A stretch of 64,000 nucleotides of DNA from Acidobacteriota bacterium (GTDB lineage Bacteria > Acidobacteriota > Vicinamibacteria > Vicinamibacterales > UBA8438): positions 32,521 through 96,520 of the forward strand of contig WTFV01000150.1 in assembly GCA_011523845.1 (NCBI GenBank). The letters are read 5' to 3'. The notes beneath the pieces were generated by a model. The model was not told the origin of the DNA and searched no databases. It saw nothing but the letters and a program-made list of their open reading frames with translations. The position numbers and the translations under genes were made by a program. This document shows positions 1 through 64,000 of the stretch, one piece after another (position 1 is the first letter of the stretch; every line of letters starts with the position of its first letter).

Positions 1-1317
1 CTTCTCGCGCCACGCGAGCGTGCCGCCCGTGACGCTCCGCACGTTGCGGTAGCCGAGCGACTTCAGGAACAGCAGCCCCGACAGCGACGCGTTTCCCCGC
101 TGGCAGACGCTGAGAATCGGTGCGTCGCGGTCTTCGGGCAGACCCGCGTGGTTCTCCGGAAGCTCGGCCAGCGGCCGGTTCACCGCGCCCGGCACGTGCG
201 CCTCCTCGAACTGCTTCCGCGGCCGCACGTCGATCACGAACGGCTTTCCGTTCCGAAGCTGCGCGTGGGCGGACTCGACGTCGATGGTCAGGTCCGGGTT
301 GCCCCGCACGTTCTCCACCATCGTGTCGAGCAACGGGTTGCGCGCCGGCGCGGCGGGCTTCGCTTCCTGCGCCGCGAGTCCCGGCAGATGCTTCACCACC
401 GACGAGGCGTACTTGAAGGCGTTGTCGGGGAAGATCACCACCACGACGTTGCCCGGCTCGTCCGGCACCAGCTTGAACGCGCCGGCCAGGGCCATGGCCG
501 AGCTGGGACCGGCGACGAGGCTCTCTTCGCGGTTGAGCCGCAGGCAGAGCTCGAACGCCTCCTGGTTGCTCACCTCGACCAGCCCGTCGTACTCGTCCGG
601 GAAGAACAGCTTCGTCTGCTGAAGCTGCCGCAGGCTGCGCACGCCCGGGATGTCGTGCCCCTCGCTCGGATGCACGCCGAGCACCTGCACTTCGTCCCCC
701 TGCTCCTTGAGAAACCGCCCCGTGCCGGTGATGGTGCCGCACGTGCCGAGACCGGCCACGAAGTGGGTCACCTTCCCCCGGGTCTGCCGCCAGATCTCCG
801 GCCCGGTCGTCTTGTAGTGCGCCTCGGGGTTCGCCTCGTTGACGTACTGGTTCAGCATGTGGAAATCGGGACGTTCCCCGATCTCCATCGCCGTGGCGAT
901 CGCGCCCTCCGGCGCCCCGGGGGCCGGGCACAGCGTGTCGGCCAGCTCCATCACGTCCGCCCCGAAGAACCGCAGCATGGTGCGCTTCTCCAGCGGGATC
1001 TCGCTCGACAGCGGCGTCGTCAGCGAGTAGCCCCTGGCGTTGGCGATCATCGCGAGCGCCATGCCGGTGTTGCCGGACGTCGGCTCCACCAGCTTCTGCT
1101 TCTCCCGCACCGTCTGGCGCGCTTCGCCGTCCGCGACCAGGTTGGCCGCGACGCGGTCCTTGACCGCCCCGAACGGGTTGTACCACTCCAGCTTGCCGTA
1201 GACCTGCGTGTGGCGGAACGGCGTCACGCGGTTCAGGCGGACCAGCGGCGTCGGGTTGTCGGCATCGGAGAGCAGACCGAGAATCGAGTCGTGGACGCGC
1301 AGCCCGTGGTCATCCAT
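1..1317 (-). CDS. Cysteine synthase-family PLP enzyme (CysK/CysM-like) fused to a C-terminal rhodanese domain; 3' end runs off the window
   Basis: Not in the ORF track (no stop inside the window). Manual minus-strand translation from the ATG at 1317-1315 gives MDDHGLRVHDSILGLLSDADNPTPLVRLN..., with PLP-lysine motif NPFGAVKDR, SGNTGMALA and GTCGTITG. The tail (VIDVRPRKQFEEAHVPGAVN...SVCQRGNASL...TGGTLAWREK) looks rhodanese-like with a Cys loop. Confidence 0.85.
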   Translation of the reverse strand, partial: MDDHGLRVHDSILGLLSDADNPTPLVRLNRVTPFRHTQVYGKLEWYNPFGAVKDRVAANLVADGEARQTVREKQKLVEPTSGNTGMALAMIANARGYSLTTPLSSEIPLEKRTMLRFFGADVMELADTLCPAPGAPEGAIATAMEIGERPDFHMLNQYVNEANPEAHYKTTGPEIWRQTRGKVTHFVAGLGTCGTITGTGRFLKEQGDEVQVLGVHPSEGHDIPGVRSLRQLQQTKLFFPDEYDGLVEVSNQEAFELCLRLNREESLVAGPSSAMALAGAFKLVPDEPGNVVVVIFPDNAFKYASSVVKHLPGLAAQEAKPAAPARNPLLDTMVENVRGNPDLTIDVESAHAQLRNGKPFVIDVRPRKQFEEAHVPGAVNRPLAELPENHAGLPEDRDAPILSVCQRGNASLSGLLFLKSLGYRNVRSVTGGTLAWREK

Positions 1318-1497
1318 AACCCTTTAGATCCTACCCGATCGCGGGCTCGCTACGGCGCTGCCGACCATGCGCTGCGACGGGATCGGACCGCGAGGCGGCC
1401 GCCGGGAAAGCCACCGAGAATCCGCTGTCGAGACTCGATTGTCACCACGCCCTTGATGGCCTACAGTGGATACATGATCCGACGATGACGCCGCTGC

Positions 1498-1539
1498 GGA
1501 GTCGAAAGACCATGCTCTGGAGTCGAAAGACCATGCTCG
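1498..1539. repeat. 21-bp tandem duplication (2 units, 20/21 identical)
   Basis: ggagtcgaaagaccatgctct / ggagtcgaaagaccatgctcg. It duplicates a GGAG-N10-ATG initiation region at the 5' end of the DUF1640-like pseudogene. Confidence 0.9.
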
Positions 1540-1777
1540 ATACCCTGGCCATCGTCCGCCAGTTGACCGACGCCGGCATCGACCGGGACATGCCGACGCC
1601 ATCGCCACCGCCGTCGCCCCGGCCGCCGAGCACGGAGACCATGTGACCAGCGCCGAGTTCCGTGCCGGACTCGCCGAGCTCGAGACTCGTCTGATCAAAC
1701 GGGTTCTCGGCATCGTGCTCGCCGTCGCTGCCCTTCAAACCGCGATCCTGGTCGCCGCGTTGCGGCTGCTCGGCTGA
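1533..1777 (+). pseudogene. Frameshifted paralogue of the small coiled-coil/TM protein at 12000-12239 (DUF1640-like)
   Basis: MLDTLAIVRQLTDAGIDR aligns with MFDSLTVVRQTDAGIDR of the paralogue. After GAC CGG GA (about 1587-1588) one nt is missing. The next frame continues HADAIATAV..EHGDHVTSAEFRAGLAELETRLIKRVLGIVLAVAALQTAILVAALRLLG* to the stop at 1775-1777. The original frame stops at 1644-1646. Confidence 0.7.
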
Positions 1778-1943
1778 ACCGCTGGGGACCCGAAACCTGA
1801 TTGCGCGGGGGTGCCGGAGGAGACCATCCGGAAGATCCTGGTCGACAACCCGAAGCGGTTCCTGGCGTTCGTGTCGGCGAACGAGTCGGGAGCGAGTTCG
1901 AGACGTCCGATGCGGGAGGCCCGCCGCCTCCGGAGGTGAAGAG

Positions 1944-3755
1944 ATGCCGATTCGATACCTGACGCTCGCGATCGCGGTTCTCGGCGGCGCGGTCCTGTCC
2001 TTCTCGCCCCTGCTGAGCGCACAGCAGGACGAAACGATCACCCGCGAGGTGCGTCCGTTCGTACCGGTCACCGACGAGATGCTGCGGGACCCCGACCCCG
2101 GCGACTGGTTGATGACCCATCGGACCTACGACTTCCAGGCCTACAGCCCACTGGACGAGATCGATCGCGACAACGTGCACACGCTGCAGGTGGCCTGGAT
2201 GCGGGCGATGGACGAAGGTCCGCAGCAGACCCAGCCGCTCGTCTACGACGGCGTGATGTACCTGGCGAACAACGACGACCACATCCAGGCGCTCGACGCG
2301 ACGACCGGCGACCTGCTCTGGGACTACCGGCGACAGTTGCCGGCGGACCTGCGCCAGTACGTCACCCTCGGGAATCGGACCCGGAACCTGGCGATCTACG
2401 GCAACCACATCTACCACCTGACCGCCGACGCGCACCTGCTGGCCCTCGACGCGCGCACCGGCGAGGTGGCCTTCGACACCGAAATGGCCGACTACCGCGC
2501 GGGGATCACCCACTCGACGGGCGCCATGATCATCGACGGCAGGGTGCTCGCCGGGAGGGCCTGCTTCCCCACCGAGATCCCGGCGCGCTGCTTCATCTCG
2601 GCCCACGATTCGGACACCGGAGAGGAACTCTGGCGGGTCTACACGGCGGCCGGCGCGGACGACCCCGGCGGGCAGACCTGGGGCAACGTGCCGACGTCGC
2701 AACGGATGCACGTGTCGGCGTGGGGCGCTCCGGGCAGCTACGATCCGGATCTGGGCCTCATCTACTGGGGCATCGCCGTCCCGATGCCCTATACCCGCAT
2801 CATGCGCCGCGGCGCCTGGGACGTCGGCGACAGCACTCCCTGCGAGCTGTACTCCAACTCGACGGTGGCTCTCGCCGTCGGCGACGGCGCCATGGAGTGG
2901 TACTACCAGCACCTCCCCTGCGACGACTGGGACCAGGACTTCGTGCAGGAGCGGACCCTCATCGACACGGTGGTCGACCCCGACCCCGAGGCGGTGATGT
3001 GGATCAACCCGCGCCTCGCCGGCACCGCCGAGCAGCGCCGGGTCGCCGTAACGATGGGCGAGCCGGGCGGCCTGTTCGTCCTCGATCGCGAGACCGGCGA
3101 GTTCCTGTGGGGACACCCGCTCCCCTACGAGAGCACCGAGCGGTTCGTCATCAGCAACATCGACCCGGCGACCGGACAGGTCTTCATCAACATGGACCTG
3201 GTGGCGCGGGAGGTCGGCGACCAGTTCATCATCTGCGGGCACAACGTCAAGGGCTGGTGGTCGTGGTCGTACAGCCCGCGGACCGGCATGCTCTACGTCC
3301 CGATCAACCGGTCCTGCCTGAACCAGACCGCCAACGACCGCACGGTCTCGGGGACCAGCCCGCGGTTCACGCAGCCCGAGCCGGGCTTCGAGGAGGACGG
3401 CCACCTGACCGAGGTGCGGGCGGTGGACATCTCGACCGGCCGCGAGGCGTGGCGCTATACGCAGCGGGCGCCGAACGCCGGGTCGACGCTCGCCACCGCG
3501 GGCAACGTGGTCTTCCACGGGGACCTCAACCGCCGTTACCGCGCCTTCGACGCCGAGACCGGCGAGGTGTTGTGGGAAACAATCCTGGGCAGCCAGATCA
3601 CCGGCTTCCCGGTCACCTACGAGGCAGGCGGCCGGCAGTACCTGACCGTGCCGGTGGGCGGTGCGGCCATTTTTCGAATGAGCAACTACGCGCCGGAGCT
3701 GGAGGCGCCGATGGGCAGCAACATGCTCGTCACGTTCACGCTGCCGCCGTCCTGA
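1944..3755 (+). CDS. PQQ-dependent dehydrogenase (quinoprotein alcohol/methanol dehydrogenase family), secreted
   Basis: 603-aa ORF with signal-like N-terminus (LAIAVLGGAVLSFSPLLSAQQ). Family-typical stretch: DPGDWLMTHRTYDFQAYSPLDEI...VAWMRAM...QTQPLVYDGVMYL...IQALDATTGDLLWDY. Repeated beta-propeller W motifs. Confidence 0.85.
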   Translation: MPIRYLTLAIAVLGGAVLSFSPLLSAQQDETITREVRPFVPVTDEMLRDPDPGDWLMTHRTYDFQAYSPLDEIDRDNVHTLQVAWMRAMDEGPQQTQPLVYDGVMYLANNDDHIQALDATTGDLLWDYRRQLPADLRQYVTLGNRTRNLAIYGNHIYHLTADAHLLALDARTGEVAFDTEMADYRAGITHSTGAMIIDGRVLAGRACFPTEIPARCFISAHDSDTGEELWRVYTAAGADDPGGQTWGNVPTSQRMHVSAWGAPGSYDPDLGLIYWGIAVPMPYTRIMRRGAWDVGDSTPCELYSNSTVALAVGDGAMEWYYQHLPCDDWDQDFVQERTLIDTVVDPDPEAVMWINPRLAGTAEQRRVAVTMGEPGGLFVLDRETGEFLWGHPLPYESTERFVISNIDPATGQVFINMDLVAREVGDQFIICGHNVKGWWSWSYSPRTGMLYVPINRSCLNQTANDRTVSGTSPRFTQPEPGFEEDGHLTEVRAVDISTGREAWRYTQRAPNAGSTLATAGNVVFHGDLNRRYRAFDAETGEVLWETILGSQITGFPVTYEAGGRQYLTVPVGGAAIFRMSNYAPELEAPMGSNMLVTFTLPPS

Positions 3756-3758
3756 GTA

Positions 3759-3830
3759 TGGAGCGCGCCCGGCCGGGAAAAGGAGCGCCGCGCCCGGCCG
3801 GGAAATGGAGCGCCGCGCCGGGTTCGGAAA
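3759..3830. repeat. About 24-bp tandem repeat x3 containing the CCCGGCCGGG palindrome
   Basis: tggagcgcgcccggccgggaaa / aggagcgccgcgcccggccgggaaa / tggagcgccgcgccgggttcggaaa, in the convergent intergenic space after the PQQ dehydrogenase stop. Confidence 0.8.
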
Positions 3831-3941
3831 CGAGAGAACGGAATCGGATCCGATCCGGCTGCGTACCGGCGGAACGGGCGATCGGCATGGCCGGTCGACG
3901 CTATCGCGTCCGGCCGTGCCCGTTGCGTGCCGGCGGGATGC

Positions 3942-4193
3942 TCAATCGGCAGTGGCCGCGTGACACCCGAGCGCGACCAGCTCTTCGTAGCCCATGCTGT
4001 CGAGGTACTCGCGAACCCGCTGCACGGCCCCCGCCGGCGAGGAGGCCGCGAGGGACGCCGTCACCGGCGGGGTGTCGTCGTCGAGCACCAGGAAGGCTTG
4101 AGCCTCGAACGACTCGTCCGCGGCGGCCGTGGGCTGGGCGCAGCAAGCGATCTCGATCCGGTGCGGTCCGGACCGGTAGCGTAGCAGGTTCAT
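3942..4193 (-). CDS. Hypothetical small protein (83 aa)
   Basis: Internal ATG (MNLLRYRSGPHRIEIACCAQP...) of the 3942..4337 ORF, preceded by GGGAGGGAACGG (SD-like). The upstream part of the ORF is Arg-rich off-frame-like sequence. Confidence 0.5.
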   Translation of the reverse strand: MNLLRYRSGPHRIEIACCAQPTAAADESFEAQAFLVLDDDTPPVTASLAASSPAGAVQRVREYLDSMGYEELVALGCHAATAD

Positions 4194-4360
4194 CCGTTCC
4201 CTCCCGATGAACGGCCGCCGACGTCTCCGGCGGTGGCCGCGTGTCTCTTCGTCTTCCGTTATCGGGCGGAGCCCCCCGTGCCGACAGCCCCCGATCGCAG
4301 GTCCGAAGCGCGTTGTACGATGGGTGTCAATCGGCAACGAGGATTCGCGAGGTTTCCCCC

Positions 4361-5518
4361 ATGAGAGTGCCGCCGTTCGCGCTGGAGCGGTTCCAGTCCC
4401 TTCACGAGCACCAGGTCGAGATCAACCTGTCCGAGAGCGGCGTCGAGCCGCTCGACATCGGCGAGCTGCTGGACGCGAACGGCAGGGACACGCTGCTTTC
4501 CGAGCGGCTCGGCTACCCCCAGACCAACGGGACCCCGGCGCTGCGCGCCGCAATCGCCGCGACCCTGCCCGGCGCCGCCCGCGACGAGGTGCTCGTCACC
4601 AACGGCGGAGCGGAGGCGAACTTCGTCGCCTGCTGGCGCCTGATCGAGCCGGGCGACGAGGTGGTCGTGATGCAACCGAACTACGGGCAGGTGCGCGGCC
4701 TGGCCGAAGGGTTCGGCGCCATCGTCCGGCCCTGGCCCCTGCGCGAGGAGCGGTCCGGCGCCCGCCCGCGCTGGGCTCCCGACCTCGACGAACTGCGCGA
4801 GCTGGTAACGGATCGCACGAAGCTCGTCGCCGTCTGCAACCCCAACAACCCGACGGGCGCGCGGTTGACGGAGGCGGAGGTGGCGGCGGTCTGCGAGGTC
4901 GCGGGCCGACACGGGGCGTGGGTGCTGTCCGACGAGATCTATCGCGGCGTCGAGCGCGACGGCGTGGAGACGCCCACGGCATGGGGGCGGACCGAACGGG
5001 TGATCGTCACCGGGGGGTTGTCGAAGGCCTACGGGCTGCCGGGGCTGCGGATCGGTTGGGCGGTCACCGCGCGGCCGATGGCCGCCGACCTCTGGAGCCG
5101 GCGGGATTACACGACGATTGCGCCGGGCGCGTTGAGCGATCGGCTGGCCCGCCACGCGCTGGCCCCGGAACGTCGCGCGCTGCTGCTGGCGCGCGCCCGG
5201 CGGCAGATCGCCGGGAACTGCCGCCTGGTCAGCGATTGGGTCGAGGGACACGCGGCCGGCCTGACCTGGGTGCCGCCCGAAGCCGGGGCCATGGCGTTCG
5301 TCCGTTACGGCAACGCCGTCGGCTCGACCGTGCTCGCGGATCGGCTCCGCGAGACCGAGGGTGTGCTGATCGTCCCCGGCGACCACTTCGGCATGGACGG
5401 CTACCTGCGGATCGGGTTCGGCGGACGCGCCGAATCCCTGCGCGCGGGGCTCGCCCGTCTCGACCGGGTGCTGCCCGTCGCGCCGGAACCGGCGGTGCGG
5501 TCCCCGGCGGGAGCCTGA
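4361..5518 (+). CDS. Class I/II PLP-dependent aminotransferase
   Basis: From MRVPPFALERFQSLHEHQVEINLSESGVEPL. Contains VCNPNNPTGA and GGLSKAYGLPGLRIGW (PLP-Lys context). The upstream 40 codons of the track ORF look non-coding. Confidence 0.85.
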   Translation: MRVPPFALERFQSLHEHQVEINLSESGVEPLDIGELLDANGRDTLLSERLGYPQTNGTPALRAAIAATLPGAARDEVLVTNGGAEANFVACWRLIEPGDEVVVMQPNYGQVRGLAEGFGAIVRPWPLREERSGARPRWAPDLDELRELVTDRTKLVAVCNPNNPTGARLTEAEVAAVCEVAGRHGAWVLSDEIYRGVERDGVETPTAWGRTERVIVTGGLSKAYGLPGLRIGWAVTARPMAADLWSRRDYTTIAPGALSDRLARHALAPERRALLLARARRQIAGNCRLVSDWVEGHAAGLTWVPPEAGAMAFVRYGNAVGSTVLADRLRETEGVLIVPGDHFGMDGYLRIGFGGRAESLRAGLARLDRVLPVAPEPAVRSPAGA

Positions 5519-5646
5519 TCGCAGAAGGTAGAATCAGGCGCACTGACGCGCATCCGCCCGCCCGCCGAAGCGAGGCACCCCCCGCGGCATGGGGACGCGC
5601 GCGCCGCGAGCGCGCCCGCGCAGCCGCTCCGACCAGGAACCCGACG

Positions 5647-6858
5647 ATGACCGATACCCAGACGACCGCTGCGCCCCGCGCCCTCGACGGCCTGACCGTG
5701 CTGGACCTGACCCGCGTGCTCTCCGGTCCCTATTGCGCGATGATGCTCGCCGACATGGGCGCCCGCGTCATCAAGGTGGAACAGCCCGGCAAGGGCGACG
5801 ACACCCGCGGCTGGGGCCCGCCGTTCCAGGACGGCGAGAGCGCCTACTTCATGAGCATCAACCGCAACAAGGAGAGCATCACCGTCAACCTGAAGCACCC
5901 GGACGGGCGGCGGGTGCTGGATGCGCTGATCGAGCGCGCGGACGTCCTGGTCGAGAACTTCCGGCCCGGCACGCTGGAGCGGATGGGGCTCGGCTACGCG
6001 GACCTGGCGAAGCGGCGTCCCGACCTCGTCTACTGCTCGATCTCCGGATTCGGCCAGACCGGCCCGCGGCGGCGGGAGCCTGGCTACGACGCGGTGATGC
6101 AGGGCGAAGGCGGCCTGATGAGCATCACCGGCGCGCCCGACGGCCCCGGATACAGGCTGGGAGTGGCCATCGCGGACATCGCCTCCGGGATGTTCGCCGC
6201 CTACGGCGTCGCCGTCGCCCTCCTGGCCCGGCACCGTACCGGGCGGGGTCAGCTCGTCGACGTCGGCATGCTGGACTCGGTGGCGGCGTTGCTCACCTAC
6301 CAGGCGGGCATCTACTTCGCCACCGGCACGCCGCCCGGCCGGCTCGGCAACCTGCACCCGACCATCACGCCCTACGAAACGCTGGAGGCGGCCGACGGCG
6401 ACCTCGTGGTCGCGGTCGGCAACGACCAGCTCTGGCGGACGTTCTGCGGCGTGCTCGGACTGGAGGCGCTGGCCGACGACCCCCGTTTCCGGACGAACAA
6501 GGACCGGGTCGGCTCGCGCGAGGCGTTGCACGCCCTGCTCGTCGAGCGGCTGCGCACGCGGCACGCCGCGGAGTGGCTGGCCGATCTGCGGGCGGCCGGG
6601 GTGCCGTGCGGCGGCGTACGCGATTTCGAGCAGGTCCTGACCGATCCGCAGATCGTCGAGCGGGCGATGGTCATCGCGCTCCGGCATCCGGTGGCCGGGG
6701 CGATTCGACAGCTCGGGGTTCCGATCAAGCTGGGGGAGACGCCGGGCGCCGTGCGCACGCCGCCTCCGGTGCTCGGAGAGCACACCGGCGCCATTCTCGG
6801 CGAGCTCGGCTACCCCGAGGCGGAGATTGCGCGGCTGAGAACCGAGGGCGCGGTCTGA
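5647..6858 (+). CDS. Family III CoA-transferase (CaiB/BaiF-like)
   Basis: Real start MTDTQTTAAPRALDGLTVLDLTRVLSGPYCAMMLADMGARVIKVEQPGKGDDTRGWGPPF inside the 883-aa composite ORF. This is a typical family III N-terminus. Confidence 0.85.
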   Translation: MTDTQTTAAPRALDGLTVLDLTRVLSGPYCAMMLADMGARVIKVEQPGKGDDTRGWGPPFQDGESAYFMSINRNKESITVNLKHPDGRRVLDALIERADVLVENFRPGTLERMGLGYADLAKRRPDLVYCSISGFGQTGPRRREPGYDAVMQGEGGLMSITGAPDGPGYRLGVAIADIASGMFAAYGVAVALLARHRTGRGQLVDVGMLDSVAALLTYQAGIYFATGTPPGRLGNLHPTITPYETLEAADGDLVVAVGNDQLWRTFCGVLGLEALADDPRFRTNKDRVGSREALHALLVERLRTRHAAEWLADLRAAGVPCGGVRDFEQVLTDPQIVERAMVIALRHPVAGAIRQLGVPIKLGETPGAVRTPPPVLGEHTGAILGELGYPEAEIARLRTEGAV

Positions 6859-6859
6859 T

Positions 6860-7288
6860 CTACCGCTCCACCATGGGCGCCAGCGCCGACAGCACGAAAT
6901 CCAGCAGCACCTCCGGGGTCAGGTCGCCGAGGGCTGGATGCTCGGCGACGACGCGCTCGTCGCTCAACAGGCGCCGGCCCCGCGCGTAGGCTGTCCTGCC
7001 CATCAGCGCGGGTGGATCCCGGGTCGTGTCGAGCGCGATCTCGATGACGTCCTCGCTGGCGCCCCCCGGCGACAGGCGCACCGCTCCCGCGGGGGTCTCG
7101 ACCGCGAAGCGATAGCCCTCGGCCTTCAGCGCCGAGGCCACGGTTCTGAAGAGCGGCACGGCCACGACGCGGAGGACTCGGCTCCAGTCCTCCTCGGCCT
7201 CGGCCGCCGCGCGGCGTCTCGACCGCGCGCGCTCCCGCGCCACGTCGACGGTGCGACGCACCCGGCGGCGCACGTCACCGGTGTCCAT
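6860..7288 (-). CDS. Hypothetical protein (142 aa)
   Basis: C-terminal part of the 6860..7705 ORF from MDTGDVRRRVRR..; balanced composition after residue about 35. Lies directly downstream of 7297..7725. Confidence 0.5.
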   Translation of the reverse strand: MDTGDVRRRVRRTVDVARERARSRRRAAAEAEEDWSRVLRVVAVPLFRTVASALKAEGYRFAVETPAGAVRLSPGGASEDVIEIALDTTRDPPALMGRTAYARGRRLLSDERVVAEHPALGDLTPEVLLDFVLSALAPMVER

Positions 7289-7296
7289 GTCGTCCG

Positions 7297-7725
7297 TCAA
7301 GGCCGCGGCGCGGCGCCTGCCTCGTATATCCGCACCAGCTCGATCAGCTTGTAGCCGCGCGTCTGGTAGGGCGGGATCACGCGCTGGGTGTGCAGGTACT
7401 GGATCATCCCTTCGTCCGCATAGTCCGGCTCGCCCAGCTCCGGCTCTTCCGCCAGGGCGGTCTCGAGCGCCTCCAGCGTCATCATCTTCTCGGGAACGGT
7501 TCGACGGATCGGAATGACGCCCCACAGGCGGCCGCGCTCCTGCCGTTCGCGCGTGCGGAAACGCAGGTATATCTCGTTGCTGATGAAGTTGTAGTCGACC
7601 TCCGCACGGCTCGCCTCCGCGTCCTCGACCCGCACGAACAGGATCTCGTCCCGCTCGGCGAGCCATGCGAGCAACTGCTCCGTGAAGTCGCCTTCGCCCG
7701 ACCATCGCTCCCGATCGATGTCCAT
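7297..7725 (-). CDS. Hypothetical protein (142 aa)
   Basis: ORF with non-biased composition (MDIDRERWSGEGDFTEQLLAWLAERDEILFVRVEDAE...). Lies 17 nt downstream of the DtxR-family gene. Confidence 0.65.
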   Translation of the reverse strand: MDIDRERWSGEGDFTEQLLAWLAERDEILFVRVEDAEASRAEVDYNFISNEIYLRFRTRERQERGRLWGVIPIRRTVPEKMMTLEALETALAEEPELGEPDYADEGMIQYLHTQRVIPPYQTRGYKLIELVRIYEAGAAPRP

Positions 7726-7741
7726 CGTCTCGCCGTCGCGC

Positions 7742-8419
7742 TCAGCTTCCCGGCGCCACCAGCAGCTTCGCCGCGGCCCGCATCCCGATCATGACCGGCC
7801 GGTCGGGCGCGATGCACACCTCCACGTGGTCGGCCGCCTCGTCGCGCGCCGCGACCCGGATCGACTGTCCGGGAGTCAGGTCGTGGCGCTCGAGGAACCG
7901 CAGGAACGCCGCGTCCTGGTCGGTGACCCGGGTCAGGACGACCGGCGTGTCCAGCGGACAGGTCAGCAGGCTCTGGTAGCGGGGCCTGGCGATGGCCCCG
8001 TCCGGGTCCGGAATCGGATCCCCGTGCGGGTCGACCGCCGGCCGGCCGAGCATGGCGTCGATGCGGTCGATGAGGCGATCCGACGCGGCATGTTCCAGCC
8101 GCTCGGCCTCGTCGTGCACTTCCGCCCAGCTCATGTCCAGCACCTTCACCAGAAACAGCTCGATCAGCCGGTGGCGCCGGAGCACCAGCGCGGCCAGCTT
8201 CCGCCCCGCCGGCGTCAGCCGCACGCCCGCGTACGGCTCGTAGCGCACCAGCCCGGAATCGGCCAGCGCCTTGACCATGGTGGTAGCGGTACCGGGCACG
8301 ACGTGCAGGGCGCTCGCGAGCCGCCCCATCGGCACCAGGGCGCCGTCTTCCCGGCCGTGCGCCATCTCGGCCTGATAGATGGCCTTCAGGTAGTTCTCGA
8401 CCGTGCTGGACGGCGGCAT
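7742..8419 (-). CDS. DtxR/IdeR/MntR-family metal-dependent transcriptional regulator with C-terminal FeoA/SH3-like domain
   Basis: NYLKAIYQ..., wHTH (LASALHVVPGTATTMVKALADSGLV), dimerisation/metal region (RRHRLIELFL...WAEVHDEAERLEH), and DPHGDPIP. Confidence 0.9.
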   Translation of the reverse strand: MPPSSTVENYLKAIYQAEMAHGREDGALVPMGRLASALHVVPGTATTMVKALADSGLVRYEPYAGVRLTPAGRKLAALVLRRHRLIELFLVKVLDMSWAEVHDEAERLEHAASDRLIDRIDAMLGRPAVDPHGDPIPDPDGAIARPRYQSLLTCPLDTPVVLTRVTDQDAAFLRFLERHDLTPGQSIRVAARDEAADHVEVCIAPDRPVMIGMRAAAKLLVAPGS

Positions 8420-8653
8420 CGACGGCAGAAGCGTACCACGGCGGCGGCCGGGCGGACGGCGGGAACCTGCGTCCCCTGCACGACCGCGGCCGACAAGCCG
8501 CCGTTATCGCCAACGAGCCCCGCGCGCTGTTCTTCCGCGCCTCTTCCGCGCCGCAACCCGGCTGCGCAACGGCGGCCGACGAGCGCCCCAAAAACGCCTC
8601 GCAGGCTCGGCGTTTCGGCCCATCCCGTCCTCACCCTGACCTTGCGTCTCAGA

Positions 8654-8688
8654 ACTTCGCTTCGCTGCGTTCTGCGGCGCAGGCTCCT
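8654..8688. repeat. REP-like intergenic element, copy 1 (reverse orientation)
   Basis: The reverse complement AGGAGCCTGCGCCGCAGAACGCAGCGAAGCGAAGT matches 60596-60630 almost exactly. It shares the core AGGAGTCTGCGCCG with the 40.8-kb and 42.5-kb copies. Confidence 0.75.
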
Positions 8689-8710
8689 GGCCGCCGGAAT
8701 CGCCGCACGG

Positions 8711-9910
8711 CTACAACGAGTCGAGAAAAGCCGCCAGGGCGTCGCGGTCTGCCGGGGGGAGCCGCTCGAAGCCCTCCCGCGCCAGCGCCGCCTCGTTCGC
8801 GTGCCGCTGCACCGCCTCGATCGCGGTCGCCGCTTCGCCGTCGTGCAGCAGCGGCCGCCGGAACCGCAGGCCCCATAGCGGCGGCGTCCGCAGCTCACCC
8901 GGCTCGGCGCCGGCCTGTCGGATGCCGTCGCCGGTGCCGACGTCATGCAGCAGCAGATCCGAGAACAGCGGGACCGGCCGCCGGTCGAACAGCGGATTGC
9001 TGCTCGGTCCGGTCGCGAGCGCCGGCACGTGGCACGCCGCGCAGCCGATGACGTCGAACACCCGCCGGCCGGCCGCGACGCGCGGCGTGGTCGGCCCGCG
9101 CGGCGGCGGCGCCAGCAGCCGCATGAACGACTCGAAGTTGTCGATGCCGCGCCGCCCGGTGGACGGCTCGATCACGTCCTCGGGATCCGGCGTCTCGTCG
9201 CAGAGCGCGAGCTGCCGCTCGGACAAGCGAAACGTCAGCTCGCCCGGGAACAGATCGTTGGTGATCCCCATCTCGTTCCGATAGGCGTCGGCGCCGAAGT
9301 CGAGCAGCGTCGCGCGCTGCGACTTCCAGCCGAAGCGGCCCACGCGCGGCTCGCCCGTCACCAGGTCCGGGACGATGGGCGCCCGGCCGCTCACGCCGTC
9401 GCGGTCGAGATCGTAGGGATCGGCCAGCGCTTCCAGGGTCGCATCGGGAATGGCCTCGATCAGGCCGGCGCCGAACAGGGGGATGGGAACCCGTTTGGCG
9501 ATGACGTTCGCCTCGGGCGGAATGACGGACTGGCAGGCGTGCGTCGGAATGGAGAAGATCTGGAACAGCGAGCCGCGTCCCGGCTCGATGTCCCGGAACG
9601 TCCCGTCGGGCTCGCGGATGCCGGCGCGCGTGGTGGTCATCGGCGCGATCCCGCCTATGGCCGGCACGTTGTGGCAGCCGGCGCAGCTCGTGTTGTTGTA
9701 CGCCGGACCCAGTCCCTCCCCGGCGTCCTCGACCTCCAGGAAATCCTCGAGGCCGAGTCTGAACTCCTCGAGCTCGACAGGGGACAATCCGGGCAGCGGG
9801 TCGCCGGGCAGCGCCAGCCGGCGCTCCGGAAGTTGCGCCGTCGCCGGGGCCGCCGGCCCCACGGCCGTCAGTGCCGCCAGCGCCACCCCGACCGCCGAGC
9901 GCCGCGTCAC
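8711..9910 (-). CDS. Di-haem oxidoreductase / cytochrome c peroxidase-like protein (DUF1111 family), secreted
   Basis: Two CxxCH haem motifs (CAGCHNVP and CAACHVP) and LGPAYNNTSCAGCH typical of DUF1111. Chosen GTG start overlaps the upstream stop (GTGA at 9907-9910) after GGAGGA. Signal-like VTRRSAVGVALAALTAVGPAAPATAQ. Confidence 0.8.
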   Translation of the reverse strand: MTRRSAVGVALAALTAVGPAAPATAQLPERRLALPGDPLPGLSPVELEEFRLGLEDFLEVEDAGEGLGPAYNNTSCAGCHNVPAIGGIAPMTTTRAGIREPDGTFRDIEPGRGSLFQIFSIPTHACQSVIPPEANVIAKRVPIPLFGAGLIEAIPDATLEALADPYDLDRDGVSGRAPIVPDLVTGEPRVGRFGWKSQRATLLDFGADAYRNEMGITNDLFPGELTFRLSERQLALCDETPDPEDVIEPSTGRRGIDNFESFMRLLAPPPRGPTTPRVAAGRRVFDVIGCAACHVPALATGPSSNPLFDRRPVPLFSDLLLHDVGTGDGIRQAGAEPGELRTPPLWGLRFRRPLLHDGEAATAIEAVQRHANEAALAREGFERLPPADRDALAAFLDSL

Positions 9911-10395
9911 CGGTCCTCCGCGGGGTCCTCGACGACGATCGCCCCCCGCATGAAGTTGTGTCCGGCCCCGCACAGCCGCGAGCATTCGAACTCGTACCGT
10001 CCGACCTCGGCCGCCTCGAACACCACCACCGCCTCGCCCTGCCGCCGCTTCGGCACCAGGAGGTTCACGTTGCCGCCCACGATCCGGAACCCGTGCATGG
10101 TGTCGTCGCTGCGGATGCGCAGCTCCAGCGCGACGCCGCGGGGCACGCGGATCTCGGACGGCGTGAAGCTGAACCGCTCGGCGAGGATACGGACGACACG
10201 GCGCGCGCCGGGTTGCGGCCCGCCGTCCAGCTCGCACCCGCCGGGGCCGTTGGCCGGCTCTCCCGCCGCCGCAAGCTCGCCCGGGCCTTCGGCCTGCTCC
10301 GCCGCCGGCGCATGACCTCGCCCATCCGCCCCGGCGCCGGCGCCGAGCAGGAACACGAGCGCTGCGACGCGCAGCCCCGGCAAGGGCATCGGCAT
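9907..10395 (-). CDS. Cupredoxin-fold protein (CoxII/plastocyanin-like copper site), secreted
   Basis: MPMPLPGLRVAALVFLLGAGAGA signal. C-terminal HGF...ECSRLCGAGHNFM (H...C..C/H..M copper-ligand pattern). Confidence 0.7.
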   Translation of the reverse strand: MPMPLPGLRVAALVFLLGAGAGADGRGHAPAAEQAEGPGELAAAGEPANGPGGCELDGGPQPGARRVVRILAERFSFTPSEIRVPRGVALELRIRSDDTMHGFRIVGGNVNLLVPKRRQGEAVVVFEAAEVGRYEFECSRLCGAGHNFMRGAIVVEDPAEDR

Positions 10396-10416
10396 GGTCA
10401 CGCTGCGTGAACCGCC

Positions 10417-10597
10417 CCGCATCAGAACCACCACCCCAAGCCCACGTTGACGAAAGCGTCTGCCGGATGCCTGCATGCTCGCGCGAGGCCCCGCATCGGA
10501 ACCACCGCCCCAGTCCAACGTTGAAGGACGCGCCCGCGCCGTCGCCGGCAGCCAGGCCACCCGCATCAGAACCACCACCCCAGGCCCACGTTGACGG
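10417..10597. repeat. Three spaced copies (70-74 bp apart) of the 3' terminus of the porin-like gene
   Basis: ccgcatcagaaccaccaccccaagcccacgttgacg (10417), ccgcatcggaaccaccgccccagtccaacgttgaagg (10491), ccgcatcagaaccaccaccccaggcccacgttgacgg (10561). On the minus strand they read ..FVNVGLGWWF*, ..SFNVGLGRWFRC, ..SVNVGLGWWF* (the last is the real gene end). Confidence 0.85.
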
Positions 10598-11858
10598 AGT
10601 TCGGCGCCGCGACGACGGCGCTCCGGTTGCGAAGCACCGTGTAGTCCACCTTGACGGCGACGTCCGGATCCGGAAACCAGGTGGCGCCCACGATCCACGC
10701 CTCGCGGTCGAACGCGGGCAGCGCCTCGAAACCGGCCGGCATCCGATGTTGCGTGTCGAAGTTCTCGTAGCGCAGGAACACCGCCACCTCGCGCGGTGCC
10801 GGGCGGGGCACGACGAAGTACGAACCCTCCAGGTAGAAGCCCCGCATCTGCTCGGCCACGTTGGGACCGACCCCCGTCAGCCGCTGGACGGCCCGGTTCA
10901 GCGCCCCCATGCCGTCCAGGTACGCATGGGCGTAGAGGCCCCGGAGCGTCAGCTCGCCGGCGCGGTAGCGGCCGTCGGCCTCGACCAGGGTCACGCTCGA
11001 GTCCACGCGGGGGAACGCGAAGCCGGTGTCGCCGCTCCAGACGCTGGCGCCGAGCACGAGCCCCGGCGTCCCGACGTACTCCACCCGGCCCGTCCCGGCG
11101 ACGTGGCTGCCGTTGGCCTCGGCGCCCTTCTGCCGCCCGTCGCGCAACCCCTCCCCGGCACCGAACCGCGACGCGTCGAGCGTCTCCATCGCGTACGCCC
11201 GGTAGCGGAATCCCCCGCGCAGCTCGCCGTGCACCCCCGCCCCGGCACCGAACCAGGTGGTCGGGATGATGACGGTCTCCACGAACGGCCGCTCGACGCC
11301 GTGGAACACCGGCGGCTCGTGCCGCTCGTTGATCACCCCGACCGGTGCGAGCACCATTCCCGCCCGCAGGTTGAACGGACGACTGATGAGGAAATCGACG
11401 TAGGCCTGCTCCAGCTCCAGCTCGCCGTGCGTCTCCGGCGACACGACGGCGTGCTCCAGCTCCAGTTCCGACACGAAGCGGACCCGCTCCGAGAAGCTGT
11501 GGGTGAAGAGGAGCACGAAGCGGTGGAAATCGAGCACGGGATCGGCGTACTGCGCGTCGTTGACGTGGAAGTCCATGTACCCGGAGATCGGCCCGGTCCG
11601 GGACGTGGCGGCGCCGCCCGCCGGCGCGGGCTGCTGCGCGGAAGCGGCCGGAGCCCTGCCGCGGAAGCGGTAGTGCCCGACCGTGGTCGCCGGCGCCGGC
11701 TGCTGCGCGGAAGCGGCGGCCGGTGAGCGCGGCGCCCGCGCGGCGCTGCCGTCGCGCGCAGCAGCCGGCTGCTGCGCGGACGCCGTGGCCGCCCAGCCGG
11801 CCAGCAGCAGCGCCGACGCTGTTTTGCAGGACAGAAATCCTGGTTTCGTATTGTGCAT
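10566..11858 (-). CDS. Outer-membrane beta-barrel porin-like protein
   Basis: 430-aa ORF with signal peptide (ALLLAGWAATASA/QQ), alternating beta-strand pattern and a terminal ...NVGLGWWF (C-terminal aromatic). First gene of the porin-cupredoxin-DUF1111 operon. Confidence 0.7.
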   Translation of the reverse strand: MHNTKPGFLSCKTASALLLAGWAATASAQQPAAARDGSAARAPRSPAAASAQQPAPATTVGHYRFRGRAPAASAQQPAPAGGAATSRTGPISGYMDFHVNDAQYADPVLDFHRFVLLFTHSFSERVRFVSELELEHAVVSPETHGELELEQAYVDFLISRPFNLRAGMVLAPVGVINERHEPPVFHGVERPFVETVIIPTTWFGAGAGVHGELRGGFRYRAYAMETLDASRFGAGEGLRDGRQKGAEANGSHVAGTGRVEYVGTPGLVLGASVWSGDTGFAFPRVDSSVTLVEADGRYRAGELTLRGLYAHAYLDGMGALNRAVQRLTGVGPNVAEQMRGFYLEGSYFVVPRPAPREVAVFLRYENFDTQHRMPAGFEALPAFDREAWIVGATWFPDPDVAVKVDYTVLRNRSAVVAAPNSVNVGLGWWF

Positions 11859-11867
11859 GCTCTTTAT

Positions 11868-11881
11868 TTTGATTATTCAAA
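11868..11881. promoter_or_regulatory. AT-rich palindrome TTTGA-TTAT-TCAAA in the 5' leader of the porin operon (candidate metalloregulator operator)
   Basis: tttgattattcaaa lies 10 nt upstream of the porin start codon, in an otherwise GC-rich genome. No regulator binding is proven. Confidence 0.25.
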
Positions 11882-11999
11882 CTCCGGGCGCTGCTGTCAA
11901 GCACCCGCGGCCGCCCGCTGCTCCCGAGGATTGGAAGAGCCGCCTGGCTGCGCAACGGTGTTGCCTGGCGCGCGAGAATGCCTTGTACGGGATTCTCCA

Positions 12000-12239
12000 A
12001 TGTTCGATTCGCTCACGGTCGTCCGCCAGACCGACGCCGGCATCGACCGCGCCCACGCCGACGCCATCGCCGACGCTGCAAGGCAGGCTGCGGAGCACGG
12101 CGAGCACGTTGCGCCGGAGACACTACGCGCCGAGATCGCTGGTGTGCTCGCCGCCATCAGCGCCGCGGAGACGCGACTGACGTGGCGCATGCTTGCCGTG
12201 GGCGGGCTGGTAGTCGCCGCTCTGCGGTTGTTCGGTTGA
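12000..12239 (+). CDS. Small coiled-coil protein with C-terminal TM helix (DUF1640-like), intact paralogue
   Basis: MFDSLTVVRQTDAGIDRAHADAIADAARQAAEHGEHV...RLTWRMLAVGGLVVAALRLFG (79 aa). Paralogue of the frameshifted copy at 1533-1777. Confidence 0.7.
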   Translation: MFDSLTVVRQTDAGIDRAHADAIADAARQAAEHGEHVAPETLRAEIAGVLAAISAAETRLTWRMLAVGGLVVAALRLFG

Positions 12240-12248
12240 CCTGGGCGG

Positions 12249-13445
12249 TCACCCCTTCACGCAGACGACCTGCTTGAGCGTGTGGACGATGTCCACGAGG
12301 TCGGAGGAGTTGGCCATCACCGCGTCGATGTCCTTGTAGGCGCCCGGAATCTCGTCGACGACGCCGGCATCCTTGCGGCACTCGACGCCGGCCGTCTGGC
12401 GCTCCAGGTCGGCGGCCGTGTAGGCGGCCTTCGCCTGCGAACGGCTCATCCGCCGCCCCGCGCCGTGGGCGCACGACTGCAGCGACTCCTCCGCCCCGCG
12501 TCCGCGCACGATGTACGAGCGCGCTCCCATGCTGCCCGGGATGATGCCGGGATCACCGCGGCCGGCCCGGATGGCGCCCTTGCGGGTGACGTAGACGGTC
12601 TCGCCGAAGTGCTCCTCCTCGGCCACGTAGTTGTGGTGGCACTCCACCGCCGTCCCGTCCACCCGGAACGGCGGCAGCAGCCCCCGCAGCGTCGCGAGGA
12701 TGCGCGCCATCATCAGGCGCCGGTTCTCCAGGGCGTAGCGCTGCGCCCAGGTCAGCGCGTCGACGTAGTCGGCGAAGTGGTCCGACCCTTCCTCCAGGTA
12801 GGCGAGGTCCTTCGCCGGCAGGCGGGCGAGGTGCCGCTCCATGTCGCGCTTCGCAAGCTGCGTGAAGTAGCGGCCGAGCACGTTGCCGATGCCGCGGCTT
12901 CCGGAATGGAGCATGACCCAGACCCGCTCCGCCTCGTCCAGGCACACCTCGATGAAGTGGTTGCCGCCACCGAGCGTGCCGAGCTGCCGCGGCCACTTCC
13001 CGCGCACGTCCCGGATCATCTTCCCGATGCGCTCGTGGCGTTCCAGGATCCGCTCCAGGCCGGGCCGCAGCGCGTCCAGCACACCGGTGCCGGCGACCGG
13101 TTCCGCGTGCGCGGCGAATCCGACGGGGACCGCGTCCTCGATCGCCTTGCGGACCGGACGCAGCGAGTCGGGCAGTCTCGACGCGTCGAGCGTGAGCCGG
13201 GCGGCGCTCATCCCGCAGCCGATGTCGACGCCCACCGCTGCCGGAATCAGCGCGCGCCGGGTGGGAATGACCGATCCGACCGTCGCCCCGATGCCAACGT
13301 GCACGTCGGGCATGGCGGCCACGTGGCCCACCACGATCGGCAGCCGCGAGACCTCGGCGAGCTGCCGGATCGACCCCTGGTCCACGTCGTCCGTGAAGAT
13401 CTTGACCGGCACGCCGCCCCGGTCGAGCACCTGCCGAACGGGCAT
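12249..13445 (-). CDS. rtcB: RNA-splicing ligase RtcB
   Basis: MPVRQVLDRGGVPVKIFTDDVDQGSIRQL..., MPDVHVGIGATVGSV, GVDIGCGM, LHSGSRGIGN, CHHNY, IIPGSMG and SCAHGAGR are hallmark RtcB motifs. SD GGAGGGAG lies upstream. Confidence 0.95.
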   Translation of the reverse strand: MPVRQVLDRGGVPVKIFTDDVDQGSIRQLAEVSRLPIVVGHVAAMPDVHVGIGATVGSVIPTRRALIPAAVGVDIGCGMSAARLTLDASRLPDSLRPVRKAIEDAVPVGFAAHAEPVAGTGVLDALRPGLERILERHERIGKMIRDVRGKWPRQLGTLGGGNHFIEVCLDEAERVWVMLHSGSRGIGNVLGRYFTQLAKRDMERHLARLPAKDLAYLEEGSDHFADYVDALTWAQRYALENRRLMMARILATLRGLLPPFRVDGTAVECHHNYVAEEEHFGETVYVTRKGAIRAGRGDPGIIPGSMGARSYIVRGRGAEESLQSCAHGAGRRMSRSQAKAAYTAADLERQTAGVECRKDAGVVDEIPGAYKDIDAVMANSSDLVDIVHTLKQVVCVKG

Positions 13446-13645
13446 GGTCGACTGCTCCCTCCAACGAGCGAACCTTCCATTCTGGCATGGAACGGGTTTG
13501 GCCGCGGGCGAAAAACGGCCTCGCCGCCCGGCGTGCATGATGCCGAGATGGCCGATCCGGGGTGGGCGCCGCGCGGCGACGAAACGGCAACGGAAACCGC
13601 CGGGGACGAACCGGACGCGAGGCGGAGACGTGCCGAGCCGGCGGA

Positions 13646-13690
13646 CTACGCCTCCCGCTTTCCCGGTTGCCGCCCGGTGTCGACGATCAC
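13646..13690 (-). pseudogene. Relic of a vapC (PIN) toxin gene: only the first 5 codons are recognisable
   Basis: GTG overlapping the vapB stop (GTGA, as in the intact pair at 32509-32512) encodes M-I-V-D-T (compare MIIDTS of intact VapC). It then diverges and stops after 14 codons. Confidence 0.6.
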
Positions 13691-13944
13691 GTGGGCAGCC
13701 CCCGCTCGTCATAGAGAAGCTCGCCGTGATCCGCGGCCGACGGCCCGGGAGCCAGCCGTTCGGCGCAACGCTCTCCGATGGCAAGCAGCTTCTCGACACG
13801 GACATCGACATCCCGCCGGCGCTGCTCGCGTTCGAGACGTTCACGCAGCGCGAGGGTGATCGCTCCGGTCATGGTCTCGCCCATGAGTCTGGCGAGCTCG
13901 CGGGCCAGCCGGCAGGTCTCTTGGTTCTTGATGTTGAGGCTCAT
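13687..13944 (-). CDS. vapB: VapB-type antitoxin (PSK/Rv0623-like family), orphan
   Basis: MSLNIKNQETCRLARELARLMGETMTGAITLALRERLERE... 65/85 residues are identical by hand alignment to the VapB at 32509-32769, which is followed by an intact PIN toxin. Confidence 0.85.
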   Translation of the reverse strand: MSLNIKNQETCRLARELARLMGETMTGAITLALRERLEREQRRRDVDVRVEKLLAIGERCAERLAPGPSAADHGELLYDERGLPT

Positions 13945-14006
13945 CGTTCCACCACGGTAGATGAAGCAAGACCGATTCTACCCTGCCGGCCGCCCGGGCC
14001 ATCCCG

Positions 14007-14747
14007 TCATGTCTTCAACACCACGACGTCCTCGTCGAGGCCCTGCCGGCAGAGCTCCAACCGCGGATGGCGGCTGACGCCACCGACGGACAGCGTCGAG
14101 CCCAGCGGGTAGAAGGACGCCCCGTCGACGAGCCCGCGCAGCGGGTATTCCCGGCGACCGCTGCTCAGCAGACCGGCTTCCAGCAACCACGGGCCGACCG
14201 CATCACCGGACGCGACGACCTTCTCCGCAGGCGAGAAGACTCCCCGGCGCCTCGTCTCCACGAGAACGCCCCACTCGACGCACGATCGGACGACCCGCTG
14301 CACGGCGCGCGCCACCGTGGTCCGCTCGCCCCAGGACTCGGCCATGCGCCGTGCGATCTGCGACAGGGCGGCGCTTCCCTGGAGGGCCAGCAGCCGGCCG
14401 GTGGTCGCCGCCACGTCGCGGAAGAACGGATAGGTCGCCAGGCACATGCCCCAGTGCAGCGGGAGCCGATCGCGTCCGGTTCGGCCGGCCAGCAGGGTGA
14501 GTGCGTCGTCGCGAAGCGGCACCGCGACGTCAGGCACGGCCATCCAGACGTGCAGCAGCACGGTCATGGTCTTGCCCCGCGCGCTGTGGGGGCCGTCGCC
14601 GGCCACCTGCCCGTCGAGAAGCCGTGCGACCTGCGCCCGGGTCTCCGCCGCGGACAGCCCCTGGGCCGTCCACTCGGCCGTCGCGTCCAGCCAGTCCAGG
14701 CGGATCTTCCGGTCGAACCCGATGATGCGGCGCGTCGTCCCGGACAT
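14007..14747 (-). CDS. BREX-associated protein, BrxA-like by position (terminal gene of type 3 loci); function not verified
   Basis: 246-aa ORF from MSGTTRRIIGFDRKIRLDWLDATAEW... Its start overlaps the pglZ stop (TGATG, 1-nt overlap at 14747). Helical, no motif I can name with certainty. Confidence 0.6.
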   Translation of the reverse strand: MSGTTRRIIGFDRKIRLDWLDATAEWTAQGLSAAETRAQVARLLDGQVAGDGPHSARGKTMTVLLHVWMAVPDVAVPLRDDALTLLAGRTGRDRLPLHWGMCLATYPFFRDVAATTGRLLALQGSAALSQIARRMAESWGERTTVARAVQRVVRSCVEWGVLVETRRRGVFSPAEKVVASGDAVGPWLLEAGLLSSGRREYPLRGLVDGASFYPLGSTLSVGGVSRHPRLELCRQGLDEDVVVLKT

Positions 14748-16759
14748 CACGCCCGCTCGATCTCGACGAAGGGCACGACGACCTCCTCCAGGGTGATGCC
14801 CCCATGGGCCACCGGGCGTTCCGACTCGCGAACGAATGATTGGCGCCCGGGGGCCAGCAGCGCCAGGTAGCCCTCCGGCAGCCCGCTCGCCGGCCATTCG
14901 AGCGCATTCGGATAACGCTCCGCCACCCGCGAGCGCAGGGCGGGATCGGAGAAGATGCGCACGCGCTGGGCGCGCAGATCCGCCACCGAGCCCTCCTTCG
15001 GCGCGCCGCAACCGCGCGTTTCGACGTTCCCGTGGTCCGAGGTGAGGAAGACAGTGAATCCGCTGTCGAACAGCGTGTCGAGCAGCGCGGCCAGCATGCC
15101 GCCGCGGGTCCACTGGCGGATCTGGTTGTGCATCCCGCCGCTTCCGAGGGTCATGCCATGCATGATTCGATCCACGGCGTCGACCACCAGCCCGATCACG
15201 CGGACCCTGGGGTGCGACACGCGCTCCTCGACGGCGCCAAGGTCCGATCGTTCGCGCAGGTTCTTCGCGTAGACCACCGCGACCGGGTCCAGTCCCTCGT
15301 CTCCCCAGAACCGCCTCCACGCCGCCGGCTCGCGGTCGGTGGTGTCGATGCTGCCGGCGAAGTAGAATGGCGGACGCCCCGCGAAACACGCCTGCCGGGA
15401 GACCATGGTCAGCGTGGGAATCCAGGCGAAGAGGCTGTCCTCCCGGAACCGCAATTCGGGTTGCTGCTGCGCCAGCACCTCGCGGACCGCCAGCCACTGG
15501 TCGAGGGCGAGACCGTCCATCACGACCAGCGCGGCCTTGGCGCCCGTGGACTCGTGCAGGCGCCGCGCGAGCACCCGTGGAATCTGGTGAATCATCACCG
15601 GCGGCGAGGGCGGCAGATTGTGCAACGTCTCGAAGCGCTGCCGGACCCACGCCGTGAACGCCTCGTCGATCCGGCCGCGGACGCGGTCGTACCGGACCGG
15701 CGCGCCACCGTCTCCGTTGACGACGTCCGTGTCGGCCTGGAAAACCAGTGCGTTCACCTGCGCCCAGCGCGGTGCGAACGCGAGCCAGTCCTGGTGCGGC
15801 GCTGCGTCGTCCGGCATCGACGTCTCGACGGATGCCAGCAGCCGGTCGAGCCGGCGCGCCCGGTCGGCCCCCGGGTCGATCGCGATGCCCGCCCGCGCCC
15901 AGGACTCGGCGACATCCTGTCCGCGGGGATGCGCAATCGGCCGGAGCGCGCCTTCCAGGAACAGGTTGTCGATGTAGATCCGCACGTCGCTGTCGTCGAA
16001 CGGAATCCGGGCCGGACCGGAGAACGCCAGCCCGTAGTCCGCTACCGTCTCGCGCGCCGCGACCGTGGCGGACGCCGGCGCATCCAGAAAGACCGGCCAG
16101 CGCTCCTGCAGGAACGCGAAGAACGCCTCGCGGTCGGAGACCAACCGCGCCAGGGGCCACTGTGCGAACATCGGGTCCCGCCGCAGCACCAGAACGAGGT
16201 GGCCTTCCAGATCCGGCGGCAGGCGGAGTCTCCTGTAGTGGCGCCGCAGCAGGAAGCGGAGCAGGTCCGACGCCTGCCTGATCCTCTCCGGTGCGACCCC
16301 GAACACGTGCCGCAGAATGAACCCCCGGGTCTGCGACTCGCCGAGCGGTCGGCCGGGCGGTTCCCGAACCTGTGCCGCATGAAGGGCATCGAGATCGCCG
16401 CGGTCCAACGCGCTGACGACCGGACCGCTGAGGCGGGGGAACAGATCGCCGAGGCTGAACGAGAGCCGGCGCGCCGCCTGCAACACGTCGTAGGGAATCG
16501 CGTCCAGGTTCGATGCTTCGCCCCGGAGCACGACGACCAGGTCCGCAAGACCCCCGCGATCACGGCGCGATCGGTAGCGCGACTCGTAGAAGAAGCGGAA
16601 AGCGATGCGGTCCTCGAACGAGGTCACCTGGAAGCCGCGCGCCCGGAGTGTCTCCAGGATGCCCGCCTCCAAGAGCAGGCCGTCGGGATCCGCCGCGATC
16701 GTGAGGCGTGCGACTCCCGGCGTGAACTCCCGCAGGATGTCATCGCGCCAGCCGGCCAC
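14747..16759 (-). CDS. pglZ: BREX alkaline-phosphatase-superfamily protein PglZ
   Basis: 670 aa. N-terminus MAGWRDDILREF..RLTIAADPDGLL, PglZ core VVMDGLALDQW and FLTSDHGNVE. Confidence 0.85.
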   Translation of the reverse strand: MAGWRDDILREFTPGVARLTIAADPDGLLLEAGILETLRARGFQVTSFEDRIAFRFFYESRYRSRRDRGGLADLVVVLRGEASNLDAIPYDVLQAARRLSFSLGDLFPRLSGPVVSALDRGDLDALHAAQVREPPGRPLGESQTRGFILRHVFGVAPERIRQASDLLRFLLRRHYRRLRLPPDLEGHLVLVLRRDPMFAQWPLARLVSDREAFFAFLQERWPVFLDAPASATVAARETVADYGLAFSGPARIPFDDSDVRIYIDNLFLEGALRPIAHPRGQDVAESWARAGIAIDPGADRARRLDRLLASVETSMPDDAAPHQDWLAFAPRWAQVNALVFQADTDVVNGDGGAPVRYDRVRGRIDEAFTAWVRQRFETLHNLPPSPPVMIHQIPRVLARRLHESTGAKAALVVMDGLALDQWLAVREVLAQQQPELRFREDSLFAWIPTLTMVSRQACFAGRPPFYFAGSIDTTDREPAAWRRFWGDEGLDPVAVVYAKNLRERSDLGAVEERVSHPRVRVIGLVVDAVDRIMHGMTLGSGGMHNQIRQWTRGGMLAALLDTLFDSGFTVFLTSDHGNVETRGCGAPKEGSVADLRAQRVRIFSDPALRSRVAERYPNALEWPASGLPEGYLALLAPGRQSFVRESERPVAHGGITLEEVVVPFVEIERA

Positions 16760-16789
16760 CGCCGCTCCTTTCCGGGACAGCGCGGCGCA

Positions 16790-18562
16790 TCAGGCCGTGT
16801 ACTCGTAGTCGAACACGCACGACGCGCCAATCATCTCGCGAAACCACAACGTGGCGCGGGCGCCCTGCGAATCCGTCAGGTGAACTGGCTCGTTCAGAAC
16901 GAAACGCACCGGCTGGGTCTGGCCGTCGTTGATGGCCACGTTGTTCGCGTAGAGGTACGTGCGATCCAGCGCATCGAGCTTCGGATTGAGCCGCCCCTGA
17001 ATGCCCGGCAGATGCCGCGTTCGGTCGGCGATGACGAGCGATCCCCCGTTCGGGGCCGGCTGCAGGCGAACCTCCAGGGGCTCGCCGGGCTGATAGTCGC
17101 GCGCCACGTGCGCCATGAATCCCGTCGCGGCGCAGAACACGGTCATCGGCAGCTTGGCGTAGAGCACGAACTCGGCCCGCCCAAAGGCATCCGTCCGCGC
17201 CTCGCGATACGTCTTGTTGGGATAGAGCATCAGCACGTCGACACCCGGCAGCGGCTGGTCCGTGTCTCCGCGCCTGACCACGACGCGAACCGCGACGCCG
17301 TCGGACACCGGCAACCGCGCCGCCGGCAGGACGACCTTCAGTTCCCGCTCGCCGATCAACGTGAAGACCGGCCGTTCGCCGGCGAGGGCGAACGTCTCGT
17401 CCTGAATGACGCCGATGCCTTCGCCGCGCCGTTCGATGAAATACTGCCGCCCGCCCGCGCCCGGCACATCGCCCACCGGGCACTGGCCCAGCCGGGACGC
17501 CAGCAGCTCGTTGCGCGTGAACTGGCTGGTGCGCAGGTCGTCGGTCGTCATCGAATTGCAGAGCCCGCCCGGCGAATACAGCTCCAGCCGATCGTCGAAC
17601 ATGAACAGGCGTATCCGCGACCCCGACACCGCGTAGTCGCGATGCACCACCGCGTTGACAACCGCCTCGAAGACCGCGCGTTCGCTGAACTGCGGGACGT
17701 CGATACGCGCCGGGTCCTTGTACGCCGCCACACGCCGATTGCGGACCACGAAGCGCACCGCCTCGCGAATCTGCTCGTCGAGCGGACCGGTGACGTCCCG
17801 CGCGTCGAGTTGCCGGCCCGCGTCCATGCGGTCGCCGCTGTAACACACGGCCTGAATCCACGCGTTCGGCAACCATTCCCGCGCGTCGTCCACGGCCAGC
17901 AGCACCCCGCCGACCGTCGCCCGCAGCGCACCGTGCCGATCGTCCTTCAGGAACTTCAGCTTGGACAACGCGATCTCGGCCGGTTCGTCCATGCGCGAGC
18001 TGACATACTGGCGCCACAGCGCCGGGCGCAAGCTGCCGATCCCGGTGTTCCGCACGACCTGCGTGTCCGTCGCAGTCGCGTCGGACTGCCCCCGCGCCTG
18101 AGACAGCCGGCGGACCTCCGCGGAATCCATCTGCCGCTTCTTGTCACCCCGCCGGCGAAAGTATCCGCCGGGAGATCGGTGCACCGTTGCACTCTCCGGA
18201 ATCTCGACGACCAGCACACCACCCTTCCCGGACCCCGGCGCCTGCACCCGGAAGATGCTGAAGTCCAGCGGCGGCTTGATGCTGTCCGAACAGATCTCCG
18301 TCACCAGATTCGCCAGTGCGTCCAGTTGCGCCGGATCGAGCGACTGCGGTTGCCTGTCGTCCGATACGCCAAGGACGAGACGGCCGCCGCGGGCGTTGGC
18401 GAACGCCGCGAACTCGTCGGCAAGATCGTCGCGCCGGGGCCCTGACACACTGCTGCCGCGGAATCGAGCTTCCTTCAGCTCGAGATCCGTGTCTTCACCG
18501 AGGGCGATCTGTTTCCACAGGCGCTGTTCTTCGATTGGCATGGCCGCCGGACCACCCAGCAT
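16790..18562 (-). CDS. AlbA_2 (Schlafen-like) + HATPase_c_4 domain protein with extra C-terminal beta-rich domains
   Basis: DLELKEARF...EFAAFANARGGRLVLGV (AlbA_2), NAVVHRDYAVSGSRIRLFMFDDRLELYSPGGL (HATPase_c_4-type), then VRVVVRRGDTDQPLPGVDVLMLY...TDAFGRAEFVL (carboxypeptidase-regulatory-like). An alternative start lies at 18541 (MPIEEQ). Confidence 0.75.
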   Translation of the reverse strand: MLGGPAAMPIEEQRLWKQIALGEDTDLELKEARFRGSSVSGPRRDDLADEFAAFANARGGRLVLGVSDDRQPQSLDPAQLDALANLVTEICSDSIKPPLDFSIFRVQAPGSGKGGVLVVEIPESATVHRSPGGYFRRRGDKKRQMDSAEVRRLSQARGQSDATATDTQVVRNTGIGSLRPALWRQYVSSRMDEPAEIALSKLKFLKDDRHGALRATVGGVLLAVDDAREWLPNAWIQAVCYSGDRMDAGRQLDARDVTGPLDEQIREAVRFVVRNRRVAAYKDPARIDVPQFSERAVFEAVVNAVVHRDYAVSGSRIRLFMFDDRLELYSPGGLCNSMTTDDLRTSQFTRNELLASRLGQCPVGDVPGAGGRQYFIERRGEGIGVIQDETFALAGERPVFTLIGERELKVVLPAARLPVSDGVAVRVVVRRGDTDQPLPGVDVLMLYPNKTYREARTDAFGRAEFVLYAKLPMTVFCAATGFMAHVARDYQPGEPLEVRLQPAPNGGSLVIADRTRHLPGIQGRLNPKLDALDRTYLYANNVAINDGQTQPVRFVLNEPVHLTDSQGARATLWFREMIGASCVFDYEYTA

Positions 18563-18686
18563 TACCGCATCGCCTCACTGAGCCAGTCTCCGACGGCACG
18601 CTGCTCCCACTCCACGTACTCGCGGGGAGTTCGCCAGAATACCCTCCAAGCCTCATTGAGCAGCAGTCGACCAGATCCCTTCGTTT
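18562..18686 (-). pseudogene. Displaced 3' end (38 codons + stop) of the HExxH gene, cut off by the IS insertion
   Basis: GC-rich in-frame tail ..TKGSGRLLLNEAWRVFWRTPREYVEWEQRAVGDWLSEAMR* with no start codon. Its TAA overlaps the ATG of the AlbA_2 gene (TAATG). It joins in frame to 22092 when 18687-22091 (3405 nt) is removed. Confidence 0.8.
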
Positions 18687-18709
18687 GGGGATTATATACC
18701 GTCCTAGCC
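18679..18709. repeat. Left target-site duplication (cttcgttt, 18679-18686) + left terminal inverted repeat (18687-18709)
   Basis: IRL is ggggattatataccgtcctagcc. The reverse complement of IRR is ggggattatataccatcctagcc (22/23 match). Confidence 0.9.
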
Positions 18710-18819
18710 TAACGCTATCTCCCGAATATGCATTAGTTTATCCTGGCTGTCGTCGAGAACGGTCAACATCGGCACATGTTCGACGCAGCGCTGTCACCGG
18801 TTGTCGAGCCGTGCTCAAT

Positions 18820-19053
18820 TCAAGATAGAATGACAATTCCCCCCCCATGTATATTTCCAGTACGGTCACCGAGGCTGAATTGAACCTTAACACAGTGACC
18901 GTCCCAACCGTTACCTTCAACCTCAACATCATCAACGGCCAGCCCAATTGGTTTCTTAATGTGTTGCACACCTGCTTTCTCTCTTTTGGGTAGGTGGAAC
19001 CCTAGCACGAGCTTTGCCAGCATGTCAAGATTTCTAGCGTGCGCAGTCAGCAC
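18820..19053 (-). CDS. Hypothetical cargo ORF (77 aa), weak
   Basis: Track ORF in the AT-rich element, divergent from 19087..19668. No recognisable motif, and a competing ORF 18738..18971 overlaps it. Confidence 0.25.
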   Translation of the reverse strand: MLTAHARNLDMLAKLVLGFHLPKREKAGVQHIKKPIGLAVDDVEVEGNGWDGHCVKVQFSLGDRTGNIHGGGIVILS

Positions 19054-19086
19054 GCCGATTGAGAACCTGGACTCACGCTACTTGTA

Positions 19087-19668
19087 ATGGACAAATTCTC
19101 AAAACTAGAGTACACTCTTGAGATGAATTTCTCTGCTTTGCCAATTCGTTGGGGTGAACTTCTCTCGACTATCCTTCCTGGTGCTTGGGCATTGACGGCC
19201 ATTCTTCCGTATTTGCCGGAATTTACGGAGTGGCTATCTCAAGGCTCTCTAGCACAGGCGATGGTTATAATTGCAGCGGCAACACTCTTGGGCGGTTCTA
19301 TTAGTGGCTTCACTCGTTTTACTTGGGAATATGGTCTTTTTGCGTTTAGTGATTTCAAAGTGAAACCACTTTCTCTAGTGGTTACTGACTCAGAGAAGAT
19401 GAAATTGTATGAGTTTTTGTTGGACAATTCTTATAAATGGGTTGGGTGTCACGCCAATACTGGGTGGGCGACACTTTTGGTTTTGTTGAGTCGACTGCAA
19501 CGCTGCCCTTCCGAATTGGGAATCATAGAACTTGCATTATCTGTTGCGGTTGTGATATTATTTACAGCTTCGTATGTCCAATGGTGGATATACGTAGACC
19601 ATATGAATACTGCATTTGGCAGCAACGGAGGAGAGCATGTTCAGGAACGTACCACAGACGGGGTCTAG
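19087..19668 (+). CDS. Hypothetical integral membrane protein (about 4 TM), IS cargo
   Basis: 193-aa ORF with hydrophobic segments LLSTILPGAWALTAILPYL, AMVIIAAATLLGGSISGF, GWATLLVLLSRL and IIELALSVAVVILFTASYVQWWIY. Confidence 0.6.
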   Translation: MDKFSKLEYTLEMNFSALPIRWGELLSTILPGAWALTAILPYLPEFTEWLSQGSLAQAMVIIAAATLLGGSISGFTRFTWEYGLFAFSDFKVKPLSLVVTDSEKMKLYEFLLDNSYKWVGCHANTGWATLLVLLSRLQRCPSELGIIELALSVAVVILFTASYVQWWIYVDHMNTAFGSNGGEHVQERTTDGV

Positions 19669-19831
19669 GATTAAGGCCATCACATCTACGAGAGAATTCA
19701 AGCTAGGTGATGAGGGTACCTTGCGGGCACCGCTGGCAGACTACTACGTAGATCGCGCCGAGGATTTATTTGAGGCTGAATTCTTCGGTCGAATCATAGT
19801 AGTTCGTCGGGGTGACGTTGAGTTGACCTAA
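19637..19831 (+). CDS. Hypothetical small protein (64 aa), IS cargo
   Basis: ATG after GGAGGAG (aacggaggagagcATG): MFRNVPQTGSRIKAITSTREFKLGDEGTLRAPL... It overlaps the end of the membrane-protein gene. Confidence 0.5.
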   Translation: MFRNVPQTGSRIKAITSTREFKLGDEGTLRAPLADYYVDRAEDLFEAEFFGRIIVVRRGDVELT

Positions 19832-19877
19832 GATTCTGAACAGGGCTAGTGCGTGGCGATCCACTGGCTCTGTTGTC

Positions 19878-20813
19878 TTACTTCGCCGGTCGTGCCGTTG
19901 AAGAAAGGCCGTTCTCTCGAATAAGGTCCTTGTACCGCAATCTCTTGTCCTCAGCCAGAAACACCATCACCTGCATCTGCTCAATCGTATCCAGCGGCCG
20001 CTGGTTGTGCCGACCCTCGAATTCCTTGACATAGCGGTCCAAGTGCTTCGGGCTCATTTTGTGGTAGACCCCAATATAGCCACGCTTCATCATGCTCCAG
20101 AATGACTCCATGCCGTTCGTATGAGCTTGCTCCCTGACGTATTCTCCCGTCGAATGAGATACAGCCTCGCGATTCGGAACACCACTGTAAGTTGTCGCTG
20201 TATCTGTGTAGACCTTGGTCCCATCTTCCACATTCTCTTGAATGAAACCTTTGAGAGTCCGACCGTCGGTATTCTCAACTACCTTCGCTCTGACCCGACC
20301 CGTCCCTCGTTCCTTCATCCCAACGACAGCCGTCTTGTTGACTGGTCCTCGACCCTCCTCCTGTTTACGCTTCCACGCGTGCTTGTTCTTCGCCTTGCCA
20401 CCGAAATACCCTTCATCTACTTCAACAGCGTTCTCAAAATCACCTGCCTCTTCGTCCCGCCAGGTCTCCCGAATCCGATGCGCCAGATGCCACGCTGTCT
20501 TTTGGGTCACGCCCAGGTCCCGATGCAACTTCATCGAGGACGTCCCCTTGAGCCCAGTTGCCAGAAGGTAGAACGCCAGCGCCCAGGTCTGGAGACCCAG
20601 GTTGGAACCCTGCATGACCGTCCCAGTCTTGACGCTGAAGTGCTTCCGGCAATCTCGACACCGATAGGGCATCGGCTTTCGATTCTCGACCTTCCGAATA
20701 TTCAGCGAGCCGCACTGCGGGCACGCTATACCGTTAGGCCAGCGTGTTTCGATGAACCACTGCTCCGCGGCTTCCTCGGTGGCGAACATGCGCACGACTT
20801 CCATCAGGGTCAT
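19878..20813 (-). CDS. IS1595-family transposase (N-terminal Zn-ribbon + ISXO2-like DDE domain)
   Basis: MTLMEVVRMFATEEAAEQWFIETRWPNGIACPQCGS...YRCRDCRKHFSVKTGTVMQGSNLGLQTWALAFYL...VEVDEGYFGG...VYTDTATTYSG...HSTGEYV...HTNGMESFWSMMKRG. The longer track ORF (to 21074) runs through the tRNA and is rejected. Confidence 0.9.
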   Translation of the reverse strand: MTLMEVVRMFATEEAAEQWFIETRWPNGIACPQCGSLNIRKVENRKPMPYRCRDCRKHFSVKTGTVMQGSNLGLQTWALAFYLLATGLKGTSSMKLHRDLGVTQKTAWHLAHRIRETWRDEEAGDFENAVEVDEGYFGGKAKNKHAWKRKQEEGRGPVNKTAVVGMKERGTGRVRAKVVENTDGRTLKGFIQENVEDGTKVYTDTATTYSGVPNREAVSHSTGEYVREQAHTNGMESFWSMMKRGYIGVYHKMSPKHLDRYVKEFEGRHNQRPLDTIEQMQVMVFLAEDKRLRYKDLIRENGLSSTARPAK

Positions 20814-20977
20814 GCCCTTGCGCCAGTGCTTGCCGGGTGCGTTTCGTGCCACTGCGAGCCTCCTAGCCAGTCTAGGGGAAAGATATCGCAGTTGACAGTC
20901 CTCGACAAGCTGTTCTGGTACAGGTTTTGCTTGACTTGCAGCGGGCGGACCGGACAGACTTCGTGGCGGTGGAGGGG

Positions 20978-21061
20978 TGTGGGCGACGGGATTCGAACCC
21001 GCAAGACCTGCTGGCCAGCGGCTTTCTAGGCCGCCGCGTATTCCAGTTCCGCCACGCCCAC
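20978..21061 (-). tRNA. Class II (long variable arm) tRNA, anticodon loop CUAGAAA = apparent anticodon AGA; Leu/Ser-type body, A73, no encoded CCA
   Basis: Hand fold: GTGGGCG-TG-GCG-GAACTGGAATA-CGC-G-GCGGC-CTAGAAA-GCCGC-TGGCCAGCAGGTCTT-GCGGG-TTCGAAT-CCCGT-CGCCCAC-A. 7-bp acceptor stem, T8, A14, G18G19, canonical T-loop. Confidence 0.65.
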
Positions 21062-21460
21062 GCTGCTCCGCCATCTACTAGCTCTCATCCCTCTACCTCC
21101 TTGCCCAACATGGGCTTTGACCGTTCAATTCATTCTAGCAGAATCCTCGTGATGGTGATTGGTTTCAAGGCGAAGAAACGGCAAATGACAGGTTTCTGTC
21201 AGCGACGCCCTGTTAGCTTGACATTCATGCTTGATCTGTGGAACGCTACTCCTTGCCACGCGATTCGTGTACGACCCGACGCCGGGTCGCCCACCAAATA
21301 CAAGACTGCCCGTACGGGCAGGAATAGGTGGGGATCCCGCATGTACGTGCGCGAATCGTGTGGCAACTGGCCCGGTGACCAATTCCGGGCTGGCCCGTTG
21401 GCGTCCGTCGTCCAGGGTTTCGGTTGTCCGGAAACTCGGCGCTGGAAAGGACGTGCCACA

Positions 21461-21829
21461 ATGTTCCTTAACAGTCTACTTTATAGTGGGATTGCAGTTA
21501 TTATCGTGGTGGGTGCATATTTGTTACTTGATGGCAGAGACTTCTCTATGTCCAACTACTACTACCAAATGGGCAGAGACGATATATTGGCTGGACAGGA
21601 GTATCCTCCAGGTAGTATTTCGTGTGGAGAGTTGCCTGATGTTATTCAGCGCGTTGTAGATGAGCAGATGAGTAGTGGGGTCAATTTGGACCGTATTCGT
21701 GGCAGAATTGACGTTCAGTTTGATATGGTGAAGAATAGATGCGGAATGGGTCCAACTCGAATAGAGGGTAGTGGTTTGCCGCTAACACCCGAGGATAGAC
21801 GAAGGCGACTGCTGGAGGGTCTCCGTTAG
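21461..21829 (+). CDS. Hypothetical protein with N-terminal TM helix (122 aa), IS cargo
   Basis: MFLNSLLYSGIAVIIVVGAYLLLDGRDF...; the internal ATG of the 20927..21829 track ORF where AT-rich coding begins. Confidence 0.5.
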   Translation: MFLNSLLYSGIAVIIVVGAYLLLDGRDFSMSNYYYQMGRDDILAGQEYPPGSISCGELPDVIQRVVDEQMSSGVNLDRIRGRIDVQFDMVKNRCGMGPTRIEGSGLPLTPEDRRRRLLEGLR

Positions 21830-21880
21830 TGCTTGACTTGCGTGGTAGAATGTTGGCGGTCGAAATCAGGAGGTAGTGTG

Positions 21881-22054
21881 ATGCCGTCAAAGCTCAAGAT
21901 ACCACCCCGCATCCCGGACACTCCGGAGAACATCGCCCTAGCTTGTATGCAAGGTCCACCGAAAAAGAAATGGCGCCATCTGGAAGAGTCGGGGTTGGTG
22001 GCTGATGACCCTTCGCTCGAAGAGTACGAGGAGAAGGAGCCTTCTCGAGAGTAG
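21881..22054 (+). CDS. Hypothetical small protein (57 aa), IS cargo
   Basis: ATG after AGGAGG (aggaggtagtgtgATG): MPSKLKIPPRIPDTPENIALACMQGPPKKKWRHLEESG... Confidence 0.45.
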   Translation: MPSKLKIPPRIPDTPENIALACMQGPPKKKWRHLEESGLVADDPSLEEYEEKEPSRE

Positions 22055-22060
22055 TGGGTG

Positions 22061-22091
22061 GGCTAGGATGGTATATAATCCCCCTTCGTTT
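22061..22091. repeat. Right terminal inverted repeat (22061-22083) + right target-site duplication (cttcgttt, 22084-22091)
   Basis: ggctaggatggtatataatcccc followed by cttcgttt. The IRR supplies the last 6 codons and the TAG stop (GDYIPS*) of the truncated HExxH gene. Confidence 0.9.
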
Positions 22092-23100
22092 CCCGTCCGA
22101 CGATGTCGCAGTCCAGCGCGCGCGTACCCTCGAAAGCCAAGCCCTCAACTCGGCTGACGAGCTCTATTGGGAAGCAGCGTCGGTACTCTGGGGACGCCTC
22201 GCTGCCGCTCAACCCAAGGTACTCCTCCCACCGGCGCTCAATCGCGGCCCGCTCTTCATCAAAGCCGAGGCGTTCCAAGGCCAGAAGCATAGCCGTCATG
22301 CGCGCCGCGTCGGGTGGATGAACCGTGGGTGTCACGAGCGGAACCTCGAAGGGGTCTGCACCCACACTGGCCGCGAGGTGAAGGTGCGACCACGCAAACG
22401 CCGGACCGGCCATGTAGACGGCGTAGAGGTCACAGAAGAGTTCAATCGCCCACGAAAGCCAGCAGCCGATCCACGTCATCAAGTATTGTTTGAAGGTCTC
22501 CGGGCCTAGCCCAGCGTCCTCTTTGCGTAGCTCGCCCGCGAGGTACCCGTGGGCGTCGCTCACGGCTTCGACATGCCGCTTCTGAAAGCCCTCGAGACGC
22601 GCATCGTCTTCGAACTCCAGCAGTGAGTGCGCGAGCTCGTGGTAGAGATCCGGCAAGTGCAGCAGGAACCGCCCCTCTGCCAGCGGCACACAGACGAGCC
22701 GGAGGTCGGGGTACGTGTGGAAGTACCGCTGCGAGGCACAGGAGACCACAGGGGTTGGCAGTGGATAATGGATCTCTCCGGCCAGACGATCAGCGATCTG
22801 GTTCATCCAGCGATCTTCCGCGTTCCATCGGCACAGAGCGGTGACTGCAACCGACTCAAGGTGGTCTAGCTCACCCCGCACCCGACGAAAGAGGCGCAGG
22901 CGCTCCCGCTGATTGTCGGACTCCCTGAGTTCCGGACGATCGCGCAAGAGGCGAAGGCGCTTGCCGACTATCTTCAGGCGGTCGCGACATGCGACCTCGA
23001 GAGCAGCGACCTCCCGCCCGAGTCCGGCTGGAATCAAGTCGCACAACTGCCGGGTGCGCTCCAGCAACTGGGACACCGCCCCCTCGAAGTACTCGTTCAC
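22063..23100 (-). CDS. HExxH-motif protein (putative zincin-like), last gene of the Argonaute cassette; C-terminally truncated by the IS (345 aa now, 377 aa reconstructed)
   Basis: GTG start overlaps the upstream stop (GTGA 23097-23100). VNEYFEGAVSQLLERTRQL...; LHLPDLYHELAHSLL (H154-E-x-x-H158). Ends ..DIVGRETK + GDYIPS* encoded by the IS end. Confidence 0.75.
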   Translation of the reverse strand: MNEYFEGAVSQLLERTRQLCDLIPAGLGREVAALEVACRDRLKIVGKRLRLLRDRPELRESDNQRERLRLFRRVRGELDHLESVAVTALCRWNAEDRWMNQIADRLAGEIHYPLPTPVVSCASQRYFHTYPDLRLVCVPLAEGRFLLHLPDLYHELAHSLLEFEDDARLEGFQKRHVEAVSDAHGYLAGELRKEDAGLGPETFKQYLMTWIGCWLSWAIELFCDLYAVYMAGPAFAWSHLHLAASVGADPFEVPLVTPTVHPPDAARMTAMLLALERLGFDEERAAIERRWEEYLGLSGSEASPEYRRCFPIELVSRVEGLAFEGTRALDCDIVGRETKGDYIPS

Positions 23101-23462
23101 GTCCCAACGCCCCTCATCTTGGCGAGGGCTTCGGTTCGTCGCTCTTCCAGTCGTCGTGCGAGTTCTCGCAGCTTGTCCACGACTTCGGGGTCGACTGTGG
23201 TCGACAGCAGGGCGCGGCCTACGCATTCCCATTCCTTGCGGGCGCTCGGGTCCGCGCCACCGATGAGCATCCCCAGCCAAGCCGTGCGGAGGTCTGGTGG
23301 CGGAGCTACCGCAACACCGACCAGCAGTTCGCCGAGCTCCCGACGGGATGCATCTGTCCGTACGTCCGCCGTGGAACTCAGCCCGAGGATAACCTCGTCG
23401 ATGAGCTCGCCGTAGTCTCGCACTCGCTGGTACACGTTCGAGTGGACACCGATGTCGCTCAT
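23097..23462 (-). CDS. Hypothetical helical protein (121 aa) coupled to the Argonaute gene
   Basis: ATG overlaps the Argonaute stop (ATGA 23459-23462), preceded by GAGGAGGTGG. MSDIGVHSNVYQRVRDYGELIDEVILGL... Confidence 0.7.
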   Translation of the reverse strand: MSDIGVHSNVYQRVRDYGELIDEVILGLSSTADVRTDASRRELGELLVGVAVAPPPDLRTAWLGMLIGGADPSARKEWECVGRALLSTTVDPEVVDKLRELARRLEERRTEALAKMRGVGT

Positions 23463-25849
23463 GCCACCTCCTCGGCGGTCTCGCCGCCCACCACCGCCGC
23501 ATCTGCGAAATCGACCGCGTCTACGTCGTACTCTCCCGCCGCGGCCGCAAGGATGCGGTCGTTCAGCTTGATGGTGATCGGGTACCGGGTACAGCCCTCG
23601 GGCTGCGTCCAGGTCAGCGCAGTCAGGGAGTAGAGATCCTCCAGTGCCTCGGAAAAGGAAAGCGTGCCGTCGACCATGATGACGTGCAGCGGGTGGGCGG
23701 TGCCTTGACGGAGAAAAGGGTAGCCGGTCGAGCAGACGTACGCTTCCTGATCGCCGACGTAATATGTGGCGCCGACACTCGGGTTGTCCCCGAGCAACCC
23801 TCCACGGCCATTCGGCCGGACATCGTACAGGCGAAGCGGTACGGGTGACGACTTTGAAATTTCGATGACCGCGTAGCCGGTGTCGGGTGCGAGGCAGCCC
23901 TCTGAGCGAAGTTGGCGGATTGCACGACGGACACCGTCCAGCTCCGAGGGCCACGCCCGCCCGTCGCGGTGGACTACGACCTTGGAAAGCGGGGCGCCAC
24001 GAGCCCCCGCTTCCCTGCGCAATACCTCCACAAGATACGTCGACATCTGGGCCGCGAGCAGTCGCTCCTTCTGGCGAGACGTGTGGACGTCCGACCGGAT
24101 GTTGCTACCGTGCGCGCCGACGACCAGGAGACCGGCACTGTTGTTCTTTACGTCCACCCCGACCGTGACGTCCGCGTGAAGTGGAGTCGCAAGGACAAAC
24201 GGCCATCGCTGATTCGTCAGGAGCAGCTTCGCGATCACGACGTTACGCAAGTAGCCGGCCAGCTTTCTTCGAAGTGCCGGAACAGGCCCATAAACGACGT
24301 GACCGTCCTTGGCTCGCTCCTCGCGATAGGTGTGCCGTGGAACGTCGCTGTGGATGACGGTAGCTCGGACGTCGTGCTGTTGCCGAAGCTCCCGGACGAC
24401 CATCGCGGCAAGTTGGTCCTCGTCGCGGTTCTGTCGTCCGACGGTACGGTGCACCATGACTAGCGCATATCCGGGTCGTGAGCACTTGGCCGCCGTCGCA
24501 GCTCGCACTGCAAGAGCCTGGCGTACGAACGTCCGCTGGCCACGATCGGCATAGGGCACAATGATGGGCTTGTAGCCGCCGGGTTGAGGGAAGAACTCGT
24601 CGACAGCCTTGGAGAGATCCTCAATGAGCCGCGCGCCGATCGTATCGTAGATGCTCTCCGGAAGAATGAGATACTGCCGGTCGAGCGGCGCGGACTCATG
24701 AAAGCCCACTGTTTGGTCCCTGAGGAGCTCCAGCCTGCGGCTTCCGAAGTCGTTCGGCCTCGCTTGAACGGCTCCCCGCGTACCGCGAGCAGAAAGGACC
24801 GTATTCTTGCCGAATGCGAGATCGGGCAACTTGAAACCTTGGAGTGCGACCCGCAGTGGCTCGGTGGAGACGCGCACGCGTGCGTTTCCGAATTGAAGCG
24901 CGCGAAGGTACCGATCCACGAAGGCTCGGGTTTGGTTCCGGCGTTGATGGGGAGGCAGGATGGTTCTGCCGTGCTGGCCCGCAACCTCCTTGCTATTCGT
25001 GCGGAACACGGGATAGCACAGTGGCGCGGGCGCCGCAAGCTCAGCGCCCCGATTGTTCAGATAGAGAACGGCCGCAGAATCGGCAGGTAGGTTACCCAGA
25101 TCCGACGGAAACGGTCGGCGCGCCTGATCGAGAATGTACTCGAGCAACGACCAAGTTCTCCCCTTCGTGACGAAGCGGTATTCCTGTACGTTCCTGTCGG
25201 CCAGGGCGTGAAGATGAACCTCGTACCAGTCTTGGCCGAAGCGGTACACGCAGTTGCGACCCTTCCAGCGGGCGGCGAATTCGTTGCGTGCCAGCCGCGC
25301 CGGGAGCGGACGGGCGCTGACGTAGCAGTGGTGCACGTCGACACAGAGACCAATGCCCGCCTCGGGAGTTAAGACAGGCCGCACGCTGAAGCCCACGTAA
25401 CGATGGATGCCGCGGTCGTTCTGCGCCGGATTGCGCTCGAAGAACGGGCGTCCAGATTGCAGTTGCCAAAGCCGTGCATCGCGTCCGAGCGGGGCCTGGA
25501 CCAGGAAGCGAAGAAACCGCAGGGAGATCGCGTCATCCGGCCCTCGCTTCGAGTAGTCAAGGTCGACTCCTTCGTCACGAGGCCGAAGCTGAACGACGAC
25601 GCGCACAAGCTCGACTTCCGAGGGAAGCGTGGCGACATCTTCGGAAACGACGACGAAAGGGATATCGCCGCGTTCGATTACAAGTACAGCCTTCCTGAGC
25701 GAATAGCTGAGCCGCCGTTCGAGCGCTTGGCGATTTTGGAAGTACTCGGCTTGGTCTCGGCGCAGGCCGGCGACCTCGACGAGCCTGTACCGCGTCGACA
25801 ACTCGCCCAGGTTCGTGATGGAATAGATGTTCGTTTCAAGCTGCCTCAT
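23459..25849 (-). CDS. Long prokaryotic Argonaute (pAgo, 796 aa) with PAZ-like, MID and PIWI regions and an apparent DEDD catalytic tetrad
   Basis: From MRQLETNIYSITNLG. PIWI signatures: TVGVD566V, QKE595RLL, VVVHRD629GR, LTWTQPEG..YPITIKLND764RILA. MID/PIWI linker YLRNVVIAKLLLTNQRWPF. PAZ-like NCVYRFGQDWYEVHL...WSLLEYIL...CYPVF. Confidence 0.85.
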   Translation of the reverse strand: MRQLETNIYSITNLGELSTRYRLVEVAGLRRDQAEYFQNRQALERRLSYSLRKAVLVIERGDIPFVVVSEDVATLPSEVELVRVVVQLRPRDEGVDLDYSKRGPDDAISLRFLRFLVQAPLGRDARLWQLQSGRPFFERNPAQNDRGIHRYVGFSVRPVLTPEAGIGLCVDVHHCYVSARPLPARLARNEFAARWKGRNCVYRFGQDWYEVHLHALADRNVQEYRFVTKGRTWSLLEYILDQARRPFPSDLGNLPADSAAVLYLNNRGAELAAPAPLCYPVFRTNSKEVAGQHGRTILPPHQRRNQTRAFVDRYLRALQFGNARVRVSTEPLRVALQGFKLPDLAFGKNTVLSARGTRGAVQARPNDFGSRRLELLRDQTVGFHESAPLDRQYLILPESIYDTIGARLIEDLSKAVDEFFPQPGGYKPIIVPYADRGQRTFVRQALAVRAATAAKCSRPGYALVMVHRTVGRQNRDEDQLAAMVVRELRQQHDVRATVIHSDVPRHTYREERAKDGHVVYGPVPALRRKLAGYLRNVVIAKLLLTNQRWPFVLATPLHADVTVGVDVKNNSAGLLVVGAHGSNIRSDVHTSRQKERLLAAQMSTYLVEVLRREAGARGAPLSKVVVHRDGRAWPSELDGVRRAIRQLRSEGCLAPDTGYAVIEISKSSPVPLRLYDVRPNGRGGLLGDNPSVGATYYVGDQEAYVCSTGYPFLRQGTAHPLHVIMVDGTLSFSEALEDLYSLTALTWTQPEGCTRYPITIKLNDRILAAAAGEYDVDAVDFADAAVVGGETAEEVA

Positions 25850-26777
25850 CGGCCTTCTCCCAGCAGATCTTCTGGTACGCGCAACGCTGACAGACGTTGG
25901 GCCATGCCGTGACCGCGAAGTCTTCGGCGCGGAGGTCGCCGTTCTTGAGACCGTCCGTCGCAGCGAGCATCTCTGTCGCGCTCGCCGCCACGTAGTCCTC
26001 AAGCTCGTCGAAGTCCGCTGAATCCAAGGCATACTCGTGCTCGATTCCTGAAAGCAGTTGCGCCTCGACGAGCCGGTAGTCTGTCGGCGTAAACTCCGTC
26101 AGGACCGGCGGAAAGTCGCGGTGTGGGGTGCAGCGCGACAGCGACAGCGCGTACAGGGCCAATTGGAGCCGGTAGTCGCGAGTACCGAACGAATGGACTT
26201 TCCAGTCTACGATGAGCGGGGGCGCTTTCTCGTTGAATGCAATCACGTCGGGGACCGCGACAACCGACACGCCGGCGAATTTGAACTGCAGAGAACGCTG
26301 GGCGACCACGTACGAAGCGCGCTTCAGGGCGGCTCGCAGCCCGTCCATCTTGAACACGTTGTCAATCGCCGTTTGGATGTCCTGCCACGCCTGCGCAATC
26401 TCCTCCTGTCGTATGCCGTGGCCGTACTCGATCGCGCGGAAGGCTGCAACTGCGTCGTTCTTGGAAAGCTCCAGCGCAGGCTCGTGGATGCGATTGTTGA
26501 TCGCGAAGTCCAGCTCCCGCTCGAAGCAGACTTTGGCGGCAGTGCGGAGGTCCGCCTTCGTGATTCGCTGGCCCCGCCTCAAAGCCAGCACGAGTCTCTC
26601 GCTGAGGATTCTGTCGACGAGCCTGCCGCGCCACCCGCTCACGCTCTGGAGCTTCGAAAGGAGGTAGGCCGTCCGACGCTGCCGATCCTTGGCCACGGCG
26701 CTTGCAAGGCAATTCTTGAAGAACCAGCTCCGCTGGCACTGCCGAAAAGCACGCGCCGCCGAGAAGGACCACCTCAT
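25836..26777 (-). CDS. Cas4-like PD-(D/E)XK nuclease with four-Cys (Fe-S) signature
   Basis: 313 aa. C14 ... D177 (AVPDVIAF), D191-W-K193 (LIVDWKV), Q205xxxY209 (QLALYAL), C296-x2-C299-x5-C305. Its 3' end overlaps the pAgo start by 14 nt, and its ATG overlaps the XRE stop (ATGA). Confidence 0.8.
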   Translation of the reverse strand: MRWSFSAARAFRQCQRSWFFKNCLASAVAKDRQRRTAYLLSKLQSVSGWRGRLVDRILSERLVLALRRGQRITKADLRTAAKVCFERELDFAINNRIHEPALELSKNDAVAAFRAIEYGHGIRQEEIAQAWQDIQTAIDNVFKMDGLRAALKRASYVVAQRSLQFKFAGVSVVAVPDVIAFNEKAPPLIVDWKVHSFGTRDYRLQLALYALSLSRCTPHRDFPPVLTEFTPTDYRLVEAQLLSGIEHEYALDSADFDELEDYVAASATEMLAATDGLKNGDLRAEDFAVTAWPNVCQRCAYQKICWEKADEAA

Positions 26778-27127
26778 CTCCCCGACCTCCGCCCTTGGCG
26801 CGCGCGCAAGAACTCAAGGTACTCCGCAAGGGCCTCCTCCTCGTCAGGGGTCACGTCGCCGAAACGCGCTAGCCCCGTTGGAGCTAGCTCCCGTTCGGGA
26901 AAGCCCGGAACGGGGTAACCAGCGAGACGCATCGCCTTGGCGTACGAGACACGGTACAGCTCGCTAAGCTTGTGCAGGATGACAGGCGAAGGCTGACGGA
27001 TCCGACCGTGTTCGAGCTGGCTCAGGTAGGCGTTGGAGACATCCGTCTGTTCCTCCACCGCGCGTAGCGACATGGAGCGCCGCTCTCGTGCGTTTCTCAG
27101 GAAACCTGCCAAGGCTCCGTGACTCAT
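26774..27127 (-). CDS. XRE-family helix-turn-helix regulator, first gene of the Argonaute cassette
   Basis: LRNARERRSMSLRAVEEQTDVSNAYLSQLEHGRIRQPSPVILHKLSELY is a canonical HTH_3 pattern. 117 aa. Confidence 0.85.
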   Translation of the reverse strand: MSHGALAGFLRNARERRSMSLRAVEEQTDVSNAYLSQLEHGRIRQPSPVILHKLSELYRVSYAKAMRLAGYPVPGFPERELAPTGLARFGDVTPDEEEALAEYLEFLRARQGRRSGR

Positions 27128-27133
27128 GCGCTA

Positions 27134-27167
27134 ATCATGTCAAGCGCCGCAAAATATGTCAAGCGCC
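27134..27167 (-). promoter_or_regulatory. Putative promoter/operator of the Argonaute cassette: two 12-bp direct repeats GGCGCTTGACAT, 19 bp apart
   Basis: The minus strand reads GGCGCTTGACATattttgcGGCGCTTGACATGATtagcgcATG. The distal TTGACA lies 17 nt before CATGAT, which ends 6 nt before the ATG (possible leaderless transcript). The repeats could be XRE operators. Confidence 0.4.
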
Positions 27168-27446
27168 ACGCCGGTGCCGCTGGCGAATCACGACTCGCCG
27201 CAGATTCGAGTGGGGCCCAGACTTCCAGGCAACAGCCCTCGGTGCCGTGCACCCAGCCGGCACGTCCGCCCGACAGCCCGCTCAACCGGTTCGAGACAAT
27301 CGAGCCCGCCGCCGATTTCCACGCCAGCGGCGGCCTCAGCCGGGCTCAGGACGAACGGGTGCTCTCTCTTCCGCGACTCGTCGTCGAGTGCCAAGGCCGA
27401 ATCCGTCAAGCGTCAGCGCCAAGAAACGTCAGCTCCACACCCCTGT

Positions 27447-30227
27447 CTACGCACGCTGCACGGCTGCGCGCGTCATGGCCTGGTCGTACCACATCAGCAG
27501 CTTCGGATCCTCCTGGAGCACGTCCTCCGGGATCTTGCGAGCGACCTCGACGATCGTGGCGTAGTCCCGAGCCTGCCATGCCTTGCGGAAACCGGCGCGG
27601 ATCGCTTCCAGGCGGAACAGCTTCAGGCGTCGCTCCGTGGAATGCCGGTACTCGTCGAACTCCCGGAGCAGGCCGCGGGTTCGCCACTCGTCGAGGTCGC
27701 TCGCCTTGCGGGGATCCGGGACGTACCAGCGGTCCTTCGCCTTGGCGCGAAGGGCGAACGCGTCCTTCGGCAGGTTGCGGAGCTCCTTGAAGTTGCCGGA
27801 CAGGTAGGCGTGAATCTGGCTCGGCACCTCGCCTCGGCCATCGTACCGCAGGAAGTTCTGCTCCAGGAACGCCGACAGCTCGATCATCCGCTCGTGCTTC
27901 TGCCAGCCGCCGAGCTCGCGGATGAACTGCGGATGGATCTCCTGGAAGGTCTGCGGCTTCCTCCCAAGTTGTTGGCGCAACCACTGGATGGCGGTCTCCT
28001 CGTCCCTGACGAAGAGCTCGAGCTGCACCAGTTCGCGAGCCGCCAGCCGTCTGGAATCGTACTCCACGACCTGCTCGGGCAGGAAGAACATGCCGTCCCG
28101 CTCCGGAAAGCGTTGCGTGAGCCCTTCGTGGAATTCAGTGGCAGAGAGCGGAACGGTGACACCGCGTTGCACGTGGAAGGCGACCATGCGGTCGAACAGC
28201 AGGTAGCTCTGGCGCTCGGCGATGACCTCGGCCCGCCCTTCCCTGGCCACGAATACCGGAAGCTGGCGCATGTGGGTGCTGACGAAGTCCCAGGCGCCGT
28301 CCGCGGTCCCGGCCTGCGGTCGGAAACGGTCTTCCAGCCCGCCGTTCGGCTTGTAGGCGGAGATCACCAGATCCTGCTTGACCGCGGTGCTCGTGACCTG
28401 CCGGTAGGAACCCTGCTGCTTGTCGAGCGTGCGGACGTCGGCGACCACGAAGCCGGCCGCCAGCATGGCTTCCTGGATGGCGTTCCAGATCGCATTCCTA
28501 GAGTTGTGGAAGACGACGGTGATCCACCGGCCGGGTTTTAGGACGCGACGGTACGCTTCGAAGCAGTGCTGCATCAGGCGCTGGTAATCGACGACGTCCT
28601 TACCCTTCGGCCGGTCGACGATGGCCTCGGTCTCGCTACGCGTGCGGGTGCGGTGCCAGGATTCGACGAGGTGGTTGAGGTCGGCGTAGAAGATGTTCTC
28701 TCCGAAGGGCGGATCCGTGAACACGTAGTCGACGGAGTCGTCGGGCAGGGCGTTGGCGCCGCAATCGCTGGTCGAGATCATCGCGAGATCCGGGCGCGAA
28801 ACTGTCGGCTTGAAGGCCCTTGCGAGACGCTGCAACTTGCCATCGAGAATATACCATGGACACACTTCTGCAATTTGCGAGGCCACATAGTAGACTCCCG
28901 ACAGTTGACGATTCACCTGAGAAAAGTGGGAAGGGCCGTAGCGATTCAGTACCGACATACCCCAAATTGCCTGCTCCACGAAGAACAAGAGCATGCTTCT
29001 CAATCGGTTGTCTTCGCATTCATCTACACGCCGCCACATCGCCGCCAGCACATGCGCCGCCCGCGGCAGGAACAGGTGGTGCACATGCGTGAAGCCCTTC
29101 GGCGCCAGACGCGAGCCGTGGTACATCTCGTCGATGGGAAACGCGTCGGTTGGGACCTCGGACGGCAGCGGGAGACCGGCGATGCGGTCGAGAACGCCCA
29201 GATCGGCAGAGTCCGGTTCCTTCTCGTAGCGCGCATCGCCCACGCTGTAGTTGATCAGCACGGGCCGGAGACGAATACGTTTCCACGGCCGGCCCGACGC
29301 GGGATCGGCGAGCGTTTCGAACGACCGCACGAAGTTGTTCTTGGTCAGCTTCACGGCGCAGTGCGGACAGGGAAACGTGGATCTCGTGCGCCGGGTGGCC
29401 TTGTCGAGCGCCTCGTCGAAGAACACGACTTCGCCCGCGCAGTCCGGGCAGGAGAAGACCTCGCTCCACACCGTGTAGTTGATTCGCCCCGTGGTCCGCC
29501 CGTCGGCGTGGAGCGTGTCGTACATCCAGCCGATCTCCTCTTCGACCTCCGTCAGGAGTTCGGAGGCCGCCTCGCGGAACGCGGTGACGTCGAACGGCAG
29601 GTTGTAGTTGGCGGCGATGAAGGTGGCGGCCGGCGACAGATCGCCGAGAATCACGCGGCGGGCGCCCCATGCCGGCGGGTTCCGCTCTTCCCCCTTCCAG
29701 CGTTGTTCGAGGTCCTTCCGATAGGCGGGCGGCGCCGTGCCGCACCATTGCGCGGCGACGCCGGTCATGCCGGAGCCGCAGAATCCGTCCAGAACGATGT
29801 CACCCGGTCGCGTGTAGTGGAGGATGGACGGGACGATCGCCAGGTGCGGCACCTTGGTGTGGTACCCGTGCGCCCGATAGAGAGGGTCGGTCTTGCCGGC
29901 GCTGACGTCGACGGCGAACGGCTCGCGGTGATACGGCTCGTCGGGATCGTAGTGACGGCCGTGGCGCTCGACGAACTGCGCCAGGAACGGATTCGGACAA
30001 GCCGTGTAGTACGGCGGATCGGACAGCCGCAGGATGGCATCATCATCTGCCATCGGAAAATCGGGTCGTTGCCGCAACTCGGGTAGCTTCTCCTTCAGTC
30101 GCGCCAGGAAATACTGCCGGCGCGCCTCCTCCGACTCGAAGGTCAACCCGAGGCACTCCACGCGTGCCGATTCGCCCGTCGCGGCGGACTCCGACAGGAG
30201 ATCGGGCGTCGGATTACGGCTGGCCAC
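27447..30227 (-). CDS. pglXI: BREX type 3 DNA methyltransferase PglXI-like (N6/N4 methylase family)
   Basis: 926 aa. SD70PPYY, LDGFCGSGMTG (AdoMet motif I-like), Cys4 ribbon CPDC...CPHC, and a second catalytic-type tetrapeptide FTD505PPFG. Confidence 0.75.
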   Translation of the reverse strand: MASRNPTPDLLSESAATGESARVECLGLTFESEEARRQYFLARLKEKLPELRQRPDFPMADDDAILRLSDPPYYTACPNPFLAQFVERHGRHYDPDEPYHREPFAVDVSAGKTDPLYRAHGYHTKVPHLAIVPSILHYTRPGDIVLDGFCGSGMTGVAAQWCGTAPPAYRKDLEQRWKGEERNPPAWGARRVILGDLSPAATFIAANYNLPFDVTAFREAASELLTEVEEEIGWMYDTLHADGRTTGRINYTVWSEVFSCPDCAGEVVFFDEALDKATRRTRSTFPCPHCAVKLTKNNFVRSFETLADPASGRPWKRIRLRPVLINYSVGDARYEKEPDSADLGVLDRIAGLPLPSEVPTDAFPIDEMYHGSRLAPKGFTHVHHLFLPRAAHVLAAMWRRVDECEDNRLRSMLLFFVEQAIWGMSVLNRYGPSHFSQVNRQLSGVYYVASQIAEVCPWYILDGKLQRLARAFKPTVSRPDLAMISTSDCGANALPDDSVDYVFTDPPFGENIFYADLNHLVESWHRTRTRSETEAIVDRPKGKDVVDYQRLMQHCFEAYRRVLKPGRWITVVFHNSRNAIWNAIQEAMLAAGFVVADVRTLDKQQGSYRQVTSTAVKQDLVISAYKPNGGLEDRFRPQAGTADGAWDFVSTHMRQLPVFVAREGRAEVIAERQSYLLFDRMVAFHVQRGVTVPLSATEFHEGLTQRFPERDGMFFLPEQVVEYDSRRLAARELVQLELFVRDEETAIQWLRQQLGRKPQTFQEIHPQFIRELGGWQKHERMIELSAFLEQNFLRYDGRGEVPSQIHAYLSGNFKELRNLPKDAFALRAKAKDRWYVPDPRKASDLDEWRTRGLLREFDEYRHSTERRLKLFRLEAIRAGFRKAWQARDYATIVEVARKIPEDVLQEDPKLLMWYDQAMTRAAVQRA

Positions 30228-32091
30228 GTCGTTCGTCTTCCGGCCTGCCGAGCCGGGCGGCCTTGAGCGCGGCGCCGGCTTCAGTCAGAACGTAACGCTG
30301 AGCCGCCGCCGACGGCTTGCCCGGAATCGTCATGCGCAGGATGCCGCCTTCCAGCAACGGATCGACGTGCCGTGTCTTGAAGAGGCTGCGGTCGGTCTCG
30401 CCGATCGCCGCCATGACGTTGGCGAGGCGGCGGGGGACGTCACAGAGTTCGACAATCCGCCATTGGGTCGCCGAGAGCGTGGTCAGCAGCTTCGCCGAGT
30501 CACCGGATGGCTTAGACGATATCGGACCGTCTCCTGCCGTGGACGACTCCGCAGTCGTGGAGTTGTCACGATCAGCGGCCGCGGTGGAAGGCGCCGGAAC
30601 CGAATCGCCGCCGACGTTGGCTTGCGCAAGTCGCGTACGCAGGTGGCCGGCCATGACGTATCGGTCGCCGGCGCGTTCCAGCAGCACCTGCTTGACCAAC
30701 CGGTCTGCGACCGCAGCCGCTTCCGGGCCGGAAAGACCCGTCACCGCCTTGATGTGCGAAAGCGTCAAGTGCTGCTGGCGGCACGCGAACGCGACGGTTC
30801 GGGCCTCGTCGTCCGTGAGGCGGACACCGAGCTGTCCCTGGAACAAGAGCTGTTGTTCAGAGAGCAATGCCTCCCTGTTCAGCGCCAGCTCGAAGCTCCT
30901 GCGCCGCCGGTCGCTCAAAATCTGCGGCGGCACGTGTCCCAACTGCTGCCAGTTCCGGAACACGTCGCGCAGGCCCCACCCGGCATGCTCGCTTAGACCG
31001 ATGCGACGAAACGCGAGCACGATCCGGGGATTGCGCACCTCGCGTTCGCCGGGTTCGAGCAGGTCCGTGTCCGCGGCGAATGCGTCTCCCGGGTTCCAGA
31101 AGACCGTCTGGTCCGCATAGTGCCGGATGACCGCCTTGCGCGAATGGTCGGAGTAGTCCTGATGCATGATCAGGTTGATCATCGACTCGCGAAAGGCCCG
31201 GTAGTCCGGCGGCGTGTCGTCCCGGCGCAGCGTCGCGGGATCCAGGCGGAACGGGTGCTCCGCTACTTTCTCGTACCAGTCCTCGATGAGGGAGCGCCAC
31301 GTACGGATGAGGTTCTCGTCGAGAACGACACGGTCGAACCAGCGGTCGCCCGTGTCCGCGTCATCCCGAATCGCCGTGAACCGCTGGCAGTCCACCACGG
31401 GACGCGGCAGCAGTTGCCGAAAGGCCGGATTCGTCCCGAAGATCAGAACGGCCGCGCGCGTCGGCAGCCGCCGCCCACCCTGCTCGACCAGCAGACCCAT
31501 CTCGGCCAGGAAGTCCCCGTCGGACATCGCGGCGCACGAACGGTTCCCCGGCCTTGCCTCGTACACCGCCCGGTACCAGCGGATGGTGTCCGGGTCGAAT
31601 GCCGTGGCCGGATTCAGGTCGACGGCCTGACCGTCGGGACGTTCGGCTGCCGCGTCGATCAGGAACCCGTTGCGTTCCTGGTCCGAGCAGCGCACGTCGC
31701 TGCCGCCGCTGCGCACGAAGGCGCGGCGAATGTCGCCGTTCAGGAAAACGGGCTTCTGCGACCGATGCACTTCGGGCACGTAGAAGACGAGCAGGTCCGA
31801 TTCATCGTGCTTGTGCAGATCCTCCTCGACGTCGACCACGACGCTGATCTTGTCCGGCTGCCGCAACGTCGAGAGGAACTCGTTCTGCACCTTGTCGACG
31901 TCGAGCACGCCGACGATTTCCATCTCCCGGCCGCTCTTGCGCACGCCGAACACGAGATGTCCGCCCTCCGTGTTCGCGAACGCGGAGACCGTCTCGTATG
32001 CGTCGCGAGGCACCTTGCGTCGGGCTTCCTTGAACTCGACGTCATGCCACTCGTGCTTGCGAAGCAGCTCGATCAGTTCGTCCTGCGTCAT
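30214..32091 (-). CDS. AlbA_2 + HATPase_c_4 domain protein with C-terminal winged-helix region (paralogue class of 16790..18562)
   Basis: MTQDELIELLRKHEWHDVEFKEARRKVP...VSAFANTEGGHLVFGV; NLIMHQDYSDHSRKAVIRHY. The 3' end overlaps the pglXI start by 14 nt. The track ORF N-terminal extension (to 32205) is rejected. Confidence 0.75.
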   Translation of the reverse strand: MTQDELIELLRKHEWHDVEFKEARRKVPRDAYETVSAFANTEGGHLVFGVRKSGREMEIVGVLDVDKVQNEFLSTLRQPDKISVVVDVEEDLHKHDESDLLVFYVPEVHRSQKPVFLNGDIRRAFVRSGGSDVRCSDQERNGFLIDAAAERPDGQAVDLNPATAFDPDTIRWYRAVYEARPGNRSCAAMSDGDFLAEMGLLVEQGGRRLPTRAAVLIFGTNPAFRQLLPRPVVDCQRFTAIRDDADTGDRWFDRVVLDENLIRTWRSLIEDWYEKVAEHPFRLDPATLRRDDTPPDYRAFRESMINLIMHQDYSDHSRKAVIRHYADQTVFWNPGDAFAADTDLLEPGEREVRNPRIVLAFRRIGLSEHAGWGLRDVFRNWQQLGHVPPQILSDRRRRSFELALNREALLSEQQLLFQGQLGVRLTDDEARTVAFACRQQHLTLSHIKAVTGLSGPEAAAVADRLVKQVLLERAGDRYVMAGHLRTRLAQANVGGDSVPAPSTAAADRDNSTTAESSTAGDGPISSKPSGDSAKLLTTLSATQWRIVELCDVPRRLANVMAAIGETDRSLFKTRHVDPLLEGGILRMTIPGKPSAAAQRYVLTEAGAALKAARLGRPEDERRGQP

Positions 32092-32125
32092 GCCGTCGTT
32101 CCGAGACGATTCGCATCCTGCCGGA

Positions 32126-32512
32126 TCACGCCGCCTCGACGTCGGTGCGAGCGAAGTCGTCGCCCTTGAACAGCAGCGGTTCGCCGGTGGCCTTCGCCAA
32201 CGCATAGGCGAGACAGTCGCCGAAGTTCAACGCCGCCCGATGATTGCCCTTGCCGAATCGCCGCCAGGCGCGGCGGGCGACCTCGACGTGTTCCGGCGTG
32301 ACCGGCGCCAACTCGATCTCCGCCTTGTCCAGAAACATGTCGAGTTGACGTCCCGCCGCGGCTCCCGCCCTGCCCTCGACAACCATGGTTGCTTCGAGCA
32401 GGGCGACCGCCGACATGCGCCTGGGCCACGCCGCCGAGATTGCCTGTTCGTAGTGCGTCGCGTCCGATTCGCCGAACAGGATGGCCATGATCGCCGACGT
32501 GTCGATGATCAC
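32126..32512 (-). CDS. vapC: VapC PIN-domain toxin
   Basis: MIIDTSAIMAILFGE... (PIN Asp4) ...FGDCLAYALA. GTG start overlaps the vapB stop (GTGA). Confidence 0.9.
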   Translation of the reverse strand: MIIDTSAIMAILFGESDATHYEQAISAAWPRRMSAVALLEATMVVEGRAGAAAGRQLDMFLDKAEIELAPVTPEHVEVARRAWRRFGKGNHRAALNFGDCLAYALAKATGEPLLFKGDDFARTDVEAA

Positions 32513-32769
32513 TTCGGCAGTCCCCGTTCGTCATAGAGGAGGTCTCCGTGGTCGACGGCCGAAGGTCCGGGTCCCATCAGCTTGGCGCAGCGTTGTCCGA
32601 TGGCGTGGAGCTTCTCGGCCAGCTCGTCCGCGTTGCGCAGGCGCTTCTCCCGCTCCAGACGCTCGCGCAGCGCGACGGTGACTGCACCGGTCATCGTTTC
32701 GCCGGTCAGCCGAGCGAGCTCGCGGGCCAGCCGACAGGTCTCCTCGTTCTTGATGTTGAGGCTCATCAC
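32509..32769 (-). CDS. vapB: VapB antitoxin (PSK/Rv0623-like family)
   Basis: MMSLNIKNEETCRLARELARLTGETMTGAVTVALRERLERE... It sits immediately upstream of the PIN toxin, between brxC and the AlbA_2 gene. Confidence 0.9.
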   Translation of the reverse strand: MMSLNIKNEETCRLARELARLTGETMTGAVTVALRERLEREKRLRNADELAEKLHAIGQRCAKLMGPGPSAVDHGDLLYDERGLPK

Positions 32770-32808
32770 AAGGTCCTTTGGTGGAAGATCGTAGACTCGA
32801 CGCTCCGG

Positions 32809-35800
32809 CTACTCAAGCACGATCCGTACCTTCGCGGCGTCCAGCCCTTTCGCCTTCTCGTCGACGTAGTCGCCGAACCGCTTCTTCAACTCGCCGGGCG
32901 TTGCCGGCGCGCCGCCCGGGAAGAGCGCACCGCGCAGTTCTTCGGGGTTGACGACCACCTTCGAGAAACCGGACAGCACTTGCGCGACCGCGTCGACGAA
33001 GTCGTGGTGCAGCTCGTCGGGGAGCGTTCGGGACGCGATGAACGCCTGCACGGAAACCCGCTGCGCGGAGCCGAGCAACTCCAACTGTTCACGGGTGGTC
33101 GGGTCGGCGAGGTTGGCCAGCAGGATGTCGGTCCACGCCGCCAGTAATACGTCCAGTTCGCCGTCCAGGCCGTACAGCACGTTGCCCGCCGCTACGTCCA
33201 CGGGCTCGGCCGACGGCCGGAAGGCGCAGTGGGGACACTCGGCCGCGGCGTCCAGCTCCTGCGCGGTCAGCGCGGAGCAGCTCTTGAGGGCCGTCAGCCG
33301 GCTCAGTAGGTCGTCCAGTTGTTGCCTGGGCAGCAGGTCGATCGCGGCCAGGGCCTTGAGTTTCTGCAGCCGCCCGTCCGCGAGCAGCCGGCCCTTGCGC
33401 CGATCGTGGTCGACGCCGAGCCGCGCCCGCGTGTGCAGGGCGAGGTAGGCGTCGACGTACGCGCGCTTCAGGTCGCCGAGCTCCTGCTGCGCCTGTCGGC
33501 GAAAGCCGGCGGCCGACCGCTGCACCGGATCGAGAAACCGGGCGACGAGGTCGTCCCGGACCTGCTTCAGTCTCCCTACCCACGCGTGGTCCGCAGGAAG
33601 CGCCGCCTCCGCCGCGGGGAAATACGACGCGGCGTTCGTGAAGTCCCAGACCAGCGCGTGCAAGGCTTCGACCTCCTCGAGCGCGTCCAGCCCGGTTCGT
33701 TGCGCCTCCACTTCCCGGCCGCTGTACGGGAAGTTCTTCAGGGCGCCGGGCGAGGAGAAAGCCTGCAGCGGCTCGAGGAAAGCCCTGGCCGCGTCCAGCC
33801 TGCCGCGCAGGTCACCGGTTGCGTGCTCGTCGAGGAGGTTTCGGCCCCAGAACTGAAAACCCGCCTGCAGCGCCTGCCGGGCCATCACCAGCCTGCCCAC
33901 GCGGGCGTCCACCGCCTTCTGCAGCTCCCGGACCGGCTCGTCCTTGCCCTGCGCAACGAGTTGCGCCATGCCCGGCGTCAGCGCCAGCAGCTCGAAGAGG
34001 GCCGTCAGGGCCGGGACGTCCCAGTCCTTCGGGGACTCGATGTGCTTGAAGTTCACCAGGTCGGCGAGTGGCGCGGCGGCCAGCACCGACACGTCGGTCG
34101 CATCGAACTTCCTGCCGGGAATCGCGACGACCACGTGGCCGGAATAGACGAGGCTCGCCAGCACGACGACCATCCACTCGGGCTCCAGGCGATACGTGCT
34201 CGGCGCCATGTACTCGACGTCGTGAACTGAGTGAACGAGCTCGTCGCGGTTGAGGACCTGTCCCTGTCCCTTCCGCTCCAGCAGCTCGACTATGTGCTGC
34301 GCGTAGCGCGATCGGCTCGGATCGAGCTGGTCGCCGTCGAGCAGCTCCAGTGCGTCGAGCACCTTGCTCCCCTGCTGCGTCTTCCGGGGGCCGGCGATCC
34401 AGCGCAGCGCATCCTGCACCGCCTGCGGGCGACTGCGCGTGGTCCAGTAGACCGGAAACGCGGGGTACCCCGGCGCCTCGTCCTCGAAGTGCGCGGCCAG
34501 CGCCGCGGAGCCGACGGCGTTCACGACGTCCCGCACGTTGACCTGCGCATCCTCGGTCGCCGGCTTCCCCTTCACCCACCCGACGAGCGGCTTCGTCCGT
34601 CCCTGGTGCGTCACCTCGACGGCGGTGGTCATGTGCTCCTGGAGCCACTTCGTCAGGTCGCGCAGGAAAGCGTCCGCCTTCGCCTGGTAGACGTCCTTCG
34701 CGTGCCCCGACGCACGCGACGCCAGATCCAGCGCCGCCGCGCAGCCCTTCAACGCCTGGTGGAAGGCATCGTCCCGCCCCTTGAGCCGGAAGAACACCTC
34801 GTCCGCCTTCTTCTCGTCCCGGAAGCGCGGCGGCTCGTACGGCTGGATGAAGTAGAAATAGAAATCGCGCGGCGGCACGGCCGTCGACCGCTCGTTCGGC
34901 GCGCCGAAGAAGAGGTAGCCGAGCCGGGAGGCGCGGCGCTCGCGCCATTCGAGCTCGTGTTCCCAGATCCGGTAGCCGGTGACGTACGTCGCTTCCTTGC
35001 ACTCCAGGACACGGGTGAGCGCCTCGTAGTAGTAGCGGTCGAGCTGGGCGTCGTCGAGCGATTCGGCGCGCTTGTCGATGTGCGCGTCGTAGTCCTCCGC
35101 CTTATCGAGGTCGAGGTGGTACTGGCGGTTGTCCCGATTGAACGAGATGAACTGGCCGCTGACCGTTCGATGGATCTCCCGCAGCACGGTCTCGACCTGG
35201 GAGAGCAGGTCGTCGGCCGGCTCGCCGCCGAGGTCCTCGATGCCCGGCTGGTAGAGGCACAACGTGTCGCGGAGCTCTTCCGGCGTGGCGCCCAGCGGCG
35301 CGTGGATGTTGTTGTGCGTGAGCCGGTGCACCGACAGCGCGTCGACGATCCGCAGCGCCATCGGCATGTAGGCCGGCCGCGTGAACGCCTGCGCGATGCG
35401 GGACTCCAGGACCTGACTGCAGTCGATGACCGCCTTGATCTCCGGGACGGCGCGGAACGACGGATTCTCGCGCAGCGTGCGCCAGTACGAGTCGTAGGCG
35501 ATGAGGCCGGGACGGTCGGCGGGCGGCTCGTCGTGAACGATCCGGTTCATGGCGAGGGACAGCGTCTTGAGCACCTCGCGCTTCTCGATGACCGCGATCC
35601 GCTCGAAGGTGTCGATGAAGTCCGGATGCACCGGGAAGAGCCGGACGAACTCGTCCAGCCGCTCGTTCATGTTGCCGTAGAACCGGGTGAACGGCGCCAG
35701 GTACTCCCGGATCCGCGTCTGCTGCTCGCCCGTCTTCCTGAGCAGCCGCTCGGCCACGACGTGCTTGACGTCGGCCCGTGCGATGCGGATCTGCTCGAAG

Positions 35801-36516
35801 CGGTCCTTCACCCGCCGCAGGCTGTCGGCCACGTGGTGGAACCGCGGACTGTCGAAGATCGCCTCCTGCACGCCGGCGACGAAACGGAAGCGCAGATCCT
35901 TCGATACCTCGCCGACCTCGCGCAGGAAGTTCAGGTCGAGAACCAGTTCCTGGTCCCTGCGGCTCTTCAGGTAATCGAGCAGCTCGTCCACCACCAGCAG
36001 CAGCCCCTGGTCGGGGTGCCGCGCGTGGAACGCCGCCATCATGTCCTCGAAGGCGCGCTTGTGGTTCGGGATCGTGTGCCGGGGCGGGAACCGGTAGTCG
36101 ATGCCCCAGCCCGCCAGTGCCTCTTCGAGCTGCGAGCAGACGAACTCGCGGAAGTCCATCGTCGTCGCGCCGAGCTCGGTGCGGGCAACCCGGAACCGGC
36201 CGGCGATGCGCCGGGCGGCGCCGGCGACCCGCTGGTCGATCTCGGTGAGGAGATCCGCGCGCTCGGCCAGTGCGGAGATGACCGACATCAGGTGGGACTT
36301 GCCCGTCCCGTAGTTCCCGACGACCAGGAAGCCCTTGTTGTCGGCGGGCTCGTCGATCTGGATCTGCGGGATGACGACCTCTGCCAGCCGCTCCGCCATG
36401 TCCGCGCTCACGACGTAGGTGGACACGAGCTGCCGGGCCTCCGCCTCGCGATCGGCGTCCCGGAGCTGCACCACCGTTTCGATCGGCTCGAACCGGATCA
36501 GATCCCCGTATTTCAT
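32809..36516 (-). CDS. brxC: BREX P-loop ATPase BrxC/PglY-like (about 1235 aa)
   Basis: [22 protein letters not shown]... and Walker [15 protein letters not shown] near the N-terminus. Very large alpha-helical remainder. An alternative upstream ATG at 36564 would overlap brxF by 17 nt. Confidence 0.8.
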
Positions 36517-36547
36517 TTCCGTTCCAGTGGTGTGCCGACGACCAACC

Positions 36548-37033
36548 TCATCGAGCCACGACATCCGGACGGACGATCATCAGGCCGCCGCGTGAATCGC
36601 GAGAGTACCGCTTGTGCTCCGGGTGATCCGGCGCGGCGTAGGTCAGATAGCCGTTCTCCAGCGTCCCGTTCCACGCCGCGACGATGGTGCGGTTCCGCGC
36701 TACGCCCTGCAGCAAACGAAGCGGATCCTGCTCGAACGAAACATCGAACAGGATCTCGATGTTGTCGAGCAGCACCAGCGGATCATCCCTGCCCACGACC
36801 TCGTCGAAGAGGTCAGGCATCCGAAGTACCCGCTCGCGTTCGGTCAGGTCGATCAGCCGGCGCGACAGCTCCACGTTGAGATTGACAATCCGCGCTCCCG
36901 TACTTGCCGCAACCTCCCGCAGCGCTTCGGTCTTGCCGGTCCCACTGGGAGCAGCAACGAGAATCAGCCGGTGATACAGCGCCTTTGCGCCATCGAGCTG
37001 GGCAAGCACCTTCTCCGACAGGGACTCCGGCAT
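36548..37033 (-). CDS. brxF: Small P-loop protein, BrxF-like (BREX type 3 marker)
   Basis: 161 aa. Walker [13 protein letters not shown] and Walker B-like [12 protein letters not shown]. Sits directly upstream of brxC, as in type 3 loci. Confidence 0.65.
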
Positions 37034-37067
37034 GTTTCTCTGCCGACCGCGGACTGCAGGAACCCCG

Positions 37068-37355
37068 TTACGCAGCGCCGAACCGTCGGACCTCGATGTC
37101 GTCAGCGCGCGCCTGCACCTGCCAGAGATCGTACGCCATCTGCATGCCGAGCCATGTCTCGGGCGAAGATCCGAACGCCTTCGACAGCCGGATCGCCATC
37201 TCGACGGAGATGCCGGCCTTCTCGTTGACCAGCTCGGACAACGCCTGGCGAGTCACGCCCAGGCCGGCCGCCGCCTCCGTCACCGACAGGCCGAGCGGAA
37301 CGAGACACTGGCGCCTGACGATGCCGCCCGGATGCGGGGGATTCTGCATGGCCAC
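37068..37355 (-). CDS. higA: HigA-family antidote / XRE HTH protein, solitary
   Basis: HPGGIVRRQCLVPLGLSVTEAAAGLGVTRQALSELVNEKAGISVEMAIRLSKAFGSSPETWLGMQMAYDLW is a typical HigA pattern. GTG at 37355 or ATG at 37349. No higB fits in the 29 nt before queD. Confidence 0.8.
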   Translation of the reverse strand: MAMQNPPHPGGIVRRQCLVPLGLSVTEAAAGLGVTRQALSELVNEKAGISVEMAIRLSKAFGSSPETWLGMQMAYDLWQVQARADDIEVRRFGAA

Positions 37356-37384
37356 AGTATTCGCGAATCACGTCGTCCGCCTGA

Positions 37385-37798
37385 TCATTCACCGGCGCCC
37401 GGTTGATAGGTGGCGAACGACGTCGGGGTCTCCCATACGGTGACCCGCACCACCGGGAACCCGTGCTCGCGGGTCTTGTCGAAGATCAGGCGGGCGATGT
37501 GCTCGACGGTGGGGTTCTCGTCGCTGACGAAGACCGGCTCGCCGAGCGCGCGCAGCGGTCCGATCAGCGGGTCGTCGCGGTGGAGGATCATCTTGTGGTC
37601 GAGCTCGCGGTCGATCCAGCCCTTGATGCTGCGCTTGATGTCGCTGAAGTCGCAGACCATGTGGCGGTCGTCTAGCGACTCGGTCCGCACCTCGACCTCG
37701 GCCACCGCGTTGTGCCCGTGGGGATGCTTGCAGACGCCGTCGTAATTGAGCAGGCGGTGGCCGTAGCAGAAGTCGATGCGCTTGGTGACCGAGTACAT
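37385..37798 (-). CDS. queD: 6-carboxy-5,6,7,8-tetrahydropterin synthase QueD
   Basis: MYSVTKRIDFCYGHRLLNYDGVCKHPHGHN...DFSDIK...VWETPTS. Start taken at the internal ATG. Confidence 0.9.
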   Translation of the reverse strand: MYSVTKRIDFCYGHRLLNYDGVCKHPHGHNAVAEVEVRTESLDDRHMVCDFSDIKRSIKGWIDRELDHKMILHRDDPLIGPLRALGEPVFVSDENPTVEHIARLIFDKTREHGFPVVRVTVWETPTSFATYQPGAGE

Positions 37799-37859
37799 TG
37801 CGGCGTCGAATCCTAGCACACGCCCGCGTCGCCCCCCCGACTGGTAGGATTCCCGATCC

Positions 37860-38597
37860 ATGAAGGCGTCCCGTACCGCCGTGCTCTGCTCGGCCGGCCT
37901 CGATAGCGCGGTGCTGCTGGCGAGCGAGCTGCAGGCCGCGACCGAGGCGGCGGGCGGCGCCGCGCAGGGAACGACGCGCGCCGACGTGTACGTGCAGCCG
38001 GTCTACGTGCGCAGCGGCCTGGCCTGGGAGGCGGACGAGCAACGGTTGGCCGCGCGGCTGATCGCGGCGCCGCCGTTCGCCGGACGCGTCGCGCCGCCGG
38101 CGGCGCTCGACTGCCCCGTGACCGACACCTACCGGCCCGGCCACTGGGCAGTGGTCGGCGAACCGCCGGGCTACGCCACGGCGGACGAGGAGGTCTACCT
38201 GGTGGGCCGCAACGTGCTGCTGCTGGCGAAGATCGCCGCCTGGTGCGCCGTCCGCCGCATCCCCCGCATCGCCCTGGGACTCCTCGCGGGCAACCCGTTC
38301 CCCGACGCCACGCCCGAGTTCTTCACGGCGATGGAGCGGGCGCTGTCGCTCGGCCTGGACCACGAGCTGCGGATAGTGACGCCGTTCCGGCAACTCTCCA
38401 AGGCCGCGGTGATCGCCCGGGGGCTCGAGCTCGGCGTCCCGTTCGAGTTGACGCTGTCCTGCATGAACCCGACGGAGGGACTGCACTGTGGCCGGTGCAG
38501 CAAGTGCCGCGAGCGCCTCCAGGCCTTCGAGGCGGCGGGCGGCGCCGACCCGGCGCCCTATGCGTTCCGGCCGGCCGACGTGACGACCGGCGTCTGA
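37860..38597 (+). CDS. queC: 7-cyano-7-deazaguanine synthase QueC
   Basis: AVLCSAGLDSAVLLA (PP-loop) and C-terminal Zn motif SCMNP...HCGRCSKCRER. Confidence 0.9.
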   Translation: MKASRTAVLCSAGLDSAVLLASELQAATEAAGGAAQGTTRADVYVQPVYVRSGLAWEADEQRLAARLIAAPPFAGRVAPPAALDCPVTDTYRPGHWAVVGEPPGYATADEEVYLVGRNVLLLAKIAAWCAVRRIPRIALGLLAGNPFPDATPEFFTAMERALSLGLDHELRIVTPFRQLSKAAVIARGLELGVPFELTLSCMNPTEGLHCGRCSKCRERLQAFEAAGGADPAPYAFRPADVTTGV

Positions 38598-38648
38598 GCG
38601 CTGCGCCGGCCCCCGGCGCCTCGACAACCAGTCGCGGAGCTCGCCTCC

Positions 38649-39545
38649 TTACGACGTCCCGACGCGGATCGATCCGTCGTCCGTCCGGACTCGAAGCACG
38701 AACCCGCCGCCGCCGATCACGCGCCGCAGCCTCTCCGCGCCACGACCCGCGTCCCCGCCAAAGCGATCGTCGACGCGGATGCGACCATCGTCGGTCGCCA
38801 GATCGAGCAGGGCGCTGAAGTCGCGCGGCAGGTCGACGCTCACCCGGCCGTCCCCGGAACGCAGGTCCCAGTCTCCGTTCATCACGCTTCCCGGCCCGGC
38901 GGCCACGACGATCCGGCCGTCGTCCGTCGAAGCCTCGAGGCCGGTCAGGTCGCCCGACACGCCGATCGAGCCGTCGTCGGTATGCACGGCGACGTCCCCG
39001 TGGATCTGCTCGAGCCGCACCGAGCCGTCGTCCGTCCGCGCCCGCAACGAGCCGCGCAGCCCCTGCCCCTGGACGCGGCCGTCGTCCGTCGACACCTCGA
39101 TGGTCCCGGCCAGGTCGGCGAGCGTGACCCGGCCGTCGTTCGTCCGCGCGATGACGTTGCTCTCGTACGGCACCGACGCGACGAGCTTCGCATCCCGCCA
39201 GTTGCGGCCCATCGACAGGGTGATGCGAACCCCCTCCGGGTCGCGCCGGCGCGCCGCGACGCGCACCCGATCGCCGTTCTGTTCGGTCTCGACCTCGATC
39301 TCCTCCAACCGCTCCCGGTTCGCCGCCCGCTTCTCGACGACGACGCGCACCTCGGAGCGACCCCAGCCCCGGACCTCGATCCGGCCGTCGAAGGTCGACA
39401 GGTCCACGTCCGGCACGCCGCTGACCGGGAAGACGTGCTCCTCCTGCTCCTGCGCCTCGTAGCCCTCGACGCCGATGACGCAACCGCCGAGCGCCAACGC
39501 GCCGGCGGCGACGCCGGCCAGGACCGTCCACGACCTCGCCCGCAT
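38649..39545 (-). CDS. DUF4097-family beta-strand repeat lipoprotein
   Basis: MRARSWTVLAGVAAGALALGGC (lipobox), then repeated TDDG[RS][IV] units (ARTNDGRV, STDDGRV, RTDDGSV, HTDDGSI, STDDGRI, ATDDGRI, RTDDGSI). Confidence 0.8.
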   Translation of the reverse strand: MRARSWTVLAGVAAGALALGGCVIGVEGYEAQEQEEHVFPVSGVPDVDLSTFDGRIEVRGWGRSEVRVVVEKRAANRERLEEIEVETEQNGDRVRVAARRRDPEGVRITLSMGRNWRDAKLVASVPYESNVIARTNDGRVTLADLAGTIEVSTDDGRVQGQGLRGSLRARTDDGSVRLEQIHGDVAVHTDDGSIGVSGDLTGLEASTDDGRIVVAAGPGSVMNGDWDLRSGDGRVSVDLPRDFSALLDLATDDGRIRVDDRFGGDAGRGAERLRRVIGGGGFVLRVRTDDGSIRVGTS

Positions 39546-39612
39546 CTCTCCCCTCCAGGTTCGATGTGTACTGCTGGAATAGACGTGGACGCGGCCGGTG
39601 CGGTTCCGCCCG

Positions 39613-40755
39613 CTACGGTTCCGCCCGCTGCGAGCCCGCGCCGCCCGTGCGGGCCGACCGCGCCTGCCGCTCGAGCGCCTCGGCGAGCGCGTCGCGCCGG
39701 TGGAGCAGCCCCTTGCGCTCGCGCCGGCCCCGCTCGGAGCCGACCGCGTACTCGCAGAACAGCGGGAACGCGATGGTCGAGTCGGCATAGACGACGACGG
39801 TGTCGGGCAGCACGCCGGGATTCACCTTGCCCCAGCTCACCGCCTCGGCCGGGGTGGCGCCCGACAGGCCGCCCCAGACCACCTGGTCGGTGGTGATCTG
39901 GATGAAGTAGTCGTTGCCGCCCTTCGGGATCCCGTACACCTCCCAGAGCGTCGGCTGGCCCTGCAGGTAGAAGTTCTTCGGCGAGCCGCCGCCCAGGATC
40001 ACGCAGCCGTTCTTCTCGGCGGCCAGGATGATGGCGCACACCTCGTTGACGTCGCGGCTCGGATCGAGGACGAGCCCGCTCCTCTCGATGAGGCGGTGAT
40101 AGGCGACGTTCATGCCGATGGAGCTGTCGCCGGGCGACGACGTGTAGAGGGGCACGCCCGCCGCCGCCGCCTTGGCAACCACCGAGTAGTCCTCGCACTC
40201 CGCCCGCCGGTCGAGCAGGTCGCGGCCGAGGCGGTAGTGGAGATCCGCGCTCGAGACGGAACCGTCGAGCCCGGAGCGGACGAGGAAGTCGCGGATGTAG
40301 GCGTCGGTCTCGAGCAGCACGGTGGCGGGGAACAGCACGTCGTAGATGCGGATGACGCCGTCCTCGTACAGCTCCACGTCGTCGAGGAACGGCGACCCGC
40401 GGTGCAGGGTGAAGTTCAGCGCGTAGTGCAGGTCGTGGTAGAGGTTCGCCCCGGTGCTGATCACGAAGTCGACCAGACCGCGATCGAGGAGCTCGATGAC
40501 GCAGCCGCCGAGCCCGGCCGGGGTCAGGGCGCCCGCCATGGTCAGGCCGATGGTGGTGTCGTGCGCCGGATCCAGCATCCGGTCGGTGAAGACGTGGCAC
40601 GCCTCCGAGAGGCGCCCCGCGTTGAACGCCTGGAACCCTTCGTCGATCAGCGTGCGGACGCCGGCGTCGCCGCGCGGGCGGTAGTAGCGGATCGGCTTGC
40701 CGCGGAGGTGGCGGGCGGCAGGGGAAGCGGTGGTTCCGGGGGCGCGGTGCGGCAC
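39613..40755 (-). CDS. Deoxyhypusine synthase-like protein
   Basis: FNAGRLSEA..., TIGLTMAGALTPAGLGG, DFVISTGANLYHDLH. Start uncertain: GTG at 40755 is preferred because the TTG at 40812 lies inside a repeat element. Confidence 0.8.
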   Translation of the reverse strand: MPHRAPGTTASPAARHLRGKPIRYYRPRGDAGVRTLIDEGFQAFNAGRLSEACHVFTDRMLDPAHDTTIGLTMAGALTPAGLGGCVIELLDRGLVDFVISTGANLYHDLHYALNFTLHRGSPFLDDVELYEDGVIRIYDVLFPATVLLETDAYIRDFLVRSGLDGSVSSADLHYRLGRDLLDRRAECEDYSVVAKAAAAGVPLYTSSPGDSSIGMNVAYHRLIERSGLVLDPSRDVNEVCAIILAAEKNGCVILGGGSPKNFYLQGQPTLWEVYGIPKGGNDYFIQITTDQVVWGGLSGATPAEAVSWGKVNPGVLPDTVVVYADSTIAFPLFCEYAVGSERGRRERKGLLHRRDALAEALERQARSARTGGAGSQRAEP

Positions 40756-40796
40756 GGAACAGAATCCTAGCCCGGAAAGCGTCGCCGGCGGCTCCA

Positions 40797-40856
40797 CTTG
40801 CCGCCCAACCAACCCTCCAGGACTCCGCGCCGTTCTATACGGCGCAGACTCCTGAC
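40797..40856. repeat. About 60-bp REP-like element, forward copy (contains imperfect hairpin AGGACTCCGCGCCG...CGGCGCAGACTCCT)
   Basis: cttgccgcccaaccaaccctccaggactccgcgccgttctatacggcgcagactcctgac. The inverted partner lies at 42531-42586. Confidence 0.8.
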
Positions 40857-40858
40857 TG

Positions 40859-41089
40859 CTAGTCCACCCAGTCGGGACGCCGGCCGCCGAGCGCGACCAC
40901 GATCAGCGCCGCGCCGGTCGCACCGGCCACGAGACCGATGCCGTCCGACACCCAGTTCTCCCACGGGGCATCGACAATCGCGAGCCAGATGGCCCCGCCG
41001 GCGCAGGCGAGGCCGGCGACGAGAGCCGCGCGCCGATTGAAGGCGAGCCTCAGCAGCGCCCCGCGCAGACGGCGAATCAGGAGCCGCAC
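40859..41089 (-). CDS. Hypothetical small membrane protein (76 aa)
   Basis: Two hydrophobic helices (AALVAGLACAGGAIWLAIV; GIGLVAGATGAALIVVAL). Confidence 0.45.
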   Translation of the reverse strand: MRLLIRRLRGALLRLAFNRRAALVAGLACAGGAIWLAIVDAPWENWVSDGIGLVAGATGAALIVVALGGRRPDWVD

Positions 41090-41195
41090 GACGTGAAGTG
41101 CGCCGTCGAACGGCGGGGGGTGACTGGCATCGGGTTTCGGAGCTCGAACTGCCGGCGGCAGCCGGCGGCGCGCCGCCGTCCGGGGTGCTGCGACG

Positions 41196-41972
41196 TCACA
41201 TGCCGGTCGCGTGGTAACCGCCGTCCACCATCAGCACCTCGCCGGTGACGCCGCGCCCGCCGGGTCCCAGCAGGAAGCGGGCGGCGGCGGCCACCTCGTC
41301 GGCATCGACGGTGCGGCCCAGCGGCGCGCTCTCGCGGTAGTGCTGCAGGATGCGGCTGAACTCGGGGATCCCGGACGCGGCCAGCGTCTTGATTGGTCCG
41401 GCGGAAATGGCGTTGACGCGGATGTTGCGGGACCCGAGGTCGCTCGCCAGGTAGCGGACGGTCGCCTCGAGCGCCGCCTTGGCGACGCCCATGACGTTGT
41501 AGTGCGGAAACACCCGCCCACTGCCCAGGTAGGTCAGCGTCAACAGGCTGCCGCCCCCCCGGCGCTCCATGAGCGGCGCCGCCCCGCGGGCGAGCGCGAC
41601 GAGCGAGTAGGCGCTGATGTCCAGCGACTGCGCGAAGTCGGCGCGACTCGTCCGGAGAAAGGGCTCCGAGATCGCTTCGCGCGAGGCGAACGCCACCGCG
41701 TGCACCAGGAAGTCGAGTCCGCCATGGGTCTCGTCGACCTGCCGGTAGAGGTCCGCGATGGCGGCGTCGTCCGTCACGTCGCACGCCACCAACTGCGGCG
41801 GCGTAGACAGGGTATCGGCCAGCTTGCGGGCGTTGGACTCGAACCGCTCCGTGGCGTAGCTGAGCGTCAGCCGCGCACCGGCTTCGTCCGCGGCCCGGGC
41901 AATCGCCCAGGCCAGAGAACGTTTGTTGGCGACGCCGACGATCAAGCCGTTCGTCCCGGCGAGCTCACCCAT
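41196..41972 (-). CDS. fabI: Enoyl-[acyl-carrier-protein] reductase FabI
   Basis: LIVGVANKRSLAWAIA..., SDR fold, Y..MGVAKAALE catalytic YxxxxxxK pattern, NAISAGPIKTLA. Confidence 0.92.
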   Translation of the reverse strand: MGELAGTNGLIVGVANKRSLAWAIARAADEAGARLTLSYATERFESNARKLADTLSTPPQLVACDVTDDAAIADLYRQVDETHGGLDFLVHAVAFASREAISEPFLRTSRADFAQSLDISAYSLVALARGAAPLMERRGGGSLLTLTYLGSGRVFPHYNVMGVAKAALEATVRYLASDLGSRNIRVNAISAGPIKTLAASGIPEFSRILQHYRESAPLGRTVDADEVAAAARFLLGPGGRGVTGEVLMVDGGYHATGM

Positions 41973-41981
41973 GCAGAGCCA

Positions 41982-42401
41982 TCACCGGGACCGACCGCGA
42001 CCGCGCCGCGACGACCGCGACCTGGAGCCTGAGCGTCCGTCGGACTGGGCCTGGTTGCCGGAAGACCGACCGTTGCCGGACGCACCGCCGGCGTGGCGCC
42101 GGTCGTTGGACGGCCGGGGCTGGCCGCCGCGCTCGCGCCCCTGCTTCCTGCCGGCCTGCGGAGCGCCCTGGCCGTTGCCGCCGGTCTGCTGGTGCATCGT
42201 GAACAGCGGCGGCTCGCGGGGCGGCGGCGGCGCGCCGTCCGGGTGCTTCAGCGTGGCCCGGATCAACGGACGGCGGACCGATCCCTCGCGCTCGACCTCT
42301 CGGGCGTCGGCCGCCCCATCCGCGACTGCCTGCTTCAGCAACTCGTCTTTGCGCGAACCGTCGTCCACAGTGTCGCCCTCGCGGACCTGCCGCTGCTCCA
42401 T
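41982..42401 (-). CDS. Hypothetical protein with Arg/Gly/Ser-rich disordered C-terminus
   Basis: 139-aa ORF ending 10 nt before fabI. The N-terminal half has normal composition, and the C-terminus reads ...GRSGSRSRSSRRGRGRSR. It could still be a GC artefact. Confidence 0.4.
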   Translation of the reverse strand: MEQRQVREGDTVDDGSRKDELLKQAVADGAADAREVEREGSVRRPLIRATLKHPDGAPPPPREPPLFTMHQQTGGNGQGAPQAGRKQGRERGGQPRPSNDRRHAGGASGNGRSSGNQAQSDGRSGSRSRSSRRGRGRSR

Positions 42402-42530
42402 CTGTTTCCCCCGAGCAAGTCAGAACGCCGTCAGAAAGGCGGGACCGAAGTAAAGCCGGCGCGCAGGATGCCGAGTCTAGCAGAGCCGGCAAACACGGGC
42501 AAACAGCTCCTGTCCTGCTCCAGGCCCGGC

Positions 42531-42586
42531 CAGGAGTCTGCGCCGTAGAGCGGCGCGGACTCCTCGTGGGTTGGTTGGGCGCCAAG
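42531..42586. repeat. About 56-bp REP-like element, inverted copy
   Basis: The reverse complement cttggcgcccaaccaacccacgaggagtccgcgccgctctacggcgcagactcctg aligns along its length with 40797-40856. Confidence 0.8.
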
Positions 42587-42613
42587 CGGAGCCGTCAGGC
42601 GACGATCGGCGGG

Positions 42614-44004
<1,391 letters not shown>

Positions 44005-44008
<4 letters not shown>

Positions 44009-45237
44009 GTCGCCGAAGTACCCGTCGGCTCCGCGGCCCCGGCCCGGGTCGCCCGCCGCCGGCTGGCCGCGTTGGCGATCGGCAGGCCCCAGATCTCGAT
44101 GAAGCCCTCGGCCGCACCGTGGTCGAACTTGTCGCCCTCGTCGTAGGTGGCCAGCGCCGTGTCGTACAGCGACGCGGGCGACTTGCGTCCGACGACCCGG
44201 CAGTCGCCCTTCGACAGCTTCAGGCGCACCGTGCCGGTGACGTGTTGCTGCACGGTGGCGACGAACGCGTCGATGGCCTCGCGCGTCGGCGAGAACCAGA
44301 GCCCGTCGTAGACGAGATCCGCATAGGTGCGCGACAGGCCCCCCTTGAGCCGCTCGAGGTCGCGCGGGATGACCAGCGCCTCGAGCTCGCGGTGGGCGAC
44401 GTGCAGCACGGTCGCGGCGGGCGCCTCGTAGATCTCCCGCGACTTGATGCCGACCAGGCGGTTCTCGACCATGTCGATCCGTCCCACGCCGTGTGCGCCC
44501 GCGATCGTCTCCAGCGAGTTGATCAACTCGATCAGCGGCATCGCCACGCCGTTGACCTCGACCGGCACGCCGCGCTCGAACTCGACCTCGACGTAGGCCG
44601 GCGCGTCGGGAGCGCCGGCGGGCGACTTCGTCAGCGTGTAGATGTCCTCGGGAGGCTCCTGCCACGGGTCCTCCAGCACGCCGCACTCGATCGACTTGCC
44701 CCACAGGTTGGAGTCGGTGCTGTAGGGGCTGTCGACCGAGGCGGGTACGGGAATCCCGTGCTCGCGCGCGTAGGCGATCTCCTCGGGGCGGGTCATGCCC
44801 CAGACGCGGGCCGGCGCGACCACCTCGAGATCGGGATTCAGGGCGCGCGCCGACACGTCCATGCGCACCTGGTCGTTGCCCTTCCCGGTGCACCCGTGCG
44901 CGATCATGCCGGCGTCCTCCAGCTCCGCGATCTCCACCAGCTTCTTCGTGATCAGCGGGCGTCCGAGCGCGGTCGCCAGCGGGTACCTGCCCTCGTATAC
45001 GGCCCCGGCCTGGAGCGCCGGCAGGATGTACTCCTGCGCGAACTCCTCGCGCGCGTCGACCACGTGGGCGCGCACCGCGCCGACCGCCAGGGCGCGCTCG
45101 CGCACGTCGTCGAGCTCCTTTCCCTGGCCCAGGTCGATGGTGGCCGCCACGATTTCGGCGTCGTAGCGGTCCGCGAGCCACTTGACCGCCACCGAGGTGT
45201 CCAGCCCGCCCGAGTATGCCAACACGATCCGTTCCAT
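44005..45237 (-). CDS. argG: Argininosuccinate synthase
   Basis: MERIVLAYSGGLDTSV... and HGCTGKGNDQVR. Confidence 0.95.
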
Positions 45238-45267
45238 GCCCTGCTCTCCTCGCTCCGTTGTGGAAGT

Positions 45268-45744
45268 CTAGGCCCGGCGCGGATAACCGCGGTCGTCCAT
45301 CGCCCAGCCTTCGAACAGCCGTGTCACCTCGCGTCCGGCCCGCGCGTGCCGGGTGATCACCAGAATGGTGTCGTCGCCGGCCACGGTACCGACCACTTCC
45401 GACAGCTCGGCCCTGTCGATCGCCAGCGCGAGCGGCTGCGCCAGCCCCGGGTCGGTCCGCAGCACCAGCAACTGCTGCACGAGGTCGACGCGGCGGAGGT
45501 ACTCGACGATGGCCCGGCGCAGGGCCGCGTCGGCCAACCCGCGCGCGCCCTCGGTGGCGCCGGGCCGTTCGTACGCGCCGTCACTCGCGCGCTTGACGAG
45601 CTGCAGCTCCTTGATGTCCCGGGAGATCGTGGCCTGCGTGGCGTGGAAGCCGCGCTTGCGAAGCTGCCGTCCCAGCGCGTCCTGACTGGAGATGGCTTCG
45701 CGCGACACGAGATCGAGGATGGCCGACTGCCGGTAGCGCTTCAT
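45268..45744 (-). CDS. argR: Arginine repressor ArgR
   Basis: MKRYRQSAILDLVSREAISSQDALGRQLRKRGFHATQATISRDIKEL... and GTVAGDDTILV. Confidence 0.92.
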   Translation of the reverse strand: MKRYRQSAILDLVSREAISSQDALGRQLRKRGFHATQATISRDIKELQLVKRASDGAYERPGATEGARGLADAALRRAIVEYLRRVDLVQQLLVLRTDPGLAQPLALAIDRAELSEVVGTVAGDDTILVITRHARAGREVTRLFEGWAMDDRGYPRRA

Positions 45745-45755
45745 AAATATTCACA
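45738..45755. promoter_or_regulatory. ARG-box-like site overlapping the argR start (possible autoregulation)
   Basis: GCTTCATAAATATTCACA versus the E. coli-type consensus TNTGAATWWWWATTCANW (12 of 15 specified positions). It is an AT island in GC-rich DNA. Confidence 0.4.
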
Positions 45756-45850
45756 AAGCCGCATTAGTATACACGCCAGCGAATTGCCCGGCAACGCGGC
45801 TCTTCCCGGCGCGGACACAATTTCCCGCAAGGATGGAAGGACCGGTCCAG

Positions 45851-45879
45851 TTGACGCGCGCTGCTTCCGTGCGTATAAT
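45851..45879 (+). promoter_or_regulatory. Sigma-70-type promoter of the argC operon
   Basis: TTGACG (45851-45856), 17 nt, then TATAAT (45874-45879), 58 nt upstream of the argC ATG. Confidence 0.65.
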
Positions 45880-45889
45880 TACTCCCTTG

Positions 45890-45907
45890 CATGCATAGTT
45901 ATTCAGA
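45890..45907. promoter_or_regulatory. ARG-box-like operator just downstream of the -10 of the argC promoter
   Basis: CATGCATAGTTATTCAGA versus TNTGAATWWWWATTCANW (13 of 15 specified positions). Confidence 0.5.
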
Positions 45908-45936
45908 CCCGGCACGGCGCCGCTGACCAGAGTCCG

Positions 45937-46926
45937 ATGTCCACCATCCGAATCGGGATTGCCGGTGCGACCGGCTACGGCGGCCAGGAGTTGCTGCGCC
46001 TCGCCGCACGCCACTCCGCGGTCGACGTCACCGTCGCGATGAGCTCGGGGACCGCGGACGGCGCACGGGATCTGCCGGCGCTGACCGGGATCTGGGACGG
46101 ACGGATCGAACCGTTCTCGATCGACGTGCTGGCCGATCGAACCGACGTCGTCTTTCTGGGCCTGCCCGACACGGTCAGCGCCGAGCTCGCTCCGGCCCTG
46201 CTCGCGCGCGGCCGGCGCGTCTTCGATCTGTCGGGGGCCTTTCGACTCCGTGACGCCGATGCGCGCCGGCGGTGGTACCCGGCCACGCCCGCCCTCGATC
46301 GGCCCGCCGCCTACGGGCTGACGGAATGGAATCGCGACGTGCTGCCGGATGCCGGGCTCGTCGCCTGCCCCGGGTGCTATCCGACCGCGGCGCTTCTGGC
46401 CCTGAAGCCGCTCGTCGCGGCCGACCTGATCGCCGCCGACGCGGACGTGTACGTCGACGCGAAGTCGGGCGTGTCGGGGGCCGGCAAGAAGCCGAGCCCG
46501 CGCACGCACTTCTCCGAGGTGCACGGCAGCATCGCCGCCTACGGCATCTTCGCCCATCGTCACGGCGCCGAGATGGAGCAGGAGCTGTCGCGCCCGGTGA
46601 CGTTCGTCCCGCACCTGGTGCCGCTCGACCGCGGCATTCTGGAGACCATCTACGCCCGCCTGCGCCCCGGCGTGACGGCGGAGACCATCGGCGAGGCCTA
46701 CGCGAGGGCCTACGAGGAATCTCCGTTCGTGCGCCTGACCGGCGACCGCCCACCCGAGATCAAGCACGTGGCGCACACGAATTTCTGCGACGTCGGGTGG
46801 CGCGTGGACGGCGGGCGGCTGGTGCTGGTGTGCTGCCTGGACAATCTGGTCAAGGGCGCCGCCGGCCAGGCGCTGCAGAGCTTCAACGTCGCGTGCGGGC
46901 TGGACGAGCGCGAGGGACTCCGGTGA
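45937..46926 (+). CDS. argC: N-acetyl-gamma-glutamyl-phosphate reductase
   Basis: MSTIRIGIAGATGYGGQELLRL... and ACPGCYPTA active-site Cys. Confidence 0.95.
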   Translation: MSTIRIGIAGATGYGGQELLRLAARHSAVDVTVAMSSGTADGARDLPALTGIWDGRIEPFSIDVLADRTDVVFLGLPDTVSAELAPALLARGRRVFDLSGAFRLRDADARRRWYPATPALDRPAAYGLTEWNRDVLPDAGLVACPGCYPTAALLALKPLVAADLIAADADVYVDAKSGVSGAGKKPSPRTHFSEVHGSIAAYGIFAHRHGAEMEQELSRPVTFVPHLVPLDRGILETIYARLRPGVTAETIGEAYARAYEESPFVRLTGDRPPEIKHVAHTNFCDVGWRVDGGRLVLVCCLDNLVKGAAGQALQSFNVACGLDEREGLR

Positions 46927-47765
46927 CGGCGCGCCGCCGGCCGCCGACGATCGTCAAGCTCGGGGGCGAGCTGCTGGAGGAGGCGGCGCGCCTGCGCCGG
47001 ATCGCCGGCGCACTGGCCGACGCGGCGGAGCGCGAGCCGCTGGTGGTGGTGCACGGCGGCGGGCGCGAGGTGGACGCCGAGATGGCCCGCCTCGACATTC
47101 CGAAGCGGGCCGTCGACGGCCTGCGCATCACCGACGGCCCCACCCTGGACGTGGTGACGGGGGTACTGGCCGGGCGCGTCAACACGCGACTCGTCGCGGC
47201 GCTCGGCGCGGCCGGCGCCAGCGCGGTGGGCCTGACCGGCGCCGACGGCGGGGTCGCGCGGGTACGGCGGGAAAGGCGGTACAGGGCGGCGGACGGGCGG
47301 GAGGTCGATCTCGGATTCGTCGGCAGACCGGTCGGGACGGGGCCGCCGGCGTTGCTGATCGACCTGCTCGCGGCCGGCCACGTGCCGGTCGTCGCCAGCC
47401 TCGGCGCCGGCGCCGGGGGACAGGTCTTCAACGTCAACGCCGATACACTGGCAGGCTTCCTGGCAGCCCGGCTCGGCGCGCGGCGCCTGATCGTCGCCGG
47501 CGGGACGGCGGGCGTGCTGGATGCGGACGGCCGGACGATCCCCGTCGTGGACGACCGCGGGATCGACGCGCTGATCGGCGGCGGGCAGGCCAGCGCCGGC
47601 ATGGTGGCCAAGCTGCTCGCCTGCCGGGCCGCACTCGCGGGGGGCGCCGGCGAAGTCGCCATCGTCGATGGCCGGCAGGCGCGCCGCGGGATGTTCGACC
47701 GCGTGTCGGGAACCGTCGTCTCACGGCGGAACGAAACGGTGATTCAGGCCGAGGGAGGACGATGA
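46923..47765 (+). CDS. argB: Acetylglutamate kinase
   Basis: GTG overlapping the argC stop (GTGA). TIVKLGGELLEE...LVVVHGGG... Confidence 0.9.
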   Translation: MTARRRPPTIVKLGGELLEEAARLRRIAGALADAAEREPLVVVHGGGREVDAEMARLDIPKRAVDGLRITDGPTLDVVTGVLAGRVNTRLVAALGAAGASAVGLTGADGGVARVRRERRYRAADGREVDLGFVGRPVGTGPPALLIDLLAAGHVPVVASLGAGAGGQVFNVNADTLAGFLAARLGARRLIVAGGTAGVLDADGRTIPVVDDRGIDALIGGGQASAGMVAKLLACRAALAGGAGEVAIVDGRQARRGMFDRVSGTVVSRRNETVIQAEGGR

Positions 47766-48979
47766 CCACGAGGGCGGAGGCGATCAAGGCGCTCGAGGCC
47801 TCGCACGTGCTGCAGAACTACAAGCGGCATCCGGTGGTGTTCGTGCGCGGCAGCGGATCGCGGCTGGTCGATACCGACGGGCGCGAGTACGTCGACCTGC
47901 TGTCCGGGATCGGGGTCGCCTCGCTCGGGCACGCCCCCGGGGAGCTGGCGGCGGCGCTGACCGCCCAGGCGGGCGAGCTGCTGCACACGTCCAACCTCTT
48001 CTTCCACCCGCTGCAGGGCGAGGTGGCCGAGCGTCTCGCGCGACTGTCCGGGCTGCCGCGGGCATTCTTCTGCAACAGCGGGACCGAGGCGGTCGAGGCG
48101 TGCCTGAAGTTCGCCCGCCGCTACTGGCGGACGCGGGGCGCGAACGAGCGCCACGAGATCGTCGCCTTCGAGGGAGCCTTCCACGGCCGGACGTTCGGCT
48201 CGCTGTCCGTTACGGCGGGAGAGCCGTACCGCGCCCCGTTCGCCCCGCTGGTGCCGGGCGTGCGGTTCGTCTCCCCGACCGATCCGGGCCAAGTGCGCGA
48301 CGCGGTCGGCGAACGGACCGCCGCGGTCATCGTCGAGCCGATCCAGGGAGAGGGCGGTGTGCGGCCGGTGCCCGGGGCCACCGCGGCGGCGATCGCCGAG
48401 GCGTGCGCGGCAACGGGAACGCTGTTGATCACGGACGAGATCCAGTGCGGCCTCGGCCGTACGGGACGACCGTTCCACGGCGCCGCCCTCGGGCTGACCC
48501 CGGACCTGATCCCCGTCGGGAAGTCGCTCGGCGGCGGCTTCCCCGTCGCCGCCGCGCTCATGAGCGAGGCGATCGCGGCGGCCGTGGCGTTCGGCGACCA
48601 CGGCAGCACCTACGGCGGGAACCTGCTGGCCTGCCGCGCCGCGCTGGTCTTTCTCGAGGCGCTCGGCAACGGCCTCGTCGAGCGCGTGGCTGCCGCCGGC
48701 CGCCGCCTGCGGCAGGGCCTCGACGCGCTGGTTGCGGACAGCGGCGCCATCCACGAGGTGCGTGGAGACGGGCTCATGCAGGGTCTCGAGGTCGACCAGG
48801 AAGTGGCGGACCGGGCGGTCGACTGCGCCCTCGCGCGGGGGCTCGTGATCAACCGCACCGCGGGCACGGTGATCCGGCTGCTCCCGCCGCTGAACATCTC
48901 CGATGAAGACATCGACGAGGGGCTGCGCCGCCTGCGCCTTGCGCTCGACGATGCCGGCGCCGCGCTGCGCGCGGCCTGA
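47762..48979 (+). CDS. argD: Acetylornithine aminotransferase
   Basis: VLQNYKRHPVVFVRGSGSRLVDTDGREYVDLLSGIGV... and DEIQCGLGRTG. Confidence 0.93.
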   Translation: MTTRAEAIKALEASHVLQNYKRHPVVFVRGSGSRLVDTDGREYVDLLSGIGVASLGHAPGELAAALTAQAGELLHTSNLFFHPLQGEVAERLARLSGLPRAFFCNSGTEAVEACLKFARRYWRTRGANERHEIVAFEGAFHGRTFGSLSVTAGEPYRAPFAPLVPGVRFVSPTDPGQVRDAVGERTAAVIVEPIQGEGGVRPVPGATAAAIAEACAATGTLLITDEIQCGLGRTGRPFHGAALGLTPDLIPVGKSLGGGFPVAAALMSEAIAAAVAFGDHGSTYGGNLLACRAALVFLEALGNGLVERVAAAGRRLRQGLDALVADSGAIHEVRGDGLMQGLEVDQEVADRAVDCALARGLVINRTAGTVIRLLPPLNISDEDIDEGLRRLRLALDDAGAALRAA

Positions 48980-48997
48980 AGCGACGAGCCGCGAACC

Positions 48998-49531
48998 ATG
49001 GCCACGCTGACCCCCATCGCACCCGCCGCCCCGCATGCGGCGCCCGCCCGCGAGATCGCGATCCGCCCCGCGACGGCGGCCGACGCCGGGCGCGTCTATG
49101 AACTCATCACCGAGAACCTCGTCTCGGGCCACCTGCTCGCGCGCCCGCTCGGCGAGGTGGAGCTGCACGTCCCGCGCTTTCTCGTCGCGACGGACGGCGA
49201 GGACGTCGTCGGCTGCGGCGAGCTGGCGCGCCTGAGCCCCGCCGTGGCCGAGGTCCGGTCACTGGTCGTCGACGCCTCCCGGCGTGGCGGAGGCATCGGA
49301 CGGCGCCTGCTCGACGCGTTGATCACCGAGGCGGTGTCGCAACGGTTCCCGCGGCTGTGCGCCTTCACCCACCAGGCGCGCCCGTTCGTGCGCGCCGGTT
49401 TCTCCATCGTGCCGCACCCGTGGGTGCCGGCCAAGATCGCGGCCGACTGCCAGACCTGCGATCTCTTCCGCCGCTGCCGGCAGTACGCCGTCGTGCTGGA
49501 CCTGAAGCGGACGGCGGGAGCCCGGCGATGA
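48998..49531 (+). CDS. GNAT-family N-acetyltransferase (possible short N-acetylglutamate synthase)
   Basis: VVDASRRGGGIGRRLLDAL (acetyl-CoA motif A, R/Q-x-x-G-x-G/A). It sits inside the arg operon, and its stop overlaps the argJ start. Confidence 0.75.
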   Translation: MATLTPIAPAAPHAAPAREIAIRPATAADAGRVYELITENLVSGHLLARPLGEVELHVPRFLVATDGEDVVGCGELARLSPAVAEVRSLVVDASRRGGGIGRRLLDALITEAVSQRFPRLCAFTHQARPFVRAGFSIVPHPWVPAKIAADCQTCDLFRRCRQYAVVLDLKRTAGARR

Positions 49532-50742
49532 CCCTGCCGGCCATCGTCGCGGCACGCGGCGGGATCACGGCCCCGGCCGGGTATCGGGCGGCCGGGGTCG
49601 CCTGCGGGCTCAAGCCCGCAGGGCTCGACCTCGCCCTCGTCGTCTCGGACGGGCTGGCGAGCGCCGCCGGCCTCTTCACCACCAACCTCGCGGTGGCGGC
49701 GCCCGTCGTGGTCTCGCGCGAGCAGCTCGCGCACTCCGGCGGGCGCGCCCGGGTCATCGCCGTCAACAGCAAGTGCGCCAACGCCTGCACCGGCGCCGAG
49801 GGCATGGCGGCCGCGCGCGCGATGGCCGCCGCGACGGCGCAGGCCGTCGGCTGCGACCCGGCGCACGTGCTGATCGCATCGACCGGCGTCATCGGCATGC
49901 GTCTGGACACCGGCAAGGTCGAGGCCGGCATCGAAGAGGCGGCGCGAAGCCTGAGCCGCAGCGCGCACCTCGCCGCGGCCGAGGCGATCATGACCACCGA
50001 CACCGCGCCCAAGGAGGCGGCGGTCCACGTCACGACGCCGGCGGGACGCTTCACCATCGGCGGCATGGTGAAGGGCGCGGGGATGATCGAGCCGAACCTG
50101 GCGACGATGCTCGGATTCCTGACCACCGACGCCGCCGCCGATCCCGCAACCCTCGATCGCGCCCTGCGGGAAGTGGCGCGCGACACGTTCAACGCGATCA
50201 CCGTGGACGGCGAGCCGTCGACCAACGACACGGTCTTCATGCTGGCCAACGGCGCGAGCGGCGTCGGCATGGACGAAGCGACTTACACCGCGCTGGTGGC
50301 CGGTCTCCACGCGCTGTGCACGAGTCTGGCCCGCGAGATCGTTCGCGGGGGCGAAGGCGCCACGAAGCTGGTCACGGTGCGCGTCACCGGCGCCGAGTCG
50401 GAGGAGGACGCGCGGCGCACGGCGCGGCTCATCGCCAACTCCCCGCTGGTCAAGACGGCGCTCAACGGGGGGGACCCGAACTGGGGCCGGCTCGTGGCGG
50501 TCGCCGGGCGGGCCGGCGTCGCTTTCGATCCGGACCGCACCGTCGTGCGGATCGGCCAGGTCACGCTCTACGACGGTACGACCGTCTTCTCCGCACGGGA
50601 GAGCGAGGCCGCCGCCCACCTGCAGGGACACGAAGTCGAGGTCGCCGTCGACCTCGGCGTCGGGGGCGCCGGCGCGGCCACGATGTGGACCTGCGACTTC
50701 AGCGCCGAGTACGTGCACATCAACGCGGACTACCGCACGTGA
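49528..50742 (+). CDS. argJ: Bifunctional glutamate N-acetyltransferase / amino-acid acetyltransferase ArgJ
   Basis: MTLPAIVAARGGITAPAGYRAAGVACGLK... with autoprocessing site ATMLGFLTTDA. Confidence 0.93.
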   Translation: MTLPAIVAARGGITAPAGYRAAGVACGLKPAGLDLALVVSDGLASAAGLFTTNLAVAAPVVVSREQLAHSGGRARVIAVNSKCANACTGAEGMAAARAMAAATAQAVGCDPAHVLIASTGVIGMRLDTGKVEAGIEEAARSLSRSAHLAAAEAIMTTDTAPKEAAVHVTTPAGRFTIGGMVKGAGMIEPNLATMLGFLTTDAAADPATLDRALREVARDTFNAITVDGEPSTNDTVFMLANGASGVGMDEATYTALVAGLHALCTSLAREIVRGGEGATKLVTVRVTGAESEEDARRTARLIANSPLVKTALNGGDPNWGRLVAVAGRAGVAFDPDRTVVRIGQVTLYDGTTVFSARESEAAAHLQGHEVEVAVDLGVGGAGAATMWTCDFSAEYVHINADYRT

Positions 50743-50752
50743 AGTCGGGAAA

Positions 50753-51742
50753 GTGACTGCCCATCACCCCGCGCCGGCGACGCCGCGCACGCCGCGCGGC
50801 GCCAGCAGTCTCGAAGGCCGCTGCTTCCTGTCGGTCCTCGACTTCGAGCCGGCCGACCTGGAGCACGGCCTGGCGCTCTCCGCCGCCGTCAAGCGCGACC
50901 GGCCGCTCGGCAAGGAAGCGCCCACGTCGGCGGCGCTGCAGGGCACCTACATCGCGCTGCTGTTCGAGAAGCCGTCCCTGCGCACCCGCTCCACGTTCGA
51001 GATCGCGATCCGCGAGCTCGGCGGCAACTACATCGACCCGGCGGCGGACGTCGCGCTCGGAAAGCGGGAGTCGCTCGCCGACGTCGGCCGCAGCCTCGAG
51101 CGCTGGGTGGCCGGCGCCGTGGTCCGGACCTACGAACAGTCGCGACTGCGCGATCTCGCGCTCGCGACCACTTCGTTCCGCGTCATCAACGCGCTCAGCA
51201 ACGAGGAGCATCCCTGCCAGGCGCTGGCCGACTGCCTGACCCTGCAGGAGCGCTGGGGCGATCCGCGCGGCCGCAGCGTGGCGTTCGTCGGCGACGGCAA
51301 CAACGTGGCCACCTCGTTGGCCCAGGCGGCGGTGATGCTCGGCATCCACGTGCGCGTGGCGTCACCGGATGGTTTCGACCTCGCGCCGGAGGTCGATGCC
51401 GACGTCGCGCGCGTCGCCCGGCACGGCGCGGAGCTGACGCGGTTTCGCGACCCGGCGGCCGCGGTGCGCGGGGCCGACGCCGTCTACACCGACGTCTGGA
51501 CCTCGATGGGCCGCGAGGCCGAGGCCGCGGTGCGGCGCCGACTCTTCGCGCCGTACCAGGTCAACGACGCGCTCATGGCGCACGCCGCGCCGGACGCCTG
51601 CTTTCTGCACTGCCTGCCGGCTCATCGGGGAGAGGAAGTGACCGACTCGGTGATGGACAGCCCCGCGTCGGTCGTCTTCGACCAGGCCGAGAACCGCCTG
51701 CACACGCAGAAGGCGCTGCTGGTGATGCTGTTCGAGGACTGA
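50753..51742 (+). CDS. argF: Ornithine carbamoyltransferase
   Basis: [17 protein letters not shown] and [10 protein letters not shown] motifs. Confidence 0.95.
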
Positions 51743-51750
51743 CGCCGGGA

Positions 51751-52257
51751 TCAGGGCTCCGCGCCGTCCTCGAGCGCGGCCGCCGCGCGCTCCACCTTCT
51801 CGGCCAACCCCGCCTTGTAGGCGGCAAGCCGCTCGGCGACCCCGGCATCCGAGAGCGCCAGGATCTGGGCGGCGAGCACCGCGGCGTTGACCGCCCCTGC
51901 CGCACCGACCGACACCGTGGCCACCGGAACGCCCGGCGGCATCTGCACGGTGGCGAGCAAGGCATCCCATCCCTTCAGGGGAGAGGAGTCGACAGGGACC
52001 CCGATGACCGGCAGGGTCGAGTGGGCCGCAACCACCCCCGCGAGGTGCGCGGCGGCCCCGGCCCCGACGATGAACACCCGCACGCCGCGGCCCGGCGCTT
52101 CGTCGACGATGCGCTGCACGCGCGCGGGCGAGCGGTGCGCGGAGGCGACCGTCATGTGCGACGAGACGCCGAGCGTGTCGAGCACGTCGACCGCCTTGCG
52201 CATGACCGGCGCATCCGAATTCGATCCCATCAGTATCTGTACGTCTCGGTCCGCCAT
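51751..52257 (-). CDS. purE: N5-carboxyaminoimidazole ribonucleotide mutase
   Basis: ILMGSNSD..., [17 protein letters not shown]. Confidence 0.95.
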
Positions 52258-52297
52258 CCGACGTCTGCCCTCCTGAGAGTCCGGCTGTGGATCCCTG

Positions 52298-53602
52298 TCA
52301 CGCCCGGCCGCGACCCGCTGCCGCGATCAGCGCCTTCCGTCCGATGTCCGTTCGCACGTGACTGCCCGGGAAACGAATGCGCCCCACGGCATCGTAGGCC
52401 CGTGCAACGGCCTGCTCGAAGCTCTCTCCGCGCGCCACGACCGTGAGCACGCGGCCGCCGCTGGTGACGACGACACCGTCCTTCATCGCCGTGCCCGCGT
52501 GGGCCACGTGCACCCCCGGCACCGAGGAGGCCTCCGCGAGCCCGCTGATCGGCAATCCGGTCTCGTACGCGCCGGGGTATCCGCCCGACGCCATCACGAC
52601 CCCGACGCGCGGATCGGCGGTCACGCGCCACTCCGCATCGCCGAGGTCGCCGCGCGCCGCCCCGAGCAGCACGGGGACCAGACCGCTCTCGACCATCGGG
52701 AGAATGACCTGCGCCTCCGGATCGCCGAGACGCACGTTGAACTCGATCACCTGCGGGCCGTCCCGCGTCAGCATGAGGCCGACGTAGAGCACGCCGCGGT
52801 ACTCGCGCCCTTCGGCGCGCATGCCGTCGAGCGCCGGGGTGACGATTTCCCGCATGACCCGCGACTCGACGTCCGGCCCGAAGAGCGGACTCGGCCCGAA
52901 CGCCCCCATGCCGCCGGTGTTCGGCCCCGCGTCCCCATCGAAGATCCGCTTGTGATCCTGCGCCGCGGGCAGCGTCACAGAGCGCCGGCCGTCGGCAATG
53001 ACGAAGCAGGAGACCTCCGATCCGGTCAGGCATTCCTCGATGACGACCGTCGCGCCGGCGTCCCCGAAACGCCGCGCCACCATCGCTTCGCGCACGGCAC
53101 GTTCCGCCGCATCCCGATCCGGCGCGACCGTGACCCCCTTGCCGGCCGCAAGCCCGTCCGCCTTGACGACGACGGGGAACCCGAACCGTTCCCCGGCGAC
53201 CGCCTCGAGCGCCTGCCCCTCGTCCGTGCACACCTCGAACCGGGCCGTCGGAATGCCGTGGCGCGCCATGAACGTCTTGGCGAAGGCCTTGCTCGATTCG
53301 AGCGCCGCCGCCGATCGCGACGGGCCGAACAGCAGTCGGCCCGCGTCGGCGAAAGCGTCGGCCACCCCCCGCGCGAGCGGCAGCTCGGGGCCGACGACGG
53401 TCAGCTCGGCGCCCTCGCGCACGGCCAGCGCCAGCAGCGCCGCCGGGTCGGCGACGTCCACCGGGACCACGCGCGTCGCGGCTTCCGCGGCGATACCCGC
53501 GTTGCCGGGCGCGCAGACGATCCGATCCACCGCGGCGTCGGCCCCGAACGCCCGGACGAGCGCGTGCTCGCGGGCGCCGCCGCCGATGACCAGCACCTTC
53601 AC
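52298..53602 (-). CDS. purD: Phosphoribosylamine-glycine ligase
   Basis: MKVLVIGGGAREHAL... (GTG start), ATP-grasp motifs, GGRVLTVVA. Confidence 0.95.
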   Translation of the reverse strand: MKVLVIGGGAREHALVRAFGADAAVDRIVCAPGNAGIAAEAATRVVPVDVADPAALLALAVREGAELTVVGPELPLARGVADAFADAGRLLFGPSRSAAALESSKAFAKTFMARHGIPTARFEVCTDEGQALEAVAGERFGFPVVVKADGLAAGKGVTVAPDRDAAERAVREAMVARRFGDAGATVVIEECLTGSEVSCFVIADGRRSVTLPAAQDHKRIFDGDAGPNTGGMGAFGPSPLFGPDVESRVMREIVTPALDGMRAEGREYRGVLYVGLMLTRDGPQVIEFNVRLGDPEAQVILPMVESGLVPVLLGAARGDLGDAEWRVTADPRVGVVMASGGYPGAYETGLPISGLAEASSVPGVHVAHAGTAMKDGVVVTSGGRVLTVVARGESFEQAVARAYDAVGRIRFPGSHVRTDIGRKALIAAAGRGRA

Positions 53603-53797
53603 GATCGGAACTCCGCGGGCATGATTCGGGCCAACGAGCCTTCGGCCGGCCGGCGCCGCCCCGGCCCGTTTGACGGAAGGGAAGCGTTCAACCTATCCTG
53701 AGCGTTTGCGGACCGGCGCGTTGAGCCTAGCACAGGAGTCGGTTCGGTCATACGGATCCGCACGGATCGCACATCGACGGAGGGGGTGAGATCGCAC

Positions 53798-53995
53798 GTG
53801 GCAGAGGTTCGAGTGCAGGAAAACGAATCGATCGAGAGCGCCCTCCGCCGCTTCAAGCGGAAGGTCCAGCAGGAAGACATCATCAAGGACATCAAGAAGC
53901 ACTCCTTCTACCTGAAGCCGGGCGACAAGCGGCGCGCGAAGCAGGCGCTCGCGCGGAAACGCTCGCGGAAGAAGATGCGGCGGGACGCGGACTGA
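53798..53995 (+). CDS. rpsU: 30S ribosomal protein S21
   Basis: GTG after GGAGGGGG: (M)AEVRVQENESIESALRRFKRKVQQEDIIKDIKKHSFYLKPGDKRR. Confidence 0.9.
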   Translation: MAEVRVQENESIESALRRFKRKVQQEDIIKDIKKHSFYLKPGDKRRAKQALARKRSRKKMRRDAD

Positions 53996-54154
53996 CGGCG
54001 CCGCAGCCGTCCGACGCCGGGTCGTTGACAGTGGCCAGGGCGCGTGGTAGCGTTGCGGGTCTTTTCGCGGGGTAGAGGCCTTCCCGGCGGCATCCGCCTC
54101 TGCGAGGCGAGTCGTCCCGGACGTCGGAGGCTTGGAGGCGGAGGAACAGCAGCG

Positions 54155-54493
54155 ATGCAGATAGAAGAGCGTCAGGCCGGTAGCGTCATGATTCTGGATT
54201 TGGCGGGCAGGCTGACGATCGGGGAAGGCGACGAGCTTCTGAAGGACAAGATCAACAGCGTTCTGCACCAGGGTCACAGGAACCTGCTGCTGAACCTGGC
54301 GGATGTGCCGTACGTCGACAGTGCCGGTCTCGGTCAGATGGTCAGCACGCTGCACAGCGTCAACCGCCAGGGGGGCAAGCTGAAGCTGCTCAACCTGACC
54401 AAGCGCATCGAGGATCTGCTCTCCATCACCAAGCTGCTGACCGTTTTCGACGCCTTCGACAACGAGCAGGAGGCGCTCGACAGCTTTTCCTGA
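54155..54493 (+). CDS. STAS-domain anti-sigma-factor antagonist
   Basis: MQIEERQAGSVMILDLAGRLTIGEGDELL...NLADVPYVDSAGLGQMV (phosphorylatable Ser context)...KLLTVFDAF. Confidence 0.85.
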   Translation: MQIEERQAGSVMILDLAGRLTIGEGDELLKDKINSVLHQGHRNLLLNLADVPYVDSAGLGQMVSTLHSVNRQGGKLKLLNLTKRIEDLLSITKLLTVFDAFDNEQEALDSFS

Positions 54494-54722
54494 TCGGCGA
54501 GTGCCTGCCGAGACCCGCAAGCTTCACCCTTGCCACGCCGTGGCGGCCCGTTTCTGCGCCACGGCGTTCGATTCACCCGGTAGATTCGTACGTTCTTCGC
54601 TTCTGTCGGAACGTCATGCGACGCGGGGCGCCTCGGCCGGCGCGCCTCCGGAGCCGCTTCCGCCAGGGGTACTCGCGCACGACGATTGATGGAGAGACGG
54701 GCGGACGAGTCGCGCCGCCGGC

Positions 54723-55613
54723 GTGATTGAGGGACAGATGGCCGAGTTCAACATCCGATCCGACGCGGTGGATGTCGAGCAGATCATGGAACAGCTCCGC
54801 GCGCGCCTGCAGGAGAAGCGGGGCGTGGACTATACCGAGGACCAGATCCGTGAGCTCGCGAACGTGAAGCTGGACCGTTTTCTGGACCCGAAGAACGTCC
54901 GTTCGGACCTCCTGGAGCACTTCCGGCGGCAGAACGAGCGGTCGTATGCAGCCGCCGACGAATCCATGGGCGTTCCCGCGTTCGAGCCCGAGGACGTGTA
55001 CCGATCGTCGCGCGGGGGCATCGGCCGCGTCCTGCACGCGCTGCGACGCCTGCTCCGGCCGATTCTGAAGCTGTTCATCAATCCGGGCCCGCTGCTGGAA
55101 TCCGTCCGGAACCTCTCCACGCATGCGAGATTGAACGAAGCGAGGAACCGGAGGCGCGCTGAGCTCGACGTGCTCATGTACGAGGTCCTGAACAACCTCG
55201 TCGTCGAAATGACCCGGCTGGCGATCGACATGAAGAACCACAGGATGCGCGTCGAATCGGTCGCCGCGCGCCTCGACTTCGACGAACGCCGGGGCCGGGC
55301 GCTCGAGCAGATCGTGCAGTTCCGGACGAACGCCGCGCCGAGCGAGAGCGGGCCGGCCGGCGACGTAGCGCCCCCGCACGACAGCAACGGAGAGAGCGGC
55401 GGCACGGACAAACGCCGGCGGCGACGACGGCGAGGCCGGCGACGTACGGGAAGCAATGCCGCTCCGGCCGCCGAGGCGTCGGCGGAAGCGGCAGGCGCGC
55501 GGGAAGAAGCCGGCGCCTCCACGCCGCAGAACGCCGGGAACGAGCCGGCTGAGAGCGCGGGACCCGGTTCCGAAGCGGGAGCCGAACCGTCCGGCGACAC
55601 TTCCGAACCGTGA
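54723..55613 (+). CDS. Hypothetical protein with C-terminal poly-Arg tract and acidic/Ala-rich tail, coupled to the glycosyltransferase cluster
   Basis: 296-aa ORF. Structured N-terminal 200 aa, then DKRRRRRRRGRRR. The stop overlaps the GTG of the next gene (GTGA). An alternative start is MAEFNI at 54738. Confidence 0.6.
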   Translation: MIEGQMAEFNIRSDAVDVEQIMEQLRARLQEKRGVDYTEDQIRELANVKLDRFLDPKNVRSDLLEHFRRQNERSYAAADESMGVPAFEPEDVYRSSRGGIGRVLHALRRLLRPILKLFINPGPLLESVRNLSTHARLNEARNRRRAELDVLMYEVLNNLVVEMTRLAIDMKNHRMRVESVAARLDFDERRGRALEQIVQFRTNAAPSESGPAGDVAPPHDSNGESGGTDKRRRRRRRGRRRTGSNAAPAAEASAEAAGAREEAGASTPQNAGNEPAESAGPGSEAGAEPSGDTSEP

Positions 55614-56965
55614 AGCTGGCGGTCGTCGTGCAGCGCTACGGCGCCGAGATCAACGGCGGGGCCGAGTTGCACGCGCGCTACGTCGCGGAGCGGCTGTCCC
55701 GGCACGTCGAGGTCGAGGTGCTGACGACCTGCGCCCGGGACTACATCACCTGGCGCAACGAGCTCGAGCCCGGCATCGACGCCGTCAACGGCGTTCCGGT
55801 CCGCCGGTTTCCCGTGCGCCGGGAACGCGATCCCGACGACTTCGGCCGCTGGTCCCGGCGCGTCTTCGCCAACCGGCATTCCATCCTGGACGAGCTGAAG
55901 TGGATGGATTCCGAGGGCCCGAGGAGCCCGGCGCTGGTGACCCATCTGCGCCGGGCCGCGGCGACCTACGACTTCATCCTGTACTTCAGCTACCGGTACT
56001 ACCACGCCTATCACGGGGTCCGTGCGACCCGCTCGCAGGCGGTGCTCGTCCCGACCGCCGAACGCGATCCGGCGCTCGGACTCGCGATCTCCGCGCGGAC
56101 GTTCCGGGGCGCACGCGCCCTGATGTACAACTCGCACGAAGAGCGGGCCCTCATCCACGCGGTCGCGCGCAATCAGCACGTCCCGGGCGTGGTCGTGGGC
56201 GTCGGTTCCGAGATCCGCGGCGGTGCGAGCCAGGCACGGTTCCGGGCGCGGACCGGCATCGACGACCCCTTCGTCCTCTACGTGGGCAGAATCGACGAGA
56301 ACAAGGGCTGCGTCGAGCTGTTCGACTACTTCACGCGCTACGCGGCCGAGGTCTCGCGGCGGATGCGGCTGGTGCTCGTGGGGACGCCGGTCATCGAGAT
56401 TCCGGCGCACCCGCGGATTCGCCATCTCGGATTCGTGACCGAGGAGGAGAAGTACGACGCCATCGCGGCCGCCGACACGCTCGTGATGCCGTCGTACTAC
56501 GAGAGCCTGTCGATGGTGACGCTCGAAGCGTGGGCCATGCGGATTCCGGTTCTCGTCAACGGCCGGTGCGACGTCCTGCGGGGACAGGTCATCCGCGCCA
56601 ACGCGGGCCTGTACTACGAGTCGTACGAGGAGTTCGCCGAGGCGCTCAGGCTCATCGAGACGGAACGCGGACTGCGCCGCGCCCTGGGAGCGAACGGGCG
56701 CCGGTACTTCAACCGGCACTACGCCTGGAGCGTCGTGGAAGGCAAGTACCTGGCGATGCTCGAGCACCTCGAGCGGGCGAACCGGGACGGCCCCCGCCCG
56801 CGGGTCGAACCCGAGCCGGGCTGGCTGGCGCGGCGCCGGCGCGTGCAGCCGCCGGCGCGGGACATCGTCGACCGTCTCCCCGTCGGGCCCGCGGCGAAGA
56901 CCTGGGAGACCGGCGAATTCGACACCACCGGGAGCGCCGTCTCCGGCGCGGCGGATACGCGATGA
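55610..56965 (+). CDS. Glycosyltransferase (GT-B, GT4-like), type A
   Basis: MKLAVVVQRYGAEINGGAELHARYVAERLSRHVEVEVLTTCARDYITW... and YYESLSMVTLEAW (E-x7-E-like). Confidence 0.85.
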   Translation: MKLAVVVQRYGAEINGGAELHARYVAERLSRHVEVEVLTTCARDYITWRNELEPGIDAVNGVPVRRFPVRRERDPDDFGRWSRRVFANRHSILDELKWMDSEGPRSPALVTHLRRAAATYDFILYFSYRYYHAYHGVRATRSQAVLVPTAERDPALGLAISARTFRGARALMYNSHEERALIHAVARNQHVPGVVVGVGSEIRGGASQARFRARTGIDDPFVLYVGRIDENKGCVELFDYFTRYAAEVSRRMRLVLVGTPVIEIPAHPRIRHLGFVTEEEKYDAIAAADTLVMPSYYESLSMVTLEAWAMRIPVLVNGRCDVLRGQVIRANAGLYYESYEEFAEALRLIETERGLRRALGANGRRYFNRHYAWSVVEGKYLAMLEHLERANRDGPRPRVEPEPGWLARRRRVQPPARDIVDRLPVGPAAKTWETGEFDTTGSAVSGAADTR

Positions 56966-58212
56966 GCGCGCGGGACATCGCCGTTCATCAGGTCCTGGCG
57001 ACGCTGGGCTACGGCGACGCCATCGGCAACGAAGCGCTCGGGATCCGGCGGGTTCTCCTCGACGCGGGTTACGAATCGCGCATCTACGTCGAGACCGTGG
57101 ACCCACGGCTGGAAGACGAAACGGAAGACTACCGGGACCTGATCGACGACAGCCGTCCGGACAACATCCTGATCCATCATTTCTCGCTCGGATCGCGTGC
57201 ATCGCGCGTCGCCTTCGCGTTGCCGGACCGGATGATCCTGGTCTACCACAACATCACGCCGGTCCGTTTCCTGCTGGACGTTCGCTCGCCGGTCGTCGCA
57301 CAGTGCTACACCGGCCGGCGGGAGCTCGGCGCCTACGCACCACGCTGCGACCTGGCGCTGGGCGATTCGGCCTTCAACCGGTCCGAGCTCGACGCGCTCG
57401 GGTTCCCCCGCACCGGCGTCCTGCCGGTCGTGCCGGACTTCGCGCACCTGGACGTCACGCCGCACCCGTGGCTCGCCCGGCAGTTCGACGACGAGGCGAC
57501 GAACATCCTGTTCGTCGGCCGCCTCATCCCGAACAAGCGCATCGAGGATCTCATCCGGTTCTTCCACGCCTACCGCCGCCGCTACAACCGTGCGTCGCGC
57601 CTGCTGCTCGTCGGCGCGCACGATCTGTTCGACGACTACCGCGCCGCGCTCGCCGATCTCGTCCGGCGCCTCGGCATCCCGGACGTGCACCTGATCGGCC
57701 ACGTCTCGAACGAGGAGCTGACGGCGCTGTACGACGTCGCCGACCTGTTCCTCTCCGCAAGCGAGCACGAGGGATTCTGCGTCCCGCTGGTCGAGGCCTT
57801 CCACAAGCGGATTCCGGTGATCGCCTTCGCGGCGGCGGCGGTGCCCGCCACGATGGACGGCGGGGGCGTGCTCTACGAGCGGAAGGATCCCCGTCACGTG
57901 GCCTCCCTGATCAACGCCGTGCTGACCGATGCCGCGCTCGAGGAAGAGATCCTCGCCGCCCAGGACGCGGCGCTCGCCCGCCTGCGGGCACGGGACTTCG
58001 CCGGTACGCTGCTCGCGTTCGTCGACCGGGTTCGCACCGCGCACCGGCTGCCGCCGTGCCGGGTCGCCTCGGACTTCTGGCGGCAGCTCGAACGCCTCGA
58101 GCGCCTCGAGGCGCTCCGGAGCTTCAGACCGTCGGCGTTCGGGGCGCTGTCCGAGCCGGCGGAAGACCTCCCCGAGCCGCTGCACGGGGCGCCGCCGGAG
58201 GCGACGGCATGA
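56962..58212 (+). CDS. Glycosyltransferase (GT-B, GT4-like), type B
   Basis: ATGA overlap with the upstream gene. ILFVGRLIPNKRIEDLI... and SEHEGFCVPLVEAF. Confidence 0.85.
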   Translation: MSARDIAVHQVLATLGYGDAIGNEALGIRRVLLDAGYESRIYVETVDPRLEDETEDYRDLIDDSRPDNILIHHFSLGSRASRVAFALPDRMILVYHNITPVRFLLDVRSPVVAQCYTGRRELGAYAPRCDLALGDSAFNRSELDALGFPRTGVLPVVPDFAHLDVTPHPWLARQFDDEATNILFVGRLIPNKRIEDLIRFFHAYRRRYNRASRLLLVGAHDLFDDYRAALADLVRRLGIPDVHLIGHVSNEELTALYDVADLFLSASEHEGFCVPLVEAFHKRIPVIAFAAAAVPATMDGGGVLYERKDPRHVASLINAVLTDAALEEEILAAQDAALARLRARDFAGTLLAFVDRVRTAHRLPPCRVASDFWRQLERLERLEALRSFRPSAFGALSEPAEDLPEPLHGAPPEATA

Positions 58213-58225
58213 CGGAGACGTCGTC

Positions 58226-59293
58226 TTGACGATCAATCAGTGGCTGCCGGCGGCGCATCAGGGCGACGCGGTGGGAGACAGCGCCCGGCGCGTCCGCGAC
58301 CTGCTGCGCGACAAGGGCCACGAGGCGGACATCTTCGCCCTGTCGATAGACGCGGGGCTGGCGGACGAGATCCGGCCGTTCCGGGATCCGGCCGCGCGCG
58401 CGGGCGACGTCACGATCCTGCACTTCGCCGTCCCTTCTCCGATGACCGAGGCGCTGGCCTCCCTGCACGGGCGGCGCGTGCTGCAGTACCACAACGTCAC
58501 CCCGGCGCACTTCTTCGCTTCGTACGACAGCGGCGTCTTCCGCATCGCGGCCCTGGGCCGGCGGGAGTTGACGACGCTGGTCGGGCGCGTCGACCTGGCC
58601 CTCGGCGATTCCGAGTACAACCGCCGGGAGCTCGAGGCGCTGGGCTTCCCCGACACCGGGGTGATGCCGATTCTGGTGAACACCGAGCGGCTCGCGAAAT
58701 GCGCGCGCCAGCCGGTCCTCGAACGCACGCTCGACGACGGCCCGGCCAACATCCTGTTCGTCGGCCGCGTCGTCCCCAACAAGAGGCTCGAAGACCATAT
58801 CCGGCTGGCGGAGCACTACAAGCGCTACGTGGACACCGACTATCGGTTCATCTTCGTCGGCCGGACGAACGCCGTGCCCCGCTACTACGCGACGCTGCAG
58901 GCCCTCATCGCCCGCTACGAGATGCCGCGCGAGCGGTTTCTGTTCACCGGATCGGTCCCCGACGCCGAGCTGGCCGCGTACTACCGGATGGCGAGCGCCT
59001 ACGTCTCGCTCAGCGAGCACGAGGGCTTTTGCGTTCCGCTCGTCGAAGCGATGGCCGCCGACCTGCCGGTGCTCGCGTACGGCGCGGCGGCGGTGCCGGA
59101 AACGCTGGGAGGGGCGGGGATCTGCTTCACGCCGAAGGACCTGGAGTACGCGGCGGAGACGCTCGGACTCCTGGTGTACGATGACGAGTTGAGATCGTCG
59201 GTCATCGCCGGCCAGAGGCGGCGGCTGGCCGACTTCAGCACGGCGCGCGCCGCGCGGGCGCTCGACGCCCTGATCGAGTCACTGACCGCGTGA
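58226..59293 (+). CDS. Glycosyltransferase (GT-B, GT4-like), type B paralogue
   Basis: Parallels the preceding gene (ILFVGRVVPNKRLEDHI, SEHEGFCVPLVEAM). Only a TTG start (58226) fits after GGAG, so the start is uncertain. Confidence 0.8.
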   Translation: MTINQWLPAAHQGDAVGDSARRVRDLLRDKGHEADIFALSIDAGLADEIRPFRDPAARAGDVTILHFAVPSPMTEALASLHGRRVLQYHNVTPAHFFASYDSGVFRIAALGRRELTTLVGRVDLALGDSEYNRRELEALGFPDTGVMPILVNTERLAKCARQPVLERTLDDGPANILFVGRVVPNKRLEDHIRLAEHYKRYVDTDYRFIFVGRTNAVPRYYATLQALIARYEMPRERFLFTGSVPDAELAAYYRMASAYVSLSEHEGFCVPLVEAMAADLPVLAYGAAAVPETLGGAGICFTPKDLEYAAETLGLLVYDDELRSSVIAGQRRRLADFSTARAARALDALIESLTA

Positions 59294-60597
59294 AGATAGC
59301 CCTCATCGTCCAACGCTACGGCACCGAGATCATCGGGGGTTCCGAGTACCACTGCCGGCTCGTGGCGGAACGGCTCGCCACGCGCCACGACGTCGAGGTC
59401 CTGACGACGTGCGCTCAGGACTACATCACCTGGGCGAACGAGTACGCGGAGGGCTCCGACCGCGTCCGCGGCGTGACGGTGCGCCGATTCGCCAGCGAGC
59501 GGACGCGAGACATCGGCAGCTTCAACGAATACTCCGACTGGATCTTCGGGAACGCCCACACCGCCGACGACGAGCTGGAATGGCTGAAGCGGCAGGGGCC
59601 GTGGTGTCCCGCGCTGATCGAGCACCTCGAGCGGCGCCACACCACCTACGATGCCCTGATCTTCTTCACCTATCTCTACGCACCGACCGTGCTCGGCCTG
59701 CGGGTCGATCCCCGACGGAGCATCCTGGTGCCGACTGCGCACGACGAGCCGGCGATTCGGCTGGCGATCTACCGCGAGGTCTTCAGCGCACCGGCCGGCC
59801 TGGCATACAACACCGGCGTGGAGCGGGCGTTCCTGAAGGCGCGATTCCGAGTGACCGCCGCGGCGGAAGAAACGATCGGCTGCGGCGTCGATCTTCCCGC
59901 GCGGTTCACGACCACCGGCGAGCCGCATCCCGACGAGTTCCCCGAGCCCGAAGACGATTCCCTGCGCGCGAACGCCGCCGCGTTTCGCCGCCGGCATCGG
60001 CTCTACGAACCGTTCCTGCTGTACGGCGGGCGCATCGATCCGGGCAAGGGGTGCGAGGAGCTCATCGAGCACTTCAGCGCCTACGCCGCCGAGCGGGGCG
60101 ACGCCGTTCTGGCATTGATGGGAGTCAAGCTGATGCGGATTCCGGACGAGCCGTTCATCCGGTTCGCCGGACTGCTGCCGGAAGCCGAGCGTCTGGAAGC
60201 GCTGCAGGCGGCGACCGCGGTCGTCGTGCCGTCGCCCTACGAGAGCCTCTCGTTGCTGGCGCTCGAGGCGTTCGCAGTCGGGACCCCGGTGCTCGCCAAC
60301 GCGCGCAGCGAAGTCGTGCGGGAGCACTGTCAACGCAGCAACGCCGGGCTCTACTACGCCGACCGCGACGAGTTCGTCGAGTGCCTCAAGCTGCTGATCG
60401 GCAACGCGGATCTGCGCCGGGCGCTGGGCCGCAACGGTCAGGCCTACGTCAGGGCGAACTACGAGTGGGACGTCATTCTGCGCAAGTACGATCAGCTCAT
60501 CGGGGGGGTGAACGCGGCGCGCCCCGGGCGCGGACGCGCTTCCAGAAAAGCGCGAGGCGCCGGCCGCGACCGGGCACGAGGGGCACGGAAGCGCTAG
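59290..60597 (+). CDS. Glycosyltransferase (GT-B, GT4-like), type A paralogue
   Basis: GTGA overlap. MKIALIVQRYGTEIIGGSEYHCRLVAERLATRHDVEVLTTCAQDYITW parallels 55610..56965. Confidence 0.85.
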   Translation: MKIALIVQRYGTEIIGGSEYHCRLVAERLATRHDVEVLTTCAQDYITWANEYAEGSDRVRGVTVRRFASERTRDIGSFNEYSDWIFGNAHTADDELEWLKRQGPWCPALIEHLERRHTTYDALIFFTYLYAPTVLGLRVDPRRSILVPTAHDEPAIRLAIYREVFSAPAGLAYNTGVERAFLKARFRVTAAAEETIGCGVDLPARFTTTGEPHPDEFPEPEDDSLRANAAAFRRRHRLYEPFLLYGGRIDPGKGCEELIEHFSAYAAERGDAVLALMGVKLMRIPDEPFIRFAGLLPEAERLEALQAATAVVVPSPYESLSLLALEAFAVGTPVLANARSEVVREHCQRSNAGLYYADRDEFVECLKLLIGNADLRRALGRNGQAYVRANYEWDVILRKYDQLIGGVNAARPGRGRASRKARGAGRDRARGARKR

Positions 60598-60630
60598 GAG
60601 TCTGCGCCGCAGAACGCAGCGAAGCGAAGT
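60596..60630. repeat. REP-like intergenic element, copy 4
   Basis: AGGAGTCTGCGCCGCAGAACGCAGCGAAGCGAAGT lies between convergent genes. It matches the reverse complement of 8654-8688. Confidence 0.75.
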
Positions 60631-60657
60631 GCCGGCGCAGGGTCATGGCAGCCCCCG

Positions 60658-62172
60658 TCAGTCGACGCGGCTCAACCCCTTGTCGAACTCCGCGACCAGA
60701 CCCGAGACGAACGGCGCCGACGCCCCCGGATCGGTGCGCGCCGCGGCGCCGGCCCGGCGCCGCGTGGAGGCGCCCGCGCCGGCGCGAGAACCCCGCGGCC
60801 GGATCCCGTGCCGCTTGATCATCTCGTTGAGGGTCGTCGGCTTCACGTGCAGCAACTCGGCGGCGCGCTTCTGCACGCCGCCGGCCACCTCGAGCGCGCG
60901 GACAATCAGCCGCACCTCCATGTTGTCGATGATCTTCCGGAAGGGAATCCCGTCGGCCGGCATGTCGAAATGGGGCAACTGGAACGACGGGGACGCCCGG
61001 ACGACGTCGGGGATCAATTCGGGCCCGATCCGCCGCTTGACCGTCAGCACGGCCGCCCGCTCGATCACGTTCTCGAGCTCCCGCACGTTGCCGGGCCAGT
61101 GGTAGGCGTCGAGGAGTTGCATCGCCTCCGGCGTCAACTCCAGATCGGGCTTGTTGTTCTCCTTGCCGTACTTCGTGAGGAAGCTCCGCGCCAGCAGCGG
61201 CACGTCCTCCCGGCGGTCGCGCAGGGGGGGCAGATCGATCGCGATCACGTGCAGTCGATAGTACAGGTCCTCGCGGAACGACCCCTCTTCGACCATCTGC
61301 GCCAGATCCACGTTGGTGGCCGCGATGATCCGGACGTCCACCTTGATGGTGTCCACCCCCCCCAGACGTCTGAACTCCCGCTCCTGGATCACGCGCAACA
61401 GCTTAGCCTGGGTCTCGAGGGGAACCGTCCCGATCTCGTCGAAGAAGATGCTCCCGTGATCGGCCATCTCGAAGAGTCCCTTCTTGGACGTGACCGCGCC
61501 GGTGAAGGCGCCCTTCAAGTGGCCGAAGAGGTTCGATTCCAGCAGATCCGGAGGCAGGCTGCCCGAGTTGACGGTGACGAACGGCCGGCCGGCTCGCGGC
61601 GAGTTGGCGTGCACGGCGCGCGCCACGAGCTCCTTCCCGGTCCCGCTCTCGCCGGAGACGAGAATCGTCGCGCGGCTCGGCGCCGCCCGCGCGATGATCT
61701 CGAACACGCTCCGAATGCGCGGACTGCGGCCGATGATGTCGCCGAAGCGGCTCGCCTGCGCGCGAAGGTTCTGGCGCAGGACGCGGTTCTCGCTCGCCAG
61801 CCGCTGCTGGGCTACCGCATTGCGCACGACGAGCAGGACGTCGTCGTTCTTGAACGGCTTCTCGATGAAGTCGAAAGCGCCGCGCTTGAACGCCTCGCGC
61901 GTGTTCCTCGAAGTGCCGAAGGCCGTGACCATGATCACGGGCGGGGCATCGTCCTGCCGTCTGATCTCGTCGAGCGCTGCGAGCCCGTCCATGCCCGGCA
62001 TCATCACGTCGAGCAGCACGGCGTCGAAGGCGTCCGCTCGTGCGAGCTCGATGCCTTTCAGGCCCGAGGCCGCGAGCCGTACGCGACACCCCTGGCGCTC
62101 CAGCAGGGACTGGAGGATCTCCCGCATGATCGCTTCGTCATCGACGACCAGGAGCGACGCCCCTTCCAGCAT
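60658..62172 (-). CDS. Sigma-54-dependent response regulator (NtrC family: REC + AAA+ + Fis-type HTH)
   Basis: LLVVDDE...DVMMPGMDG, GESGTGKELVARAVH, GAFTGA, ESNLFGH; C-terminal AAELLHVKPTTLNEMIKRHG. Confidence 0.93.
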   Translation of the reverse strand: MLEGASLLVVDDEAIMREILQSLLERQGCRVRLAASGLKGIELARADAFDAVLLDVMMPGMDGLAALDEIRRQDDAPPVIMVTAFGTSRNTREAFKRGAFDFIEKPFKNDDVLLVVRNAVAQQRLASENRVLRQNLRAQASRFGDIIGRSPRIRSVFEIIARAAPSRATILVSGESGTGKELVARAVHANSPRAGRPFVTVNSGSLPPDLLESNLFGHLKGAFTGAVTSKKGLFEMADHGSIFFDEIGTVPLETQAKLLRVIQEREFRRLGGVDTIKVDVRIIAATNVDLAQMVEEGSFREDLYYRLHVIAIDLPPLRDRREDVPLLARSFLTKYGKENNKPDLELTPEAMQLLDAYHWPGNVRELENVIERAAVLTVKRRIGPELIPDVVRASPSFQLPHFDMPADGIPFRKIIDNMEVRLIVRALEVAGGVQKRAAELLHVKPTTLNEMIKRHGIRPRGSRAGAGASTRRRAGAAARTDPGASAPFVSGLVAEFDKGLSRVD

Positions 62173-62188
62173 TTGTCTCGCCTCGCGA

Positions 62189-64000
62189 TCAGCGGGCCGC
62201 CTCGGTGGCCGGCTCCCGGTCAGGGACCGCCAGCGGGAAGGTCAGCGTGAACCGGGTCCCGTGGCCCGGCCGGCTTGCGCACTCTATCGTCCCCTGATGC
62301 TCCTGCACGACTCCGTAGGTGACCGACAGTCCGAGCCCGGTCCCCTGGCCGACGGTCTTGGTCGTGAAGAACGGATCGTAGATCCGCGACAGATGCTCGG
62401 GCGAGATGCCCGCCCCCGTATCGGCCACCTCGATGACGGCGCTCGCCCCCTCGACCCGACTGCGCACGGTGAGCCAGCCCCCGCTCGGCATGGCGTCGCG
62501 CGCATTGAGGAACAGGTTGAGGAACACCTGCTGCATCTTGAACTCGATGCCGTGGACCACCGCGGCAGGCGTGGCCAGCTCGCGGCGCACCTTGATGTTG
62601 CTCCCCTCGAGCTGATGCTCCAGCAGCACCAGCACGTCGGCAATCACGGTGTTGACGTCGACCGGACCGGCCGTGTCCGTCCGCCCCGGCCGTGCGAGAT
62701 TCAACAGGCCGTTGACTATCCGGGCCGCCCGGAACGTCTGCCGCTCGATCTTCTCCAGCAGCCGCGTCCTGGGATCTTCCGCGTCCGCATCCTCCAGCAG
62801 CATCTGCGTGAAGCTGGAAATGCCGGTCAGGGGCGTGTTCACCTCGTGTGCGACCCCGGCGGCCAGCAACCCGATGGAGGCCATCTTCTCGGAAAGCTGC
62901 AACTGCTCCTCGAGCCGCACCCGGGCCGTGCTGTCGACGACGATCAGCATCGTGCCGCTGACCCGGCCCGACGGCGTCAGCAGGGGCGCGGTCGCGGCCT
63001 TCACCCGCAGCCGGCGCGCCTCTTCGTGCCGCGAGAGCATGGGCACGCGATAGAGCTCCGCCCCGGCCGGTCGTTCCGCGCGCGCGGCGCTCAGACGCTC
63101 GACGAACTCCGTGTCGAAGATCTCGTCGAGCGATCGGCCGATCGCCTCCGCCCGCGGGACGCCGTGCAGGCGTTCGAAGCCGGCGTTCCAGCGAATGATG
63201 CGATCGTCGAGATCCAGAACGGCGAGACCGTCGCTCAGCGACTCGATGATGTTCTCGGCGAACTGCCGCATGCGATCGAGCTCGCCCGCCTTCTGCTCGA
63301 GCTGCCCGTAGAGGCGTCCGTTCTCGAGCGCGGTCGCGACCTGGGCCGCCACGGCCGCCAGCAGCGCCATGTCCTCGCTGCTCAGGGGCTCGCCGCTCTC
63401 CTTGCGGCCGAGCGCCATGACCGCGATCGTCCCCTGGTCGGAGATGCAGGGCACGAAGTAGTACAGGCCACGGTCCCGCCAGAACGCCACGTCGCCGGGA
63501 GCGTACTTCCGCCCCCCGATCGGATCGTCGAACAGCACGGTCTGCCGGCCGAGCATCCGGACGCCGATGCTCGATGCGCCGGACAGCGCCGGCGGCGCCC
63601 CCGCGAACCCGACCCAGCGAATCGGGTGGAAATCGTTGTCCCCGCGCTCCGCTTCGTCGCCCCTCGGGTCACGGCGGATGAGCAGTACCAGCCGATCGAT
63701 CCCGAGCGTCTCCGCCACCCGGTTGACGAGCCGTTCGCTCAGCCGATCGAGATCCAGGTCGGTGCTCAGGTCCCGCGCGAACCGCGTGAGGGCGCGCCGG
63801 TAGTCGAACCGCTCGCGGTAGTAGGCCCGGTCCAGCATGGTCTGAACGGTGTTCTTGACCGGCCCCGCCAGAAGCACCACGACCGCCGTCGCGAGCAACG
63901 CGATGATCGAGTTGTGCCGACCCGAACCGTCGAGGAACACCTCGGTGGCGAGGCGCTCAAGACCGAAATAGATGACGACCATCGCCGCCGCCACCGCCGC
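62189..64000 (-). CDS. Sensor histidine kinase (GAF + PAS + HisKA + HATPase_c); 5' end probably beyond the window
   Basis: H-box AAGVAHEVNTPLTGI, N-box FLNLFLNARDAM, G1 VADTGAGI, G2 GTGLGLSV. The frame stays open to position 64000. Confidence 0.9.
   Translation of the reverse strand, partial: AAVAAAMVVIYFGLERLATEVFLDGSGRHNSIIALLATAVVVLLAGPVKNTVQTMLDRAYYRERFDYRRALTRFARDLSTDLDLDRLSERLVNRVAETLGIDRLVLLIRRDPRGDEAERGDNDFHPIRWVGFAGAPPALSGASSIGVRMLGRQTVLFDDPIGGRKYAPGDVAFWRDRGLYYFVPCISDQGTIAVMALGRKESGEPLSSEDMALLAAVAAQVATALENGRLYGQLEQKAGELDRMRQFAENIIESLSDGLAVLDLDDRIIRWNAGFERLHGVPRAEAIGRSLDEIFDTEFVERLSAARAERPAGAELYRVPMLSRHEEARRLRVKAATAPLLTPSGRVSGTMLIVVDSTARVRLEEQLQLSEKMASIGLLAAGVAHEVNTPLTGISSFTQMLLEDADAEDPRTRLLEKIERQTFRAARIVNGLLNLARPGRTDTAGPVDVNTVIADVLVLLEHQLEGSNIKVRRELATPAAVVHGIEFKMQQVFLNLFLNARDAMPSGGWLTVRSRVEGASAVIEVADTGAGISPEHLSRIYDPFFTTKTVGQGTGLGLSVTYGVVQEHQGTIECASRPGHGTRFTLTFPLAVPDREPATEAAR

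Follow-up and report, generated by a model that had tools for sequence, protein, structure and literature searches.

The five-gene Argonaute cassette in the 64-kb window, the whole stretch of DNA analysed here, is most likely an autonomous, horizontally mobile operon of the PliAgo group that entered, as cargo, the variable interval that follows PglXI in the type 3 BREX locus of an Acidobacteriota bacterium. A sequence-only reading had proposed a new defence system in which prokaryotic Argonaute (pAgo) and BREX are fused. That claim does not hold up, and the arrangement looks like defence-island stacking instead. The cassette type is already described, namely as the operon that PliAgo-group members conserve; the element that looks new is the presence of two downstream genes as constant partners of the operon, neither of which has a family or fold match.

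A five-gene operon with its own promoter

Reading of the minus strand together with the list of open reading frames (ORFs) bore out five co-directional, overlap-chained genes between PglXI and the Schlafen-ATPase (AlbA_2)/PglZ block, as the sequence-only reading had placed them. All four of the overlaps it had listed were found (ATGA at 26774-26777, 14 nt at 25836-25849, ATGA at 23459-23462 and GTGA at 23097-23100). The features of the cassette are:

22063-27127, minus strand: five-gene cassette (XRE, Cas4-like nuclease, pAgo, 121-aa protein, HExxH protein)
27129..27166, minus strand: promoter and two tandem 19-nt operator-like repeats (GCGCTTGACATatTTtGCG / GCGCTTGACATgaTTaGCG)
26774..27127, minus strand: XRE-family helix-turn-helix regulator, 117 aa (Pfam HTH_31/HTH_3)
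25836..26777, minus strand: Cas4-family PD-(D/E)XK nuclease, 313 aa (PADLOC Aga_Cas4-like_Nuc; Pfam PDDEXK_1)
23459..25849, minus strand: long pAgo of the PliAgo group, 796 aa (PADLOC pAgo_II; PDB 7R8F/7R8K)
23097..23462, minus strand: 121-aa protein, predicted five-helix bundle (AF2; homologue-built HMM)
22084..23100, minus strand: native part (codons 1-339) of the HExxH protein gene, motif HELAH; the ORF runs over 23100-22063 (345 aa)

The GC content of the cassette is 62-65% versus 70-73% in the surrounding genome, and an Rfam scan of the island returned a single match, the tRNA inside the insertion sequence described below.

A promoter-like site (TTGACA-17-CATGAT, 27162-27134) lies immediately 5' of the XRE gene. 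The 19-nt repeats overlap both its -35 (TTGACA) and its -10 (CATGAT) box and stop 1 nt short of the ATG of XRE. Their motif, GCTTG-N8-AGC, recurs across phyla within 130 nt 5' of the XRE gene in 79 of 81 related loci, and 106 sites were counted in XRE-upstream regions versus 203 in the 2.96 Mb searched. Together, the promoter-like site and the conserved operator motif point to a promoter belonging to the cassette itself, as had been suggested. The regulator matches Pfam HTH_31 (1e-10) and HTH_3 (1.9e-10) and was found by tblastn in 76 of 80 related loci; its match to PADLOC capH (3.9e-7, residues 10-109 to profile positions 11-100 of 103) is weak, at the grade of a generic XRE score. We presume that it is the autorepressor of the operon, which would bind both operators overlapping the -35 and -10 boxes and so keep expression low.

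The Argonaute and its Cas4-like nuclease

The identification of the 796-aa protein as a long pAgo is secured by a full-length match to PADLOC pAgo_II (4e-271). Its residues 3-785 align to residues 4-785 of 7R8K (E 3.8e-143; 7R8F/7R8K), and it is a full-length PliAgo-type protein with the N-L1-PAZ-L2-MID-PIWI arrangement. From the matching residue numbering, we take PDB entries 7R8F and 7R8K to be structures of PliAgo. The tetrad D566, E595, D629 and D764 is invariant among 27 homologues, as is K568, and the protein is predicted to be catalytically competent. These four residues align with the PliAgo catalytic residues D563, E592, D626 and D762, and both lysines given as specific to the group (K565 and K759 in PliAgo, as stated in the text of PMC9360449) are aligned in the window protein (in DVK and IKLND). 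A search of viral contigs for relatives of this pAgo found none.

The upstream gene was likewise confirmed as a Cas4-like nuclease (PADLOC Aga_Cas4-like_Nuc, 1.6e-112, full length; Pfam PDDEXK_1, 2.8e-14). Its translation has one N-terminal cysteine and a C-terminal CxxCx5C, and the gene was found in 80 of 80 related loci.

Long-B pAgos have no catalytic tetrad and activate a nuclease as effector. BPAN likewise combines a pAgo with a PD-(D/E)XK-type nuclease, but the window pAgo differs in its intact, invariant DEDD; our first assignment to long-B/BPAN was rejected because this tetrad is intact. APACE (PMC12094033) also joins an active long pAgo to a co-encoded Cas4-family nuclease with a 1+3 cysteine pattern. 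The 313 aa of the window nuclease equal the reported mean length of ACE2 (PMC12094033), a likeness that consists of length and cysteines alone. APACE1, by contrast, is a cyanobacterial, DNA-targeting system of two genes (PMC12094033), unlike the five-gene operon of the window.

The closest likeness is to the 'D-R' operon of the PliAgo group, known from PliAgo and RslAgo (Lisitskaya et al. 2022, PMC9360449). According to the text and legends of PMC9360449, it shares with the window operon full-length pAgo homology, the DEDD tetrad and the group lysines that neighbour its first and its last residue. It also has a Cas4-like PD-(D/E)XK gene directly upstream of pAgo and a gene for an HTH regulator above that. 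These three genes are the ones named in that text and its legends, which mention neither the ~120-aa and HExxH genes nor the conserved operator. The window operon is unlike the PliAgo and RslAgo loci in lying inside BREX and in having its last gene cut by an insertion sequence.

Two constant downstream partners

The 121-aa protein belongs to no family in Pfam, PADLOC or NCBIfam; its one Pfam match, VMAP-M8, falls below the cut-off (E 0.004). An HMM built from homologues places a protein of ~120 aa in the slot between pAgo and HExxH in 78 of 83 loci. The HExxH protein is encoded in 75 of 80 related loci, the missing cases being contig ends, with a usual family length of 373-390 aa and invariant residues H154, E155, H158, E220, C223, D224, H241, H261, D264 and R267. 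A solitary HExxH fragment occurs elsewhere, in locus L165.

Searches for the identity of the HExxH protein were negative throughout. The window protein has no match in Pfam, NCBIfam or PADLOC, capP included, and a Pfam search at E≤1 with 62 members of the family gave nothing consistent. Comparison with PDB sequences, by single sequence and by profile, returned coiled-coil noise only. AlphaFold-type modelling and Foldseek, which the sequence-only reading had recommended for both downstream proteins, gave models with pLDDT 83.7 (121-aa protein) and 95.2 (HExxH protein; both AF2) without fold matches. The 121-aa model resembled only generic helical bundles in the PDB, with no significant match, and the HExxH model found no match in PDB and BFVD (best E 0.05-0.5, TM<0.3).

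An identity with Peptidase_M78, the ImmA/IrrE/CapP type, was considered and rejected for want of sequence or fold similarity. There was no match at E 0.01, with two of the 62 members reaching E 0.13, and hhalign against a neighbouring Peptidase_M78 protein aligned the motif alone (probability 3.7%). ImmR/ImmA, DdrO/IrrE and CapH/CapP likewise hold an XRE regulator and an HExxH protein in one operon, but the window protein differs from Peptidase_M78/COG2856 in having no detectable sequence or fold similarity, in being separated from the XRE gene by three genes and in always coming with a ~120-aa partner. Our guess is that it is a metal-dependent hydrolase.

An insertion sequence truncates the fifth gene

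The HExxH gene of the window is interrupted by a mobile element:

18687..22083, unstranded: IS1595-family element, 3397 bp, 52% GC (inverted repeats, target duplication, transposase)
19878-20852: transposase gene of the element
20976-21061: tRNA-Ser-like gene within the element
18562..18678, minus strand: severed 3' end of the HExxH gene with its final 38 codons and stop (in silico removal of the element)

The element ends in 14-bp perfect terminal inverted repeats (GGGGATTATATACC) and is flanked by an 8-bp target duplication (AAACGAAG). Because the repeats are perfect and the duplication is intact, the insertion is recent; L084, the relative with 91% identical pAgo, lacks this element. The final 21 nt of the HExxH ORF (22063-22083) are sequence of the element, so that the gene is truncated, and excision in silico of the element with one copy of the duplication restores an ORF of 377 aa that fits the C-terminus of the family. 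The displaced TAA overlaps the ATG of the downstream Schlafen-ATPase gene, an overlap that was direct before the insertion. Among the lost 38 codons are the nearly invariant L346, N347, A349, W350, F353, W354, P357, W363 and E364. Having lost this conserved C-terminal segment, the cassette may be impaired in the window genome.

The surrounding BREX locus

The cassette lies within the following genes:

36548-37033, minus strand: BrxF (PADLOC 8.5e-61)
32809-36564, minus strand: BrxC (PADLOC E=0; Pfam DUF6079, full length)
32126..32769, minus strand: VapB/VapC pair inside BREX, Rv0623-like antitoxin and PIN toxin (Pfam PSK_trans_fac 1.5e-27, PIN 4.6e-17)
30214..32205, minus strand: second Schlafen, GHKL-ATPase and wHTH protein (Pfam SLFN_AlbA_2, HATPase_c_4, Fic-like_C); likely start 32091, 625 aa (gene call in L081)
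27447..30227, minus strand: PglXI methyltransferase (PADLOC PglX/PglXI E=0, residues 10-921)
16790..18562, minus strand: Schlafen (AlbA_2) and GHKL-ATPase protein, 590 aa (Pfam SLFN_AlbA_2 7.9e-17, HATPase_c_4 1.3e-15)
14747..16759, minus strand: PglZ (PADLOC 5.3e-266, full length)
14007..14747, minus strand: BrxA (PADLOC 1.8e-59), absent from the gene list of the sequence-only reading

With BrxF, BrxC, PglXI, PglZ and BrxA present and BrxHII missing, the locus is, as proposed, type 3 BREX-like and without a helicase; tblastn with the BrxHII of a related locus found none within the 64-kb window (best E 2.7). There are two AlbA_2 (Schlafen-ATPase) genes, flanking PglXI and the cassette on either side. 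Proteins of this Schlafen and GHKL-ATPase type are known BREX auxiliaries and are reported as neighbours of BREX from at least 1017 taxa (PMC12839542).

The cassette had been assigned to the brxHII slot, an assignment that the relatives contradict. In most of them BrxHII adjoins PglZ immediately upstream, and it is the interval from PglXI to BrxHII that takes up their cargo, with SIR2, PDC-S68, NsnB-like ATPase or Schlafen genes found there. The interval downstream of PglXI is a general cargo site. In the window a Schlafen-ATPase gene abuts PglZ, and the loss of the helicase is therefore a separate event; BrxHII is missing also from 6 of 24 relatives without pAgo.

Defence genes embedded in BREX are common and 96.7% of them are co-oriented (bioRxiv 10.1101/2024.01.29.577857). 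BrxU in pEFER (PMC8565348) is likewise a separately functioning defence module nested co-oriented between BREX core genes. The cargo of the window, a pAgo operon, is unlike the BREX-embedded modules in the surveys: Argonaute has no occurrence in the 2026 BREX survey (PMC12839542) and appears once, in passing and unrelated to BREX cargo, in the embedding preprint (bioRxiv 10.1101/2024.01.29.577857).

Distribution of the operon

The same five-gene order is shared by some 80 unrelated genomes spread over many phyla, and RefSeq annotation gives the same five genes on the Runella plasmid pRUNSL03, which carries RslAgo, and on a Rhizobium plasmid. Lisitskaya et al. 2022 reportedly also covered HpeAgo. 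The composition, which the sequence-only reading did not know as described, is thus the usual one in the PliAgo group and is found at the characterised RslAgo locus too, and its XRE, nuclease and pAgo genes already stand in the text of a 2022 publication (PMC9360449).

Linkage to BREX is rare. BrxC, BrxF and PglZ were found at none of 80 representative pAgo loci and the cassette at none of 75 PglXI loci; the combination is seen again in just a few close relatives (91%, 78% and 74% pAgo identity). Two circumstances had been named that would speak against a novel composite, namely that such cassettes are never linked to BREX and that they already have a class: the cassette is indeed of a described type, but the linkage does recur in these few relatives. 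That L084 might be a circular or tandem assembly artefact was rejected, PglZ-BrxA truly preceding the cassette in L166.

Cargo, composite or remnant

Rather than cargo, the cassette might be part of an integrated composite in which pAgo recognition is coupled to PglZ and Schlafen effectors, perhaps in place of BrxHII, within one co-regulated super-operon. The genes are all co-oriented and tightly packed, as this would have it, but co-orientation is the rule for BREX-embedded genes. The absence of BrxHII also fits, yet 6 of 24 relatives without pAgo lack BrxHII too, and relatives having both keep BrxHII after the cargo, not replaced by it. Also in favour are the recurrence of the arrangement at 91%, 78% and 74% pAgo identity and the overlap of the HExxH stop with the Schlafen-ATPase start before the insertion, an overlap still seen in the 91% relative and tighter than mere adjacency; both this overlap and the persistence of cassette and BREX together down to about 74% count against a pure cargo reading. 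In a relative at 65% the cassette, which has lost XRE and operator, follows a BREX-related DUF499/DUF1156/PLD-SNF2 system at a distance of 288 nt. Against a composite stand the retention of the cassette's own promoter/operator, conserved in 79 of 81 loci, and the separate occurrence of the two systems: 80 of 80 other pAgo loci, from representative genomes, are without BREX and 75 of 75 PglXI loci without pAgo. L164, whose pAgo falls in the same subclade and whose 121-aa protein shares 86% identity with that of the window, has no BREX, and in L082 the cassette is intact beside a BrxC fragment and a PglXI with a stop codon. The insertion sequence now also parts the cassette from downstream BREX. 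The notion of a wired super-operon is not supported, and we consider an integrated composite very unlikely. Also very improbable is that in this Acidobacteriota lineage a helicase-less type 3 BREX captured the pAgo module such that XRE-Cas4-pAgo-121aa-HExxH-Schlafen ATPase-PglZ-BrxA form one unit, with DNA-guided recognition of invader RNA triggering or directing PglZ or Schlafen effectors in the role of BrxHII; the more modest reading, centred on the partner proteins, is more likely.

Neither system need be active, of course, if the island is decaying and the helicase-less BREX and the pAgo operon with its truncated fifth gene are inactive remnants kept by drift. The missing BrxHII, the deletion of 38 codons with nearly invariant residues from HExxH, the erosion of BREX in relatives and the solitary HExxH fragment in L165 would agree with this. 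However, BrxF, BrxC, PglXI, PglZ and BrxA match their profiles over the full length, as do the first four genes of the cassette, and the insertion is recent. Some of the relatives' apparent frameshifts may be sequencing errors (L083 lies on a low-coverage, '5x' contig), and type 3-like loci without a helicase are met with in several lineages and therefore may work. Decay is unlikely, and the capture of an autonomous operon as cargo remains our preferred reading, under which the two systems are probably stacked defences working side by side.

Proposed function and implications

By analogy, the Cas4-family nuclease would turn invader DNA into guides, short single-stranded DNAs with a 5' phosphate, which pAgo would take up to slice complementary invader transcripts. 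The analogy for guide generation comes from the unrelated ACE1 clade, and PMC12094033 itself cautions that what it concludes may not apply elsewhere; DNA-guided RNA cleavage is demonstrated in vitro for PliAgo and RslAgo, according to the text of PMC9360449. The HExxH protein and its ~120-aa helical neighbour would be obligate partners in this scheme. To our knowledge, work on bacterial Argonautes that target RNA with DNA guides has been confined to purified enzymes, and we know of no in vivo function for the PliAgo group. The HExxH protein could lift XRE repression upon an infection or DNA-damage signal, as ImmA, IrrE and CapP do with XRE repressors, an idea drawn from analogy that the homology searches above do not bear out; alternatively, it might be a downstream effector. 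We lean towards regarding the ~120-aa and HExxH proteins as essential, overlooked components of all PliAgo-group systems.

For type 3 BREX, a pAgo operon joins the list of cargo at the PglXI-BrxHII hotspot, and the relatives with and without the insertion sequence, an intact BREX or the XRE gene form a natural series for probing BREX-pAgo interaction. PliAgo-group pAgos travel as a five-gene unit in which the pAgo is joined by a conserved, presumed repressor and the operator it would bind, a Cas4-family nuclease and two uncharacterised partners, one of them a putative metal-site protein, and reconstitution of these systems in vivo should take in all five genes.

Composition of the Argonaute cassette

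Reading of the minus strand confirmed the five genes proposed from sequence alone together with every listed overlap. Profile searches name three of the five products, and the check suggested for each protein upheld the XRE helix-turn-helix (HTH) regulator, the Cas4-like nuclease and, for the 796-aa protein, a long prokaryotic Argonaute (pAgo).

Genes of the cassette
27127-26774, minus strand: XRE regulator; Pfam HTH_31 and HTH_3; ATGA overlap with the nuclease gene
26777-25836, minus strand: Cas4-like nuclease; PDDEXK_1; PADLOC Aga_Cas4-like_Nuc, 1.6e-112; 14-nt overlap with the pAgo gene
25849-23459, minus strand: pAgo, 796 aa; PADLOC pAgo_II, 4e-271, full length; ATGA overlap with the 121-aa gene
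23462-23097, minus strand: 121-aa protein; GTGA overlap with the HExxH gene
23100-22063, minus strand: HExxH protein; motif HELAH

The solved structures closest to the window pAgo are 7R8F-7R8K (4e-143, residues 3-785), labelled only “Argonaute” in the PDB, which we take to be Pseudooceanicola lipolyticus PliAgo because the residue numbering agrees with PMC9360449. In the alignment to these structures (PliAgo numbering from PMC9360449), the window pAgo has identical residues at D563, E592, D626 and D762 as well as at the group-specific K565 and K759, and D566, E595, D629, D764 and K568 are invariant across an alignment of 27 homologues. Judged by this intact, invariant tetrad, the protein is predicted to be an active long pAgo; the long-B type is ruled out by the same residues. 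Lisitskaya et al (PMC9360449) demonstrated RNA cutting by PliAgo-group enzymes using DNA guides, and reported a PD-(D/E)XK Cas4-like nuclease gene preceding the pAgo gene, with an accompanying HTH regulator gene. The Swarts laboratory (PMC12094033) describes ACE1 and ACE2 as Cas4-family partners of long-A pAgos, ACE2 having a mean length of 313 aa and APACE2 being uncharacterised; the window nuclease resembles ACE2 in length, being likewise 313 aa. A related protein of 1104 aa (P0033, 47% identity to the window pAgo) fuses a Cas4-like nuclease to a pAgo, which argues that nuclease and pAgo work as a physical complex.

A conserved five-gene layout and control region

A survey with one genome per species returned 80 pAgo loci spanning Acidobacteriota, Planctomycetota, Chloroflexota, Bacteroidota, Proteobacteria, Cyanobacteria, Verrucomicrobiota and some archaea. 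With the window proteins as tblastn queries, the nuclease was matched in 80, XRE in 76 and the HExxH protein in 75 of the 80 loci, all five HExxH misses lying at a contig edge, and an HMM of the small protein found a match in the pAgo-HExxH slot in 78 of 83 loci. Gene order is constant and spacing nearly so. The Runella slithyformis conjugative plasmid pRUNSL03, presumably the source of RslAgo, shares the layout of the window cassette: its RefSeq annotation lists an HTH regulator, a PD-(D/E)XK nuclease and 801-aa, 125-aa and 378-aa hypothetical proteins, with 4-nt overlaps except for a short gap ahead of the final gene. A Rhizobium plasmid has a layout identical to that of pRUNSL03. The five-gene composition, for which the sequence-only reading knew no description, is thus the norm for this pAgo family.

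Some flanking genes recur. Two unrelated hosts have a multiubiquitin and ThiF (+DUF6527) set just 3′ of the cassette (pRUNSL03, 9232-11411; L085, 16100-18156), and several Bacteroidota loci have the RecD-like candidate defence protein PDC-S68 as a co-oriented upstream neighbour (L062-L074; 8 of 93 flank proteins). Locus L165 (10001-11041) has a lone shortened HExxH-family gene (79% identity) beside AbiEi/AbiEii with no pAgo near, probably the remnant of a deleted cassette.

The promoter TTGACA-17-CATGAT upstream of the window XRE is made of two tandem 19-nt repeats. In nearly all loci two GCTTGACAtAttTAGC-like sites stand ahead of XRE, over the −35 and the −10 box respectively, ending a few bases 5′ of its ATG. 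The −10 box ends about 6 nt before that ATG (window 27125-27139; same position in about 80 loci), and TAGCAcATG is conserved at the XRE start in about 80 loci. In 79 of 81 loci a strict motif, GCTTG-N8-AGC, lies at most 130 nt upstream of XRE, with 106 sites in those upstream windows vs 203 in the 2.96 Mb searched, which supports the earlier proposal that the cassette has a promoter-like region of its own. Conservation of an operator-like motif at the XRE start argues for autorepression by XRE and suggests a leaderless or near-leaderless mRNA, and conservation of the control region argues that the cassette would form its own transcription unit.

The two proteins without profile matches

Neither the 121-aa nor the HExxH protein has a match in Pfam, PADLOC or NCBIfam. 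The HExxH family comprises more than 369 members, every one annotated “hypothetical”, typically 373-390 aa long and none with a Pfam domain, with H154, E155, H158, E220, C223, D224, H241, H261, D264 and R267 invariant; sequence-profile searches were likewise empty. The AlphaFold2 model is very confident (pLDDT 95.2, pTM 0.91) and runs from long N-terminal helices through a small three-stranded sheet, directly ahead of the HExxH helix, to a helical C-terminal half, a predicted topology that we read as compatible with a minimal zincin. The proposed AlphaFold and Foldseek check returned no significant match in PDB or BFVD for this model and only generic helical matches for the 121-aa protein, a predicted five-helix bundle (pLDDT 83.7).

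Relative to L084 (pAgo 91%), the window carries an additional 3.4 kb.

Insertion in the window
18687-22083: IS1595-family element; 14-bp perfect terminal inverted repeats; 8-bp target duplication AAACGAAG; IS1595-family transposase gene

Removing the element and one duplication copy in silico restores a 377-aa HExxH ORF whose TAA overlaps the Schlafen-ATPase ATG; the window protein therefore lacks its final 38 residues, a segment rich in nearly invariant tryptophans. The low-GC element carries as passenger a tRNA-Ser(AGA)-like gene (20976-21061, minus strand; Rfam tRNA 52.6 bits, also ARAGORN) and lies immediately upstream of a Schlafen-type gene. An AGA anticodon is unusual in bacteria, and eukaryotic Schlafens cut Ser and Leu tRNAs.

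The BREX island and its cargo slot

The window comes from an Acidobacteriota MAG. Its G+C content is about 70%, with 60-66% for the island (about 14 to 37.4 kb), dipping to 48-57% at 18.7-22.1 kb. Every island gene is on the minus strand, in the order small HTH protein, BrxF, BrxC, VapB, VapC, Schlafen-ATPase-wHTH, PglXI, five-gene cassette, IS element, Schlafen-ATPase, PglZ and BrxA, with a VapB-like gene and RtcB downstream. Each BREX core protein matches its PADLOC profile over the full length.

First and last genes of this order
37068-37355, minus strand: small HTH protein, ahead of BrxF
14007-14747, minus strand: BrxA, last BREX gene of the island

BrxC and the first Schlafen-ATPase gene flank the VapB/VapC (PIN) pair (32126-32769), and the second VapB-like gene (13687-13944) comes after BrxA; the pair seems mobile within the island, since a 90-94% identical copy sits after BrxA in L110. 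Divergent PTPS (QueD-like) and QueC-like genes (37385-38597) adjoin BrxF at the island edge; their role could be in ordinary queuosine synthesis, or alternatively in 7-deazaguanine DNA modification.

The sequence-only reading was right that this type 3 BREX has no helicase, BrxHII being absent from the entire 64-kb window, but not in assigning the cassette to the brxHII slot: in relatives the cargo slot lies between PglXI and BrxHII. In most relatives with PglXI and PglZ, the gene directly ahead of PglZ encodes a BrxHII of about 940 aa (PADLOC E=0), and their PglXI-BrxHII interval holds 0-4 kb of variable cargo.

Cargo between PglXI and BrxHII in related loci
L110 (closest PglXI, 82%): SIR2
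L093: PDC-S68 (12739-16275)
L097: NsnB-like ATPase
L104, L105, L126: Schlafen-ATPase genes

Given this variable cargo, the pAgo cassette occupies a general cargo hotspot, in agreement with published surveys: BREX loci often contain embedded genes, 96.7% of them co-oriented (bioRxiv 10.1101/2024.01.29.577857), and the “backup effectors” commonly linked to BREX include Schlafen-kinase-wHTH proteins and PIN RNases (PMC12839542, where Argonaute is not mentioned among BREX-linked modules). Helicase loss is not tied to the cassette, because BrxHII is also missing in 6 of 24 pAgo-less loci; in L129, PglXI adjoins PglZ.

Linkage of the cassette to BREX

Surveying the neighbourhoods of pAgo homologues, as had been suggested, recovered the same partners (75-80 of 80 loci) but not the BREX genes: BrxC, BrxF and PglZ were within 10 kb in 0 of 80. 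Conversely, the cassette was absent from all 75 PglXI loci taken from metagenomes (identity 38-82%). The link is thus recurrent neither across the pAgo family nor across the BREX family, and among the closest pAgo relatives it is mixed.

Closest relatives (identities of L164 and L166 measured on another gene than pAgo)
L084 (pAgo 91%): PglZ-BrxA, cassette, Schlafen-ATPase, start of a PglZ gene
L166 (HExxH protein 90%): arrangement as in L084
L164 (121-aa protein 86%): without BREX
L083 (pAgo 78%): cassette, Schlafen-ATPase, PglZ, BrxA
L082 (pAgo 74%): Schlafen-ATPase, PglXI with internal stop, cassette, Schlafen fragment, PemK, PglZ, BrxA, RtcB; BrxC as a 160-aa fragment only, beside transposases
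L001 (pAgo 72%): without BREX
L085/L086 (pAgo 65%): cassette directly after a BREX-related DUF499/DUF1156/PLD-SNF2 system; XRE HTH and operator lost
L087 (pAgo 64%): without BREX

In the 91% relatives (L084, 1-850; L166, 1768-4911), homology to the window begins 7 nt past the PglXI stop. PglZ-BrxA, not PglXI, stands ahead of the cassette and a second PglZ starts after the Schlafen-ATPase gene, which suggests that the PglZ block was rearranged or duplicated. In L085/L086 (8785-9076), 288 nt separate the DUF499/DUF7680/DUF1156-MTase/PLD-SNF2 helicase system from the cassette, a 62-aa ORF keeps only a C-terminal XRE remnant, and a Peptidase_M78 gene and an HTH gene lie 3′ of the cassette.

The tight ancestral packing of the cassette with the following BREX-block genes, and its second association with a BREX-related system, are what a wired BREX-pAgo super-operon, as initially envisaged, would have in its favour. 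Yet the conserved control region points to separate transcription of the cassette, the IS insertion breaks any co-transcription from it into the PglZ block, and with the two families unlinked in the surveys the wired composite was not borne out and has a low probability. The position of the cassette within BREX most plausibly reflects embedding as cargo, passed down in a single lineage.

The cassette itself belongs to an already known pAgo operon type. What the analysis chiefly adds is that a PliAgo-group system consists of five conserved genes and a conserved operator rather than three genes.

Follow-up and report, generated by a model that had tools for sequence, protein, structure and literature searches.

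What does a prokaryotic Argonaute (pAgo) do when its catalytic site looks complete but no familiar pocket for the 5′ end of the guide can be seen? This question is raised by a gene on the minus strand of a 64,000-nucleotide stretch of DNA from an Acidobacteriota bacterium, here called the window. The gene (23459..25849) is an intact open reading frame for a protein of 796 amino acids. A sequence-only reading had taken it for a slicing-competent long pAgo with a DEDD tetrad, had seen no clear Tyr/Lys/Gln trio in the MID domain, and had guessed at a 5′-OH-type or another variant pocket. We consider it very probable that the gene encodes an intact DNA-guided RNA cutter of the PliAgo group, with an RHVY-type pocket and nuclease-supplied guides, carried on an acquired operon. 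The pocket that looked odd by eye resolves to the PliAgo type. The enzyme itself would be a DNA-guided RNA cutter, a type that attracts interest for use in programmable RNA tools.

The gene model is supported by comparison with its relatives, which share the MxxLETN start of the window protein. A longer open reading frame, to 26032, adds only an Arg-rich leader without homology. In a phmmer search of the PDB the protein matches PliAgo of Pseudooceanicola lipolyticus (PDB 7R8F-7R8K; Lisitskaya et al. 2022, PMC9360449) end to end, with an E-value of 4e-143 between residues 4-785 of the query and 3-783 of chain 7R8F, and the homology takes in the N, PAZ, MID and PIWI domains. PADLOC calls the protein pAgo_II (4e-271). 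Judged by its sequence, the window gene is an intact Argonaute of the PliAgo family, a kind that has already been described.

The catalytic tetrad is exactly where it had been read by eye. A motif search finds GVDV at residues 564-567, QKER at 593-596, HRDG at 627-630 and LNDR at 762-765, and the tetrad D566, E595, D629 and D764, with spacings of 29, 34 and 135 residues, corresponds one-to-one with PliAgo D563, E592, D626 and D762. The mapping used here and below is a sequence alignment to the solved PliAgo chain, which places four acidic residues, rather than any non-acidic one, at the tetrad positions. The codons were checked and lie on the minus strand within 23558..24154 (D566 24152-24154, E595 24065-24067, D629 23963-23965, D764 23558-23560). 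All four residues, together with K568, are unchanged across 52 close relatives, and of the 71 representatives of PliAgo-type clusters, 68 have the whole tetrad. With these figures and the strength of the PliAgo match, the original observation lies far beyond chance. In PliAgo, substitution of the first and third tetrad residues kills cleavage (PMC9360449).

Other functional residues are kept as well. On the same strand, K568 (24146-24148) is the equivalent of PliAgo K565, which contacts the target backbone, and K761 (23567-23569) that of K759, which contacts the third guide phosphate. K761, which precedes the final tetrad Asp by three residues, is Lys in 46 of the 52 close relatives, whereas TtAgo and CbAgo have His at this position (PMC9360449). 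F115 and Y209 correspond to PliAgo F116 and Y209. The PAZ residue that sandwiches the 3′ nucleotide of the guide (PliAgo R271) differs, being Leu in the window pAgo and Arg in 32 of 52 relatives.

What, then, of the missing MID motif? Its absence is real. The canonical (Y/H/R)KQK positions are occupied by A481 (24407-24409), V485 (24395-24397) and T545 (24215-24217; minus strand, all within 24215..24409), which are equivalent to PliAgo A479, C483 and G542 and to TtAgo R418, K422 and K457. The TtAgo equivalences are published structural correspondences between PliAgo and TtAgo (PMC9360449), carried over through the alignment of PliAgo with the window protein. The strings from which the trio had been judged absent span residues 479-500 and 536-544; they include A481 and V485 and stop one residue before T545.

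It is scarcely credible that the protein is an ordinary DNA-guided DNA cutter like TtAgo or CbAgo whose YKQK pocket was overlooked by eye. It does share with these canonical enzymes a bilobed long-pAgo architecture and length and a DEDX site, here the DEDD tetrad. However, the alignment shows A, V and T where such a pocket would have its motif residues, and no TtAgo, CbAgo or MpAgo chain was found at E <= 1 when the PDB was searched with phmmer using the full protein or the MID segment, in contrast to the E-value of PliAgo. The MID segment taken alone (residues 400-560) has PliAgo as its sole PDB match (4.8e-18), with MbpAgo next at 0.29, and the whole protein falls inside the PliAgo-type clade. 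In TtAgo and CbAgo the (Y/H/R)KQK pocket also involves Mg2+ and the C-terminal carboxylate, and DNA targets are cut at 10′/11′ (PMC9360449).

PliAgo instead has an alternative pocket, R467/H498/S501/Y530 or ‘RHSY’, that contacts the guide 5′-phosphate directly, and guide binding is abolished in its R467A/Y530A double mutant (PMC9360449). The corresponding residues of the window pAgo are R468 (24446-24448), H500 (24350-24352), V503 (24341-24343) and Y533 (24251-24253; minus strand, all within 24251..24448). Three of the four phosphate contacts are therefore kept, among them both residues of the double mutant, and Val replaces Ser501. The oddity of the pocket is thus real, yet it is one that was already described for the PliAgo family in 2022.

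The placement in this family is also seen in the phylogeny. On a tree of 107 full-length relatives, including the experimentally studied RslAgo, a branch with a support of 99 in a quick FastTree analysis without bootstraps separates the PliAgo-type sequences from the rest; the window pAgo lies on the PliAgo-type side, and the pocket type changes once on the tree. The type was anchored by RslAgo and a PliAgo-like representative (P0106, pocket string R-A-C-H-S-Y-G), which are 33.5% and 35% identical to the window pAgo, respectively. The sister clade holds the HKQK-type DNA-guided RNA cutters PnyAgo, HpeAgo and MbpAgo (PDB 9WMD), which share the DEDD tetrad. At the positions of A481 and V485 this HK-type group has His in 33 of 35 members and Lys in 35 of 35. 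It needs Mg2+ for guide binding, cuts at 10′/11′, and has a sigma factor in place of the HTH regulator (PMC9360449). The window pAgo matches MbpAgo with only 6e-60 in the PDB search.

Within the PliAgo type the pocket is not uniform. The His and Tyr, reported to be absolutely conserved (PMC9360449), are present in all 71 cluster representatives. The third residue varies (V in 21, T in 18 and S in 10 of the 71), and the first, Arg in PliAgo, is acidic (D or E) in 20 of the 71, so the phosphate contacts vary within the family. RslAgo (Runella slithyformis), which we confirmed to be WP_013921749.1, has the pocket K480-H512-T515-Y541, with K and T where the window pAgo has R and V. This extends the 2022 description in that only the His and Tyr of ‘RHSY’ are fixed over the 71 clusters, and the Ser of PliAgo itself is a minority state. 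In both size and spread the family also goes far beyond the 14 members listed in that description (PMC9360449): it is present in at least 98 species-level genomes, of which 80 were kept, from at least ten bacterial phyla and one archaeon.

Could the enzyme use unphosphorylated guides because its pocket is specific for a 5′-OH group, like that of MpAgo, or makes no distinction at the 5′ end? We regard this as improbable, although several observations lean towards it: the residues at the three canonical positions are neutral, one phosphate contact is lost through the change from Ser to Val at 503, an acidic residue fills the first pocket position in more than a quarter of the representatives, and the related MbpAgo takes both 5′-P and 5′-OH guides (PMC13346755). 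Against this stand R468, H500 and Y533, whose equivalents contact the 5′-phosphate in PliAgo. In addition, nucleases of the PD-(D/E)XK class, to which the co-encoded one belongs, generally leave 5′-phosphates. PliAgo itself has a more than 25-fold higher affinity for 5′-P than for 5′-OH guide DNA, and with 5′-OH guides it cuts imprecisely (PMC9360449). MpAgo (Marinitoga piezophila), which is guided by 5′-OH RNA, lacks polar phosphate-binding residues and Mg2+ at the canonical pocket; that pocket is nevertheless a hydrophobic derivative that still aligns with the canonical one, with normal guide register and cleavage site, unlike the PliAgo type (PMC9360449). Of the two guesses made by eye, another variant pocket has proved right, in the form of the PliAgo-type residues. 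The 5′-OH type is unsupported, since the phosphate contacts are kept and both PliAgo and RslAgo use 5′-phosphorylated DNA guides.

We therefore return to the PliAgo-type pocket and to what it predicts. By homology, the window pAgo would load small 5′-phosphorylated single-stranded DNA guides and cleave complementary RNA at the RNase-H-type DEDD site of PIWI (D566, E595, D629 and D764), with E595 as the glutamate finger. The guide 5′-phosphate would be gripped by R468, H500 and Y533, rather than by a Mg2+-dependent (Y/H/R)KQK pocket with a C-terminal carboxylate; PliAgo-type guide binding involves neither Mg2+ nor the C-terminus in the pocket (PMC9360449). In PliAgo, nucleotide 1 of the guide stays stacked on nucleotide 2, which shifts the register and places the cut between target positions 9′ and 10′; PliAgo and RslAgo both use 5′-P DNA guides and cleave RNA one nucleotide out of register (PMC9360449). 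A 9′/10′ cut is likewise expected for the window pAgo. These predictions of guide, target and register lean on the two assayed members, PliAgo and RslAgo, which bracket the clade only loosely, and an identity of about 35% to PliAgo leaves room for altered specificity. A search of the text of PMC9360449 found no residue-level determinant of the choice of RNA over DNA targets, so this preference cannot be read from the sequence. That the assayed members of the group cut RNA, not DNA, had not been foreseen in the sequence-only reading. The ‘long-A’ label used in that reading does not occur in the text of PMC9360449.

The neighbourhood of the gene is that of the family. Its order (XRE regulator, Cas4-like nuclease, pAgo, a 121-residue helical protein, HExxH protein; all on the minus strand) is the usual operon, and RslAgo is surrounded by the same five annotated genes. 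The first gene (26774..27127) encodes an XRE-type HTH regulator of 117 residues (Pfam HTH_31, 1e-10; PADLOC capH-like, 3.9e-07), present in 74 of 80 related loci. Just before its start codon is a TG-extended promoter-like site, TTGACA-17-CATGAT (27134..27162, minus strand); the consensus scan found one match against 0.1 expected, which suggests a candidate promoter. The second gene (25836..26777) encodes the Cas4-like PD-(D/E)XK nuclease of 313 residues (Pfam PDDEXK_1, 2.8e-14; PADLOC Aga_Cas4-like_Nuc, 1.6e-112), and its final 14 nucleotides overlap the start of the pAgo gene. The nuclease has D177, D191-x-K193, Q205xxxY209 and the cysteines C14, C296, C299 and C305. An operon of HTH regulator, PD-(D/E)XK nuclease and pAgo has been described for the PliAgo group, and the Cas4-like nuclease was already proposed there as a guide processor (PMC9360449). 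In the window, the adjacent upstream nuclease is the most likely candidate to supply or trim DNA guides. Such a role is plausible, and a natural fusion of nuclease and pAgo (P0037) speaks for it; the nuclease gene is upstream of pAgo in 77 of the 80 related loci.

Downstream, the ATG of the 121-residue protein (23097..23462) overlaps the pAgo stop codon (ATGA). The protein is all-helical, with five helices in an AlphaFold2 (AF2) model (pLDDT 85.7), for which a Foldseek search of the PDB gave no significant match. Open reading frames of about 116-139 residues were extracted from the same position in 68 related loci, and in three relatives (L002, L003 and L011) the protein is fused in frame to the C-terminus of pAgo. 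These fusions fit the observation that PliAgo, which like the window pAgo has an acidic C-terminal tail, withstands deletion of its last 18 residues as well as the fusion of GFP to its C-terminus (PMC9360449), and they give independent, if indirect, in-vivo support for a C-terminus that lies outside the guide pocket. This too goes beyond the 2022 description, but like the pocket variation and the spread of the family it does not alter the kind of system.

Since the pocket of this clade needs no C-terminal carboxylate, the C-terminus may be free for docking. One could speculate, although we think it rather unlikely, that it docks the 121-residue protein, which would in turn link the HExxH zincin and make pAgo the RNA-sensing subunit of a nuclease/protease defence complex, and that the R-H-V-Y pocket might shift the register or the 5′-end tolerance relative to PliAgo. 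A literature search for an Argonaute, a Cas4-like nuclease and a metalloprotease together found nothing.

The last gene of the operon is in two pieces. The 5′ part of the HExxH gene (22084..23100, minus strand), recognised by family conservation and an AF2 model of an orthologue (pLDDT 96), comprises about 339 codons, and its GTG start overlaps the stop of the preceding gene (GTGA). The displaced 3′ end, found by tblastn of orthologues, encodes the conserved LLNxAW..FW..P..Y..WE tail (18562..18686, minus strand). Between them is an IS1595-family element (18687..22083) of 3397 bp with a GC content of 0.52, whose transposase matches Pfam DDE_Tnp_IS1595 at 3.6e-38. It has 23-nucleotide terminal inverted repeats and is flanked by an 8-bp target duplication, CTTCGTTT (18679-18686 and 22084-22091). 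When the pieces are joined in silico, a 377-residue open reading frame with the family tail results.

The HExxH protein is conserved in its own right, with H154-E155-x-x-H158, E220, D224 and H261 unchanged in 60 sequences. A Foldseek search of the PDB with its model gave no significant match, and agreement with M13 zinc peptidases is middling (VIA-align Z 8.0 over 183 residues). In the ESM Atlas the model finds its own unnamed family and weak zincin neighbours (M48 with a TM-score of 0.43, SprT-like, M78/ArdC and M32). The fold matches being weak, the label ‘zincin-like’ rests mainly on the invariant HExxH. A role as an ImmA/IrrE- or CapP-like protease of the XRE/CapH-like regulator was considered and rejected: neither Pfam nor PADLOC finds an M78 match, and the HExxH gene occurs in an HK-type operon without the HTH regulator.

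Does this insertion matter? The pAgo itself is probably active, whereas the system as a whole may be inactive, since an insertion sequence interrupts its last gene, and its function in vivo is uncertain for the same reason. It is possible, though in our view doubtful, that the enzyme is intact while the defence system is off or decaying in this strain. The inverted repeats are intact, the 8-bp duplication is perfect and the tail of the gene has been displaced by 3.4 kb; moreover, an HExxH gene is found beside pAgo in 75 of 80 related loci and in both groups of DNA-guided RNA-targeting (D-R) pAgos, which suggests that it is needed. On the other hand, the other four genes are intact with their translational coupling kept, the insertion looks recent, and it sits at the 3′ end, so that pAgo expression need not suffer. 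PliAgo and RslAgo are, besides, active alone in vitro (PMC9360449). Decay would in any case be a matter of the system in vivo, compatible with the assignment of the enzyme as a PliAgo-type RNA cutter.

How did the operon come to be in this genome? It was acquired horizontally, as judged from its GC content of 0.63 against a background of 0.71 and from the lack of pAgo in all 60 related genomes searched, a set that includes 14 from the same genus. Its settings differ between relatives. In the window, unlike in PliAgo, which has another host, the gene lies inside a BREX locus. The RslAgo operon is on the conjugative plasmid pRUNSL03, and one example from the HK-type sister group, which likewise neighbours the genes for the nuclease, the small protein and the HExxH protein, is also on a plasmid.

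The window pAgo lies within a minus-strand open reading frame of 857 open codons (23459-26032), the first 61 of which are Arg-rich and have no equivalent in relatives. The relatives all start with MxxLETN and the window counterpart of this start begins at 25849, therefore the gene is placed at 23459-25849 (796 aa), in agreement with the limits proposed by the sequence-only reading. Pfam returned just a sub-threshold Piwi match for this protein (E 4e-4), and the PADLOC pAgo_II model scores it at 4e-271. Searched against all PDB sequences, it matches PliAgo, the Pseudooceanicola lipolyticus Argonaute (7R8F-7R8K), over the full length (E 4e-143). The next matches are MbpAgo (8XIH/9WMD, 6e-60; PMC13346755 confirms 9WMD as MbpAgo), VbAgo (8e-28) and KmAgo (7e-6), and no TtAgo or CbAgo chain was found at E <= 1. 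Lisitskaya et al. 2022 (PMC9360449) introduced PliAgo as the type of a new pAgo class, the ‘D-R’ pAgos, which are loaded with small DNA guides and cut RNA. At the level of sequence, the window protein carries every defining feature of this group, and we grade its assignment as a further member as solid and ordinary.

A motif search for GVDV, QKER, HRDG and LNDR, with the codons re-read, recovers exactly the acidic residues named earlier: D566, E595, D629 and D764. In the PDB search alignment these pair with the PliAgo tetrad D563, E592, D626 and D762 (PMC9360449), a pairing obtained by counting back from the numbered row ends. The sequence-only reading had allowed that an alignment might place non-acidic residues at these positions; all four are acidic in PliAgo and invariant across an alignment of 52 relatives (31-91% identity). 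Of 71 PliAgo-type cluster representatives, 68 have all four tetrad residues. The proposal of the sequence-only reading that the enzyme is catalytically competent is well supported, as a prediction from homology. Altered tetrads (D-E-Q-D, D-E-N-D, D-D-D-D) occur in the PliAgo-type representatives P0103, P0104, P0135 and P0078, so inactive or altered variants do exist inside an otherwise active clade.

Two lysines also have PliAgo counterparts. K761 corresponds to PliAgo K759, which touches the third guide phosphate, a position held by His in canonical pAgos (PMC9360449). K568 (24146-24148) corresponds to PliAgo K565, which is involved in target-backbone recognition and in gating of the glutamate finger (PMC10772731). 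This Lys after the first catalytic Asp is found in 67 of the 71 PliAgo-type representatives, but in the HK-type sister group (PnyAgo, HpeAgo and MbpAgo) Leu takes its place in 27/35; the position is a second clade-specific marker beside the MID pocket.

The two MID strings in which no Tyr/Lys/Gln trio had been seen by eye map to residues 479-500 and 536-544; A481 and V485 fall inside them, and they stop one residue before T545. The observation was right. The canonical pocket positions read A481, V485 and T545, aligned with PliAgo A479, C483 and G542, which occupy the TtAgo R418, K422 and K457 positions (PMC9360449), and the alignment does not reveal a standard YKQK pocket that had been misaligned. 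The PliAgo group is without any (Y/H/R)KQK residue; in PliAgo the 5′-phosphate of the guide is gripped by R467, H498, S501 and Y530, of which all members of the group share the His and the Tyr (PMC9360449). The window protein has R468, H500, V503 and Y533 here. When the MID segment (400-560) is searched alone against the whole PDB it matches only PliAgo (4.8e-18), the next score being 0.29.

To place this pocket among relatives we drew on a representative library of 1.84 billion proteins, which gave 233 matches at E <= 1e-30. H500 and Y533 are present, with no Lys at 485, in 71 of 107 full-length relatives. The other 35 form a sister set of the HKQK type of PnyAgo/MbpAgo: residue 481 is His in 33/35 and residue 485 is Lys in 35/35. 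Among the 71 PliAgo-type representatives, 27 have R at the first pocket position, 20 have D/E, 7 have H and 5 have K; at the third, V is seen in 21 and T in 18, against just 10 with S. RslAgo from Runella slithyformis, the second assayed member, has K480-H512-T515-Y541. At the family level the ‘RHSY’ motif is really x-H-x-Y. In a quickly built tree, one side of a branch with support 99 consists of the PliAgo-type set, and the pocket type switches once. The window protein is nested inside this set, closest to metagenomic proteins and a Bryobacteraceae MAG.

The sequence-only reading had guessed at either a 5′-OH-type pocket or another variant pocket. The latter holds, in the form of the PliAgo type, which has been known since 2022. 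A 5′-OH-type guide pocket is unlikely, because the R, H and Y of the PliAgo pocket are all retained. PliAgo itself binds 5′-P guide DNA >25-fold better than 5′-OH guide DNA, with which it cuts imprecisely, and combining R467A with Y530A abolishes guide binding (PMC9360449). The PliAgo pocket is independent of Mg2+ and of the C-terminal carboxylate, guide nucleotide 1 remains stacked on nucleotide 2 and cleavage is moved to 9′/10′ (PMC9360449). In the PAZ domain, PliAgo R271 sandwiches the 3′ nucleotide of the guide (PMC9360449); this position is Leu in the window protein and Arg in 32/52 relatives.

Five translationally coupled genes on the minus strand make up the operon, with the pAgo in third place. 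The pAgo is preceded by an XRE/CapH-like HTH regulator (26774-27127) and a Cas4-like PD-(D/E)XK nuclease (25836-26777; PADLOC Aga_Cas4-like_Nuc, 1.6e-112) with the motifs D177, D191-x-K193, QxxxY and four Cys. It is followed by a gene for a 121-aa helical protein, the ATG of which overlaps the pAgo stop, and one for an HExxH protein, the GTG of which overlaps the preceding stop. A promoter-like TTGACA-17-(TG)CATGAT (27134-27162) ends 7 nt before the HTH start codon, suggesting a near-leaderless regulator transcript.

Across 80 related loci of species-level genomes, tblastn finds the HTH gene in 74, the nuclease in 77 and the HExxH gene in 75, always in the same order and strand relative to pAgo as in the window; a small ORF of matching position and length is present in 68. 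RslAgo, on a conjugative plasmid, is annotated with all five operon genes around it, and the 121-aa and HExxH genes are also seen in an HK-type operon without the HTH. The text of PMC9360449 mentions just the nuclease and regulator as partners. A 1104-aa metagenomic nuclease-pAgo fusion (P0037; 47% identity to the window pAgo) supports, as a Rosetta-stone hint, the idea that nuclease and pAgo may act jointly.

An HExxH orthologue model (pLDDT 96) has only weak zincins as structural neighbours, and H-E-x-x-H, E220, D224 and H261 are invariant. The 121-aa protein is modelled as a five-helix bundle, for which no informative structural match was found. In three related loci (L002:6001-8757, L003:6001-8757 and L011:6001-8727; two Blastocatellia/Pyrinomonadaceae MAGs and one Planctomycetota MAG) the pAgo continues in frame into the 121-aa protein with no stop. 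The fusions are 908-918 aa, and the small-protein HMM matches their C-termini at about 1e-40. These are natural evidence for a free pAgo C-terminus in the PliAgo-type clade, in agreement with the tolerance of PliAgo to C-terminal truncation and GFP fusion (PMC9360449). In many close relatives the pAgo ends ...EEVA (23459-23475 is the C-terminus in the window). The C-terminal codons GAGGAGGTGGCATGA hold a GGAGG Shine–Dalgarno as well as the start codon (ATG) of the gene that follows, so residue conservation here may reflect translational coupling, not protein function.

The operon has a GC of 0.63, versus 0.71 for the surrounding chromosome, and the pAgo was found in none of the 60 related genomes searched, 14 of them from the same genus; together these point to horizontal acquisition. 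The operon is nested inside a BREX locus, between the genes pglX (27447-30227) and pglZ (14747-16759), with brxC at 32809-36564 (PADLOC: PglX/PglXI, E 0; PglZ, 5e-266; BrxC, E 0). Two AlbA_2/HATPase_c_4 genes lie at 16790-18562 and 30214-32205. Four of the five operon genes (pAgo, nuclease, regulator, small gene) are intact. The HExxH gene is broken after about codon 339 by an IS1595-family element (18687-22083, 3397 bp, GC 0.52) whose inverted repeats are 23 nt long and whose 8-bp target duplication, CTTCGTTT, is perfect. The conserved C-terminal tail of the HExxH gene is displaced to 18562-18686; the TAATG with which it still ends overlaps the start of the AlbA_2 gene that follows. A disturbed last operon gene is seen in two related loci too: on a Bradyrhizobium chromosome (L060:8364-10361) the small gene and the HExxH gene are about 1.6 kb apart, with a 422-aa ORF in the gap, and in a Steroidobacteraceae MAG (L077:8726-9280) the HExxH ORF ends after 184 aa.

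Follow-up and report, generated by a model that had tools for sequence, protein, structure and literature searches.

A Cas4-like PD-(D/E)XK nuclease paired with a PliAgo-type Argonaute in a syntenic five-gene cassette of an Acidobacteriota bacterium

To our knowledge, strictly DNA-guided cutting of RNA is known, among prokaryotic Argonautes (pAgos), for the PliAgo type alone, and these proteins are under development as RNA tools. A Cas4-like nuclease that is co-encoded with such a pAgo is the obvious candidate for its guide maker. Lisitskaya et al. (2022, Nat Commun, PMC9360449) described a nuclease-HTH-pAgo operon, in which HTH stands for a helix-turn-helix protein, and proposed a guide-processing role. 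For the PliAgo group, they reported the use of DNA guides for RNA cleavage, shown biochemically for PliAgo, which favours guides with 5'-phosphate ends, and an RHSY pocket in the MID domain whose H and Y are absolutely conserved (PMC9360449). RslAgo is a DNA-guided RNA nuclease by biochemistry as well, with top activity at guide lengths of 14-20 nt.

ACE1 is the sole pAgo-associated enzyme of the Cas4 family to have been characterised; Bobadilla Ugarte et al. (2025, Mol Cell, PMC12094033) found it to be a 4Fe-4S single-stranded DNA (ssDNA) endonuclease that heterodimerises with its pAgo and trims the DNA guides which this pAgo has bound. The same authors described ACE2, which accompanies a second, non-cyanobacterial long-A pAgo subclade and has a D-DxK site, a 1+3 arrangement of cysteines and a mean length of 313 aa; they warned against carrying the ACE1 results over to the ACE2 clade (PMC12094033). 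A further pAgo-associated nuclease, bAgaN of BPAN, is a collateral DNase whose gene follows that of a catalytically inactive long-B pAgo (Song 2023, PMC10620215; Liu 2026, PMC13535254). It is Card1/Can2-like and has two domains, with a D-EVK site in the C-terminal one, and an Fe-S cluster is not described for it (PMC10620215, PMC13535254).

The locus analysed here lies in a stretch of 64,000 nt from an Acidobacteriota bacterium (GCA_011523845.1, WTFV01000150.1:32521-96520), hereafter the window, to which all positions refer. The nuclease gene, gene 2 of the locus, occupies 25836..26777 on the minus strand, with an ATG start and a TGA stop. It encodes a 313-aa PD-(D/E)XK nuclease of the Cas4 family that is ACE2-like by published description. 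A preliminary description of this DNA had placed an ORF at exactly these positions, leaving the strand unstated, and had proposed a RecB/Cas4-style motif set together with a four-cysteine layout in its product. A script verified every residue of both: D177 (in P176-D177), D191-W192-K193, Q205 and Y209 (Q205xxxY209), C14, and C296, C299 and C305 (C296x2C299x5C305) near the C-terminus. Three extra cysteines, at 23, 84 and 216, are not strictly conserved.

Conservation was assessed in 219 homologues, namely 116 close homologues (at least 45% identity) and 103 sequences from 50%-identity clusters. C14, C296, C299, D177, D191, W192, K193, Q205 and Y209 were invariant among the close homologues, and C305 was kept in 115 of the 116. 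In the cluster-derived set, D177, D191, W192, K193, Q205, C296 and C299 were invariant, C305 and Y209 were present in 102/103 and 101/103 sequences, respectively, and C14 in 96/103, the remaining 7 being alignment gaps. The four cysteines, whose conservation had been named earlier as a point to check, were found to be kept across the 219 homologues, as one N-terminal cysteine and the C-terminal CX2CX5C of an 'iron staple'. The catalytic D...(D/E)xK followed by QxxxY is likewise kept in homologues and places the nuclease in the RecB/Cas4 branch. The motif pattern is not a chance occurrence, and the family is distributed over many phyla, archaea included. The cysteine pattern suggests that the nuclease binds an Fe-S cluster.

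The same residues bear on whether the protein could be a structural or inactive accessory, which would bind the pAgo for stabilisation or guide loading and leave its own catalytic site unused. Some domains of the Cas4 family are dead scaffolds, and the nuclease-like domain of RecC is an example of such a catalytically dead scaffold. Moreover, formation of the ACE1-pAgo complex modulates activity (PMC12094033). However, across 219 homologues with identities down to about 28%, D177, D191, K193 and Q205 never vary and Y209 hardly ever does; this is the signature of selection for catalysis, and we consider an inactive accessory very improbable.

In profile searches, the nuclease matched PDDEXK_1 (PF12705) with 54.1 bits against a Pfam gathering score of 22 (E=2.8e-14; residues 2-305, profile positions 1-246 of 247). 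The PADLOC profile Aga_Cas4-like_Nuc (PDLC02406, pAgo-associated Cas4-like nuclease; 308 positions) matched at full length, over residues 1-309, with E=1.6e-112. This full-length match and the adjoining pAgo_II place the nuclease among the class II pAgo-associated Cas4-like nucleases of PADLOC. The Cas4 profiles proper remained below threshold: PF01930 scored 15.4 bits (cut-off 22.7) in a match limited to the C-terminal cysteine motif, and TIGR00372 scored 18.4 bits (cut-off 65). Therefore, the nuclease is 'Cas4-like' and not a Cas4, and the Cas4/RecB-family profile match foreseen in the preliminary description was obtained for PDDEXK_1 but not for PF01930.

The fold of the nuclease was predicted with AF2 (pLDDT 89.5, pTM 0.87), and the model was compared with the PDB by Foldseek. 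Matches were found to chain A of the AdnA-AdnB complex (E=1.3e-7), MaACE1 (2.1e-7), Dna2 (2.6e-6), Exo5 (7.8e-5), Cas4 SSO0001 (1.7e-4) and AddB (1.3e-3), with CtACE1 and MGME1 also in the range from 1e-7 to 1e-3. ACE1 was among the best structural matches, with a TM of 0.58 (query-normalised) or 0.66 (target-normalised). The predicted fold matches the Fe-S 'iron-staple' nuclease class, and the model resembles solved members of the Cas4 family in the broad sense. When PDB chains were searched by sequence, neither the nuclease nor a 39-sequence profile retrieved 9IAB, 9IAC or any other chain at E<=1.

The nuclease gene is followed by gene 3 (23459..25849, minus strand), which encodes a long pAgo of the PliAgo group with 796 aa. 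The stop codon of the nuclease gene (25838..25836) lies 14 nt inside the pAgo frame, and the Shine-Dalgarno-like GGGAGAAGG is located directly upstream of the pAgo ATG at 25849. Upstream of this codon the pAgo frame stays open as far as another ATG, at 26032; the start at 25849 is supported because, in the 796-aa version, similarity to both PliAgo and the PADLOC pAgo profile already sets in at residue 3. The 14-nt overlap had been noticed before and read as a sign of stoichiometric co-expression; the overlap itself is present and implies translational coupling, but not stoichiometric expression.

Linkage was counted in species-representative genomes, and only for homologues with enough flanking DNA. 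A pAgo gene was found downstream of the nuclease gene in 72 of 73 homologues and was directly adjacent in 67, which bears out the adjacency to pAgo that the preliminary description had left to be checked. The overlapping or abutting junction is conserved among related loci, with overlaps of 4, 11 or 14 nt in 46 of 76, and loci whose nuclease is more identical to that of the window tend to have a more identical pAgo as well (r=0.77). The nuclease is a fixed, dedicated partner of the pAgo in a real and conserved pairing, and comparative work shows the association to be nearly absolute across bacteria and archaea.

These counts can be set against the idea that the protein is a CRISPR Cas4 for spacer acquisition, or a housekeeping repair nuclease of the RecB/AddB type that stands beside a pAgo by chance. 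The motif set and the cysteine pattern are common to Cas4 and AddB, and the partial matches to Cas4 models, weak as they are, agree with such an origin. The PF01930 and TIGR00372 scores, however, are far under their cut-offs, no CRISPR-like array was detected in the 64-kb window, the flanking genes encode an HTH protein and a pAgo rather than Cas1 or Cas2, and the pAgo association in 72/73 loci extends over many phyla and archaea. Synteny effectively refutes both versions of this idea, whose probability we regard as negligible.

The partner pAgo matched PADLOC pAgo_II (PDLC02382) with E=4e-271, and its best solved relative was PliAgo (structures 7R8F-7R8K; E=4e-143, residues 3-785). Mapped on published residues, its DEDD tetrad D566/E595/D629/D764 corresponds to D563/E592/D626/D762 of PliAgo, and its MID pocket R468/H500/V503/Y533 to R467/H498/S501/Y530, in which the variable S alone differs; K568 and K761 are likewise conserved. 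The DEDD tetrad and the non-canonical RHSY-type MID pocket place the window pAgo in the D-R pAgo group. A Runella slithyformis locus among the retrieved family members has the same operon and encodes RslAgo (WP_013921749). From these residues we infer that the window pAgo, which is of the catalytically active type, is a DNA-guided RNA cutter. The preliminary description had mentioned neither the active, RNA-cleaving type of the partner nor the five-gene cassette described below.

We consider it somewhat probable that the nuclease is the guide-making partner of the PliAgo-type pAgo, which in our analysis is the best explanation overall. In this reading, the two genes are translationally coupled and lie within a self-contained, horizontally mobile five-gene cassette, driven by a single near-consensus promoter at which the HTH protein probably represses its own synthesis via two conserved putative operators. 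The nuclease, possibly in a physical complex with the pAgo, would cut or trim single-stranded invader DNA into guides of 14-20 nt with 5'-phosphates, and these would be passed to the pAgo for slicing of complementary invader transcripts. The mechanism is modelled on ACE1, since ACE1 trims pAgo-bound DNA guides. It is further supported by chemistry, because PD-(D/E)XK nucleases leave 5'-phosphates and this is the guide end that PliAgo prefers. The cassette sits nested inside a type 3 BREX locus and has a G+C content of ~62% vs ~70% in the flanking genes; we counted both as defence context, which supports this explanation and suggests a defence role.

Several points stand against the guide-making role. 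Slicing does not require the nuclease, since PliAgo and RslAgo are active in vitro in its absence. The analogy with ACE1 also appears limited, in that the nuclease has no detectable sequence relation to ACE1 or to solved proteins, and our literature search found no biochemical or genetic data for this nuclease family. In addition, the conserved proteins of genes 4 and 5 have no part in the simple model.

The strict linkage to pAgo fits equally well with a nuclease that acts as an effector or co-degrader, in which case the pAgo would sense and cut invader RNA and the nuclease, instead of making guides, would destroy invader DNA or, in abortive infection, host DNA, possibly after recruitment or activation by a target-bound pAgo. 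This was the second possibility in Lisitskaya et al. (PMC9360449); in BPAN, target-bound pAgo activates bAgaN, which degrades DNA non-specifically, and ACE1 too has been speculated to degrade ssDNA invaders (PMC12094033). However, the effector nucleases described to date accompany catalytically inactive pAgos, and the window pAgo retains its DEDD tetrad. A DNA-guided pAgo also needs guides from invader DNA, which a DNA nuclease encoded in its own operon would supply most simply, and Cas4-family enzymes such as Cas4, AddB and Dna2 process ends and ssDNA and are not bulk DNases. An effector is therefore regarded here as a serious but unlikely alternative to a guide maker.

Comparative work showed that the nuclease-pAgo unit also includes two more proteins and a conserved promoter/operator; it is a strictly syntenic cassette of five genes, which encode the HTH protein, the nuclease, the pAgo and two proteins of ~120 aa and ~377 aa, the latter with an HExxH motif. 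Gene 1 (26774..27127, minus strand) encodes a 117-aa XRE-type HTH regulator that matches Pfam HTH_31 and HTH_3 (E about 1e-10) and PADLOC capH (E=3.9e-7). The gene 1 stop and the nuclease start share 4 nt (ATGA), and an HTH gene was found at most 200 nt upstream of the nuclease gene in 72 of 77 related loci. The promoter and putative operator region (27128..27167, minus strand) contains the direct repeat GGCGCTTGACAT twice (27167..27156 and 27148..27137), a -35 element TTGACA (27162..27157), a 17-nt spacer and a -10 element CATGAT (27139..27134). Because the -10 element ends 7 nt before the HTH ATG, the transcript is suggested to be leaderless. With 10/12 matches, this was the sole sigma-70-like site within 21900..27500, a count not above shuffle expectation, and the argument for the promoter therefore rests on its position and conservation. 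The motif TGCTTGACAaa.ttAGCA was present upstream of the HTH gene in 70/78 related loci, and a second copy, overlapping the -10 element and ending at the start codon, was seen in many of those inspected.

Gene 4 (23097..23462, minus strand) encodes a small protein of 121 aa; its ATG and the pAgo stop have 4 nt in common. Among 68 related loci, tblastn detected it in 45, and pAgo and gene 5 are always separated by about 389 nt, the right size for gene 4; searches of Pfam, PADLOC and NCBIfam found no family for the protein. Gene 5, whose 5' part (codons 1-340) occupies 22084..23100 on the minus strand, starts with a GTG codon that shares bases with the stop of gene 4 (GTGA). It was found in all 68 related loci with enough flank, and its product carries an invariant HExxH motif (H154-E155-L-A-H158). 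An AlphaFold model of P0269, an intact gene 5 homologue, reached a pLDDT of 94.5, and Foldseek found no match for it in the PDB (best E=0.49).

The whole cassette, and not the nuclease-pAgo pair, may be the functional unit, acting as an inducible RNA-targeting immune module, although we find this doubtful. The HTH protein would hold the operon shut via the two conserved putative operators overlapping the promoter, and the HExxH protein, perhaps with the gene 4 protein, would be a signal-responsive metallopeptidase that removes the repressor or licenses the system, like ImmA/ImmR or CapP/CapH. The nuclease would then turn invader DNA into guides for transcript slicing.

In the window, a 3397-bp IS element (18687..22083) has inserted into gene 5; it has 23-nt terminal inverted repeats and a target duplication of 8 bp, AAACGAAG, at 22084..22091 and 18679..18686. 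The element carries an IS1595-type transposase gene (19878..21074, minus strand), and its G+C content is lower (47-58%). The interrupted ORF, as it stands, continues to 22063. The displaced 3' remnant of gene 5 (18565..18686, minus strand) comprises the last ~37 codons, ending in GSGRLLLNEAWRVFWRTPREYVEWEQRAVGDWLSEAMR and the stop; it aligned by tblastn with the C-terminus of P0269 (80% identity, E=2e-21), and the sequence was also read directly. Because the IS element interrupts gene 5, the window copy of the cassette may be non-functional, which likewise counts against a guide-making role.

Among known systems, bAgaN of BPAN shares with the window nuclease the PD-(D/E)XK superfamily and an operon with pAgo; identity with bAgaN was rejected, as the window nuclease is single-domain, has a D-DWK site and has its gene ahead of one for a pAgo in which all four DEDD residues are kept. 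Cas4 (SSO0001, PDB 4IC1) and the AddB, AdnB, Dna2 and Exo5 domains have the same RecB-type fold, with D...(D/E)xK...QxxxY and C...CX2CX5C. The window nuclease differs from all of these in its larger alpha-helical N-terminal half and lack of a helicase fusion, and from CRISPR Cas4 in scoring under the Cas4 cut-offs and having no CRISPR context. ACE1/APACE1 (MaACE1, PDB 9IAC; CtACE1, PDB 9IAB) is likewise a pAgo-associated, single-domain, Cas4-family nuclease. However, ACE1 is ~278 aa long, is confined to cyanobacteria and partners DNA-guided DNA-cleaving pAgos, whereas the window partner is of the RNA-cleaving type. Membership in ACE1 was rejected on the lack of a sequence relationship, the distribution over many phyla and archaea, and the length of 313 aa. 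The published description of ACE2, which includes an insertion relative to ACE1, agrees with the window nuclease in the D-DxK site, one N-terminal and three C-terminal cysteines, a length of ~313 aa and the link to a second, non-cyanobacterial long-A pAgo subclade, and both have distant solo homologues in Bacillus. The D-R pAgo operon of Lisitskaya et al., whose PADLOC equivalent is pAgo_II + Aga_Cas4-like_Nuc, has the same order, with a co-encoded HTH gene and the nuclease gene directly before a PliAgo-type pAgo; in the window, all are on the minus strand and overlap, and the window nuclease shares 33% identity with the Runella nuclease of that operon. The window system is thus a further example of the pairing already described in 2022 and nothing new in kind. 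It differs from the D-R operons in the S-to-V change at the third MID-pocket position, the BREX nesting and the IS-broken gene 5, and what is new here is the five-gene cassette with its conserved promoter/operator, nested in BREX and with gene 5 broken by an IS element.

The nuclease gene lies on the minus strand at 25836-26777, exactly the coordinates assigned to it in the preliminary description. A script check located all of the residues named there in the 313-aa product: C14, D177, D191-W-K193, Q205xxxY209, and C296-x2-C299-x5-C305; D177 is directly preceded by P176. The 14-nt overlap with the Argonaute (pAgo) gene was also borne out, the nuclease TGA sitting 14 nt within the pAgo frame and the pAgo ATG at 25849. 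The pAgo ORF stays open upstream as far as 26032. The start at 25849 is supported because, with the 796-aa version, alignments to both PliAgo and the PADLOC pAgo profile begin as early as residue 3. A ribosome-binding-like stretch, GGGAGAAGG, precedes this ATG. At its other end, the nuclease gene shares 4 nt (ATGA) between its start and the stop of a minus-strand XRE-type HTH gene (26774..27127), an overlap that the preliminary description does not mention.

The conservation of these residues was then assessed. A search of 5.8 billion proteins yielded 492 relatives. When 1.84 billion cluster representatives were scanned exhaustively, 509 reached E<=1e-3 and 134 reached E<=1e-30. The four cysteines singled out earlier proved to be conserved: C14, C296, and C299 are invariant in 116 close homologues and C305 is present in 115 of them, and D177, D191, W192, K193, Q205, and Y209 are invariant in the same set. 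Among 103 distant homologues (28-48% identity), D177, D191, W192, K193, Q205, C296, and C299 are invariant, and C305, Y209, and C14 are retained in 102, 101, and 96, respectively; the 7 sequences without C14 have an alignment gap there. Strict conservation does not extend to the three other cysteines, C23, C84, and C216.

The proposed relationship to Cas4/RecB-family profiles was supported, although not at the level of the Cas4 profiles proper. The Pfam profile PDDEXK_1 matched the nuclease end to end above threshold, whereas the Cas4 profile PF01930 remained below threshold, with an alignment confined to the C-terminal cysteine motif, and the score for the NCBIfam cas4 equivalog was far under its cut-off. 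The PADLOC model for the pAgo-associated Cas4-like nuclease matched across the whole protein (E=1.6e-112). When all PDB chains were searched by sequence, no chain was recovered at E<=1 with either the nuclease or a 39-sequence profile. A confident AlphaFold model of the nuclease (pLDDT 89.5, pTM 0.87) gave fold matches to the AdnA/AdnB nuclease domains, MaACE1 and CtACE1 (Cas4-family enzymes associated with Argonautes), Dna2, Exo5, MGME1, Cas4 SSO0001, and AddB; the link to Cas4-family structures comes from this fold comparison only and not from sequence search. In several such structures, a 4Fe-4S 'iron staple' is bound by a single N-terminal cysteine together with a CX2CX5C motif at the C-terminus, and the cysteine spacing of the nuclease is the same. 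The protein therefore belongs to the Cas4 nuclease family, broadly defined. Identity with a CRISPR Cas4 was ruled out, given that the window has neither a CRISPR-like array nor cas neighbours.

In the window, the HTH, nuclease, and pAgo genes are followed by gene 4 (121 aa; 23097..23462, minus strand), which overlaps the end of the pAgo gene by 4 nt, and by gene 5 (minus strand), whose GTG start at 23100 overlaps gene 4 by another 4 nt. Eighty loci in species-representative genomes were found with the nuclease alignment and then searched with all five window proteins; in the next three counts, the denominators are the loci with enough flank. An HTH gene lies within 200 nt upstream of the nuclease gene in 72 of 77 loci, a pAgo gene lies downstream in 72 of 73 (directly adjoining in 67), and gene 5 was found in 68/68. 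The interval separating pAgo from gene 5 (median 389 nt) is of a size that fits gene 4, and the nuclease/pAgo junction is an overlap of 4, 11, or 14 nt in 46 of 76 loci. The bacterial hosts belong to Acidobacteriota, Planctomycetota, Chloroflexota, Proteobacteria, Cyanobacteria, Bacteroidota, and Verrucomicrobiota, and two archaeal lineages also carry related loci. The same five genes appear in the RefSeq annotation of Rhizobium and Runella plasmids, and the Runella pAgo, WP_013921749, is the RslAgo of Lisitskaya et al. (PMC9360449). The nuclease occurs without any pAgo in one Truepera locus (L080) and in distant homologues on Bacillus cereus plasmids (L003); the latter are ~23% identical and adjoin a HIRAN-domain gene. 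In five loci (L010, L032, L056, L082, and L083), 0.6-4 kb of extra DNA, possibly insertions, separates the nuclease and pAgo genes.

The best PDB match of the pAgo was 7R8F-7R8K. A reading of these entries as RsAgo was rejected, since the papers assign them to PliAgo of Pseudooceanicola lipolyticus (PMC9360449); an RsAgo plasmid locus, sought in the plasmid collection, was not among the matches. The window pAgo aligned with PliAgo over residues 3-785 (E=4e-143). Mapping of the published PliAgo residues showed a complete DEDD tetrad (D566/E595/D629/D764) and the unusual PliAgo-type MID pocket (R468/H500/V503/Y533). The His and Tyr of this pocket, which are absolutely conserved according to the authors (PMC9360449), are both retained in the window pAgo, as are K568 and K761.

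What the nuclease would contribute to such a partner can be considered on these grounds. The best-supported explanation, which we hold to be somewhat more probable than not, is that it would provide the RNA-slicing pAgo with 5'-phosphorylated DNA guides, or trim them. The pAgo needs invader-derived DNA guides, the nuclease encoded alongside it is of DNA type, conserved and intact in its catalytic site, with its translation coupled to that of the pAgo, and cleavage by PD-(D/E)XK enzymes leaves 5'-phosphates; all three points argue for this role. Lisitskaya et al. proposed the same guide role for the nuclease (PMC9360449), and an analogy is provided by ACE1, the only characterised analogue, a 4Fe-4S ssDNA endonuclease that binds its pAgo and trims guides (PMC12094033). 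However, the authors of the ACE1 study caution that their results do not transfer to ACE2 (PMC12094033). The chief competing proposal gives the nuclease an effector role, in which it would degrade invader DNA alongside transcript slicing by the pAgo; we regard it as a rather unlikely alternative to guide production, at roughly one chance in four.

The region upstream of the HTH gene (27128-27167, minus strand) contains TTGACA-17-CATGAT, the only sigma-70-like site in 21900..27500, and the count of such sites was no higher than in shuffles. The site gains credibility from motif conservation across loci: 70 of the 78 loci, spread over many phyla, carry TGCTTGACAaa.ttAGCA, which contains the -35 box, ahead of the HTH gene, and many of those inspected have a second, related copy that overlaps the -10 and extends to the start codon. 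The window copies are GGCGCTTGACAT, at 27167 and 27148, and the putative operator has the form TGCTTGACA-N-TTAGCA. The sigma-70-like site ends 7 nt ahead of the HTH ATG, which suggests that the HTH transcript may be leaderless. This arrangement has the appearance of a conserved promoter that bears two putative operators and would give rise to a leaderless transcript, and the simplest reading is that the HTH protein would repress its own operon.

No Pfam, PADLOC, or NCBIfam family could be assigned to gene 4, for which a weak, sub-threshold Pfam match to VMAP-M8 (E=0.004) was the only signal reported. Its product is small and fast-evolving, and related loci always have an interval of gene size at its position. 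For gene 5, searches of Pfam, PADLOC, and NCBIfam returned nothing, even with the threshold relaxed to E<=10. Its homologues, of ~377 aa, share an invariant HExxH together with E220, D224, H241, H261, and D264. The AlphaFold model of an intact homologue (P0269) was of very high confidence (pLDDT 94.5), and Foldseek comparison of this model with the PDB found no relative (best E=0.49). Assignment to a known metallopeptidase or a CapP-like protease was not supported, as there is no family or PDB fold match. The invariant HExxH is the sole remaining lead, and the idea of a zincin-like metallopeptidase is no more than a guess from that motif. The window copy of gene 5 is broken after codon 340 by an IS element of 3397 bp (18687..22083). 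This element has inverted repeats of 23 nt, encodes an IS1595-type transposase (19878..21074, minus strand), has a G+C content of 47-58%, and is flanked by a target duplication of 8 bp (AAACGAAG). The 5' part of gene 5 occupies 22084..23100 and the last ~37 codons remain 3.4 kb away at 18565..18686 (both minus strand). Because of this disruption, the window copy of the cassette may be impaired.

The cassette lies within a type 3 BREX locus (14007-37033, all on the minus strand), which harbours foreign genes and comprises BrxF (36548..37033), BrxC (DUF6079; 32809..36564), PglXI (27447..30227), PglZ (14747..16759), and BrxA (14007..14750). It occupies the PglXI-PglZ interval, the expected place of BrxHII, and BrxHII was not detected among the genes examined of this locus. 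The G+C content of the cassette is ~62% versus ~70% for the flanking genes, and that of the IS element is lower again. The BREX and AlbA_2 flanking genes were rejected as cassette members, being absent from a conserved position in other loci, where their matches were scattered and weak. Two Schlafen/AlbA_2 + HATPase_c_4 proteins (16790-18562 and 30214-32205, minus strand), 24% identical to each other, are encoded within the BREX locus, and both match the N-terminal part of the PADLOC pAgo model PDLC02394; the start of the gene at 16790-18562 shares 1 nt with the stop of the gene 5 remnant (TAATG). Between BrxC and an AlbA_2 gene lies a toxin-antitoxin pair (32126-32769), a VapC-type PIN toxin (32126..32512) and an Rv0623-like antitoxin/transcription factor (32509..32769), both on the minus strand. 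An RtcB RNA ligase gene (12249-13844, minus strand; Pfam E=7.5e-123) is found just outside the BREX locus, and the nearness of this RNA-repair enzyme to an RNA-cutting defence system may be coincidence.

The association of the nuclease with pAgo was published in 2022 (PMC9360449) and is also encoded in PADLOC; literature searches found no functional studies of ACE2/APACE2 or of the PliAgo-group nuclease. The present analysis adds counts for the synteny of the five genes, a promoter/operator that is conserved across loci, two features of gene 5 (its HExxH motif and a fold without a match), the position inside BREX, and the IS disruption of the window copy. A reading of the cassette as a long-B, BPAN-type operon was dropped, because the nuclease of those operons, bAgaN, is of a different type, a two-domain D-EVK nuclease whose gene lies downstream of inactive pAgos (PMC10620215, PMC13535254). 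The window nuclease is thus not bAgaN, nor is it ACE1. Compared by description, it fits the published account of ACE2, enzymes that have a D-DxK motif and 1+3 cysteines and average 313 aa in length (PMC12094033). It is a further member of an already described kind, correctly identified.
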